A stretch of 64,000 bases of DNA from Octopus vulgaris (taxonomy: Eukaryota). The stretch is from the NCBI GenBank assembly GCA_951406725.2, contig OX597816.1, positions 60,450,001 through 60,514,000 on the forward strand, given 5' to 3'. How positions within the stretch are numbered: position 1 is the stretch's first letter; each line of letters starts with the position of its first letter. The position numbers and the translations under genes are program-made. The notes below the pieces were generated by a model that did not search any database, had not been told where the DNA came from, and saw only the letters and a program-made list of their open reading frames with translations. Positions 1 to 64,000 of this stretch are shown here, one piece after another.

Positions 1-328
1 TGACATTATTCTTAAATTTGACTTAAGACAACATAGTTTCAAGAAGGAATTTTTATTATATCTTCATAGCTTACAGAAGGAAAGGCAATGTTCGTGACTC
101 TTTAACGGGGCCCCAGAGATTAATGGGAAAACTGGAGGAAGTTAGATTCAAACCGAGAATCTCACCTGCCTGCTTGAAACAGATGGTGGTGGGGCTTCAC
201 TAAGGACAGTCTAGAGTAAGATGATAAACCTATCAGCCACGATCGGGAACTGTCCCTCTGACTGGTTACAGATTCCGTCTCTCAAGTTTCCCTCACAAGA
301 CGTCGCCGGTTGATGTGAACCTACAGTA

Positions 329-715
329 GACATTTGCCCAGTATAACATACAGTGGGATCGAACTCGAAAAGATATAGTCATAGAGTCGCGAGAAAACAT
401 ATAACCTACACAACCATGTCTGCTCACTGCAGTCGATTGACAATATTACCGCTACATTTATCACTACCGCGTTATGATTTGGACTCAAAATGTACCATAT
501 TTTCCTGCGTAAAAGTTGTGTGTGTGTGTGTGTGTGTGTGTTTGCGTTTGTATTTGCGCCAGATGCTGGTTTGTCTCGGACAAAAATATCGATGGAATAA
601 CCACTAGACTTTATAAAAAATAAGTACGGTGGGCGATTTATTCGACTAAATTATTCATCTTGGTGTCCCAGCATGGGCGCAATCTAATGACTAAAACAAG
701 TTAAAGATAAAATTT
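329..715. mobile_element. Degenerate SINE family B fragments (head on -, about 329-425; tail on +, about 560-715) around a (GT)n tract
   Basis: 560-715 resembles the tail of the full copy at 34701-35113 (ccagcatgg...aatgactaaaacaag); 329-425 resembles its reverse-complement head. Confidence 0.55.
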
Positions 716-1174
716 AAAAGAAGGATAGATTGACAGGCAATACATTTAAGAATATATTATTCAAATGATCTAAGATAGTAGAGACTTGATTTGAGGGAGA
801 TTTGCTATCTTGTAGAATCACTCCGTAACACAACAGTTAAAATATTGTTGGTCTACTTGTGTTAGTTCGGCAGGGAAGTGTTTTGCCGACTGAATTGGAC
901 ATCAATGATTGATGGAAACAATATTGGTCTTTGATCAGCTGACCTATTACGTCATTAACTGCGCTACATGATCACTTCCGCTATAGTGTGAGAAATTAAC
1001 AGCTGATAAATTTCATACCTAACGATCCAATATAACTGATTACGTCACTGGAATCTCCTCGCTTTCACAAGATTTGTTTTTTGTTTGTTATCACAATAGT
1101 AAGTCGTTGCTGCATCTGGTTATGACATCACATAGTAACCGTTAACTAGAAAACTGCATGTGTATGACTTATTC

Positions 1175-1546
1175 CCCCCTCTCTCTCACACACTCTCTCT
1201 CAATCCTTTCTCCCACTCTATCCTTCGCTCTCTTTCACCCCCTCTCTCTATTTCCCTCCTCTCAATCACATTTTCTTTCTCCCTCTCCCTCTATTTCTCC
1301 CTTCCCTTCTCTCTCTCTCTCTTTCTCCCCCTCATTCACTCCCTTTCTGCCTCAACTCTCTTACTCTCTTTTCACTTCCCTCTTTCACTCTTTTACTCCT
1401 TCCACCTCTTTCACCAGCTTTCTCCCTCTCACTCTTTCCCTTTCTTTCTACCGCTCCCTCTATTCCTTTCTTCCTACCTCTCCGTCTCCTACTTTGAGTT
1501 TCTTTCTCCCCCATTCACTCTCATTCTCATTCTCTTTCTTTCTCCC

Positions 1547-1603
<57 letters not shown>

Positions 1604-1640
1604 CCCTCTTTTACTCTCTTACTCCCTCTCCATCCTCTCG
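1175..1640. repeat. Polypyrimidine low-complexity tract with pure (CT)n core at about 1550-1597
   Basis: Almost only C/T on the + strand. Confidence 0.95.
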
Positions 1641-1674
1641 ACTAGTAAATATAAATAACAAAAGGATATTTTAT

Positions 1675-1885
1675 TTTTTATCTTTTGCTTGTTTCAATCA
1701 CTAGACTGCGGCCATGCTGGGGCACCACTCTGAAGAAACATTCTAGACTAATGAATTGACCCCACTACTTATTTCTATGCTAAGTCTGGTACTTATTGTA
1801 TTGGTCTCTTTTGCCGAACTGCTAAGTTACGGTGATGCAAACATGCCAATACCAGTTGAAAAGTGGTGTTGGAAGACAAACACAC
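1675..1885 (-). mobile_element. SINE family B 3' half
   Basis: cttgtttcaatcactagactgcggccatgctggggcacc...ttttgccgaactgctaagttacgg is the reverse complement of the family B tail. Confidence 0.75.
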
Positions 1886-2379
1886 ACACAAACACACAAA
1901 ACATATACACTTACACACACACAAGCACACACACATAGATGTTGCACACACATTAATAAATACGCTAAATTCATGCTTACATAGATACATACATATTTAT
2001 GCAGTTTATTTAGACTGAATGTTTGTCTTACAATTCGAGTTTCATGCCACTGCAATCGCCAGGCAAGAACGTTAACAACAGCGTGTGGCAGTTCAATTAT
2101 ATCCCTTAGTTTCTTGTTGGTTCTGCTCTTTGATTTGGTTTTAGCATTTATTGATTGGCTGGTGTCATTGTTCCTCTTCATAATTTGCTTGTGACGTGGT
2201 GTTATCTATCCTTGAATTTGTTGGCGAGGCGCACGTTTTTAAATTTGTATTGTTATATTTAATTACGAAGCCAGTTTTCTGAAATCAATCTAATTAAGGC
2301 TGATTGCTTTTGGGCCGAGTTTGTTTGTCGATTGGAATGGGGGTGAATCCCTCTAGCACACCAATAGCTTGGTGTGCTT

Positions 2380-2640
2380 AAGGCAGCGAGCCGGCAGAAA
2401 CGTTAGCACGCCGGGCAAAATGCTTAGCAGTATTTCGTCTGCCCCTACGTTCTGAGTTCAAATTCCGCCGAGGTCGACTTTGCCTTTCATACTTTCGGGG
2501 TCGATAAATTAAATACCAGTTACGCACTGGGGTTTATGTAATCGACTTAATCCGTTTGTCTGTCCTTCTTTGTCTCCTCTGTGTTTAGCCCTTGTGGGTA
2601 GTAAAGAAACAGGTATTTCGTCTGTTATTACGTTCTGAGT
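2380..2640 (+). mobile_element. SINE family A (tRNA-derived head, Nin/Deu-like central block, Tx1-like tail) followed by a partial second copy
   Basis: aaggcagcgagccggcagaaacgttagcacgccggg...gagttcaaattcc (B box)...gtcgactttgcctttcat...gtcgataaattaaataccag; more than 15 copies in the window. Confidence 0.85.
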
Positions 2641-2760
2641 TTAAGTCGAACAAATCTACCCCAGGAGTTATTCTTTGTAAGCCTAGTACGTATTCTATCG
2701 GCATTTTTATCGAACCGGTAAGTCACGCGATGGTGGAGAGACAAACACAGATGCACAAAC

Positions 2761-2765
<5 letters not shown>

Positions 2766-2826
<61 letters not shown>

Positions 2827-2839
2827 ACATATATATATG

Positions 2840-2924
<85 letters not shown>
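2766..2924. repeat. Compound (GT)n/(TA)n microsatellite
   Basis: Direct reading. Confidence 0.95.
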
Positions 2925-2982
2925 TTGTAAAAAAGAAGTTTGAAAACGCCACTATATTAGATAAATTTTAATTTTCTTATGA

Positions 2983-3027
2983 ATTTTACATGTTTCGGTT
3001 CTTGAAAAAACGAACCTTATCAAAAAT
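2983..3027 (-). ncRNA. Minimal type I hammerhead-like motif with U3:A8 core
   Basis: Minus strand: auuu-UUGAUAA-GGUUC-guuuuuucaa-GAACC-GAAA-CAUG-UA^-aaau; 5-bp helix II, palindromic helix III ACAUGU, weak 4-bp helix I. Confidence 0.5.
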
Positions 3028-3504
3028 ATTATAAAAAGTGGAAATTGAAAAGTTCATAATCGTTTCTTACTGTTCTCAATAGAATCCATGTGGTGGTGTT
3101 TTGTCGGTAGTTGGTATAATCGCTATATTACTGTTGAGTGTAGTGAAGAAGTCCATTATCGTTTCTTGCTGGTATCAAAAGGAACCGCTTTTTTGTTACC
3201 TTGTGTTCCAATGGTAGCAACAGTAGTGATTGTTGGCCGTAGTAGTTGGTCGTAATTTTGGCAACCTTGGTGGTGGTTGGGGTTAGTAGTAGAGGACTGT
3301 TGATCGTAGCAGCAATAGTGGTGGGTTCACTAGCACTGTTCACTGACGTCACATAATTCCATATATATATATATATACACGACGGGCTTCTTTCAGTTTC
3401 CGTTAAATCTTTTTATCTTAGTAGTGAATGCGCTGAAAGTTTGATGCTAGTATCACCAGCACCATCATCATCATCATCATCATCACCATTACTACTACTA
3501 CTCA

Positions 3505-3740
3505 TCATCATCATTGTTCGACCGTGGTCGAGACAATGGAATTTACTATGTTACGCCAGACTTCACGGTCCATCATAGCATTACGGGGGTCCTGTTGCTG
3601 GATGCCTGTATCCCTGGAGATTACATCAGGGTAGGAGAGTGTGCGCCCTCTGGTATTGCGAGTAGATGGCTTCCAGAGGAGAAGAGTAGAAATTACTTCT
3701 TTTTCAGCTCTACAACAATGTCCAGCAAACTGGACTCTCC
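3505..3740 (-). mobile_element. 3' end of an RTE-like LINE with (TGA)n tail
   Basis: Minus strand ends ...AMMDREVWRNIVNSIVSTTVEQ followed by tgatgatg, similar to the DRxxWR C-terminus of RTE-clade ORFs. Confidence 0.55.
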
Positions 3741-3780
3741 TACTACTACTACTACTACTACTACTACTCCTACTCCTACA

Positions 3781-3817
<37 letters not shown>

Positions 3818-4334
3818 GCTGTGGAACAGGCACGTGGATTTCAGTTATTATTGTTGTTTTCGTCCCGTGTTACAGCTTTGCGTGCAGATTTTTGTTGTAC
3901 TAACTTGTCAATAAGAACATTATTTTCATTATTATACTCCTTACAGCAGTACCACTCCTTCTATTTATGAGGACAAGGGCCAGATAAAGAACAGAGGGGA
4001 CCGGCTATGCTTGTCACAAATAAAAATCAAAGAAAACAACTTAAAAATGCTACAGGAAAAGCCTGAAGAGTGGAACACCGCAGGTGAAAGGAAGAGCTTT
4101 CTAGTAAGGAACCAATTTCCTTTGAAAGAAGGCCTATCTTTAGTGGAGAGGAGTCTGTCTTGTGAAAGTAAGCTCACCTTAAGTGATGTAGACTTGGAAT
4201 TAATTTCACAGCTAGAAAAAAATACAATAGTGAACGAATAGGAAATGTGCAGGAATGGTTCAAACGAAGAGCTGGCCGCATTGGAGTTAGGATCGAATAA
4301 CAGCAAAAACTATAACAAGAAAACTCCCAACCAC

Positions 4335-4625
4335 GTAGTTTTGGGTTCAGTCACACTGCTTGGCAATTTGGGCATGTGTTTTCTACTATAGCCCCAAGTC
4401 GTCCAAAGTCTTGTGGATTTGGTAGACGGAAACTGTATGGAAGCCCATCGTACATATATATATATATATGTATATATATTATTCTATGTGTGTTTGTGTG
4501 TGTGTGTGCTTGTGTCTGCCTTCCCACCACTTGACAACCGATGTTGCTTTGTTTACGTCTCTGTAACATCAGTTCGACGACAGAGGACGATAGAATAGGT
4601 ACCAATCTAGAAATAAAACTAAATA
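4335..4625 (+). mobile_element. SINE family B, degenerate, with internal (TA)/(TG) microsatellite
   Basis: gggttcagtcacactgcttggcaatttgggc...ttggtagacggaaactg...ttgacaaccgatgttgc. Confidence 0.75.
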
Positions 4626-4630
4626 ATAAT

Positions 4631-4681
<51 letters not shown>

Positions 4682-4911
4682 TATAAGGATGAGATCGTTA
4701 TTTAAATACCGATCTTATCAGGTGGCCAACATGGGAATAAAACCTTCAAAGGTAATAATTATTATTAAAATTATAATTTAGGGTATCTGAGAGATACCAC
4801 CACGCTGGAAATAGCAGCCAAAACTTGACTCTAAAACGACATTAAATGTTCATACAGCACCAGGAGAGAAGACTAGAAACAAAATAAACTAGCAAAAACA
4901 ATTACTGGATA

Positions 4912-4970
4912 ATTCCAGATCCCGGATTTCTGACTTTGCATAAGAAATGCTCTGCCTTCATCAGTGGAAT
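4912..4970 (-). ncRNA. Type I hammerhead ribozyme motif (left arm)
   Basis: Minus strand: auucca-CUGAUGA-aggcagagcauuucuuaugcaaaguca-GAAA-uccggga-UC^-uggaau; 6-bp helix I. Confidence 0.7.
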
Positions 4971-4991
4971 ATACTCAAATAGCACATAAAT

Positions 4992-5060
<69 letters not shown>

Positions 5061-5158
5061 ACATGCGAATGCTTACATATACGAGCGTATACATACATAT
5101 ATATGTATTCGTATGTTGTATATATATATATGTCTGTATTTATGTGCTATCTGAGTAT

Positions 5159-5217
5159 ATTCCACTGATGAAGGGAGAGCATTTCTTATGCAAAGTCAGA
5201 AATCCGGGATCTGGAAT
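5159..5217 (+). ncRNA. Type I hammerhead ribozyme motif (right arm)
   Basis: attcca-CTGATGA(5165-5171)-agggagagcatttcttatgcaaagtca-GAAA-tccggga-TC^(5211)-tggaat; helix II weaker than in the left copy. Confidence 0.65.
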
Positions 5218-5734
5218 TATCCAGTAATTGTTTTTGCTAGTTTATTTTGTCTCTTTGTCTTCTCTCCTGGTGCTGTATGAACATTTTATGTGTTTTAGAG
5301 TCAAGTTTTGGCTGCTATTTCCAGAGTGGTGGTATCTCTTAGATACCCTAAATTATAATTTGTATATATAAAGCAAGCTGGCAGAATTGTCAGCAAGCTG
5401 GGGCAATGGTTAACGTCATTTCGTCCATCTTTATGTCCTGAGTTCAAATTCCGCCGAGGTCGACTTTGCTTTTCATCCTTTCCGGTTCGATAAAATAAGT
5501 GCTAGGTAATCGACTTATAGCGTGATGCATGCATATCTAATATTCATTCTAACAATTACGACGACAAGAATTCCAGTTGACCCGATCAACGGGACAGCCT
5601 GCTCGTGAAACTAACACTCCACAGACACGCCTATCCTTCCTAGGGGGATTCAGCGTGATACAGAATGTGACAAGGCCGATATATGTTCGTGCGTGTATAC
5701 ATGCATATGTACATACATATATACATGCACACAT

Positions 5735-5925
5735 ACATAGTTGGGGCACTGGGATATGTAACCAGACAGGAGAACGCTGGTTCGATGACTACACATCACT
5801 GGAACTGAAAAAAATCTGTAAAACTTTCCAGACGTTTATCATTTAAGTATATATGAGTATGTCTAGATTTGCAAGTTTTTTGTATGAGAAAACATACATA
5901 AAACAAAACATACAAATCTGCACGT
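5735..5925 (+). mobile_element. 3' end remnant of an RLE-type (R4/Dong-like) LINE between (TACA)n tracts
   Basis: atagttggggcactgggatatgta reads IVGALGYV and aaaatctgtaaaactttc reads KICKTF, like the C-terminus of RLE-LINE ORFs; TACA repeats on both sides. Confidence 0.45.
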
Positions 5926-6028
5926 ATACATACATACATACATACATACATACATACATACATACATACATACATACATACATACATACATACATAAATA
6001 CATACATACATAAATACATACATACATA

Positions 6029-6340
6029 CAAAAGTGCTCTGTTGGTGTTGTTGAAATTCCAATGAAGGAGTCTTGGATCTAGGTTAGAAACCATCTCTTT
6101 ATTGGCAAACAATCTTGAAATAAAATTAAATAATGACACACGTACATACATACATACAAAAATTCTCTGTTGATGTTATTGAAATTCCATTGAAGGAGTC
6201 TTGGATCTAGGTTAGAAACCAGTTCTTTCTCTATTGGCAAGAAATCTTGAAATAAAACTGAATAATGACATACATACATACATACATACATACATACATA
6301 CATACATACATACATACATACATACATACATACATGCATA
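6029..6340 (+). repeat. Two diverged copies of a 110-bp unit (6029-6140, 6157-6270), each ending in AATAAA and (TACA)n
   Basis: ctctgttg...gaaattcca.tgaaggagtcttggatctaggttagaaacca...tcttgaaataaaa..aataatgaca occurs twice. Confidence 0.85.
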
Positions 6341-7176
6341 CATACGCACGCACGCACACTTACCAGCCTGTACAAAGGGACTATAAATAGCATCATAGTC
6401 TATCGACAAGTAAATAAACAAGATCCAGAAAGTCACTGAAATGCAACAATGCCGTTGAATTTGTGATCAACGAACTGGTAATTCAATATATATCCTCCTT
6501 CTAATTAAGAAACCACTTACCTATCGTCACCTCATCATTACCTGACATTTTCAACGTGTTTCTTTGACATGCTAGAAATAGCAGCTAAATCTCCCTCAAC
6601 TCACTCTAAACGGGGAATGGCATTTGATAATGTAGTTTTGTATGTATTATATCTGAAAATATTGATTGGTCAGTCAAGGCTGGCATGCCTTCGATTCTAG
6701 CAGCCTGATCAGAGCTGATCTAGCTCTAAATAACAAGTTAACAAGAGAGCCTCTATATGGTCGTATGCCCAGTTAGAAATGGCTGCCAAATTTCTATCAA
6801 ATTCCACCCTTCTATTTTGAAAGAAGAAAGATCCCGTTGGATAATCTAACCTCTATAACACTTTTGATAAGGAAAGACAGGATTGCTATATTTGGATCAT
6901 CATTGATCATGGACTTGCTAGATCAGCTCTGACCCGGGGGACACACAGCCACATACAACTATTCTACTTTTAGTTTAGGCTTGAATCAAGATTGATTTTA
7001 GACTTAAATGATATCAAAGGAAAATAGCTCGAAGAACCCTTTTTGCATTGTAAACACAGATAGAGCAAGATCTCACAAATGTAATGTAGTGATGTCAAAA
7101 GCTTTAGCCAGCATCATTTATCCAAGCAATTTGTTAACAAAGCTTCATTCTGTTAGTGTTTAATATATCTAAAAGC

Positions 7177-7830
7177 AAGGCAGCGAACTGGTAGATTCGT
7201 TGGCACACCGGACAAAATGTTTAGCAGCATTTCGTCCGTCTCTACATTCTCAGTTCAAATTCTGCCGAGGTCAGCTTTGCCTTTCATCCTTTCGGAGTCG
7301 ATAAGATAAATATCAGTTGAGCACTGGGTCGATGTAATCGATTTACCCGTTCCCCGAAATTGCTGGTCTTGGGTCAAAATTAGAAACCAATATATCTACA
7401 AGCAAGGCTGCGAGATGGTAGAATCGTTTGCGCACCGGGCAAAAAATGTTATCAGCATTTCTTCCAGCCTTACGTTCTGAGTTTAAATTCTTTCATCCTT
7501 TTGAGATAGGTAAAATAAGTACCAGTTGAGTTCTAATTTCGATATAATCGACTACCCTCCACCCCACAATTTCAGGCCTTATGCCTATAGTAGAAAGAAT
7601 GTTTCTAAAAGCATAGTAGCGAGATGGCAGAATCCTTAACACGCCAGTCTAAATGCTCAGTGGCATTTCTTTGGTCGTGATTTTCTGAGTTCAAATGATG
7701 CCGAGATTGACTTTGCCTTCCATCTTTTGGGGGTTGTTAAAATAAGTAAAAGTTGGGCACTGGGGTTAATGTAGCCAACTTACCTCGTCCTCTAAAATTG
7801 CTGGCCTTATGACATAATTTGAAGCTAATA
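7177..7830 (+). mobile_element. Three consecutive diverged SINE A copies
   Basis: Heads at about 7177, 7404 and 7615, each preceded by a tcta(a/c)aagca motif. Confidence 0.8.
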
Positions 7831-8377
7831 CGTTTAAAAAGCAAAGGAAACAGCACCTATGAAATCATTTAATAGTGATTTGTGGCTAACTCAGATAACA
7901 CTGATTAGAATGGATCCAGCTTTAAAAGAAATTGGTAAAAATTATTTCACAATTTAGATTTAAAGGCGACTGTTTCAATACTATTAAATACTATCAGTGA
8001 AGCATATTCAATGTAGTTGACAAGACTTAGAAGCATATATAGAAATGCAAGAAATATTGTGACAAACATTATAATTACCAGCATTGTGGCAGGGGGGAAA
8101 TATTTTAGGGACGCTTATTGCATACTAAATACAAATACAATTGGGTCATACCCATTTAATGTAGCGAGTGAGTTAATAAACTTGAAAATTGAGATTATGC
8201 AAGTAATGAGTGAACAAAAGCTCTTTCCAGGGGTACTCTTTACTCCCTCTCTTTTACTTGTTTCATTCATTTGACTGTGGCCATGCCGGAGCACCGCCTT
8301 TTTTTTTTTAAAAAAAAGCAGGGAAAATAAAATCAATTTAGGTTAACTGAGCGAGATTTTTAGACAACATAGAGACA

Positions 8378-8590
8378 AGGGCGACGAGCTAGCAGACTCG
8401 TCAGCACGCCGATCAAAATGCTAAGCAACATTTCTTCCGACTTTACAATCTTAGTTCAAATTCTGCCGAGAACGACTTTGCCTTTCATACTTTCCGGGTC
8501 GGTGAAAATAATCATTAGTCGAGCACTGAGGTCAATGTAATCGACTATAATAGCTCGAGATTGATAATTTTGTGTCTATAGTAGAGAGAA
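8378..8590 (+). mobile_element. SINE family A copy
   Basis: ggcgacgagctagcagactcgtcagcacgccg...agttcaaattctgccgagaacgactttgcctttcat. Confidence 0.8.
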
Positions 8591-9014
8591 TATAAAAGCA
8601 AGGCAGATTGGAATTGATCTGGTCTTTATCACTGATTTTACATTTGTGAAACGCTACCGTATTTAAATCATGTTTTCACTAAATTACAAGTAAACGTTGG
8701 TTCACAATATTGGAAGTTCACTTCCAAAGTATTCCTCGACCTCTCTTGTTTCTAAGCAATTCTTTATTTCTCTAAGTTACCTTAGGCCTGGCAAGTACGA
8801 ATAAAAACTATGCTTCGCTGAAAAGGAATGAGGGTATACTAAATAACTTATATGGAAAATTCTCTGTTGAAATTATCTCCGTTTCCAAGAGACGGTAGAC
8901 AATCGCTTAATGGCAATTGGAACCAACTCCAGATGGGAAGAGAAGAAGGTCCTAGGGAGCCAGGGTACTCCAAAATTGACATGCCATTAGAAAAAAACAC
9001 TACAACCAAGTTGT

Positions 9015-9625
9015 CTTATTTCTTTATTGTCTACAAGGGGCTACACACTGAGGGAACAAACGACAGACACACGGATTAAGTCGATTATATCGATCCCAGT
9101 GCGTAACTGGTACATATTTAATCGATCCCGAAAAGCACGAAAGGAAAAGTCGACCTTGGCGGAATTTGAACTCAGAACGTAGCGGCAGACGAAATACCCA
9201 TTTCTTTATTACCCACAAGGAGCTAAACATAGAAGGGACAAACAAGGACAGACAAACGGATTAAGTCGATTACATCGACCCCAGTGCGTAACTGGTACTT
9301 AATTTATCGACCCTGAAAATATGAAAGGCAAAGTCGACCTCGGCGGAATTTGAACTCAGAACGTAACGGCAGACGAAATACCGCAAAGCATTTCGCCCGG
9401 CGTGCTAACGTTTCTTATTTCTTTATTGCCCACAAGGGGCTAAACATAGAGGGGACAAACTGATTAAGTCGATTACATCGACCCCAGTGCGTAACTGGTA
9501 CTTAATTTATCGACCCTGAAAAGATGAAAGGCAAAGTCGACCTCGGCGGAATTTGAACTCAGAACGTAACGGCAGACGAAATACCGCAAAGCATTTCGCC
9601 CGGCGTGCTAACGTTTCTGCCAGCT
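9015..9625 (-). mobile_element. Head-to-tail trimer of SINE family A
   Basis: Three similar units (9015-9200, 9201-9413, 9414-9625), each with gtcgacct(c/t)ggcggaatttgaactcagaacgta. Confidence 0.9.
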
Positions 9626-10142
9626 CTGTCTGGACAGCTGCGAACACCTGTTTTTGCCTCAATAGGCAGATGCTTAGACATATACAAAAAGATCTAGTAC
9701 AGAGAGACAACAGGGTAACGCCGTTAGTTGGAGAGGTTTGAAAGGTGAAAGGGGAGGGTAAAGTGTAGTGTCAGAAAGAAATAGGGGACGCTAAGCTAAG
9801 AGAAGATAATATGAGTGAGTTAAAGCACTTGTGAACATGACAGGAGTGAACACGTAGAAGACAAAGAGACAATTGAGAAACAAAAAGCCAAAACTGAAAA
9901 ATGAAAGAATTGAAAGAATTGAAAATATGGAAAAAAATGACTAAAAGTTGAGATAGTATGAAAGGGTGAGATTTTAATAGATTACATGAACTGTAAAGAG
10001 ACCCTCGGAAATCGTTTAAAATTCTAGAAAGTTTTTCAGAAAATTTCAAAAATTTCTCAAAATTTTTCAAAACTTTCCCCAAAAGTCTCTGGGACAATAC
10101 AAAAATTGTCACGGTCTGACGGTTTTAAGATAGATAGATAGA

Positions 10143-10429
10143 TAACTTTCTTTATGGGCCACACAAGGCTGAACACAGAGGGGACAAATACAAATGTAGA
10201 GCTATTTTTTTCGAAGACGGAAAAGAAAAAGGAAAAATAGGAAACAAATGTAAAATTCCGATCAAAAGGGATCGGAAAAAAAAAGGCGATCAAAAGGGAT
10301 CGTGTATCACAGAAAAATTTTTTATTAAAAAGTAAGAAACAAGATTAGGTTCATCCGTGGAAAGAAAAGCCTACAGAAAAGACCACGGTAACCTCGGGCA
10401 GAGAGAAAATAAACACATGAAAACAAAGT

Positions 10430-10466
<37 letters not shown>

Positions 10467-10768
10467 ATCTCTCTCTCTCTCTCTATTTTACGATTTACAG
10501 GATCATGCTCAAAGTGGTTTCGTCACTCGCACGCACCATCTTTGCTACATTCACCCACCTTTTTTGAAACTTTCACCAGACAAAACCTGCCTCTCCATAC
10601 TCACCTTCCTTTTCAAGTGGCACTTGAAAAAGTTGATCAGCGATTGGCCAGAGAGGTAGGTGTTTGTCTCTAATTCTTTTGCTCGAGTCCACCACACACA
10701 TTCTTTCACCAGTATGATGTAAAGTGCCTTGCCTTCCCGGTTGAGGGAAGGGGGCATAGCAATTTTCA
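10143..10768 (-). mobile_element. 5'-truncated Tx1-type LINE (ORF2 C-terminus and 3' UTR) inside (GATA)n
   Basis: KECVWWTRAKELETNTYLSGQSLINFFKCHLKRKV matches the ORF2 end at about 24060-24180; (GATA)n at 10128-10143 and 10770-10865. Confidence 0.9.
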
Positions 10769-10786
10769 CGATAGATAGATAGTTAT

Positions 10787-10866
<80 letters not shown>

Positions 10867-10993
10867 GTGGATGAATACATCAGCACAAAATCAAGAGAAT
10901 ACTTTTAATTTATGTATTTATTTATTTATTGTATATGTCAAATTACTGTCTTTGGAAACATAATTTCAATAAATCAAGAATTTATCTCGTATT

Positions 10994-11039
<46 letters not shown>

Positions 11040-11117
11040 TGTTCTGGCACGTGTTGGATACAGTGTGTAGTGAGTGTGAATATGTGGCTGAGCGTATGTT
11101 TGTATGTATGTATGTAT

Positions 11118-11175
<58 letters not shown>

Positions 11176-11315
11176 CGGAGATGTACTCGCATAGCAAGTA
11201 ATTTGATCTGAGATCGTGTGCTGAAACGAAAACAATTGCAGCGTGGAAGGTGTTTATAAGCTATTTAAGAAACACACAAAAGCCGTTCGATTCACTCCAA
11301 CATTTAAGTTCAATT

Positions 11316-11358
11316 TGTCAAAATATTTTCGTCGCTAAAATCCGCGACCTGTTCACTG
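11316..11358 (-). ncRNA. Minimal type I hammerhead-like motif with G3:C8 core, helix I truncated
   Basis: Minus strand: ca-GUGAACA-g-GUCGC-ggauuuua-GCGAC-GAAA-AUAU-UU^-ugaca; perfect 5-bp helix II, palindromic helix III AAUAUU. Confidence 0.5.
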
Positions 11359-11360
11359 TT

Positions 11361-12340
<980 letters not shown>

Positions 12341-12651
12341 GAATGACGTGTTGTCACCTTGGCTCCGAAGGTAATCGTTTATTTTGACTATTTATAGCCC
12401 AATTTTTGTGTACATTTTTGTAAATAAGTTGTGTAAGGCACCCAACTTTCGTTTGAGTGCTTTTCCAAGGGAGGAATTCGCCCCTAGGGGCAGTTTCAAC
12501 CCTATTTCATTTCTGTAATTTTCTTCTCGACATTAGAAAATGTCAAGAAATTTTTATTGTAGAACGCTGGTCGCGTTCTTTTATTGACCAGCATTTTCCT
12601 AGTTTGGAAGCACTAGGAGAAAAAAAGAACGTACACACGCCAAGTGCAAAC

Positions 12652-14372
12652 ATGAATATCGGTGAAATGAACGCTGCAACCACGTGCGGTAACAGCCCTG
12701 TCACCACCGCCACCACCACCACTAACAACAGCAACCACGAGACTAATACTGCTACCACCACCACCTCCTCCACCACCACCACCACCACCACCACTACCAC
12801 GACCAACATAAATGATAAAAATAAAACTCACACGAAAACTATTGACAAAAACAACAGCAACAACAAGAACAACAATAAAAATGAACTATCTAATAGTGAA
12901 GATGTTAATACAAAAAAATCAACAACAGTAAATTTCGCTGACACTCTTCGCCAGAAGAAGGAAATTGTAACATTTACAAATGAAGAGCTCATAGAAACAA
13001 GAGCTCTCTTTACAACCCGTGGACAAGATTTAGTGCTGCATACACCTCAACACATAAAGCAAGAAATAGAAAATAAGACAATTATAAATAAAATTATTAG
13101 AAAAAACAAAAAACTAAATGAACAGATTACAAAAACTGATGTAGAAAAATGCTTAAAAAACATAATGAAAGAAAAAGAATATATAAACTGGGGTCCCCAG
13201 TTTAACACAGTAGTGGTCCGCTTCCCTAACCAGGAAGTGGCAAAAGCTCACTCTACTGAGTCTCTGGGAAATGATGAAATCATCATGGTCCCATACTATA
13301 AAAACCAGAGAGTGAGTCGAATCACTATTAAAAATGTACCTCCCGAGCTTCCTAACAAATGTATAACAGGGGCAATCTGTTACCATTTAAAAAATATCAA
13401 CATTTTGGAGACCGCCGTGTACCCTGGCGACATTTGGGGTGGGAAGACAATAGTGGTGACCATACAGATTGAGGGGGCCTCTATCGAGAGCCTACCGGAT
13501 AAGATCCACTTGGAAAATGTGGCAGAAGGCAAAAAGCCTAGATGCTACAAATGTGGCAGCCCCGAACATTTAATTGCCAAGTGCGATCTGGTACAGAAAA
13601 AACAAGAAAGAACAAATCAGAAAACAAATAAAATCCCTTTGTTGCCAACACCAACACCAACACACTCAATTATAGAACAATGCCAAAAAAAAACAACAAA
13701 CCAGCAAACAAATCCCAACAACATCACCAAGAAAAGAAACAGTACCAACACAATCACCGTTGACTTCACAACCAATTAAACATGTTGAATCAACAAAAAA
13801 TAGACCAACACCCACACCCAGGATGACAATTAAAAAGACAGAAAACAACACAAACACCGCACAAAACATCAACAATTTATACAAGCATACATAGTAATGC
13901 AAATGCTTTGCCTCTGCCCCATACTGATACGTCGGACGACGAAAGTTCGACGGAATTGCAAATAGCCACAGGGGGTAAAAGAAAAAGATCCAAAAAATCC
14001 ACCAAACAAGGAAGTAAAGCAGGGAGATATCTAACACAGGACAACATCCCCCTAGACAATCAAAAAAGTAATGAACCAGTAAAACCACACACACAACTAA
14101 CTGCAATAGACACAGACAATAAAGAATTAATGGACTACATCACATCCAACATGGTCATCTGTGAAGATGACTTTAAGACAAACAATCATCCGCACACCAC
14201 ACCACGGAAACACATCAGAATTTTACACATAACACAAGCACAACACTACATACTGAAAACAATATTTCCGAATGCGGTAGGCGGGTATCAACGATACCTG
14301 TCGAAAAAACTATACAAACACCTCATCAAAAACAATACAATAGAAGAGGAAAAAATGAAACTTTTAAAATGA
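12652..14372 (+). pseudogene. Tx1 copy 1 ORF1 (zinc-knuckle protein), frameshifted; segments 12652-13779 and 13908-14372
   Basis: CYKCGSPEHLIAKC knuckle, Thr/Asn-rich N-terminus, C-terminal block homologous to 20517-20795; first ATG at 12652. Confidence 0.8.
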
Positions 14373-14437
14373 GTAAGTGACCTCCCTTCTTGCTTCTTGT
14401 CTCTTCTAATGTAGTGTGTAAAACACAATTTTCGTAA

Positions 14438-17400
14438 ATGTCAAGTATGCTTAAATTAGGTTGTGTGAATGCGCGTGGCTTGGCGTCGGCTTGGAAGCAA
14501 GGTTACCTTCTAAACGACATCAAGTCACTGGACGTGGATATAGTAGCTATCAGTGAAACCAGACTCAGTAAGCCGCGGGCCCTCGAGTCCATGTTTGGCA
14601 ATCAATTTGACATTTATTTTTCTCCCTGTCTGCCGAACATGGGTGGTGGAGGTACTGCGGTGCTTTTTCGAAAGAGTCTAAAGGTAAAAGTAAGAGCAAT
14701 ATTCCTAGACCCGGAGGGTAGGCTGGTTGTCTTGGACGTGGATGGCAGATATGGGTGTGCATTCCGTCTGATGGCAGTTTATGCACCGTCCTTAACGGGT
14801 CGGGCGGATTTCTTCAGACGTCTAGAGGTTTTCCTGGGTACGTCTAGACCTTTACTGTTAGTAGGGGATTGGAACGCTACCTTGGACACGCATCTAGATT
14901 ATGTGGGAAGGGATAGGAATAGAAGGGGGTGTAAGAGCCTCAAAGACCTGCTCAGACGTTTCCATTTGTCTGACAGGTTCCGACTCGACCATCCGAACGT
15001 GCCAACGTGGACTTGGACAAACCGCGTCGGATCGTCGAGATCTTATCTAGATAGAATTCTATGCAGGACAGCGGATAGGGATAGTGTAGGATGTCCACAA
15101 TTTAAAATAGTCAGCTACACAGATCACAAATTTGTTACGTGTACGCTCGACTTAGATAAAACACATAGGCAGGGTCCCGGTTACTGGAAACTGAACACGT
15201 CGCTGTTAGCGCGACAGGTTTACAGGAACCGGATTAGCGAGTTAATTAAGAGGGCGCTGACGGGAGCGGTCGTTAACAACCGCTGGTGGTACGCCCTGAA
15301 AATGACAATAAAATCGGAATCAATTAGGTTTAGCAAGGAATTAGCGATAGAACGAAATAGGGTAGAGGGAGACTTGGTTAAGAAACTAGAAGAGGCACTT
15401 ACCACTGGCAGCGCAACCAACGTGCTGGCTGCGAGGATGGCCCTCGACCAACACCTCAACGCCAAGCACGAAGGTTGCGTCGTCAGAGCTAAAATGCGTG
15501 CCTTAAGGAAGGAAGGGATCGAAGCTGCGCGAGAGGCCCGGGTAGCGGAGGCGCAGCGTGGCAACAGAGCCACCATTCGGTCTCTAATAGATCAACAGGG
15601 ATGCAGTTTACTCGAACCCGAAAGGATGTGTGAGGCCTTTCAACAGCACTTTGCTCGACTGTTTGGTGCGAGTGGTGGGTCGGAACGCGGGATGGATTTC
15701 AGTGCCTACCTGACCGACCTGCCGCGGCTCTCGGCAAGAGAAGCGGAGTGTTGTGAAAGTCCCATCACAGCCACTGACGTGTGGGATGCGATGGCGGGCT
15801 GCGCGAGGGATAAGTCGCCTGGATTGGATGGTTTACCCTACGAGCTGTATTGTCGAATGCCAGACTTGTTTGGCGACCTCTTGGCATCAGTCTACTGCAA
15901 CTGGCAACAAAACGGGAGAATCCCCGGTTTCGTGAGCCGAGGTGCAGTGACGTTGCTGAAGAAAGACCCAAACAAGGGGAATTTTATAGATAATTTCAGG
16001 CCCATCACTCTGCTCAACGCAGATTTGAAAATTTTGGCCAAAGTAATAGCCGAGAGGTTGGCGCTTGTCATTGGTAAACTGGTCGACAGGGCGCAAACAT
16101 GCGCCGTGCCGGGCAGAACCATACATGACAACCTCCATCTGATGCGCTACATTGTGGACAGGGTAGTTAAGGATCCTGGCATGGGTGGGGCGCTGATAAA
16201 TTTGGATCAGTCTAAAGCCTTCGATAGGGTCGACTATCGGTACTTGGCGGCCGTCCTCAGGGCGGCTGGCTTCGGTCCCGTCTTCCGCGGTTGGATCGCT
16301 GCCTTGTATAGCGGCAGCCGATCGGTGATTCGGGTGAACGGTCACCTGTCGAAACCGTTTGACATCACGCGTTCGGTCCGTCAGGGGTGTCCACTGTCGG
16401 CGCTTCTATATGTATTGACTCTCGAGCCGCTACTGCGGAAGCTGGCGACACTGAGGGGCATCCCACGGGAACTGGGTTGCGGGACGAGCGTGTCGGCATA
16501 TGCGGACGATGTCACCGTCATAGTGTCGAGCGACAAACACATCAAGATGATAGGCGAGACACTAAGAAAATACGAAACGGTGACGGGAGCAAAGATTAAC
16601 CCGGAAAAGTCAGTGGGTTTGCTACTCGGCACCTGGAGAAGCAAACCCATGCCATCCGACTGCGGCTCAGTAGTGGGACGCTGGACGGACGGACCGGTTA
16701 AATTGCTCGGGGTCTGGTTCAGTCCGGACCTCCAAATGGATAAGAACTGGGACGAGATCACGAGTAGAGTGGTCGCTCTCAGCCAAACATGGGCCGAGAG
16801 AAAGCTGTCTCTAAAAGGCCGGGCGGAGGTGGCGAACGCGTACATCGCATCCGTCATCGATTACCGCCTGACCGTCGTACCTTGTCCCGACGCCACCATC
16901 ACCAAACTGGAACGCATACTCTTCCGCTTCCTGTGGAAGGGTGGCGTTCCGATGGTGAGGAAGTCCATTTGCTGTCAACATCCGTTGAATGGAGGACTGG
17001 GCATGTCGTGGTTGATGATGCGCAGGCATGCGCTGAGACTGCGACATCTCTGGAAATTCATCGACGACGGTGAACAGGTGTGGGCGCCGTTTGTGAGGCG
17101 CGACTTCCCGCAGCTCGTCTCACTGACCGAACTGCAAACGTGGATCAAAAAGAGACCGAAACTGGGCGATTGGCACCGAGAGTGTCGCCAAGCTCTACAG
17201 CAGCTCTGCCGACCGGGGTCAAACTTGTGCAACTTACAAACGACTAAAGCGTTCTATAGAGGACTAGTGGAGGGGAGGTCCGACGACACACTCGGGGCAA
17301 ACCTGGGCGTCGACGAGGAATTCCTAACCCGCCTGTTCAGGACGACGTTCGGGCTGGGGCCTATGGATAACTTCCAGAAATCCCTGGCTTGGCAGTGCTA

Positions 17401-17689
17401 TCGAGACGCACTACCTGTTCGAGAGAAGAGCTACAGACACGGTTCGAAAACCATCACCGGACCGACCTGCCCGAGATGCGGTCAGAGCGACGAAACCGTT
17501 CTGCACGCACCCGTGCAGTGTCCAGATATTTCAGAGCTGTGGTCCTTCGTCGAACAGCTGTTGTCACGTGTAGGTCGGGCTCGCCTATCGGCCGAGTCTA
17601 TCGTGAATATTGTTCCACCACCTTCATTTAAACGGGAAGGGAAAACGGTTTTCGTTACGCTGATGGCTATGGCGAAAGAATGTGTGTGA
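14438..17689 (+). CDS. Tx1 copy 1 ORF2: APE endonuclease, reverse transcriptase and zinc finger (1083 aa; premature stop, homologous frame continues to 17887)
   Basis: NARGL, SET, GDWN, TDH (APE); SPGLDG, NFRPITLLN, KAFDRV, RQGCPLS, YADD (RT); CPRC..H...C; TGA at 17687 corresponds to TGG in copy 2. Confidence 0.93.
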   Translation: MSSMLKLGCVNARGLASAWKQGYLLNDIKSLDVDIVAISETRLSKPRALESMFGNQFDIYFSPCLPNMGGGGTAVLFRKSLKVKVRAIFLDPEGRLVVLDVDGRYGCAFRLMAVYAPSLTGRADFFRRLEVFLGTSRPLLLVGDWNATLDTHLDYVGRDRNRRGCKSLKDLLRRFHLSDRFRLDHPNVPTWTWTNRVGSSRSYLDRILCRTADRDSVGCPQFKIVSYTDHKFVTCTLDLDKTHRQGPGYWKLNTSLLARQVYRNRISELIKRALTGAVVNNRWWYALKMTIKSESIRFSKELAIERNRVEGDLVKKLEEALTTGSATNVLAARMALDQHLNAKHEGCVVRAKMRALRKEGIEAAREARVAEAQRGNRATIRSLIDQQGCSLLEPERMCEAFQQHFARLFGASGGSERGMDFSAYLTDLPRLSAREAECCESPITATDVWDAMAGCARDKSPGLDGLPYELYCRMPDLFGDLLASVYCNWQQNGRIPGFVSRGAVTLLKKDPNKGNFIDNFRPITLLNADLKILAKVIAERLALVIGKLVDRAQTCAVPGRTIHDNLHLMRYIVDRVVKDPGMGGALINLDQSKAFDRVDYRYLAAVLRAAGFGPVFRGWIAALYSGSRSVIRVNGHLSKPFDITRSVRQGCPLSALLYVLTLEPLLRKLATLRGIPRELGCGTSVSAYADDVTVIVSSDKHIKMIGETLRKYETVTGAKINPEKSVGLLLGTWRSKPMPSDCGSVVGRWTDGPVKLLGVWFSPDLQMDKNWDEITSRVVALSQTWAERKLSLKGRAEVANAYIASVIDYRLTVVPCPDATITKLERILFRFLWKGGVPMVRKSICCQHPLNGGLGMSWLMMRRHALRLRHLWKFIDDGEQVWAPFVRRDFPQLVSLTELQTWIKKRPKLGDWHRECRQALQQLCRPGSNLCNLQTTKAFYRGLVEGRSDDTLGANLGVDEEFLTRLFRTTFGLGPMDNFQKSLAWQCYRDALPVREKSYRHGSKTITGPTCPRCGQSDETVLHAPVQCPDISELWSFVEQLLSRVGRARLSAESIVNIVPPPSFKREGKTVFVTLMAMAKECV

Positions 17690-18826
17690 TGGACGCGTTT
17701 GAAAGGACTGTAAACAAACACCTTCCTCTCTGGTCAGTCTCTCGTCAACTTTTTCAAGTACCACTTGAAAAGGAGGATGAGAATAGAGAGGAAGGCTTTG
17801 TCGAACGAATGTTTTAATAAAAAGTGGGTAAAAGTGGCAAAAATGGTCAGTATGAAAGACAACACTATTTTAAGCATAAATCTGTAACCAAAAGAGACAA
17901 CGAGAAGTAAGGCGACTTACTCATGTGTTCTTTTTCGAATTGTCTGAGGTGACCTTGGTCTTTTTTGTAGGTTTTTCTTTCCAAGGCTACACCTAAACTG
18001 TGAACTTTATATATATATATATATTGCTTTTTTATACACCACACAACCCACAGATCCCTATTGATCAAACGTTTTTTTTTGTGCCCCACCCACCCCACCT
18101 CGAAAAGAAAAAATTCTACATTGTATTTCGTCCATTTTTATTCTGTGTTTAGCCCTGTGTGGCTACAATAAAAAGTTATCTATCTAGCTATCGATCGGTC
18201 TCTCTGTCTGCCTGTCTGTCTGACGTTCTGTCCACCTACTTAAGTACGTACGTACCAACCTAACTATCTACCTACCCACCTACCTATCTATATATCTATC
18301 TATCGATTGATCGAGCTGCCTATGTATCTATGTACCTATTTACCTACATCTATACGTCTATCCATCCACGCATCCATTCAAATATCAATCTGTTAATCTA
18401 TATTCCCATTTAGGTTGATATATACATTGCATGAGAAGTATTTAGACGGTTTCTGTTGCGCTCCTGCGACCGGGTGTTGAGGTTTATTGCTCGGATCCTC
18501 TACGGTTAATCGTTGGAATTTTCCGAGCCCCCTCCCCACGCCCCCCGTTTCTCAGCGCGCTTTTTTTTCGTCATATTCCTTCAATATACGATGCCTTACA
18601 CCTGTTACACATATTTTTTTCCTTTTTTGCCACCTGGGCGTGGATCTATATATTAACCCTTTTACATGTTTAAAACTTCTTGTTGTCAAATATTTTGTTT
18701 TAATCGTTGTGCATATTCATTCACTAAAAAACCTGAGAATTATTCACGTAGAATTCCGCCCCTGTATGGGCGAAATTACCAGAAACTTTCAAAACTTTAG
18801 TTGGTTCTTCTTAGCCATTTTTCATT

Positions 18827-20795
18827 TTGAAAATGGCAACTAGAAACCACGTGGCTAGCCCGCCAGTCATGCAGAACGGTAGCGAAACACTATTGCTACC
18901 ACTAGCTGCTAAGCCTCGCAGCTTGAACACCGCTGTCACCACCACCAACAACAACAGCAAAACTAACGTCGCGACCGAAGACATTAACTTAGATTTCCCC
19001 CCACTCCCTACACCACTTGTCGATGATAAAAGGACGGAGAAAGGGATTTCAAAAACGAATACAGACGAAAACATGAATGCCAGCACCACCACCATCACCA
19101 CAAACAACAACAACAACGAAATGGGCACAAAGCCGCCTACCAAAGACAACACCGCCAACACCAACACCACTACTACGACTTCAACTGCTACAACTAACCC
19201 TTCTGCTGCTAACACCGCCAACACCAACACCACTACCACGACTTCAACTGCTACAACTAACCCTTCTGCTGCTAAAACGAATTTTGCGGATGTGACAAAT
19301 CAAAAACGAACAATTGGAAAATTCACCACACAGGAAATAAACCGCACAAAAGCACTCTTCACCAAAGAAGGAGACAAATTGCACCTTCACATTCCACAAC
19401 ACATCGTGGAAAACACACAAAAAAACAATAATTTATAAAGTAATAAACAAGAAAACAAGACGAACAGAAAATGCACCACAGGAAAAAATTGAAAAATGCC
19501 TTCGTCCTGCATGGGACTCCAAGGAATATATCAGTTGGGGAAATAAATTTGGTACAGTCCAAGTACGTTTCCTCAACGAAAATTTAGCAAAACGTTTTTC
19601 CACATTGGAGCTGCATTCGGACGACTTGGTAATGATACAAGTCTATTTAAACAAGAGAGTCACGAAAGTCCAAATAAAAAATGTACCACTTGAAGTCGAA
19701 ACACAATGGTTAGTCTCTGCCATCTGCTTTGAAATGACAGAGACAATGTCAGAGACAAACATCCTTGAACTCGCTGTTCTAGGAGAGAAAGACTATGTGG
19801 GAAAATCAATCGAATTCCTTCTTCATTTGGATGAAGCAGCAAGAGAGAAGATACCCACCACTATAGAACTGCCAGGAGGCTACAAACTTTATGTAGTGGT
19901 AGAGGGCAGACGACCACGCTGCTATTTGTGTGGAAGCGAAACACACTTGAAAAAGACGTGCCCAACCACTGCACACCAAGAGCAACAATAACAACCACTA
20001 CCACAACCAAAGCACTCCGGAAAAAAAGCTCTACTACCCACACCACCATCAACACAGAAGACGACAAGAGAAGCACACCAAGCTAATCCGTCATCAACCA
20101 AAAACCACTCAACACCTGAAAAAATACCAACACCACCAACAACAGCAAGAACCAAAGGAACAGAAAAACAAAGAAAACACACAAAAACTGACCCCCCATC
20201 CCTTATACCGCACTCAACACACACAAACACTCAACAACCAACAACAACGAAAACAACAACACAACCACTTACACAGACATACATAGAAGCCTACAACATA
20301 CCCCTACCCCCTACTGATTCCTCAGAAATTTCGTCGGAAGACGAAACCAGTGAGGAATGGCAAATAGCTACAAAAAGAAGGAAAATAAAGAGCAGAAACA
20401 CAACCAAACCAAATGCAAACACGAACAAAGCAGGGGGAAATACATCTCCCGAAGACATTTCAAAACCCAACACAAACAACAGCCACACCAACACCACAAA
20501 AATATATACAGCAAACATGCTCACAGCTATAGACACCAAAAACACAAATTTGATGGAATACATCCAATCAAAAACAAACATAACAGAAGATGACATAAAA
20601 ACAAACAATCACCCATACACAACACCACCAGACCACATCAAAATATTACACATCTCCAAAAGTCTACACCACACACTCAAAGGCATTTTCCCCAGTGCGG
20701 TTGGTAAATGCCAAAAATATCTCACAAAGAAACTGTACTGGGATCTCCTCGAGGACAAACCAAAGGAGGAGAAAGCAAAAACTTTCGAGCAGTAA
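18827..20795 (+). pseudogene. Tx1 copy 2 ORF1, broken by frameshifts and stops
   Basis: VVVEGRRPRCYLCGSETHLKKTC knuckle; segments 18827-19438, 19605-19991 and 20517-20795 match copy 1 ORF1. Confidence 0.8.
19148..19273 (+). repeat. In-frame 63-bp tandem duplication in ORF1 (NTANTNTTTTTSTATTNPSAA twice)
   Basis: Units start at 19148 and 19211. Confidence 0.92.
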
Positions 20796-20839
20796 GTAAC
20801 CCTCTGTTCCTTTCACTTGTATTCTAATTCATTAGGATT

Positions 20840-23800
20840 ATGATCAAGATTGGTTGTGTAAATGCGCGTGGCTTGGGGTCCCCTTGGAAACAAGGGTACC
20901 TCTTAAATGTCATAAAGTCACATAAGTTAGAAATCATAGCCATAAGTGAGACCAGACTCCACAATCCGCGGGCCCTAAAGACCATGTTTGGCGGACAGTT
21001 CAACATTTATTTTCCCCCTGTCTGCCGAGAATGGGCGGTAGTGGCACCGCGGTACTTTTTCGCAAGAGTCTGGATCTCAAAGTAAGGACAATATTCGTAG
21101 ACCCGGAAGGTAGACTGGTCGTCCTGGATGTCGACGGCAGCAATGGGTGCGCTTTTCGACTCGTATCAGTCTACGCACCGCCCTTAACAGGTCGGGCGGA
21201 TTTCTTTCAACGTCTAGAAGTATTCTTGGGAACGTCTCGTCCTTTACTCTCAGTGGGGGATTGGAATGCTACCTTGGACACGCATGTAGACTACGTGGGT
21301 AGAGATAGGAATAGACGGGGATGCAAATGCCTCGGAGACCTGCTCAGACGCTTTCAACTGTCTGACAGGTTCCGACTAGACCACCCGAATGCGCCAACGT
21401 GGACATGGAGCAACCACATCGGGTCGTCGAGATCGTATCTAGATAGGATACTGTGTAGGACAGTAGACAGAGATAGCATAGGATGTCCACAATTCCACAT
21501 AGTCAGCTACACGGATCACAAACTTGTGACATGTTCGCTAGACTTAGGTAAGACACTTAGGCAGGGTCCCGGATACTGGAAACTAAACGCGTCTTTCCCA
21601 TCGAGACAGGTTTTCAGAGACCGGATTAGCACACTAGTAAAGAGGGCTTTGACGGGAGCCATCATCAACAACAAATGGTGGTTTGCCCTCAAGAGAGCAG
21701 TAAAAGCAGAAGCGATTAGGTACAGCAAAGCACTAGCCATAGATAGAAATAGGGTAGAGGGTGAGCTAGTTAAGAATCTAGAAGAGGCAATTAGAAGCGG
21801 CATCGCATCTGACGTTTTGGCGGCGAGGTTGGCCCTCGACCAACACTTCAACGCCAAACACGAAGGATGTGCTGTCAGAGCTAGGATGCCTGCTCTAAGG
21901 AACGAAGGTGTTGGAGCCGCGAGAGAGGCCCGGGTGGCAGAGGCGCAACAGGGCAACAAAGCCACCATTCGGTCCCTGGTAGATGAACAGGGGCGCGAAT
22001 TGCTCGAGCCAAGTAAAATGTGTGAGGCCTTTCAGCAGCATTTTTCCCGACTGTTCGGGACGAGTGGAGGGCAAGAACGTAGGGTGGACTTCAGTGCCTA
22101 CCTACATAGCCTACCACGACTCTCGACAAGAAAGGCGGGGTGCTGCGAAGGTGCCATCACGGCGGCGGAAGTGCAGGACGCGATGGCAGAGAATGCTCGA
22201 GGGACAAATCACCGGGTTTGGATGGTCTACCCTACGAGATTTACAATTGTATGCCAGACTTGTTTGGAGATCTCTTGGCGGCGGTGTACTGCAACTGGCA
22301 GCAAAACGGGAGCATTCCTGGTTTTGTGAGCCGAGGAGCCGTAACACTGCTGAAGAAAGACCTAAACAAGGGAAATGTAATAGATAACTTTAGGCCCATC
22401 ACTCTGCTTAATGCAGACTTGAACATTTTGGCCAAGGTGCTAGCCAAGAGGTTGGCGCTTGTCATCGAGAAACTGGTCGACAAGGCGCAAACATGCGCCG
22501 TGCCAGGCCGGACCATCCATGACAACCTCCACCTGATGCGCTACATCATAGACAGGGTAGTTAACGAACCTGGCATGGGTGGGGTGCTGATCAATTTGGA
22601 TCAATCGAAAGCTTTCGATAGGGTAGACCATCGATACTTGGAGGCGGTCCTCAGAGCGGCTGGCTTCGGTCCCGTCTTCCGCGGCTGGATAGCCGCTTTG
22701 TACAGAGGCATCCGTTCGGTAATTCGCGTGAATGGACATCTATCGAGACCCTTCGACATCGCACGTTCGGTCCGTCAGGGATGCCCCCTCTCGTCGCTTC
22801 TATACGTATTGACTCTCGAGCCATTATTGCGGAAGCTGGCAACTTTGAGGGGCATCCCGCGAGAACTGGGATGCGGGACGAGCGTGTCTGCATACGCGGA
22901 TGACGTCACCGTCATAGTGTCTAGCCACGAGCACATCGAGCAGGTCGGCGAGACACTGAAAAACTACGAAGCGGTGACAGGAGTGAAAATCAACCGTGAA
23001 AAGTCAGTGGGCTTGCGACTAGGAACCTGGAGAAGCAAGCCCATGCCGTCCACCAGCGCCTCCGTCATGGGACGCTGGACCGACGGCCCGGTTGAGTTGC
23101 TCGGGGTCTGGTTTGGTCCGGACCTCCAAGTGGAGAAGAACTGGAACGAGATAACGAGTAGGGTGGTCACTCTCGCCCGGCAATGGGCCGAGAGGAAACT
23201 GTCCCTAAAAGGTCGGGCGGAGGTGGCGAACACGTACATCGCGTCCGTCATCTACTACCGCCTGACCGTCGTACCTTGTTCCGACCCTACCATCACCAAA
23301 CTACAACGCATTCTCTTTCGCCTCTTATGGAAAGGATGCGTCCCGATGGTCAGGCGATCCAGTTGCTGTCAACACCCGTTAAAAGGAGGGCTGGGCATGC
23401 CGTGGTTGATGATGCGCAGACACGCGCTGAGACTGCGACATCTCTGGCTCTATGTAGACGACGGTGAACAGGTGTGGTCGCCGTTTGTGAGGCACGCTTT
23501 CCCGCAGCTCGTCTCCATGGCCGAACTGCAGTCGTGGATCAAAAAGAGGCCGAGGAAGGGCAAATGGCACCGCGAGTGTCGCGTTGCTCTCAAGCAACTC
23601 TGCCGTCCTGGGTCGACCTTGAGTGACTTCAACACAACCAAAGCATTCTATAGGGGTTTAGTGGAGGGGAGGTACGACGACGAGCTCGGGGCGAACCTGG
23701 ACGTCGACGAGGAGTATCTGACCCGCCTGTTCAGGACGACTTTCGGGCCAGGGCCCATGGACAACTTCCAGAGATCCCTGGCCTGGCAGTGTTACCGAGA

Positions 23801-24278
23801 AGCGCTACCCGTTCGGGATAAGCTCTACAGACACGGCTCGAGAAACACGGGGCCGACCTGCCCGAGATGCGGTCAGAGCGACGAAACCGTTCTGCACGCA
23901 CTCGTGCAGTGTCCAACAATTTCCGACCTGTGGGCTTGTGTCGAACAACTGCTGTCACGTGTGGGACGAGTCGGTTTATCAGCTGAGTCTATCGTCAATA
24001 TTGTCACGCCTCGTTCCTTCAAACGGGAAGGAAGAGCTATTTTCATCATCCTTGTGGCTATGGCGAAAGAATGTATCTGGTGGACGCGTCTGAAAGGATT
24101 GGAGACAAATACTTTCCTCTCTGGTCAATCTCTCATCAACTTCTTCAAGTACCACTTGAAAGGGAAAGTGAGAGTAGAGAGGCAAGTTTTGTCTAGCGAA
24201 TGTTTTAAAAAAAGATGGGTGAATGTAGCAAGGATGGCACGTATGAATGACGAAGCCACCTTGAGCATAATCCTATGA
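20840..24278 (+). pseudogene. Tx1 copy 2 ORF2 with two frameshifts (about 21010 and 22190)
   Basis: ORF-track segments 20840-, 21031- and 22140-24278 align in order to copy 1 ORF2; YADD and CPRC motifs present. Confidence 0.92.
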
Positions 24279-25029
24279 ACCCAGAAATTGAAAACAGAGG
24301 GTTACCCACTTGCAAACAAATGTGGTAACATATAACAATATTGACCAAGGTTATCGTGGTCTTTTTCGTAGGCTTTTCTTCCCACGGATAAACCTTACTG
24401 GCTTTCCCCTTTACACCATATATCATAACACTGTGATACACGATCCCTATTGATCGTTCTTTTTTTTCCTCTTCCCCTTTTTTTCCCCTTTTTTCTTCTT
24501 TTTTCACTTCTCTTTTCTTTTGTTCCTTTTCCTTTTCTTTTTTTTCTTTTTATTCTTTTTATTTTTTATTTTATTTATTTATTTATTATTATTATTATTT
24601 TTGTTCTCTTCTTCCCTTTTACGATCCCTCTTGATCGAAAACCTACGCCACCCCCTTTTTTTTCTTTTGTTTTTTGTTTTTTTCATCCCCCAAGAGAAAA
24701 GCTCTACATTGTAACTTGTCCCATCTGTGTGCAGCCCTGTGTGGCCAATAAAGAAACTTATCTACTTACCCATCCATCCATGTACGTCTATACTCATACG
24801 TGTGTGTACACCCACATATACATTCATCAAATTGGTCACAGGCTTGCTCACTGGATGGGCTTTCTAGTCTCTTCTCTGCATCTATCTATCTATCAATCTA
24901 TCTATCTATCTTTCTTTCTTTCTACCTACTTACCTACCGACCTACCTACATACCACTTACCTACCTACCTACCTACCTACCTACCTACCTACCTACCTAC
25001 CTACCTACCTACCTACCTACCTACCTACA

Positions 25030-25064
<35 letters not shown>

Positions 25065-25498
25065 TTATACATACATACATACATATCTCTATATATAAAA
25101 CTGAAATGCGTTTTTACCGCTTGGATCGCTTTCAATGCCACTACATCCCGTCCGATTCGCTCCAAAATGTACAGGGACATGTAGAATGAGGTGACGATGC
25201 GCGTGGGCTACCTTAGAAATCCCTATCTTAAAAGGTGTGGTTGCTAGGGGCCATCTTCCTCACTCACCCTACTTCCTCCAGTACTCTCTCACTCCTCTTC
25301 ATTTGACAATGCCACTACGGTTATTTAATGTAAAGTCTTCCTCAAATCACTCTCTTGCTGTTTCCTCTCTTCCAAGAACATTTTCACTCACTCTTATCTC
25401 TTAGCTTCCCATACATTTTACTCATGTATCTATCAGTTTCATAAACAGAAACAAATATTACATCACCATCGCCATCGCATTCTATTGGCTACCTGTCA

Positions 25499-25533
<35 letters not shown>

Positions 25534-26286
25534 TATATCTAATATTATATTTTTATTTTTATGTTTTTGTTTTTGGTTTTTTACTGTTTCATTTCCCTAT
25601 TGCTGGTTTTATCTCTAATTTAATTTCTACAGCGTGCACACACACACACACGCACACACACAGACACAGACACACACACACCTATATGTGGCCCCAGTAC
25701 ACCCGAATGAAATCGGGTTCTCTTCATCAAAATGTGAAAAGGGGTCTACAATTATCATCGCCACAACTTATGTATGTCTTCCTCACTCACTCACTCTTTT
25801 TCCGAATGATAATTATCATCGCCACCACCAACACCACCAACACACAATCATGACAATCTTTCTCTTAAAACAAACTATGTTTACATTGCAAAATATTTCA
25901 TTTTCCCGTCCTCTCTTTCATATATCACCTTTTCTTTCTCGAGCTCTCTCTTTTTTCGCCGTCTCTATTTATTCTACAACGAGTCTATCAATGACAGCGG
26001 CAAAAGTTTCAATATTCCTACTTCACCTCTTTCAGAAACGCAACAGATATTTTTTTTTGCCGGGGTTAAAGCCCACTACATCCCGTCGGATTCACTCCAA
26101 AATTTACACCTTCTCTTTCTACCTCTAACTCCCATTCAATTTCCCTTTATCTCCATTCTTAAAGATAATTATCATCGCCACCACCACCACCACCAACACA
26201 CAATCTGGACAATCTTTCTCTTATAACAAATCATGTTTACATTGCAACGACGTCTGCCACCTCTGCCGTCTCTATTTATTCTGCAA

Positions 26287-26485
26287 ATGACCAGAACTCG
26301 GGGAACTTGGTTTAGTGTTCTATGGTCTATGACCAGAACTCGGGAAACTTGGTTGAGTGTTCTACGGTCTATGACCAGAACTCGGGAAACTTGCTTGACT
26401 GTTCTATGGTCTATGACCAGAAATCGGGAAACTTGGTTGAGTGTTCTATGGTCTATGACCAGAACTTGGGAAACTTGGTTGAGTC
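26287..26485 (+). repeat. 42-bp minisatellite, about 4.7 copies, inside Helitron unit 1
   Basis: atgaccagaactcgggaaacttggttgagtgttctatggtct starting at 26287, 26329, 26371, 26413 and 26455. Confidence 0.95.
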
Positions 26486-27160
26486 CTCATCTTATAAAAT
26501 GTGGCCCCAGTAGACCCAAATGAAATCGGGTTATATTAACCAAAATATGAAAAGGGGTCTAAATGGGCTGGAAGGGGATTAAAATTTCAAGGAGCGAGTG
26601 TTTAGGAATTCTCTGTTACATCAAGCTAAAAAATTTGCGCCAGCCTTTTAATCGTCAATGTGTTGCCGTCCATGATAAAGAAGTTTTGAATGCTTGCCAA
26701 GGTGAGTCTACTGTCGTGAGAAAGAATCACTTCAAAACTTGGTGTTTACGAATTTTCTTTTACATCAAGTTCAAAATTTTACGCCAGCCGTTAAACTGTC
26801 AATACGTTGTTGTCCGTCGTTAAGAAATGCCAGCCATGGTGACTCTACTATCCTCAGATTCTATCCCTTCAAACTTTGGTTTCCAATATTTTATTATTTT
26901 CATTCAGCTCGCAAGTTCGTCTGTCCCTTTTAAATGTTAGCGTTTTGCTGTCTGCCTTTCCGTTGCCACTGCCTGATATTTATGATTGATCTTTCAAAAT
27001 ATTTTATTTCTCTACTTACTCAAGATCTTTTGTTGTTTATAAATGGGAGAGAGATACATAAAGATAGAGAGTAAGAGAAAGCGAGGGAGAGTCCGAGAGA
27101 AAGGAAGAGTAAGAGAGTGGGAAAGTGAGAGGTAAAGGAGAAAGAAACAAAGAGGGAGAA

Positions 27161-27475
27161 TCATCATCATCATCATCATCATCGTTTAACGTCCGTTTTC
27201 CGTGCTAGCACGGGTTGGACAGTTTGACAGGGGTTTGGGAAGCCAGGAGGCTGCACCAGGCTCCAGTCTGATCTGGCAGTGTTTCGACAGGTGGATGCCC
27301 TTCCTAACGCCAACCACTCTGTGAGCGTAGTGGGTGCTTTTTTCGTGCCGCCTGCACAGGTGCCAGGGGGCTGGCAGCGGCCACGATCGGTTGGTGCTTT
27401 TTACGTGCCACCAGCACAGAAGCCAGTCAAGGCGGCGCTGCAATCCGCCACGTTCGGATGGTGCTTTTTACGTGC
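27161..27475 (-). mobile_element. SINE/RTE-tail fragment (family E) carried in Helitron unit 1; shorter equivalent at about 29244-29485 in unit 2
   Basis: Minus strand ends gctagcacggaaaacggacgttaaacgatgatgatg, an RTE-type tail with (GAT)n. Confidence 0.65.
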
Positions 27476-27543
27476 TGAAAGGAAGCAACAGAAAGTAACA
27501 ACCACACTCTTACCCGCGCCTAGAGCGGGTCACCTTCAGCTGG

Positions 27544-28365
27544 TCTCTATATATAAAACTGAAATGCGTTTTTACCGCTTGGATCGCTTTCAATGCCACT
27601 ACGTCCCGTCCGATTCGCTCCAAAATTTACAGGGACATGTAGAATGAGGTGACGATGCTCGTGGGCTACCTTAGAAATCCCCATCTTAAAAGGTGTCGTT
27701 GCTAGGGGCCATCTTCTTCACTCACGCTATTTCTTCCAATACCCTCTCACTCCCCTTCATATATAACTTTGACAATTCCACTACCGTTACTTAAAGTATC
27801 TGTCACTCTCGCTATTTCCTCTCTTTTTCACTGACTCTGTTTCCTACCTTCCCATCACTTCGGCGGCGTTCTTTTAAGTATCTGTCTGTCACCAACAACA
27901 CACGAGCATGAGAACAAATGTTATGAATCAGATATTCTTGCGTTCATTTATATGTGTGTGTATGTGTGTGTTCTATATATAAATATGTATATATAATGTG
28001 TGTGTGTGTGTGTGTGTTCTATTTATAAATATGTATATATAATGTATGTGTGTGTGTGTTCTATATATAAATATGTATACATACAAAGTGTATATATCTG
28101 TATTTATGTATATTAAACTTTTTCATACTTTTTCATAGTTATATATATTTTTAAACAAATTATAAATTTAATTTAATAATTTTTATTTTCAATTTAAATA
28201 ATTTAAATGTTTCAATTTTATATTTTATATATTTTATATATTATATTTTTTTTATGTTTTTGTTTTTGGTTTTTCACTTTTTGATTTGCCTATTAGTGGT
28301 TTTATCTCTAATTTAATTTATACAGATATATATCTCATTTATATACATTTGTATATATAATGTGT

Positions 28366-28430
<65 letters not shown>

Positions 28431-29553
28431 ATGTGTGCATTACGTAGTCGGTCGATTCAGCTGAAAATATGCACACCTATGTTAAAAGTGCTGGCAAGTT
28501 TGCATGACAACTATTTTTTTCCTCAAATGAAAGGCGTCACCTCTAGGACAAAATTCCTCATCTTATAAAATGTGGCCCCAGTAGACCCAAATGAAATCGG
28601 GTTATATTAACCAAAATATGAAAAGGGGTCTAAATGGGCTGGAAGGGGATTAAAATTTCAAGGAGCGGGTGTTTAGTAATTCTCTGTTACATCAAGCTAA
28701 AAAATTTGCGCCAGCCTTTTAATCGTCAATGTGTTGCCGTCCATGATAAAGAAGTTTTGAATGCTTGCCAAGGTGAGTCTACTGTCGTGAGAAAGAATCA
28801 CTTCAAAACTTGGTGTTTACGAATTTTCTTTTACATCAAGTTCAAAATTTTACGCCAGCCGTTAAACTGTCAATACGTTGTTGTCCGTCGTTAAGAAATG
28901 CCAGCCATGGTGACTCTACTATCCTCAGATTCTATCCCTTCAAACTTTGGTTTCCAATATTTTATTATTTTCATTCAGCTCGCAAGTTCGTCTGTCCCTT
29001 TTAAATGTTAGCGTTTTGCTGTCTGCCTTGAAGCAGACCTTTCCGTTGCCACTGCCTGATATTTATGATTGATCTTTCAAAATATTTTATTTCTCTACTT
29101 ACTCAAGATCTTCTGTTGTTTATAAATGGGAGAGAGATAGATAAAGATAGAGAGTAAGAGAAAGCGAGGGAGAGTCCGAGAGAAAAGAAAAGTAAGAGAG
29201 TGGGAAAGTGAGAGAGAAAGGAGAGAGAAACAAAGACGGAGAATCATCATCATCATCATCGTTTAACGTCCGTTTTCCGTGCTAGCACGAGTTGGACAGA
29301 GTGCCCAGGGTCTGGGAAGCCAGGAGGCTGCACCAGACTCCAGTCTGATCTGGCAGTGTTTCTACAAGTGGATAACCTTCCTAACGCCAACCACTCTGTG
29401 AGTGTAGTGGGTGCTTTTTTCGTGCCGCCGGTACAGGTGCCAGGGGGGCTCGCAGCAGCAACGATCGGTTGGTGCTTTTTACGTGCTGAAAGGAAGCAAC
29501 AGAAAGTAACAACCACACTCTTACCCGCGCGTAGAGCGGGTCACCTTCAGCTA

Positions 29554-29554
<1 letters not shown>
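27544..29554 (+). mobile_element. Non-autonomous Helitron, unit 2
   Basis: Starts TCTCTATATATAAAACTG directly after unit 1; hairpin acccgc-gcgtaga-gcgggt (29523-29541); ends CTAG|T. Confidence 0.88.
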
Positions 29555-29636
<82 letters not shown>

Positions 29637-29690
29637 CATACATATATATATATATACATATTCATATATATATATATATAGATACATACA

Positions 29691-29726
<36 letters not shown>

Positions 29727-30119
29727 TACACACATACATATATATGAACCTACCTGTCTATCAAACCGTTATCGATCTATCTATGCATGCACGCACGAAT
29801 GAACACATTAACACACACACACACACACACACATACTCATACGTTCACAGGTGTACTGACTAAGGAACAAGATACACGTTAGCTAACATTCATCAACAAG
29901 AACAAATGAAATCTGATAACAACAAAAATAATATTGTTGATGATTATGATGATGATGATGATATTTTTAATTGACCTCAAAGGCTTTACACCAAGAAAAA
30001 CATTGTGGGCAGCGCAAAATAAAACATTGAATGTGTGTACAGGTGTGCTGTGAGTGGGGTTGCGAATAAACAAGTTTTAACATAAAAGCTAAAAAAAGTG
30101 TGTGGGGGGGGAATTACGT

Positions 30120-30305
30120 AGAAGGCCTGAGATTTTGGAGAAGGGGAAGTCGATTATATCGACCCCAGTGCGTAACTGGTACTTATTTCATCAACCCCGA
30201 AAGCATGAAAGGCAAAGTCAACCGCGACGGAATTTCAACTCATAAAGACGAACGAAATGTCGTTAAGCGTTTTTCCAGGCATACAAACGGTTCAGCCAGC
30301 TCACC
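30120..30305 (-). mobile_element. SINE family A copy
   Basis: gtcgattatatcgaccccagtgcgtaactggtactta...atgaaaggcaaagtcaacc. Confidence 0.8.
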
Positions 30306-30312
30306 ACTTTGA

Positions 30313-30588
<276 letters not shown>

Positions 30589-30589
<1 letters not shown>

Positions 30590-31050
30590 AGACATGGAAG
30601 AAAATACTTGTAGACTAATAGATGTAAGTGTTAACAGATGTAAATATATCTGTAAAGGAATTTGACAAATTAAGTGAATATAAGGACCTGAAAATTGAAA
30701 TACAAAAGATGTGACATCTTAAAGCAAGAACTAACTCTGTTATTGTAGGTGCCCTAGGTATATATATTAAAAAAAAAGGGATGTCAGAAACAGCTAGATA
30801 ACATCCCAGGAGAACCATGTCTCTGAGAAATCCAAAAGATTGTGCTGACAAGTATTGGCCACATTCTTAGAAAAACCCCATCGATTCAAATGTCTCTAAT
30901 GTATTACATGAAGATACTTCGCAATTGTCCCTGCCACCTCCCCTCCCCAAGCTTTCAGTTATACTGTAGCATCTCTTATCCTTCACTCGCCCTAGGACGC
31001 TGAGTGTCTCGGCAAGTGATTGTAATAAACATGCTGATTAAAAGTAGATA
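30589..31050 (+). mobile_element. 3' end of an R4/Dong-type RLE LINE between (TTA)n and (TAG)n
   Basis: KDMEENTCRLIDVSV / KEFDKLSEYKDLKIEIQKM*HLKARTNSVIVGALG, the RLE C-terminal region. Confidence 0.75.
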
Positions 31051-31069
31051 ATAACAGTAGTAGTAGCAA

Positions 31070-31128
<59 letters not shown>

Positions 31129-31144
31129 ATTTTTCCACAAGGGC

Positions 31145-31328
31145 AGCCTGGGGGAGGAGATTAAGTCGATTACATCAACCCCAATGTTTCACTGGTACTT
31201 GATTTATCGACCCTGAATGATGAGAGGCAAAGTCGACCTCCACGGAATTTGAACTCAGAACGTAGCGGCAGACGAAATACCACTAAGCATTTCGCCCGAC
31301 GTGCTAACGATTCTGCCAGCTCGTCGCT

Positions 31329-31330
<2 letters not shown>
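31145..31330 (-). mobile_element. SINE family A copy next to (TAA)n at 31330-31405
   Basis: gcatttcgcccgacgtgctaacgattctgccagctcgtcgc. Confidence 0.85.
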
Positions 31331-31402
<72 letters not shown>

Positions 31403-31405
<3 letters not shown>

Positions 31406-32200
31406 CCTTTCTTTATTAGCCACAAGTGCCGACAAAAATAAGATTGGACATTACAAAACATGAAGGACAAAGTGGGGTTTACATAAAGTGTCGTGTAAAA
31501 AGTCGATAACAGTGAAAAATGCCTAAAAGAGGCAAGCAACTTTGGGCTACTCATGGAGACTCCACGAAAAATCTACAAGCGCCCCGACCACTAGGGCAAG
31601 GGCCTTCTTCTCATCTTTCTCTCTCTCTCTCTCTTTCTCTCTCTCAGCGTTGGAAACTCAAAAGCGCATGCTCAAAGTAGGCCTGTTGACACGGATTACC
31701 TTCGCCATAATCACTCACCTTTCAACAAATTTGCTGGAAGTCAACCCTCACTTTCCTTTTCGGATTGTATCTGAAAACGTTGATGAAGGGTAGGCCAAAG
31801 AGAAAGTATCTGTCCTCAGCTCTTTCAGTCTAGACACCACACATCCTCTTTCATTTCAGCCACGGGACAGATAATAATTGCCTCCCCTTGCAGGCCAAAA
31901 GAAGGCGGCGGGGCAATCCTCATGATGGAATTAGCCGACAAGCGGATACGTCCTATACGTGGCAGCAGGTGTTTGACATAAACCCATATATCAGATATGC
32001 TCGGGCACTGGACAAGTGCGTACAGAACGGTTTCGTCGCTCTGCGCACATTTCGGGCAGGTCCGACTAACGGTATTTCCGTGCCTGTAGAGTCTATCTCG
32101 AACAGACAAAGCCACCGGTAGCACTGCCAGGCCAGGGATTTCTGAAAGATATCCAGAGGCCCCAGCCTGAAAGTCCTCCGGAAGAGACTAGCAATAATAA
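31403..32200 (-). mobile_element. Older 5'-truncated Tx1-type LINE fragment ending in (ATT)n
   Basis: FRLGPLDIFQKSLAWQCYR / ALSVRDRLYRHGNTVSRTCPKCAQSDETVLYALVQCP matches the ORF2 zinc-finger region; ends ttgtggctaataaagaaagg-attatt. Confidence 0.85.
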
Positions 32201-32439
32201 TAATAACGAGTTTCCCGAGAATAAAAACAGCAGAGAATGTCTTCATGAGGATAAATCTACGCAGCCTTAGCTGACAATCGCCTAGAGATGGTACCACGAT
32301 AAAAACACTGGCGGTTGTGACACCTCATTAATACAGCCCTCTTTACGAGTGTAATACCAAATAAAAATCATCACGGTTACGCTTATGAGACCCAAACCTC
32401 GAGTGAAATTCTCTGGCACGGCAACTGCTCCACTGCGCA

Positions 32440-33570
32440 ACAGAGTGGACCTGCTCATTATCTAAATACAGTTACAAGATTTAGAGGAAATGGACTCAAA
32501 ACGACAGTAAAACTAAAATGAAATAAACTATTGTAGAAAGGAGCCTACCAAAATAGCATACCGGAAAAGAATGCATAAACTTTGGACAGAGGAAGACATG
32601 TTCTGGACCAAAAACAAAAAAATTAATCATGAAAATGCTGGAACTGGAGGAGATCTCCACAATAGTGAAGGAATGTGAACGTGACTACACAAAACCCATA
32701 GAACAGGAACTAAAACAAGAACTGGAATTAGCAGAGGGACCAATAACTCCCTACAAAAAAACAACTACCTAGATGATGATAAATTCTACTTTGTGGAGGA
32801 AAAGACTGTTACAGAGGAAGCAAGAAGCTTCCTACTACACCTGAATAAAGCGTGAAATAGCGGAAGAAAGAGGCTACCAGCTCTGAGAGGAATCGAAAGA
32901 GGAAAACGATGTAATGTGGGGGAAAAGATAGACGAACTGTTAATGAAAATCTACACCGAAAACACAGCAGATCTAAACAACCTTTTATAGTGCGTGTTCT
33001 CTGTCGCTATGCAAATTCTTAGGGCCAAAAGTGAAAGAAAAACAAAGGACAAAGCCCCATGGTAGGAATGAAGGCTTTAGAATCAAACTGAACTGCTCAA
33101 GCGAAAGCTGGGACGGATACATGCAGTCATAGAAAAGAAGTGTGTGAGGGGAAGATACAGGAATGAACTGCAAAGAAAGTAGAACGTAAGACGTAAGACA
33201 TAAAGAGAACTGAAAGTAAGTAAAGAGGAACTAAGACAAAGAATCAATGCAAAGTAGGGTAAAACAAAAAAATCAGACACCAACGGAGAACAAACCAGTA
33301 CCACCAGGGTAGACTCTTTAAGAGCGATAGAAGAAGATTCTATTAACAACGAAACAAGAGGAACATCGGGGTAATGATATGGCAGGTGCTGAAGCAGCAA
33401 AAAAATTTTGGGTAGAAATCTGGAAATCCAAAATAATGTAAAAGCAAGTTGATTACAGAAATTTAAAAGTGAAATAGAAGTTGGCGTGACAGTAAATATA
33501 ACACTCATTGAGAAGAAAGTAAAAGAGACGAATAAGAAGGCACCCGAACCAGATGGTATCCAGGGGCATA
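32440..33570 (+). mobile_element. Decayed N-terminal part of an R4/Dong-type LINE ORF
   Basis: Fragments YRKRMHKLW, ELRQRINAK and KAPEPDGIQG (pre-RT motif); many stops. Confidence 0.55.
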
Positions 33571-34119
33571 AATGAGGAGGAAATCACAAGGGAAATTAAC
33601 AATTTGCGTGAGAGTTTACATAAAAGATGAAGAGAACGAAAGAGCAAACGGTGAAATGAGATAAAAGTACGCATGGTATACAGCATGTGTGAACATATGA
33701 ATGATGCAGTCCTGATACAAGACAAACCTCCTGGTAGTTCACGTTGGACAATGTAGATCTACTAAAAGAAGAGGTATTCACGGCAGATAAGCTTTTTGTC
33801 ACACGTCCGCTCGTAACGGTCGACTTTAAACAACAACAGTTCACAACATCTCTGACAGCGAGAGTGCGGAACAAGCATCACTTGGGCCTTCGAAATCAAT
33901 CAGTTTTCTTTTCATTCTCCGACGTACAATGGTACAAATTACATACGAGTATACATTCACTCACACATGCTCTTACGCATACTACACATACATACACACA
34001 CGCGCGCACGCCCACATATAATACACGCACATATACGCGCGCGCATATACACACACACACACATACTCACACACATATATATATATATAGTAGCTGCTTT
34101 CTTATATAAGAGCAAAGCC

Positions 34120-34325
34120 ATTACTAGAAAGAATCATTGATGATGCAATGTGAGGCCCTTGTATGACTCTTGAGCCCGGCCAAAGATTTGCACATTCTAT
34201 TGCAAAATGCACAGCTATGCTGGCTGAGAGAGGGAACAGGTTCCACAATATGGAGACTTTTGACATACCTTTTCAATCCTCCAACTGAAAGGCAGACCCT
34301 TTCACAGAGAGAGGTCCTCAACATC
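34120..34325 (-). mobile_element. RTE-like LINE C-terminal remnant with C2H2-like motifs
   Basis: CERVCLSVGGLKRY and CAFCNRMCKSLAGLKSHTRASH fit the CxxCxRxCxSxxGLxSH motif at RTE ORF ends. Confidence 0.5.
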
Positions 34326-34700
34326 TACGGAAACTATATACACATATTTAACGGGCTTCTACACAATTTTTATTTACCAAATTCGACTCCGCTGTATACG
34401 TCAGCCTGAACCCATAGTAGAGACATTTGCAGAGGTATCACTCAATAGAATAACTGAATCCACAACCATGTGATCGTAAAGCGAACTTTTTTTTATCCAC
34501 ACTGCTATGCATTGGTTGAAATGATTATAATGGTATTCTGTAGAGGTCAAGCAGGTTTATGACGGAGGAAATATATCTCATCCGTGACCAACTAATTTTT
34601 TACGCATACGAATACTAACATAATAGCTCATTCGTTAGTCTGTGCCGTTGATACTAGTACTGTACATGAGAATTAAGTAAGAACTCTATTTTGTCTATAA

Positions 34701-35113
34701 GCGTAGGAGTGGCTGTGTAGTAAGTAGCTTGCTTACGGACCACATGGTTCCGGGTTCAGTCCCATTACGTGGCACCTTGGGTAAGTGTCTTCTACTATAG
34801 CCTTGGGCCGACCAAAGCCTTGTGAGTGGACTTGGTAGACGGAAACTGAAAGAAGCTTGTCGTATATATATGTATATATAAATTTATGTGTGTGTATATA
34901 TGTTTGTATGTCTGTGTTTGTCTCCCCCCCCCCCCCAACATCGCTTGATAACCGATTCCGGTATGTTTACGTCCCCGTAACTTAGCAGTTCGGCAAAAGA
35001 GACCGATAGAATAAGTACTAAGCTTACAAAGAATAAGTCCTGGGGTCGATTTTCTCGACTAAAGGTGGTGCTCCAGCATGGCCACAGTCAAATGACTGAA
35101 ACAAGTAAAAGAT
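34701..35113 (+). mobile_element. Full-length SINE family B with internal (TA)/(TG) microsatellite
   Basis: A-box-like gtggctgtgtagtaag, B-box-like gggttcagtccc, tail ccagcatggccacagtcaaatgactgaaacaagtaaaaga; further copies at about 38255-38465(-), 42934-43020(+), 43100-43300(-), 52660-52880(-), 53205-53525(-), 57210-57330(+), 58080-58215(+), 63555-63760(+). Confidence 0.88.
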
Positions 35114-35676
35114 TATATAACAATGGATTTTACATTTTAGGCTGAGATTAGTTTTCTTTCATTAAACGGCTCTGACCATCATGTCTAGTATATTCTATTA
35201 TCTTTGTTACTGCCATGAGCTTTGTACAGTATTAATATGGCTTCTCTGACTCGCATTTTATGATATTTGCTTCCAGATTGTGATTCAATAAGTTTAGTTG
35301 CTGTGAAGAATGACAAAAACTAACGTTTTGGACACGGTTCCTTCAACAGAATGATCAAGTGATAGCTGGCAGAAGTGAAAAAGAGGTGATTGGATTAAGA
35401 TGTAGAGGCAAATGTTGAAAGGTGTAATCACAGTGAATGAGATATCTAAGCTGTGTAATGTGATGGAAGAGCGAGCGGGGCTGCGTAGTAAGCGGTTGGT
35501 ATGAAAGGTTGACGGGAGAAAAAGTGGTACGCGTTAGTTAGGGAGAAAGGTGTTTGGCATGATAGGTGGTGAGAGAAATGATTGTAAGTGTAGCGTGGGT
35601 TAGCCAGCGACGCATAGAGAAACATATTAGGTCATCCCATAAAGAATGCGTTTTTTTTTTCATACTTCTTTTTTTC

Positions 35677-36344
35677 CAAATTAAGATAAACAAAGTTCCT
35701 TTTTAATCTAAAATATACTCTCCTTCATTTTCTGCAATGCTCTTCCATCTATCTGCTAGACTTACGAGGCCCCTCTTCTAAAATTCATTTGCTCTTGACA
35801 AAAATACACCTCCAGTACTGTTCTCAGCTCATCTACAGAATTCATATTTTTTCCGTCCAAATGATTTTAAAGACTGCGGAATAGATAATAATCAAATTAG
35901 GCAATGTCCAGTGAATATGGTGGGTGGGGCATCGTTTCCCATTCAAACTACCCCAGCCTTTGGAATGTCATCCTCGCTGTATGTGGCTGAGCATTATCCT
36001 GATGGAAGGGCAAATTAAGATAAACAAAGTTCCTTTTTAATCTAAAATATACTCTCCTTCATTTTCTGCAATGCTCTTCCATCTATCTGCTAGACTTACG
36101 AGGCCCCTCTTCTAAAATTCATTTGCTCTTGACAAAAATACACCTCCAGTACTGTTCTCAGCTCATCTACAGAATTCATATTTTTTCCGTCCAAATGATT
36201 TTAAAGACTGCGGAATAGATAATAATCAAATTAGGCAATGTCCAGTGAATATGGTGGGTGGGGCATCGTTTCCCATTCAAACTACCCCAGCCTTTGGAAT
36301 GTCATCCTCGCTGTATGTGGCTGAGCATTATCCTGATGGAAGGG
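35677..36344 (+). repeat. Apparently perfect 334-bp tandem duplication inside the mariner
   Basis: caaattaagataaacaaag...tcctgatggaaggg at 35677-36010 and 36011-36344. Confidence 0.93.
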
Positions 36345-37200
36345 CACCTTTCGTCTTGAAACCAAAAATGGTTGTTTTTCTTCTAGCACTGACTTAAGAT
36401 GCTCAAGCTACACACATTAGATCTCTTTTCTCATCGTTTGGTTTGAGTTTAAAAGTTCAAAGTGGACTAAACTTTCATATTCCACCAAACTGATAACAAC
36501 ACTTTTTGTGGGTGAAAACCTTTAGCTTGGGGTGCCGTTGTTTCTCCTTTCCCTACAAACAGTCTTCGGCGCTTGACATTTTTTATAGAGAACCCATTTC
36601 TCGTCACCAGTCACTGTTCGGTCCAAAAAAGGTTCATTCGTAGGATGTAACAGCAAAGAAGACTACACATTCACTCTCTGCGCGAATTAAGACTTGGAAA
36701 GTTTGTGAGGAACCCATTGACCCAGTTTGCTGACTTTTCCGATGGCACGCAGGTATCGATGAATGGTTTAATGACCAAATTCAGGCTTCTCTGCTAGTTC
36801 CTCAACTGTTACGATGGAATTTTGTTCCACCAGGGTTTGCAGGACGTACTTGTTGTACTTTACAGATCTTTCAGGGCGTGGCACGTCGTCTAGTCTGTAG
36901 TTTCCGGCTCGGAATTTCTGGAACCACCATTGACACTGGCTTACGCTTATTGTCCAATCCCCATGTACTTCATTAATATTCTTCGCACTTTCTGTTGCAC
37001 TGTTGCCTTTATTGAACTCATAAAACAAAATATGCCGAATATGCTCCTTTTTCACTTCCGTCATAGCTTTGAAAAAATAACTGCTAAAATCGAACTGCAC
37101 TCTTCAAACACTTGCACTAAGAATAAGTACAAGGTAAAATTACTACCTGCTTTTACAGCAAGTTGATGCAGGTAGTTTATTCCGTCCTCCTCCGACATTT

Positions 37201-37504
37201 GGAGGCGCAATGGCCCAGTGGTTAGGGCAGCGGACTCGCGGTCAGAGGATCGTCGTTTCGATTCCCAGACCGGGTGTTGTGTGTATTTATTGAGCGAAAA
37301 CACCTAAAGCTCCACGTGGCTCCGGTAGGGGGTGGTGGCGATCCCTGTTGTACTCTTTCGCTCCAACTTTCTCTCACTCTTTCTTCCTGTTTCTTGGGTG
37401 ACGCTGCGATAGACTGGGATGAACACATACGCCATAGAAACCAGGAAACCGGGCCCATGAGCCTGGCTAGGCTTGAAAAAAAGGCGCATAAATAAAACTA
37501 AAAA
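37201..37504 (+). mobile_element. SINE family C (tRNA head, Meta/V-like central domain) inserted in the mariner, with a target duplication
   Basis: ggaggcgcaatggcccagtggttagggcagcggactcgcggtc; flanks cctccgacattt and ccttcgacattt; further copies at 40652-40945, 60678-60870 and 61775-62075. Confidence 0.85.
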
Positions 37505-38259
37505 CCTTCGACATTTAGTTCATGCAATTAAAAAAAGTGCATTATTTATGGGATGACCCGATACAATTAAGCACAATTACAAAAGAACAAAAAGGCAAGA
37601 GAATGAGACGGAAAAAATTTACAGGAATGAGTTCATAACAATATTACAAGAACTGGAGACGATTATGCATGCTACTAAGGGTAAAGTTTCTAGTATTCCT
37701 ACATAGTTCTTTTTTGTTTTTTGAATGCAGTACTTATTGTTGCGCATGTAAAATATTCTAAACAAACAGTCTCATGAAGTTCATAGTTTTAATGTCTGCA
37801 TCTGAATGCGTGCTGTAAATTATACGGTACACGTAAAGTTTAGTCAACTGTTTGCAGGTGACTGTGCAAGAAACAAGCAAATTGCCATTTCCCCCTCTTT
37901 TTAGTTGCAACATTTTTTTTGTATTTGCTTTATAGGAAAACGATGTTTCATTTCGTCTTCTACGAAATTCATGATTCTCAGAACTATGAATAGCTGATGT
38001 ACGCAAATAAATACCCTTTTCTCTATTGAAAAATGGGACGAGCAACTGAATGCATGTATAGGCCTAAAGCCTGGAGCAATTTTCGTAATTTCATAGATAT
38101 TAGATGCTTTAATATCTATAAAATTATTTTTCTTCAGTTCATTTAAATATATAGCTGCACATATATTCATATGGATTTGTTATAATATTGAATATTGTGC
38201 GACGAGTCATTTATCTTTTGCATATGCAGTACTGTATGCGCTACAAGGTAAAAAGTAAT

Positions 38260-38293
<34 letters not shown>

Positions 38294-38979
38294 AGACATA
38301 CATACACACATATATGCGGAGCTTCTTTTAATTTCCGTCTATCAAATCTACTCACAAGGCTTTGGTCGGCCCGAAGCTATGGTAGACGACACCGTTTGCG
38401 CCACGCCGTGGGACTGAGCCCCGAACCATGTGATTGGGAATCAAGCCTCTTACCACACAGCTATATATATTCTCAAACGACACAGTCGCACACAGAGATT
38501 GATTCCCGTTTAACCGTTCATAATACACGATAGAAACACACTTTTCTAACCTCCAAAAGCCTGATGCGTATTACACGCAGATACGAAACCAAAATTTCTG
38601 CGCGTTGAGAGTAGCATCTCGGACTCCGGTTCCTCTCTGCGAACATTATTTCGTCAATTGGCAGCGCTGGTGTGCATCGAGAAGAAACAATGGCCTTGAA
38701 TAATCATAGGAGGCTTACTGTAAAACTGAATAACGATAAAGGACACGGAGAGAAGTTTTATGAGCACTTCACTATTCAATTTTTCTTTTCATGTTGCTTT
38801 GACATCCTACCAGTGGCAGTGTTAGCGCACTCTTGGAAGGATGGCTGCCGTCAACGCCATCGCCTCTGCTGCTGCTGCTGCCACTGCCGTTGTCTGCGTC
38901 TCTGCCTCCACCTCCACCTCCGTCTCCGGCGTTATATAATTTGACAACTTGTCATTACTTTTTACTTCTCAGGTGTAGT

Positions 38980-39190
38980 AATATCCTTTTCTACTCTAGG
39001 CACAAGGCCCGAAATTTTTGGGGCGGGGGCCAGTCGATTAGATCGACCCCAGTACGCAACTGGTATTTAATTTATCGACATCGAAAGGATGAAAGGCAAA
39101 GTCGACCTCGGCGGAATTTGAACTCAGAACGTAACGGCAGACGGAATACCGCTAAGCATTTTGCCCGGCGTGCTAATGTTTCTGCCAGCT
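38980..39190 (-). mobile_element. SINE family A, alternative tail (gggccttgtgcctagagtagaaaagg)
   Basis: Family A body with a different 3' end; the same tail occurs at 45185-45381(+). Confidence 0.85.
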
Positions 39191-41517
39191 CAAACCGCGC
39201 GTTATATATGGATGCATTTTTACTTTTTACTTTTTATATGGAAAAACCTATATTGTGTATTATACACGGGCAAATGCGTACAAATAAGCAAACGCAGATT
39301 TGAAACGGTGACAGTACGAGAAATAAGAACCTTATAGGGGATGCTGAGCGAAAGATTCTTATTTAGAAAATAATGGAAAATATCTTGCCATTCATTTATA
39401 TTTTCTCAGCTATTCTACAGACAAATTAAAGACTTTTACCTCAGCCATGATACAGTTCGTTTCACGACTACAAAGTTTCGGGTACGACCCCATGCAACTC
39501 ACTGGACAAGCATCTGTAAAAATACCCTTGGGTTGACCGAAACTTTAGAAGTGAAATATAATTGATGGTATCCGTAAAAAAGAACCCCGTCAGAGGAACA
39601 GTTTTCGTATTCCTAGACAGTAGACGTAAACGATCACTCGATTTAATACCAGCACCTGTAATTACTTATATGTTCTTACTGGGGTTATGCTGGTTCAGGC
39701 CAGGTTGCCAGCTTGAAGATAACTTCTCCCTTTACTCTCACTGTCTCAGAAGCCTTGAAAATGTCACAGCTGTAACCATTTTTTCTCTGACTGGACATTA
39801 CCGTCTCGAGTCCAAGAACTCAGAGAGCCGCTTACTCGGTTTCCATGACATTAAATGACCGAGACCGTAACATTCTTAATAGGGCGCCAGTCTGTTGTAG
39901 GGTCGCTCATTTACAACTGATTGGACTGGAGCAACGCGAAATGAAGCGTTTTGCGCAAAAAAAAACACCGCACGGTTCGGGAATCGAAATCACGATCTTG
40001 CGATTGTAACACTCTAATCACAAGGCAACAAGCCCTCACCTTTGTTTAGTTAACTTATAAAAGATAAACAAATGCATCTTAGCAATGTTCTAATTATTTC
40101 TTGATTTCATTTGTGTAATTCTCTGTTGCTATCAGTACAAATTCATAACAATTCCATAAGGGGACTAGTAGCAAAACAGGATATTTTTTTATCTTACATT
40201 TTTAATGTGTTTATTTATTGCATTGATACACAAAAATATCAGTCTTTTTCGGAGAAATTTTATACTTCACTGGTTCGTCTTTATCGACATTTAGAGGATG
40301 GAATTCAGAGTTTTCAGTGCAATATTTATTAGGTTTAGTAAATGTCTTGTGGTATTTAGTTCCCATTTCAAATACCACCTAGGCTGACATTTCATTTTGC
40401 CTTTCTGAGGTTGATGAAATACCTGTCAAGTACTAGAGTCGATGCAATCGAAAATATAGCTCCCACAAAAATTTGCTGGCTTGTCTCTAAGATATCATTA
40501 TTGGGGCAGTGGGTGGTAGAAATAGGAGAAAATCAAATAAAATACCTTATGGAACAATTATTGATTATATTCGTCTCCCACAAAGGAATGGTATCTGCAC
40601 TATAATAAAGAAGGCCGCTTATTAATTCATTATGAGTAGGAATAGTTTTAGTGGAGGCACATGGCCTAGTGGTTAGAGCAGCAGACTCGCGGTCGAGGGA
40701 TCGTGGGTTCGAATCTCAGTACCAGGCGATGTGTGTGTTTATGAGCAAAACACCTAAGCTCCACGCGGCTCCGGCAGAAGGTAATGGCGAACTTCTGCTG
40801 ACTCTTTCGCCACAACTTTCTCTCACTCTTGCATCTTGCAGCTCACCTGCGACGGACTGGCGTCCCTTCCAGCTGGGGAACCTATATGCCAAGGAAACCG
40901 GGAAACCGGCCCTTATGAGCCAGGCATGGCTCGAGAAGGAACATACTTGAATAGTTTTACTAAAGCAATTTTGAAATCTACACTGTCTAGCAAATTCTTA
41001 TAAATTCCAATCTTAAATTTTTTTATTGTAATTTTTTTTTATTATTTAATGTAAAATGTTTTATTTAATGTAAAAAAATTACATTATGTAATTTAATGTA
41101 AAATTTAATGTTTAAATTTGTATTATTGAAATTTAACTACACGAATCATCCAGAAAACTGATTTCTATTCATCGGGACATAGTATTTTTAACGTCTTACA
41201 TTTGTATCCCTTTTCTTCTACTGTTTCCTTGCAACAGTGTTCTCCCTCTTTTTTCCTTCCAGTCCACCTCTTCTTTGTTTATCACCTCTATTCCTATTAG
41301 TCTTTCTCCTTCTCTATCCTTATAACTTTTATCTTTCTCACTCTTACCCTTATCGTTTTTTGTTTGTTTGCTTTTTTCAACGACTTTTTCCTTTCGGACT
41401 TTGTTTCTTCTCTTTCGCACAAACTTTGTTTATAACCCTTCCCTCGTTATATCATCGTACTTATCGTTTTCCCTTCCATACCCCATTGTATTTACTTTCT
41501 TTCTTTGCAATGCTCTC

Positions 41518-41572
<55 letters not shown>

Positions 41573-42894
41573 ATCTCGCTCGCTCTTTACTGACTTTCTT
41601 CAATTGTTTTCATTAAGAATAAGTAATTATAATGTTTTCCTTTGAGACACTCTTTCTTTGAGAATATGTTTTTCTTCGAGGATATTTCTGGAAATTTTTA
41701 CACGATGTCTATTTATATCAACATTATTTAGGAATTTTACATTTATTAGCAGATATGCTAATATATGCTAAATTTTTCATGTATTAGCAAATACGCACAT
41801 CACAGCAGCTTCGTACAAGTAAACCTGACAGACACCTGCAAAAAACTGCATTAAGGGCAGTGTTCCTCTTAGTGGAAGTGATGTAAGAAATCTATCGTAA
41901 TACTTTCCATAACAATTTACGTCCTCCATGTCAAAGTGACATCACTGTACTCTGACTCTATAAACTACAACTTAGTGACTTAGTTCTACATTAATGCTGT
42001 AATAGGTCATCAAACGAACTATTCAATTTTAAAAAAAACGGAAAAAAATTGGCACTCAACCGGTTACAACAAGTTGGGTTCCAATTGAATTGATCAACGG
42101 AATAGCTTGCTCGTGAAATTAATAAGTAAGTGGCTGAGCACTCTACAGACACGCCTATCCTCTATGCAGTTCTCAGGGAGATCCACCGTGACACAGAATA
42201 TGACAAGGCTGGTCCTTTGAATTACATGTACGACTCATTTTTGCCAGCTGAGTGGACTGGAGCAGTGTGAAATAAAGTGCCTTGCTCAAGATCACAACGA
42301 CTTAGTGCGACAACTGCTACACATTCTCTGCAAATCACCAGCTTATAACTTTTTAACACAGTTTCTACACTAACGCTATACTAATACTACAAACGCTACG
42401 CATTCTAGGACAACTGCCACCGCCCATCCCAGCGCCCTTGATTCTAGATAAGTGACTACTAACAATTGCCTTCTGAACAATTACTCCCCTGGGACAACTG
42501 CCTCCGTATAATTACCACCTGGACTATTCCCCCCAATTAAGTGAAAATTAAGAAAAAGCACAATTATTGCGATGCAAATAATTACTTATGAAGCACAGTT
42601 TTTATTTTCATGATTTATCTGTTATCCAATTATAAACAGTAATTATCTATACAGCTGACATGAACTAATAGATCAGAAGACCTAACTGAAACAACTGCTA
42701 GTGTACATAACTCATTTTACCTCTTCCCTGTAGAGTATTGCTTTCTGTTTAGAAAGTAAGCATTCAAGGTTTTTCCTATCGTTTGCTTATGGGCATCATA
42801 TAACCTGCTCATACTAATACTTAGCAGTAACACGGAAGATTTCAACTCACACCACTTGGTATTTGCTAATATAAGGACTGAACATCTATATTTT

Positions 42895-42935
<41 letters not shown>

Positions 42936-43388
42936 AGTGGCTGTGTAGTAAGTAGCTTGCTTACCAACGACATGGTTCCGGGTTCAGTCCCACTGCGTGC
43001 TACCTTGGGCAAATGTCTTGTATGACTTATGTGCAGCCCTTTATGCGAACTCTCGACCTACTAGAAATAGCATCTAAATTTCCCATAATCTTTTATCTTG
43101 TTTTACTTTTTACTTGTTTCGGTCATTGAATTGTGGCCATACTGGTGCACCCACCTTGAACAGCCGAGTCGAACAAATCGATCCCAGGACTATTTTCTTT
43201 TAAGACTGATACTTATTGTATAGATCTTGTTTCTCGAATCCTTAAGTTACAAACCAATACGGGCTGTCCTGGGGTAACGGGGTACAAACACAACAACACA
43301 TTTGGGATGCTAGATTGTAAAATTTCTTATATCTTAGTTTCCTTATTCTTTGTTGTCTTTCATTCTCGTTAAATGGAAAGTGTTTGAG

Positions 43389-43914
43389 AATTGAGCATTT
43401 ACCCTCGTGAGACAGAAAAAATGAAAAAGAAGTTGCCAGAAGACGGTTATGGAAATTGAACTCTGTACCCCTAGAAATACCGGTTAAGGCGGTGAGCTGG
43501 CAGAAACGTTAGCACGCCGGGCGAAATGCGTAGCCGTATTTCGTCTGCCGTTACGTTCTAAGTTCAAATTCCGCCGAGGTCGACTTTGTCTTTCATCCTT
43601 TCGGGGTCGATAAATTAAGTACCAGTTACGCACTGGGTTCGATATAATCGACTTAATCCCTTTGTCTGTCCTTGTTTGTCCCCTCTGTGTTTAGCCCCTT
43701 GTGGGCAATAAAGAAATAAGAAATACCGGTTAAGTGCGCTACCATTAGGCTAAACGACCTCTGAGAACAGCCACTGCTAAATTTAAAGTTATTATTTAGC
43801 ATTAAAATTGATGGTAAATGTTGTCGGGACCTTTTACCTTAAAATACAAGGTTCGATTTCCGTAGCCGCCTACTGGCAACTTTTTTCTCGTCTTACAAGA
43901 GTAAATATTCAATT
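43389..43914. mobile_element. Element with about 75-bp imperfect inverted arms and tRNA-like boxes, interrupted by SINE A (43487-43720) with a 16-bp target duplication
   Basis: 43389-43467 is the approximate reverse complement of 43845-43914; agaaataccggttaag at 43473-43488 and 43719-43734. Confidence 0.7.
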
Positions 43915-43986
43915 TGTCTCTGCTCTTCTCACAGCTATACTGCATTTGAAATTTAATTCCTTATCTGTAAAAAACGCTTACACACA

Positions 43987-44058
<72 letters not shown>

Positions 44059-44855
44059 CAAATACACACACACATATGCACATACTCAAATATAGACGGA
44101 CTTTTTTCAGCGACAAAATCCATTCACAAGGTTGGTCCTAAATAGATTATGTTGAAATAAAGATTGACGGATAACGGATCTGAACGTCTTTTATCTTACA
44201 CCTTTCCAATCAGGGGTTAAAAAACCCCAGCTACAACATCAACAATACAGCGGAAATCCATCCTTGCGTTGCGGTTATGATTTCTCTTTTACACTTTTCT
44301 CCGAATAAGACAAGACAATGGATAACTTCCACTCGCAATGTCGCCTTTACGCTCGTTTGTTAGATTACTGACTGAAAATATATCCTTGAGAATAGAACGA
44401 ACATTACCTCTTTTTCTTAAAACTCTTCAGACTTTACGACTACGCAATAAAACCAATAGTTATTCTCTATAACTTGCTTTAGTATTCTGCTGGTGTTTTT
44501 TCTCATCAATTAAAACGTTTAACGGTCTGCACCATTATACAATAGCGCTATTTAACCATGCTGACATGTGAGTGGAGAGATATTTAGATTTAGCTAAAGT
44601 TCGTTATCTTTCCAGATTTGTATGTAATCAATAGTCTCTTCAAATTAGCCACTCAGGATATCTATTGTTTTGATATTGTATAAATAATGAAGGATCTTCA
44701 TTTTAAATTCTGAGATGTTCTGATTTTTTAGTCGTTGATAGCTTTGCTCCTAATCTCTTAGGATTTGTTTAATCTGTGAGCGAATTAGCAAGACAAGCGT
44801 TTCTTTCTTAGTAGCAGTTCTCTAAGAATTGTAATCTTTTACTAAATTATTATTA

Positions 44856-44931
<76 letters not shown>

Positions 44932-44944
44932 AATTATCATTATT

Positions 44945-45381
44945 GGCAGAATCGTAAACACGCCGGACGAAATACTTAGCGGTATTTCGCCCATCGTTAA
45001 GTTCTGAGTTCAAATTCCGCTGAGGTCGACTTTGCCTTTCATCCTTTCGGAGTTGATAAATTAAGTACCTGTGCAACATTGGGGTCGATGTAATCGATTC
45101 ATCCCTTCCCCCAAAATGGCTACCCTTATGGCAAATTTGAAACCATTATTCTTATTATTATCATAATTATTATTATCATTATTAGCAGAATCGTTAGCAC
45201 GCCGGGCAAAATGCTTAGGGTATTTCGTCACTTTCTGAGTTCAAATTCCCCAGAGGTCGACTTTGACTTTCATTATTTCGGGGTCGATGAAATAAGTACC
45301 AGTTACGCACTGGGGTCGATGAAATTGACTGGCCTCCTCGCCCCAAAATTTCGGGCCTTGTGCCTATAGTAGAAAGGATTA
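44945..45381 (+). mobile_element. Two SINE A copies within (TTA)/(TCA) repeats
   Basis: ggcagaatcgtaaacacgccggacg... and agcagaatcgttagcacgccgggc... Confidence 0.85.
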
Positions 45382-45489
45382 TCATCATCATCATCATTAT
45401 TCACATATACTCAACAGATTAGTCTGTTGGAAAAGAAAAGAAAAGAATCCTAACATTGGGCTACAACAAGTAGCTTTAGATGCCAAGAA

Positions 45490-45819
45490 TCCACCTATTG
45501 GGTTACAGCAAGTAACCTTAGATGCCAAGAACTCTCCTAAGTATCCTAGCTGTCCCTAGTAACACTGTTTTCTGTAGCGGCTGCACTAAACTGGGTTTTA
45601 TGCTTATTTCCTCCATCCATTAGTTTAGATATTTAGGGATAGTTCACAATGCACCTATAACTATTGGGATATATTTTATCCGCGCTTTCCATAGTCTCAA
45701 TAATTCAATAGTTGGGTCCTGGCACAGGACCTAGCTATATTATATTATTATTCTCATATTAACTTTTTCATCATTTGGGACTGTCAAGTCAATTATCTGG
45801 CACTTTCTATTCTCTTTAT

Positions 45820-45862
<43 letters not shown>

Positions 45863-48160
45863 CAAATCAGGCCTTCTAGCTTCTATTACTCTGTCAGTCT
45901 GAATGTTAAAGTCCCACAACATCTTGTATTTCTTACTTTCTAATACTTTACTAAGTTCATGTTCATACCGTTTACCAGTATGTTCAAATCCTAACTTTCT
46001 AAATAGCTCTCGGTAAATTACCCTCCCTAGATTGTCATGTCTTTTCTTGTATTCTTTCTGTACCAGTATGCTACATTCACTTACAATATGATAATTCTTT
46101 TCTTTTTTGATTTGCATAATCTACATAGGGAATCTACTTGGTTTTTGTCTATCTTGGCTTTTATACAATTAGTCTTTAATGCTTGATCTCGTGCCGATAC
46201 TAACAAACTGTCTGTCTTCCTCTTCTTTGGGAATCTACCATGCAACGCCTTCACCTGCCAGTCAGATAATTTCTGTTCTTTTTTCTGGTTTTTAATTTCG
46301 TTTGGTGTTTTGGTTTCCCTATGTCTTGCTGTGACTCTAGCAGCTTTTAATAAATTTTCTTCTCTATTACCTACATAAGAGTCTATGTCTACTCTAGCTA
46401 ACTCCACGCAGTCTTCTACTGATATTAACCCTCTTCCACTTCTTTTCCTTCATATTGAATTCCTTCCTATTTCTTCTGTCTAGCCTTGCTAATTCAGTTT
46501 TCGTTCAATCTACAATAGCTGCCGAATATCTACGTAATGATACTGCCCAAATATTTACAGCCTTTACTAAATTCGGACTATTTAGCTTTGTCTTCACTAG
46601 CTTCCTCACCCTTCTGATGTACTCCTTTTCAATATTCGTTTTCATTTCTGTAGTTTGTGCTCTATCAGATTCTAATACTCCTAGATACTTATAACTCTCT
46701 CCTCCTTTCAATGATTTTATCTATGCCAAATTCCATGCCTATATCTTTGCTGAAGAGTCTTACAATTTGTATTAAGGAATCTATCTTATTTTCATTCTTA
46801 CTAAAAAGCTTCAGATCATCCATCTAAAGCAAATGATTAATTTTTCCATTAATATCTCTGAACTGATACTCTGCCTCTGCCTTCCTTAATACCAAACTGA
46901 GGGGTATCAAACATAAGACAAATATTAAAGGGGACAACGCGCCCATTGGAAAATTCCTCTGTTGATATTAACTTCCCTAAGAGTGTGTCACCTGTATAGA
47001 GATTTACTTTCCATTTCCTCATCCTAAAGTTAATTAATTCTCTTATGTTGTCTCCTATTCTGAAAATACTGAAACATTCACTTACTTATGAGAGTGGGAT
47101 ATTGTCATAGGCTTTCTTATAATCTATCCATGCTATTGTTAGATTTTTCTTTCTAGCTTTTACTTCATTTAGACCTGTTTTGTCTATATAAATAGATCAT
47201 GCGTTCCTCTAGCCTTCTTCCTGCAACCTTTCTCTTCTTCTGGCTGTCAAGGTTCTCGTAAATGCTTTCCGAAAGTATTCCTGTTAACAGCTTCCACACT
47301 AATAGTAAGCAAGTGATTGGTCTATAGTTGCTAGCTATATTTCCCTTGCTCTTATTGTTCATAATCACTGTTGTCCACCCTTAGTGATCGAATCTGGAAT
47401 TATTCCTCCATTAAGGCAATCCTGAAGTTGTTCCCTCAGCCTCCCATGTAAACTACTGAATTTCTTTAGCCATTACCGTTGAACTAAATCTGGTCCTGGG
47501 CCCTTCAAACTCGGCATTTTTTCTAACACTTTACTCATTAACACACTAGTTAATCTTAGATCTGGCTGCTTCTCACTCACTACTTCTTCCCTCACTTCCT
47601 TTAACTATACTGCATTTCCATTATGATTGACTGGTTTATCCCAAATATAATTCCAGAACTTTCTAACTTCCTCTGTATTAAGTTTCTTATCTTCAGTACT
47701 TCGTTCTCCACAATTTTTTTGGTTATAAAATCTCCACTGGTCTGTCTCAAATAATCTATTCTGCTGATACTGATCTATTTTTCTGATATCTATAGAGCTT
47801 ACCTGCTACTACTATGATACGTTGTTTCAACTTTTCTATTATTGTCCCAAATCCTTTCTCTTTGACTAAGTATCTTTCCTCGAGCAAGAATTGCATTTTG
47901 TGTTTTCTAACTTGTTTGTTTCCCAGGCTTCTATTCTACTCAAATCTTGTCTTAAAGTCTTCTCTTTATTTTATAGTCTCCTTTTCCACATTTACTCTTT
48001 TTGAATCTTTCCCTGTGAGATATCTAATCTTCTGGTGACTACTATCCCTCTTGTATTGATCAATAAGTTAGTGTCTTCTATATTTTTAGTATCTATCCTG
48101 CTGATAACAAAATCTACTTTCCTAGTCATTTCTTGTAGCTTCCTTCTGTTGGTGCCTTTT
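45490..48160 (-). mobile_element. Decayed R4/Dong-clade LINE (RT, zinc motif and restriction-like endonuclease)
   Basis: SNYRPITCLLLVWKLLTGIL, YKYLGVLES, ARDQAL..CRLC..HIVSEC, LWDFNIQTDRVIEARRPDL(V)nDKENRKCQIIDLTVP; many frameshifts. Confidence 0.9.
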
Positions 48161-48819
48161 AATACACCAATGATGGTCAGAAAAATAAAAGTGCTTCATT
48201 ATCCTGAGCACCAGCAGGGTACTGCACTAAGGAGCAAAGATATCTCTTTCTTCAGCACATAGCTAGTCACAGGTCCCAACCAACACTTCCAAACTAGAAT
48301 GTGAATAGAAGGAATGCAACTTTTGGAAATATGGAAACCAAAAGGGAAATGAGAAAGACGTGGTTCGAAAGGGGGATGACGAAGCCTAAAGACTGAAAGA
48401 TCGAGGACCCCACCGCCACGTCCCCACAGAAAGATTATTGCCCGATCACATATCTTCGACTTCGCAGTTGTCCACGAGGACAATGTGAAGTTGGTAGACC
48501 AGGAACAAGAACAAAAAAGCTGGAAATTACGGTGCTGGTAACGGATAAACCGAAAGATTTCCTCCTTGCATTCCAGAAAGATAAACAGCTGATGAAGACA
48601 ATAGCAACAATCAATCAACGAATAAGACAATTCTTACGAGAAGAACTGGAGGAGTTCGTTGTTGAGTCAAAGTACCGACATTTTACAATTACCTTTAGTA
48701 AGCTCCACTTATTTGTCTTCTCATTGACTGTTTCAGAAGAAGGATTAAACATTAGATGTTTAAATAATCGTAGCACTTGATTTCAGTATGATAGCTATAA
48801 CATCACTCGATTTAGATGT

Positions 48820-49700
48820 AGTTGCTGTCAGCAAAAAAAAAAAGAAAAAAAGATTTCCAACACGTAGTCATTCGCACTTCTCCAGATTAACTACATAGCG
48901 TTCGCCGTTTTCGAATAACCCGGGTCGCGTGGAGTGGTGAGTTGTTTAGGGAAGAAGTTTGCTTTGAGTTTAAGAACAATCTTTCGATGCTCGGACTGCA
49001 AGTCGATGGTCCTAGATGTGAATAATAGGTAAGATGATACAGCAGAACTGGTGGCCTTCATTGATCCAATACGGGAAAGACTGCCAGATTTCCTCAGACA
49101 CATCGAGACCTTTCTGTGTATGCCATACTCATTAGCATATATTGGCGCCTGAAATGGTATTTTAAATGTAGGTTGGGATCAGGTAGGGATGTGTACTAGC
49201 TTTTAGAAGAATGCGTAGGCATTTGCAATTACAAAAAAGTTATCGAACTGGGTTACCTAGATACGTTTATGAGCGTGTCGTTTGGACAGTAATTAAGAAG
49301 GGTATTTGTTTAGACAGCTGATATTGTTGTCAAAATTTTCGGATGGTTGAACCACAAAACGCAAGTTTAAGATCAATAAAATCATTTCAGATAGGAATTT
49401 TTTTATAGGTTGCCGGCTGCAAGCTGCTCAAAGCCTTCAAGGATCGAATAACTGAGCTAGTTAAGCAGAAATATATAGGGGAATTATGAAAATCAAATAA
49501 TAAGTGGAACAGCTGAAAGATAATTTGCTAGGATTTTATTACAGCTTGCCAAACTAATTTGTTTCACTTTTGGCAGATAACTCTTACAACTGACTTCGAA
49601 TTGAAATAATTCGCATTCATTTTAGAGGGTCATGAGAACCATCTGAGAAAGAATGCGAGCAAGGTGACTTAATAGACAAGTTACTGAACGCAGAATTAAA
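48820..49700 (-). mobile_element. Possible highly decayed Penelope-like element (GIY-YIG region)
   Basis: Weak similarity only: SSAVSSYLLFTSRTID resembles the SAIxxHLxxxxHxID segment and YLIFHNSP resembles YLxFxSxxP. Confidence 0.3.
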
Positions 49701-49804
49701 AATTTTAGAGTGGACTATCGCACAGAAGTTTCTATCGCAAAGAAGTTGCCGGGAATAATGTCACCAGAAGTGAGTTTGTACGGAGGTTGGTTGAAAAGTC
49801 CATA

Positions 49805-51452
49805 CAGGGGCCAAATAGGTTTAAGACTAATGATCATAGTTCTTTTCCTTCATTGATTTACTTTTAATAAAACTATAAAATTATTCTACTTTTTACAGTT
49901 TACGTAGAATTTTTTTCTCTTTCGAATAATAACAGGCGTTATATATCTTTCTACAATTTGAATAGTTTTAATGCACATTTAATTCAAATAATTGAAAATT
50001 GTCGGCAAAATAATTTTAAGACTGTACCAACATTATTTTGTTTAAATTGAAAATTTACGTCACAAATGATCAACGAACAAAAATTTATTATTAGTATCTA
50101 GTTCCATAGCCATTATTTTCAATTACGGCCTTACAACAGCGTGATATGGAGTTCGACAAATGAGCACAAAAACCACTTGGAATGTTCTGCCATATTTCTT
50201 CAATAAAATTATATAATTGGGACAATTATATATAACATGAACTCTTTTAGGAACATAATTCCATAAATTTTCTATCAGATTCAAATCCGGGCTCCGTGGA
50301 GGCAACTCAATAACCACCATATTATTGCGCTCAAAATATTGCAAAACTTTCCTAGCCTTATGAACGGAGCAATTGTCCAGCTGAAAAATAGATCCCGGTG
50401 GCATCTGATTATTTAAATATGGCAGCACATTTTCATTTACTAATTGCAGATAGCCTACACTCCTCAATCTGTCATCAACCTTAACAATTGGACCAACACC
50501 TAAACTGCTGAACGCAGCCCACACCATTACTCCACCCCGCCCACCTCCCGCTTGCGTCGTTTTCTTCGCACATTTAGGATGGAATTCTTCATTTGGATGG
50601 CGTCTAACGTAAGTCTTTCCGTCTGATCCAAAGATGAAGCAGGATTCGTCGCTCCAAAGAACTTTTGACCGGTCTTCGGCCGTCCATTCAATATGGCTTT
50701 TAGCAAACTTGATCTGCTTCCTCCAGTTTGTCTCAGAAATTATCGTCTTCTTTCGAGCGATCCGGCCGAACAGTCTAAATTCTTTTAGGTGGTTTCTGAA
50801 AGTTTGTGGTGTAAAGCTGATGTCCGTTTCATCAGAGAATTGCTTGCAAATGTCCACTGCTGTTAGCATTCGGTTACCTTCAGAGAGCCTATGAATTCGC
50901 TGATTCATCTGTATTGTTTTTTTTTTCTCGGAGCGCCCGTTCTTTGCCGATCTTTGTATTGGCCAGTGGCTTGGTAAAGCTTCCATGCTTGAACACAAGC
51001 CATTTTGCTGCATCCTAATTGCTTGCTAATGTTCATGAATGACATATTTTACTGATGAAGCAACATGATCTTTGATCTAGTAACTGGGCTGATACTACGA
51101 CCCGATTATTAAACAAAACAGTGCAGTACAACCAGCCATATGACCACCCATTTGGTTTATTAATTTGCATAATGCTGGTACGGTCTTAAACTTATTTTGC
51201 CGACAATTTCTAATCATTTGAATTAGTTGCACATTAAAATTATTTAAATTGTAGAAAGATATATAACGCTTATATCATTCGAAAGAGAAACAAATTCTAC
51301 ATAAACTGTAAAAAGTAAAATAATTTTATACAGTTTTGAGGCGGTGCTCCAGCATGGCCACAGTCAAAATGGCTGAAACAAATATAAGAAAAGAGAGAAA
51401 AAGAGAAGGAATAGAACTCTTGTCATCGAACTTATACTTATTTTGGCCAGTA
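49805..51452 (-). mobile_element. Tc1-family transposon with about 230-bp IR/DR-type TIRs; SINE B tail fragment (51339-51400) in the right TIR
   Basis: 49805-50030 is the approximate reverse complement of 51177-51452; outer repeat ggccaaataggtttaagac, inner repeat cggcaaaataattttaagac; TA on both sides. Confidence 0.85.
50123..51013 (-). pseudogene. Tc1-like DDE transposase, frameshifted at both ends
   Basis: VLWSDES, VMVWAAFS, FQLDNCSVH, SPDLNLIENLW. Confidence 0.9.
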
Positions 51453-52897
51453 TAGGTTAACCAAGAAGCTCTCGTGATATGTGACCAAGTGAGATTTATG
51501 TTTCAACATAGTTCCCCTGCGGTTCACCCACTTCTTCCATCGGTGTTGCAGTGCTTGGATATCATTGATAAAGACGCTTTCATCCTGTTGGTCGAAAAAG
51601 TTATCAACAGCAAATATGTCACGATCATCACTGCGATACTAGTTCCCAGCCAAGTGTTTTTACATGTTGGGGAACAGATGATAGTTAGATGGGGGCCAAA
51701 TCAGGGAAACAGAGAGGATGGTTAACCAGTTCAAAGCCACAGTCATGCACAACAGCCATTGAAACCAAACTGGAGCACACCCTCATAGCTGTAGTGCTAG
51801 ACTATATGTAACTGAGTTGGTGTAGCAGCAATTATTAATTGTAGGATGAATGTTTCGTTGTTGTATGTGGGTGGATGTTAGTGAGCGTGTTGATGAGTAT
51901 TGGTGATAATTTAATTGTAGTGTGTTTTAGTGTGTTGGTGAGAGTTAGTGAATGTGATTGTAGTGTACAAATAAGTGTTTTGTTTCAGTTTTGGTCAATG
52001 TGAAATTGTAGAGTGCTGCCGTGCGCGCAGCTTTAGTTTGTTGGGGATTGGTGAATATTGGACTACAGTGTGTGAGGAATTTGTGTGTATTTGCATTTGT
52101 ATGTGTACGTGTGTATGTATTTTACTTTATTGAATATGTAACTGTGAATTAATGTGTAATTGTTATAAAATTCTGCCGAGGTCGACTTTGCCTTTCATCC
52201 TTTCGGGGTCGATGAAATAAGTACCGGTTGAGTACTGGGGTCAATGTAATCGACTTATCTCTTGCACTAGAATTTCTGGCCTTGTGCTAAAATTTGAAAT
52301 CAACGTATAATTGTTATGACTAGGTAAAGGTGTTGCCATAGCATGTATTTGTCATCTGATGGTAAATATGTTGGTGATTGTGTAAAACTAACATTCTAGT
52401 GAGTGTGCAGTATACTGTCTGACTGTATATCCATTGATAAGAAGGCCTTCATACCTCTTTAAGTGAATTTTGACAAATTTAATAGCTGTTTGAATACATG
52501 GTCTCTTTTACAACATTAACTTCGCAAGGGTATGCCGGTTACCACCCATATCAATTTCAAAGTAGAGAGGCAGACAACGAAACCAGATTCTTACTGTTAG
52601 TTCCATCAACCGAATTGAGGCACAGAGTGAAATTACAAATAATCAATAGACTGCTTTTTATATTTTATCATTTACTTGTTTCAGTAAAGAGACCGCCTTG
52701 AAGAGTTTAGTCGAATAAGCCATGCCGAACCGATACACTGCATGGACATAAAGAGGCCAACACCGGTTGTCAAGAGGTGGTGGGAGACAAACACAAAGAC
52801 AAATTGACACACGTTTGCCCAAAGTGCCACGCAGTGGGACTGAACTCAGAACTATGTGGTTGGGAAGCAAGTGTCTTACCACAACCACTCCTGCGCC

Positions 52898-52957
<60 letters not shown>

Positions 52958-53445
52958 GAGTTGTGTTGTTAGGAAGCAAAGGTCTTGCCACACCCGCACC
53001 TGAGCCTGGCTTTACAGAACCTTTGACAATAACTGGTAATGCTTTGGGCAAACAAGGCAGCGGCTATGATAGGAGGGAAGCCTCTTTTTTAGTAGAGAAA
53101 TTCTTTGTACATAAGAATCCGTATTGTCACGTATATACTGATTAAAATGATTTCTTATGATATTAAACTATAATGTAACAATTCATAGGTAGGGAACATA
53201 TACTCTTTTACTTGTTTCAGTCATTTGACTGCGGCCATGCTGGAGTACCGCCTTTAGTCGAGCAAATCGACCCCAGGACTTATTCTTTGTAAGCCTAGTA
53301 CTTATTCTATCGGTCCCTTTTTGCCGAATCGCTAGGTTACGGAGACGTAAACACACCAGCATCAGTTGTCAAGCGATGTTGGGGGGGGGGACAAACACAG
53401 ACACACAAACATATGCACACACACACACACACATACATACATACA

Positions 53446-53477
<32 letters not shown>

Positions 53478-54569
53478 CGACGGGCTTCTTTCAGTTTCCG
53501 TCTACCAAATCCACTCACAAGCTTTTGTCTTAAAGTTTAAACCTTTTATATTTTACTTTTTCTCTTTTTCCTTGTTTTCCATGTCTTTTCTTTCCTTTTT
53601 GGAGACTGTTAGCGGATGGTTTCAAATTCATTTGTTGATGAAGTTTTGCCCGTGCCACTTAGTCTCCGGAATATTTGTAACTTAAGCTCACTATTCGCTA
53701 AAAACTAAAAGTCTAAAATCTGCATTTCATTCTATAATCTTTCTGAGTATCAAAAAAGAAAAAAAAATTAATAAGTGTTGGTATAGAATTGGATCCACTC
53801 CTCTCTTAGGGTCAAAAAGAGGTGATGTTAAAGTTATGATGTGTTAGAAGCATTGTAATAATGCTTGCTAAAACTGGTGAGCGATTCTGAATCCTACTCT
53901 ACGTCGTCGCTGAACCTGCTAGAAACAACAGCCAAATTCATTGTCAAATCATTATTAGTTCTAGATACTTCACAAAATAAGGAATGGTCATTTTTGGAAT
54001 GCCTTTTGATAATAGATCTGCTCAATTAAAGTTGGCCTTTAGCTAAGAAACAACAATAGCAATATCACTAACTGAAAATTCCACGAACTGTATGCTCTGA
54101 TAAATCCCAATTCATTCGCGTATGACACGCTATAAGAAACGAATATTTGACTGACATCTGATCTATTCACGGAATGTTTTAAAGCAAAGTTTTGTTAAGA
54201 ATTAGTCAAAGAAGAAGAGCCGTACCTATATAGGTCTCTCTAAGACTAATGGGATGGGCCGAAAAGAAAACAACCACGGTTCATTGGCTGTTGTTGTTGT
54301 TGTTGTTGCTTTTTACAGCAACAACAACAACATTAGGATATCGAGTTCAAGTTCTGATCAGCCCAGAACTCATGTTCCAATACTTGCAACACAGTGAATA
54401 AATGACTGAATTAATTGGTTAATTAATAAATAAATAAATTAATTAATTAATTAATATCTTTCTTGTGGCTGGGGATCAGGTGCTTCATATACAACTATCC
54501 TTGTCTGTTCGTTGTGTTCTTATGCTCTCTTCAGAACGGATAGGATCGATAGGACCCTGTTCTCTTTTT

Positions 54570-56050
54570 ATCCGATTTCCCAAACTCTTCGCAGATTGCT
54601 TGAAACATAACAAATCTAACAATAAAGGAGAGAGAGAGAAGCATGAACTAATAAAGTGTTGACCTATAATCCATTTTAAACAACCGTACACAACGTGTTT
54701 AAAAATATCATGATAAACAGAAGTTCCAAATAGTTAGAGAAAAAAACACCTCCTTGTAGTTGTTTTTGCCTACGGATCAAACACCTTTGGTGCCCCCACC
54801 ACTTTTAACGGGCATAGTCGGCCAAAAGAAAATATATTGCGTCCTTTTCACATCTGCATCCTGAAGCGACTCACGCATTGCATCACTCCTGCCCACGTGA
54901 ACAAGCGGATTGCAAGTGGATTTTCCTACCATTTACGGCGTGTATACTTGGAACAAACAAATACAAACAGCAGATCAGTGGCATGTGACATCCCACTCTT
55001 CATAGTCTGTGTGAACTAGTAAAATGTCATCGACTCTATAGAATTTTCCAGCAGTGGTGATAGTCATAACAAACCAAAGCGTAGAACAAGAATAAATCGC
55101 TGTCTTAAAACACATCGTGTTGCTTCTTTCATCGAATTGCACAAAGCTTGGAAAGTTTCCACTCCAGAAGGGCCAAATATAAGGTGTCCTATTTCACAAC
55201 AGGATTACGTGTTTTTCGAAAACTACCCAGGGATGGAAAGAACATGACGGCTTGAATCGTTTTCAAATTTCTCCCACGACTTCGATTCCTATTCGAAATA
55301 TTGTTCTTTTGTCTGGGGATCTGGTCGAACTTCAAACTATGTTATTACAGCTGAATACAAAAAGCAAGACCGTGGGACTAAGAATGAAAAGAAAAAGAAA
55401 AAAAGAAAAATGTTCAGCAAAGTGATCGACAAAGTTTTTGAGTTAAAGTCAAGAAAACAAGAGAAACAAGTTTGGTTCAAATAATAAACTGCGGACAGCT
55501 TATAAGCAATATAGCCAAGAAAAGAAAAAAGATAATAAAACAGCAAATTATCCTTGGACGGGCAAATCTTCGAGACGACAAGCCCCATCTTTAAAAAGAA
55601 AATAGCCTTCAGCTTTAAAAGTCAGGTTTGCAACAAATGGGACATCCCAAAGATTCTTCATGATCAAAGAACATGGAAGTTTACGATACATCTAAAAACC
55701 CCAGCTCAACATGCTCGTATAAACATTATATCCTGGAATAACATGGAAAGACCATAAAATAGCGAAATGGCTCCGAAAACAAGCAATGCTAAATGACATC
55801 ATCGAATTTACATTATTGAAATGAAATATGGGCTGGACACTCCCAGAAAATAAATGGCAGCAAGTTAACGAAGAAAATCTGACATTCCGGATCCGAAAGG
55901 ATCGCTAAAGAATTACAGGACGACAAAGCTTGAAATGGAGAGATGAAATGGATGCTGTCGATAAATATTGGAGATCAGAAACTCAACACCATATGATACG
56001 GAGACAGAAGCAGAGGAAGGCATTTACCAGTATTGGAAAAGGGAACCGTT
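54570..56050 (+). mobile_element. Very decayed RTE-clade LINE
   Basis: KLFADCLK, EQA, IPLFIVCVN**NVIDSI (cf. PLxLxFxDYEKAFDSI), tgggctggacac (WAGH), GRQSLKWRDE. Confidence 0.55.
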
Positions 56051-56419
56051 AATTTGAGGGAGATCAAATTAGCCACACACACACACATAGTCACCACAAA
56101 CATACGCCAATATATAACTACTGATTTCGACGATTAAATTTCCAGTTATTCAACCAACTGAGCTACTTACTAACAGAATTGTTGTAGAATTACCTGAGTG
56201 TTTTGTTGACACGTGAACAATTAACGTAATTCTCAGGTAGGACCAAGAGGATACAGTATGTAACAAAGCTTGCATTTTGAATTTGTTTGAATTTCAGGTG
56301 AAACATCGATTCTCTACACCAGTCTTCCAACGTGCTCTATCCTGTGCTTACTCTTTGATTTGGTTCCATGTAATCCTTTCCACTTTCAATATATCTTCTA
56401 CCAAACACAGCCAGATAAT

Positions 56420-56722
56420 AGGAGCACTCCGTCGGTTGCGACGACGACGGTCCCAGCTGATACGATCAACGGAGCAGCTTGCTCGTGAAATTAAAGTGCA
56501 AGTGGCTGAGCACTCCACAAACACGTGTACCCTTAACGTAGTTCTCGGGGAGTTTCAGCGTGACACAGAGTGTTACAAGGCTGGCCCTTTGAAATACAGG
56601 TACAACTCATTTTTGCCAGCTGAGTGGACTGGAGCAACGTGAAATAAAGTGTCTTGCTCAAGGACACAACATGCATTACGATCATGAGCCAGATGCTCCT
56701 AACCACTAAGCCAAGCGCCTTC
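56420..56722 (-). mobile_element. CORE-type SINE family D
   Basis: Minus strand: ggcgcttggcttagtggttagg...gtgtccttgagcaagacactttatttcacgttgctccagtccactcagctg (CORE-like); further copies at about 5555-5675, 39895-40040, 42050-42300 and 62085-62190. Confidence 0.8.
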
Positions 56723-57342
56723 ACACAGCCAGATAATATTCAGGTGAACTACCTTCTTTTTCCTCTCTGGGTTCCAGTCCAAGGCTTGCCTTAACCAAAC
56801 ATCTTCCTGCTTCCCTTAGTGTACAGCCTAACCTCTTTATCAATGTCATACTAACTGTTTGCCGATTGGTTCTTACGTGGTTTCTCACAATTTCTAGATA
56901 TCTAATATTTAGGTTTCTGAAGTACCTATTTCAGAATGTTTGAAGCTTTCTGGTTACATCCCTCACGATTCAACATCTTTATAGCAGGAAAGATTTACCG
57001 TTATTATTGAAATTTTCCAAGTCACCCCTAAGCAAATTTTAAAATGTTGAGTGCACAACTCGTTTTTCCGAGTATTACTTCGACATCTCCGCTGTATCAG
57101 TTGTGGACACCGCACTTTAGGATAAATGAAACGCATGCTTCGTTCAGTATGTGATTTTTTTTTTTACCATTAAGAATCTGACTTCATCACTTTTCATTTT
57201 AATGATCTCTGGTTCCGGGTTCAGTGCCACTGCGTGGCGCCTTGGGTAAGTGTCTTCTACTATAGCCTCGGGCCAACCAAAGCCTTGTGAATGGATTTGG
57301 TAGACGGAAACTGAAAGAAGCCCGTCGTATATATATAAATAA

Positions 57343-57446
<104 letters not shown>

Positions 57447-57768
57447 GTTTGGAGATGATGTACAGGTATTTTATATTAGAAGAAATGAGGTACTTAGAAA
57501 TTCGGATGGTTTTATATTTACAGATATTTATTTGTATATTACATGTTTTTATACATCATATAACTTATATCATATATCATATATTAGCGCTTTCGTCAAT
57601 TCTGGTGGATTTTTCAAATTGCGTCCATTCTTTGTGGATTTTTCAAATGGAACTAAGTTCCTGTGGAAAAATTTTGACCACTTTATAGTGTTATTGAGTG
57701 TGTAGTAGTGGGGAGGGATATAATATAGTACAAGAGGGTGAAGAATGGGGAGAAAGTGAGAGAGAGAG

Positions 57769-57841
<73 letters not shown>

Positions 57842-58013
57842 AAGTGTGTGTGCGTAAGTGTGTGTGCGTAAGTGTGCGTGGGTGTGCTTTTGTATCTGAA
57901 AGTAGTGTTAGAGAAAAAGAAGGGAAGGAAGAAAAGGGAGAGAGGGAAGAAGAAAACATTGTTTTGCTGGTTTCTTTTGTAGTTGGTCAGGATGTTTATA
58001 TATATATATATAG

Positions 58014-58080
<67 letters not shown>

Positions 58081-58388
58081 GTGTGTCTGTGTTTGTGCCC
58101 CCAACATCGATTGACAACCGATGCTGGTGTGTTTACATCCATGTAACTTAGCGGTGCTCCAGCATGACCACAGTCAAATGACTGAAACAAGTAAGAGTAA
58201 AAGAATAAAAGAATACTGAAAAGTAATGTTTACTGCCACATGAACATGGTTGTTCTGTAGGAACCGACATTTCTACCGTTTTTAACCCCAGGAGGACGCC
58301 TCCCCCAGCTGGTTATCGATGCAATCTGCACCCGATGTATATTGCAAGTAGGGGAGCGAACCTCAGCCATCTTCTAGAGACGATGAAA

Positions 58389-58437
58389 CCACCAGACCAT
58401 CCGGTTTTGAGCTATTTGCGCTCATCCTCAGTGGTGG
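58389..58437 (-). ncRNA. Type I hammerhead ribozyme motif, G12 apparently mutated to A
   Basis: Minus strand: CCACCA-CUGAGGA-u-GAGC-gcaaaua-GCUC-aAAA-CC-ggau-GG-UC^-UGGUGG; perfect 6-bp helix I and GUC triplet. Confidence 0.7.
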
Positions 58438-58899
58438 ACACCCATCCGCTAGAGATAAAATCTTTATTATGATCATGAGATCGAACATAGAAAAGGACAT
58501 AACAGACAAACAAATACAAAAATGTTATATGAGTTCGAATGAAACTTCTAAAAATTTAATTATAATGAGAAATAAACGAATAATTGGTTTACTTTTGCTT
58601 TTAAAACGAGAACTTTTGTGTGTGTGTGTTTTTAAAAATTAAAACCAGAGATCAGAATAGCAGGTTCTAAAATTGAACCCCGCAGCCTATAATGTCCAGC
58701 AACTAGTTTTTCCTTTCTTCGATTATTAAACTAGAGATAGCAGTACTTTGCTCATCTCGCAGTGTATATAAAACAGTCATTGATCTTTCAACAAGCAAAG
58801 TAACAAGTCAGAAAACCTGTATAAGAGTAGAAAGCAGTAGCTATACTGAGAAGTAATGGTTATCGTCACTTCAACATGGCTATTCCGTCGGAACCGATG

Positions 58900-59065
58900 T
58901 TTTTCCATCGTTATCCTCCAACTTGGCTTTCCCTGATAACTTTGTTCGTTTGTGTAGCTTTCTGGGCAGGTCTCTGCAACAATTTGGCGATATTTCCTGT
59001 TTCATCCCAGATTTTACCTCGAAATCTTTCGACAATCTCCCGTTGTGTGTCACTTGATATCCGAT
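58900..59065 (-). mobile_element. Short LINE reverse-transcriptase fragment
   Basis: QVTHNGRLSKDFEVKSGMKQ resembles VxxNGxLSxxFxVxSGVRQG. Confidence 0.55.
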
Positions 59066-59889
59066 GTCAAGCAACACATACATACATGCATACATACATA
59101 CATACATACATACATACATACATACATACACACACACGTACATATAAATATATGTATGTGTGTGTGTGTGTTTGTGTCTAACGGTAATCTTTATCTCCAA
59201 CGTAATGTGGACGTTGTATTAGGACACTGAATATTGCGTTATTTACCTTGAGCGGATCTCTCATATGAACTTTCGGTGCATAAAATCACTCTTATTTATA
59301 TCGTTGACAGACAAGAGCCGTCTGCTACGTCCGCCGGAAATGTCAGATCACATGATTTCACCCTGTTTGGAGCTCCTCAGTGACAGACATCTTGTAAACA
59401 ATATAACTGCCGAATCTCCCGACAACGATATATAGAATATCAGTGTCTATTCAGGCATTGGTGTCGCAAGTAGCCAGTGGGCTAATTAAAAAGTAATTAA
59501 TAGCAACAATAGTAGTATTAATATTTAAAAAGACGATCTTTATCTTCAACGAAATGTGGACGATAATTCAGTTTTCTGTGTTCTAACACAACGACCATGT
59601 TAATTGTGAGATAAAGATTGCCTTTTGTTATTAACACCGTTTCTATCGCTATTAATTATACATACATACATACATACATACATACATACATACATACATA
59701 CATACATACATACATACATACATACATACATACATACATAAATGTGTGTGTGTATGTGTCTATCTCTCTGTGGGTGTGTATGTACGAATGTATGTATGTA
59801 TATATTTATATATGGTATCCTAGTAATGCATATACATTTTAACAGTTGATAACTCACTTAACTTTTGATTTAGATTTAACCCATAAGAA

Positions 59890-60630
59890 ATAAAGGAACC
59901 CAGAATAAGGTCCGAACAAACAAAATTTACCCTAAAGTATAATTGGAAGTTTGAAAACCCAAGCGAAGTCCAAGGACTATTTGAGAGAGTGTCAAATAGA
60001 TCCATCAACGAGACTTACCTTCACTCGAATTAGAAATAAGTTTGAAACAGACGGACTTATTCATAATATTCAGCAGTAATGTTCCGGAAAACCACGGACA
60101 TCGACTAGTCCCACAAGGCAAGAAACATACTAGAAACGTATCACTAGGGTTCTGGAAAATTTGTGCGACAAGTGAGTCGTGATATAGGAATTTCAAAATC
60201 TAACGCAGCCCAACGCATTCTGAAGGACTGTCATTCAAAATGTTACATTCCAAGAATAGTGCAGGTTCTCAATGAACATAATTTGGACCGAATACTGAAT
60301 TTTTACAAGTATTATTTGGCAAGATGTGTAGAAGATGCTCACTTTCCAACAAAAAATGTTCGGAGTGATTACGCTACATTTACATTTAACTGTAACAGTC
60401 ATAGGCAGGGAATCCGCCTATTACGGAGGAGCAACGTGTTAATTTACTAGGAGTTACAGTATGGTGCGCTTTATCGTCAAAAAGATTAATTGAACCATTC
60501 CTTTTTTACGGTACTATGATTGGTTTCATTTACCTGAACTTACTACGACAATCTGTCATGCCAAGTATTCAAGAAAACTTTGAAGATGTGGAGTTTATTT
60601 CCAGCAAGATGGAATATTCCCGCATTACCA
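59890..60630 (+). mobile_element. Decayed Tc1/mariner-superfamily transposase fragment
   Basis: TRLTFTRIRNKFETDG..SGKPRTS, RQVSRDIGISKS..QRILK, VRSDYATF, VWCALSSKRLIEPFLF. Confidence 0.65.
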
Positions 60631-61153
60631 TAGTATCAAATAATTTTGTCCAGAATCATACCAACAGCAGCTTTAGTGGAGGCGCAATGGCCCAGTGGTT
60701 AGGGCAGCGGACTCGCGGTCGTAAGAACGCAGTTTCGATTCCCAGACCGGGCATTGTGAGTGTTTATTGAGCAAAAACACCTAAGATCCATGTGGCTCCG
60801 GCGGGATGGGGGTGTGTGAACCCCTCTGTACTCTTTCACCACAACTTTCTCTCACTCTTTCTTCCTAGTTCTGCGACAAAGCAGAACCATGGTGAAACCC
60901 ACTATGGTGTGGTAAACTTTCAGGCCCTAGTCTAGATGGCGAATCCTCTGTACCCCAGGATGGTTCAGCTCTCCACCCGTTAAAAGTCACCGTTTACGGA
61001 ATGAGGATAATAACGTAGCTTTCGCGCTCGTGCAACCGCCAGTCTATCGCGCGTGGTGGGTGGATCTTCAAGTTGCCACACACATTCTTAGCAGCTTAGA
61101 GTAGGCTCGAATTAGAGATTATTCTTTGTGGCTAATGTCGTGAGTCCTTATTG

Positions 61154-61310
61154 GAAGAAGAAGAAGAAGAAGAAGAAGAAGAAGAAGAAGAAGAAGAAGA
61201 AGAAGAAGAAGAAGAAGAAGAAGAAGAAGAAGAAGAAGAAGAAGAAGAAGAAGAAGAAGAAGAAGAAGAAGAAGAAGAAGAAGAAGAAGAAGAAGAAGAA
61301 GAAGAAGAAG
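61154..61310. repeat. Pure (GAA)n tract, about 52 units
   Basis: Direct reading. Confidence 0.97.
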
Positions 61311-62476
61311 ACAGCAGCTTTATCCTTGTGGATTTTTAGTCCAGCTGCAGGTGAGTATAGTTTTGGACATAAAGGCTAGCAGTGCTACCACATATACATA
61401 AATGCATGAAGTTGAGCGTGTGTATGTATATGGGTGTGTCGAACAAATACATCATAGCGACGTCATTGAAATTATTTGTGTTGATGATTACAATTAACTC
61501 TGTAATTATATTCATATCTGTTTACCAACCTTTGTACTCGTTTACCTATTTTTATCGTTTTTATTTACATTATTTGTAAATTGACAAGGTTGGGCCTTTT
61601 GTGTAGAATAAATGAATGCCATAACTAGATTCCACAGCCCATAAATCATTTCGCATTAACCCTAACAATTTTAATGCGTAACAGATATGTATCAATCTTG
61701 GGAAATTATTATTCGAACGATCATGAGAATCCCTGGTACTCAGGACAATAAGCCTTACTATATCTAGTATATGTGGAGACACATGGTCTAGTGGTTAGAG
61801 CAGCGGACTCGCGGTCGAGGGATCGCGGGTTCGAATCTCAGACCGGGCGATGTGTGTGTTTATGAGCGAGACACCTAAGCTCCACGCGGCTCCGGCAGAA
61901 GATAATGGCGAACTTCTGCTGACTCTTTCCCCACAACTTTCTCTCACTCTTTCCTCCTGCATCTTGCAGCTCACCTGCGGCGGACCGGTGTCCCGTCCAA
62001 GTGGGGAACCTATACGCCAAGGAAACCGGGAAACCGGCCCTTATGAGCCAGACATGGCTCGAGAAGGAACAAACATATTTAGTATATAGCGCGTGATCTA
62101 GTGGTTAGGATGTTGTACTCACGATTGGAGGATTGTAGTTTCGATTTTCGAACCGGGCAGTGCTTTATATCCTTGAGCAAAATACTTGATTTAACTCACC
62201 GAGGAGGCGCATTGTGATTGACAAGCCTTAACATTTAAATTTCGAAACCTGGTGAATACAACGTTTCCTAGGGTCGGTAAAGGAAATGCTAATCAAATAA
62301 TTGCAGTCGAAATTAATATATTGCTTCCTCTTCTAGATTCCATACATTGTACCTAGGTTAGAAATAATTAATATTCAGAAAATTGATGTTACGAGGACGT
62401 GGGTGTTTTATTCATGTGTATGCGTGTGTGTGTGTGTGTGTGCGTGCGTGTGCATGAATGCACATATGTATGTATA

Positions 62477-62530
<54 letters not shown>

Positions 62531-62691
62531 TAGATACGTGTGTATATGCGCATCACTTCCCGAGCGTTAAACTAATACATCTGTTTGTTGTTTACACATC
62601 TGTCTTCGTCTTTTTTTTTTTTGTAAATTCCAACTATATACCTATATACGTACATATACGTGTATGTGTAGATGTGTTGGAGAAAGGGAGT

Positions 62692-62715
62692 TAGATAGAT
62701 AGATAGATAGATAGT

Positions 62716-62792
<77 letters not shown>
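62692..62792. repeat. (GATA)n microsatellite
   Basis: Direct reading. Confidence 0.97.
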
Positions 62793-63709
62793 CGTGCAGT
62801 TGTTTTATGAAGGTGGCTTATAAAATTGGTGTTATTATACAGAGAAGAACACCCAAGCTTTTAAATGCTCGTATTTTAATCTAAACTTATATTAAATGAT
62901 GAATGTACAACATACACAAAAAGCAGACGATTTCTCTGTCACTATGACCCGAATGGGAAGCTTGAAATGTATTGATTAAAATTTGTAATGTATCGTAGTA
63001 AAATATTAATTACGAGATGATATTTAGCCTCAGAGTGACAAACTTTAATATTCAAAACACTTTAATATCAAGACAACCAGGTTTCTGCGAAAATGCTTAT
63101 TTTTGCTTTTTTTCTATTTCGATTTTGAGAAGCAAAATCTACCGAAATTACCATCAGGTTTATTTTGACTGTCTTGTTTTTTTTTTGTTTTTTTTTTGTG
63201 ACAAGAAAAATATAAAGCAGAAAGAAAGTTTAATGTTTCTTATGTCTTTAATCTTTTTCGTGGAGGAAAAACTTTCGTTCAGTCTTCGTAGATGCTGCTT
63301 GAATTACCAGTAAACGTTGGGAAATTTTACAAAACTTTGGTATTATGTGACTGCCGATTTAATTAATTACTCAATGCCATATTAAGTTCGAATCCTTCTG
63401 AGGTTTATCAACTCAATACTAGTCAGGAAATGGCAATAGATCTTAACCAGCTGTCTCCTCCACTAAGCTTGAGGTATTGTACCTAAATTAGAAGTAATTA
63501 ATATTTTGATGATGGGTGATTTTTGTGAGGATATCTTACAAAAATACGAACATAGGTGCAAGCGTAGCTGTGTGGTAAGAAGCTTGTTTCCGAACCACAT
63601 GATCCCGGGTTCGGTCCTACTGCGTGGCACCTTCTACTATAGCCTTGGGCCGACCAAAGCCTTGTGAGTGGATTTGATAGACAGAAACTGAAAGAAGCCC
63701 GTCGTATAA

Positions 63710-63760
<51 letters not shown>

Positions 63761-64000
63761 TGTACATCTATTGGACGAAATTCATACGGTTTACAATGTC
63801 AGCCAAACAAGGGATAGAAGCCTTTTTCACAGAAACCTAAAATTCCAAAAGTTGAATTATTATTTGAATTTATGCCCATGTCATCGGTGCGTCTTTCCTT
63901 AATAAGCTTGATTTCCGGCAGGATGTTCAGTGTCGGTCGCCTTTGGAATCAATGTGACCAGCCTCGAATGTAACTTACACCTTGCCTGATCAAAGCATTT

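Follow-up and report, generated by a model that had tools for sequence, protein, structure and literature searches.

We analyzed a 64-kb window (64,000 nucleotides) of the Octopus vulgaris genome, a microsatellite-rich genome of 2.8 Gb, and focused on a foldback near one end of it. The original prediction described near-identical inverted arms of ~227 bp, extending over 4768..5361 around a TA-rich spacer. The arms were readily confirmed, since 4768-4994 (− strand) aligned with 5135-5361 (+ strand) with 7 mismatches and 2 one-base gaps (an identity of ~96% over 228 columns, and 218/225 in a second alignment). The inverted pair is thus real, but its extent and its spacer had to be revised: the insertion runs from ~4683 to 5361, the left copy reaching ~85 nt further outward, and 4995-5134 is itself repeat sequence, consisting of the internal (TA)n of the repeat unit and the segment upstream of that (TA)n. 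With this extension on the left, the structure is lopsided rather than a symmetric pair.

The two copies derive from a ~505-nt unit, and both are 5′-truncated. The left copy (4683..5105, −) comprises unit positions ~432-505 plus 1-334 and ends at an outer 3′ site, termed P2, whereas the right copy (5105..5361, +) ends at an inner 3′ site, P1. The stretch between P1 and P2 forms a one-sided tail of ~85-100 nt, which is present in the left copy (4683..4767, −) and missing from the right one. The head-to-head junction falls within 5096..5119, with the inner end of the left copy at 5105 and the start of the right copy between 5105 and 5119, and a 10-bp palindrome (5096-5105) closes the left copy, in which the (TA)n belonging to the unit (5002..5058) is expanded. 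Both flanks are microsatellite, with the target (TA)n/(CA)n tract on the left (4635..4682) and a TA-rich remnant after 5361 on the right, and no target-site duplication could be resolved. Directly after the foldback starts a copy (5368-5500) of a SINE-like repeat that is dispersed in both orientations, further copies lying at 2378-2591, 7175-7388, 9200-9626, 39001-39192, 43484-43717, and 44930-45143.

Each arm carries the predicted hammerhead layout, AUUCCA-CUGAUGA-27 nt-GAAA-UCCGGGA-UC-UGGAAU, with the core elements CUGANGA, GAAA, and UH in type I order. The hammerhead of the right copy occupies 5159..5217 (+), with a predicted cut at 5211/5212 (C17 at 5211), and a private C-to-G change at 5175 breaks the third pair of its helix II; that of the left copy occupies 4912..4970 (−), with a predicted cut after 4918 (C17) and an intact helix II base. 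Besides the layout in both arms, a motif scan of the window yielded a further plausible motif at 59380 and a weak match that looks like chance, and an Rfam scan of the window gave no hammerhead match at the foldback at E ≤ 1. In the whole genome, two exact core patterns had 187 and 517 matches versus 0 for reversed controls, indicating that the hammerhead pattern is not due to chance, and among the first 100 core matches listed of the 517, 14 lie in 7 divergent pairs within 1.5 kb. The core was intact in 86/104 copies, a count that is biased upward, as 50 loci had been chosen on the core.

The base of helix II had been flagged as noncanonical, with A opposite A. The two bases are indeed there, but they represent a variable 5′ bulge and a conserved inserted A before G12 rather than an opposed pair. 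The base after A9 was A in 67, absent in 17, G in 3, and C in 2 of 89 copies, and the extra A between 11.1 and G12 occurred in 98/99 copies, so that the pair 10.1-11.1 is not adjacent to G12. No description of this extra A was found in the accessible hammerhead literature, and it may figure in the work on Penelope hammerhead dimers (PMC5785218). Comparison of the subfamilies, three of which were seen, revealed that pair 2 of helix I changes from C-G (72/80) to A-U (22/24) in 104 copies, that an upper helix II pair changes from A-U (64/68) to U-A (21/21), and that the pair at the helix II base is G-C, G-U, or A-U (104 copies), whereas helix III is invariant and hence uninformative for covariation. 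These compensatory changes support helix I and both parts of helix II, and helix III is silent. Even by itself, the hammerhead is not the favored fold: the probability of helix I is ~0.005, and the monomer folds are weak, at −6.5 and −2.0 kcal/mol versus −12.1 and −11.0 kcal/mol for the best folds. The palindrome of helix III can form an 8-bp duplex of −9.9 kcal/mol. A weak monomer fold together with a palindromic helix III would fit cleavage as a dimer or with the assistance of a protein.

The foldback arm had 3067 first-look candidate matches in the genome, 40 of which were scored, and the family survey covered ~140 of thousands of unit copies. Within the unit, the hammerhead is followed by 150 nt, P1, ~100 nt, P2, and ~170 nt including the internal (TA)n, after which comes the next hammerhead. 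Head-to-tail dimers at two loci, L017 and L032, have a unit spacing of 505-546 nt and carry a hammerhead in each repeat, one L032 core having a change, and the longest stop-free sense frame was 115 codons (in one natural tandem stretch). When loci were chosen by the middle segment of the unit, 30/30 either ran on into unit sequence or were truncated, and no long arrays were seen among the copies examined. Thus, the foldback repeat is a self-contained, noncoding unit of ~505 nt that loops back on itself in tandem, in the manner of a retrozyme. We also considered whether the ribozyme cut sets the 5′ end of the copies, and this was not supported, as the 5′ ends of long copies, judged by eye, are scattered and several run past the upstream cut site. 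In many copies the CG of the helix III palindrome has become TG or CA, a pattern expected from CpG methylation.

A second, older type I hammerhead family is represented in the window at 59180-59658. It has a palindromic helix III, a unit of ~335 nt, and 1054 candidates in the genome. The copy in the window scored 28.7 bits with Rfam Hammerhead_1, below the cutoff, and it is again a head-to-head insertion with a tail on one arm, the tail of this family being 35-40 nt.

Non-LTR retrozymes are noncoding tandem units with hammerheads (PMC7229834) and have been argued to be nonautonomous Penelope derivatives (bioRxiv 10.64898/2026.07.22.740005). A noncoding tandem with one hammerhead per repeat is what we found at L017 and L032, the foldback itself not being tandem. 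As far as these accounts go, the octopus unit shares with metazoan retrozymes a low-GC, noncoding tandem unit with one type I hammerhead each and a preponderance of dispersed monomers. It differs from them in length (~505 nt versus 220-390 nt for published retrozymes; PMC7229834, bioRxiv 10.64898/2026.07.22.740005), in insertion ends that follow the Penelope two-site pattern, and in being known from DNA rather than from circular or abundant small RNA.

In endonuclease-bearing Penelope-like elements, the typical layout is described as an inverted, 5′-truncated copy with a tail on one side (PMC3846280, PMC8557442), and pairs of Penelope hammerheads lie 100-700 bp apart on opposite strands (PMC4209133). 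Therefore, the layout of inverted one-tailed ends with hammerheads paired on opposite strands is already published. The octopus copies have in common with the described Penelope-like insertions the head-to-head copy, the tail at one end, partial tandems, 5′ truncation, and AT-rich or microsatellite targets (PMC3846280, PMC8557442), and they differ from these descriptions in that the unit has no ORF and no resolvable target-site duplication, and in that the tail is ~100 nt in the ~505-nt family versus the published 30-40. Several structural features expected of a nonautonomous Penelope-type element were found, namely two alternative 3′ ends with a tail that may be present on one side, partial tandems, inverted 5′-truncated copies, and AT-rich or microsatellite targets. 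The hammerheads compare similarly: type I, a long helix II, a bulged base between 9 and 10.1, G10.1-C11.1, and a palindromic helix III suited to dimers are common to both, and the variable base after A9 has been described (PMC4209133), whereas the octopus motif is set apart from the hammerheads in the available text of that study by the extra A between 11.1 and G12, by a 3 × 3 internal loop within helix II, and by a helix I that is complete at 6 bp and predicted to extend distally.

The original prediction read the locus as a solo inverted pair of pLTRs associated with a Penelope-like element. The Penelope-type character was borne out, but the unit is noncoding, no examined copy is joined to a Penelope ORF, and the pair is asymmetric. 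The association itself was not observed among the loci sampled, either as DNA shared between the unit and GIY-YIG loci or as a Penelope ORF contiguous with the unit. A family search returned 6136 GIY-YIG candidates in the genome, where intact RT+GIY-YIG Penelope-type ORFs reach 781 codons. Within 30 GIY-YIG loci and 8 longer stretches from these 6136 candidates, blastn and tblastn detected unit similarity in TA/AAT runs only, with the exception of two separate unit insertions that lie in flanking sequence at L122 and L123. Searches for nearby ORFs with two protein queries placed fragments of Penelope ORFs close to 3 distinct loci among 110 of the family (a total that includes duplicates), in every case noncontiguous and on the opposite strand, and close to 0/27 further family loci. 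An autonomous Penelope-like element is defined by an RT plus GIY-YIG ORF between pLTRs, and the unit has none. Because no intact ORF was found linked to the unit, the source of its enzyme is one that we infer.

These data bear directly on the possibility that the arms are the terminal repeat (pLTR) of a coding, autonomous Penelope element, shed as a solo inverted pair. The hallmarks of the octopus copies match published pLTR ends, and full-length elements can be rare, so that they might have escaped a survey of ~140 among thousands of copies. Yet copies that continue past P2 or far upstream lead into a neighboring unit and never into an ORF (30 middle-segment loci), and no link was found between the unit and RT/GIY-YIG loci; we therefore consider it unlikely that the arms are pLTRs of such an element. 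Among the coding loci, L121 (G000:C16:20834500-20841500) belongs to a young family of Penelope type in which RT+GIY-YIG frames of 781 codons are numerous. An additional frame of 359 codons lies upstream, and 456-bp direct repeats seemingly contain a hammerhead-like motif with U3-A8; this two-ORF layout is unusual for the class. In L124, the inverted arm of a Penelope-type copy spans 766 bp and is 100% identical (1321-2086 and 3718-4483); here a member of a coding family has inserted head to head very recently.

To see how the copies end, we tallied 98 unique loci (110 loci minus 13 duplicates plus one chance find, one locus-edge cluster being dropped). Head-to-head composites numbered 37 and were the commonest composite form of the family. 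In all 30 that could be scored, one arm ended at P1 and the other at P2, with P1+P1 and P2+P2 pairs both at 0 (binomial p = 9 × 10−10 versus 0.5), whereas 7/37 were unscorable, one end fitting neither site. By comparison, the 73 non-inverted insertions had 28 P1, 29 P2, and 16 other ends. The same was found in a held-out set of 30 loci chosen by the tail, 27 of which were new: these contained 12 composites, and 9/9 scorable ones were P1+P2, the query here being blind to P1+P1. Pooling both sets, 39/39 scorable head-to-head pairs have one arm per site, a count of the one-tail rule for the octopus family. In the second hammerhead family, with tail thresholds set by eye, 11/12 composites had the tail on exactly one arm (1 unresolved; two untailed arms end early), and single copies were 11 tailed versus 8 untailed. 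A microsatellite lay within 30 nt of 27/28 P1 ends and 32/37 P2 ends, as opposed to 5% of sampled window positions.

An inverted arm could also arise without a second priming event if one cDNA folded back and primed itself, as in a published model (PMC3846280, as far as its text was available). The foldback offers several points in its favor: the 10-bp palindrome sits at the junction, the right arm is contained within the left, which makes a fold-back copy possible for this locus alone, and the two arms have 4 non-majority letters in common, one of them present in 3% of other copies. Each of these arms also resembles its partner more closely than it resembles any of 76 other copies, which together with the common rare letters points to one source lineage. 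Across the family, however, neither arm contains the other in at least 7/30 pairs (L003, L005, L015, L023, L040, L056, and L132), and the arms of L005 and of L040 have no sequence in common at all, which needs two separately templated pieces. Moreover, self-priming leaves unexplained why the second arm should stop at the other fixed site, and the junctions showed no excess of microhomology (by a profile method that anchored 34/37, ≥3 nt at 8/34 inner junctions versus a null of 18%). The arms were more alike than the family median in 20/25 pairs and not so in 5, which may reflect mixed templates. Taken together, the strict one-arm-per-site rule in two families and the non-overlapping arms favor priming on two strands over fold-back self-priming, and the latter appears very unlikely as the general route.

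Both 3′ sites are preceded immediately by a short hairpin. The one at P1 lies at 5331..5347 (+) in the right copy and at 4782..4798 (−) in the left copy (folding z of −2.9), and the one at P2 lies at 4688..4719 (−; folding z of −1.5). Between subfamilies, each shows a compensatory change, from A-U to G-C at P1 and from G-C to U-A at P2. For the whole structure, 94.6% of the cells pair and the covariation score was 0.164, versus 0.094 for shuffles and ≤0.060 for slid controls; in 5/30 of the alignment rows behind these figures helix II is misregistered, so that its counts are reduced. Double-changed pairs numbered 5 versus a shuffle mean of 5.7, which is no excess, and each double change is probably one event at the split of the subfamilies. 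In the RNAalifold prediction, helix I and the P2 hairpin were present together with a long-range helix around P1, and helices II and III and the P1 hairpin were missing. That long-range helix (alignment columns 145-290) has several one-sided, pair-preserving changes, encloses P1, and ends just before the P2 hairpin, and it may position the two start sites.

A close parallel is found in the Anolis Poseidon protein PAc, which, according to the accessible text of PMC11167929, cleaves AT-rich DNA on both strands and extends both, uses two internal RNA start sites that bound the tail, is a predicted dimer, and does not need hammerhead cleavage. The octopus family has in common with PAc that the tail lies between two start or end sites located downstream of the hammerhead, that the start region has a stem-loop, and that copying proceeds through an uncut hammerhead site. 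PAc is autonomous, and its start sites lie in an AC-rich stem-loop inside the ORF (PMC11167929); by contrast, the octopus sites each have a hairpin of their own immediately 5′ and are followed by a U/A-rich run, as read from sequence alone.

We reasoned that the foldback arose when two truncated copies of an abundant ~505-nt repeat were inserted head to head in one event, the repeat likely being a nonautonomous Penelope-type element copied in trans, and we give this reading a probability of about 0.75. A Penelope RT/GIY-YIG enzyme, a predicted dimer, would cut both strands of a (TA)n tract, and each cut end would prime one cDNA, at P1 in one case and at P2 in the other, on a template of uncleaved tandem or circular RNA. 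Both cDNAs would stop early and then be end-joined head to head, leaving the foldback as a by-product. It is in the RNA intermediate made from source copies that the ribozyme would be of use, probably dimerized through the palindromic helix III or assisted by a protein. Exclusive P1+P2 pairing is drawn from the genomic counts, since no difference in start site between the strands was seen for PAc (PMC11167929). The origin of inverted, one-tailed Penelope insertions is still open in the accessible accounts (PMC8557442, PMC11167929), and the literature searched contained nothing specific on this hammerhead family or on a two-strand priming account. What we add to the published layout is a one-arm-per-site count for two families, together with a covarying hairpin at each end site, the long tail, and the hammerhead core variant. 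The one-arm-per-site record is a useful trace of how such elements likely insert, the two short RNA hairpins are named targets for mutation, and a retrozyme-like unit is tied to Penelope-type integration.

More speculatively, the two covarying hairpins might each position one subunit of a dimeric Penelope RT/endonuclease, each insertion being primed once per site from opposite strands, while the palindromic hammerhead, active despite its extra core A, could join two templates. We regard this extension as doubtful; if it were true, the family would be a natural, countable readout of two-strand Penelope priming and would contain a new, tolerated variant of the hammerhead core.

Read-through of the foldback was predicted to give long dsRNA that competes with ribozyme folding, and in silico folding agreed with this: a 701-nt read-through RNA folds as one duplex of −452.7 kcal/mol (z of −44 versus 20 shuffles), in which the predicted probability of helix I is 0. 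Either strand contains one sense hammerhead only, the complement of which is transcribed first, and the hammerhead is thus predicted to be inactive in read-through RNA; with the two hammerheads on opposite strands, no dimer can form within one transcript. In RNA of another, related species, 323 of 12.9 million reads and 300 of 12.0 million reads fell on a family tandem, representing both strands in a library type unsuited to circles, and the one read-end pile, of 5 molecules, was not at the ribozyme site, data too shallow and from too distant a species for cleavage or editing. Such foldbacks, if transcribed, could supply dsRNA to ADAR or Dicer, a function that is possible but unsupported for this foldback. 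That the host has selected it as a regulatory hairpin, be it an ADAR or Dicer substrate or a ribozyme switch, is highly improbable: the duplex of its read-through RNA would be very stable, but dozens of unrelated loci show this layout as a signature of insertion, the arms have diverged, with helix II of the right copy disrupted by one of the changes, and no host exon was identified within the 64-kb window. The foldback locus is probably a neutral by-product of insertion. We give almost no weight to an assembly or long-read fold-back artifact, or to a MITE with terminal inverted repeats, because, although short-read contigs of 4 DNA runs included no independent contig across the locus, the two arms show 9 differences and terminate at distinct sites that are defined by the family, short-read contigs from more than one run contain arm-to-arm joints for other copies of the family, and most copies are single or tandem (73 non-inverted versus 37 inverted insertions) with asymmetric arms in the inverted ones, so that terminal inverted repeats are not a property of every copy.

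Elsewhere in the window, two adjacent non-LTR retrotransposons (12457-17689 and 18815-24278) each have an ORF1-like frame along with one for endonuclease-RT; the first element has an unbroken 1083-codon frame (Pfam Exo_endo_phos, RVT_1, and zf-RVT), and the second is frameshifted. An exact 334-bp tandem duplication at 35677-36346 (100% match) may be very recent or a duplication of the assembly. Finally, a 300-codon frame at 50123-51025 (−) presumably resembles a Tc1/mariner transposase.
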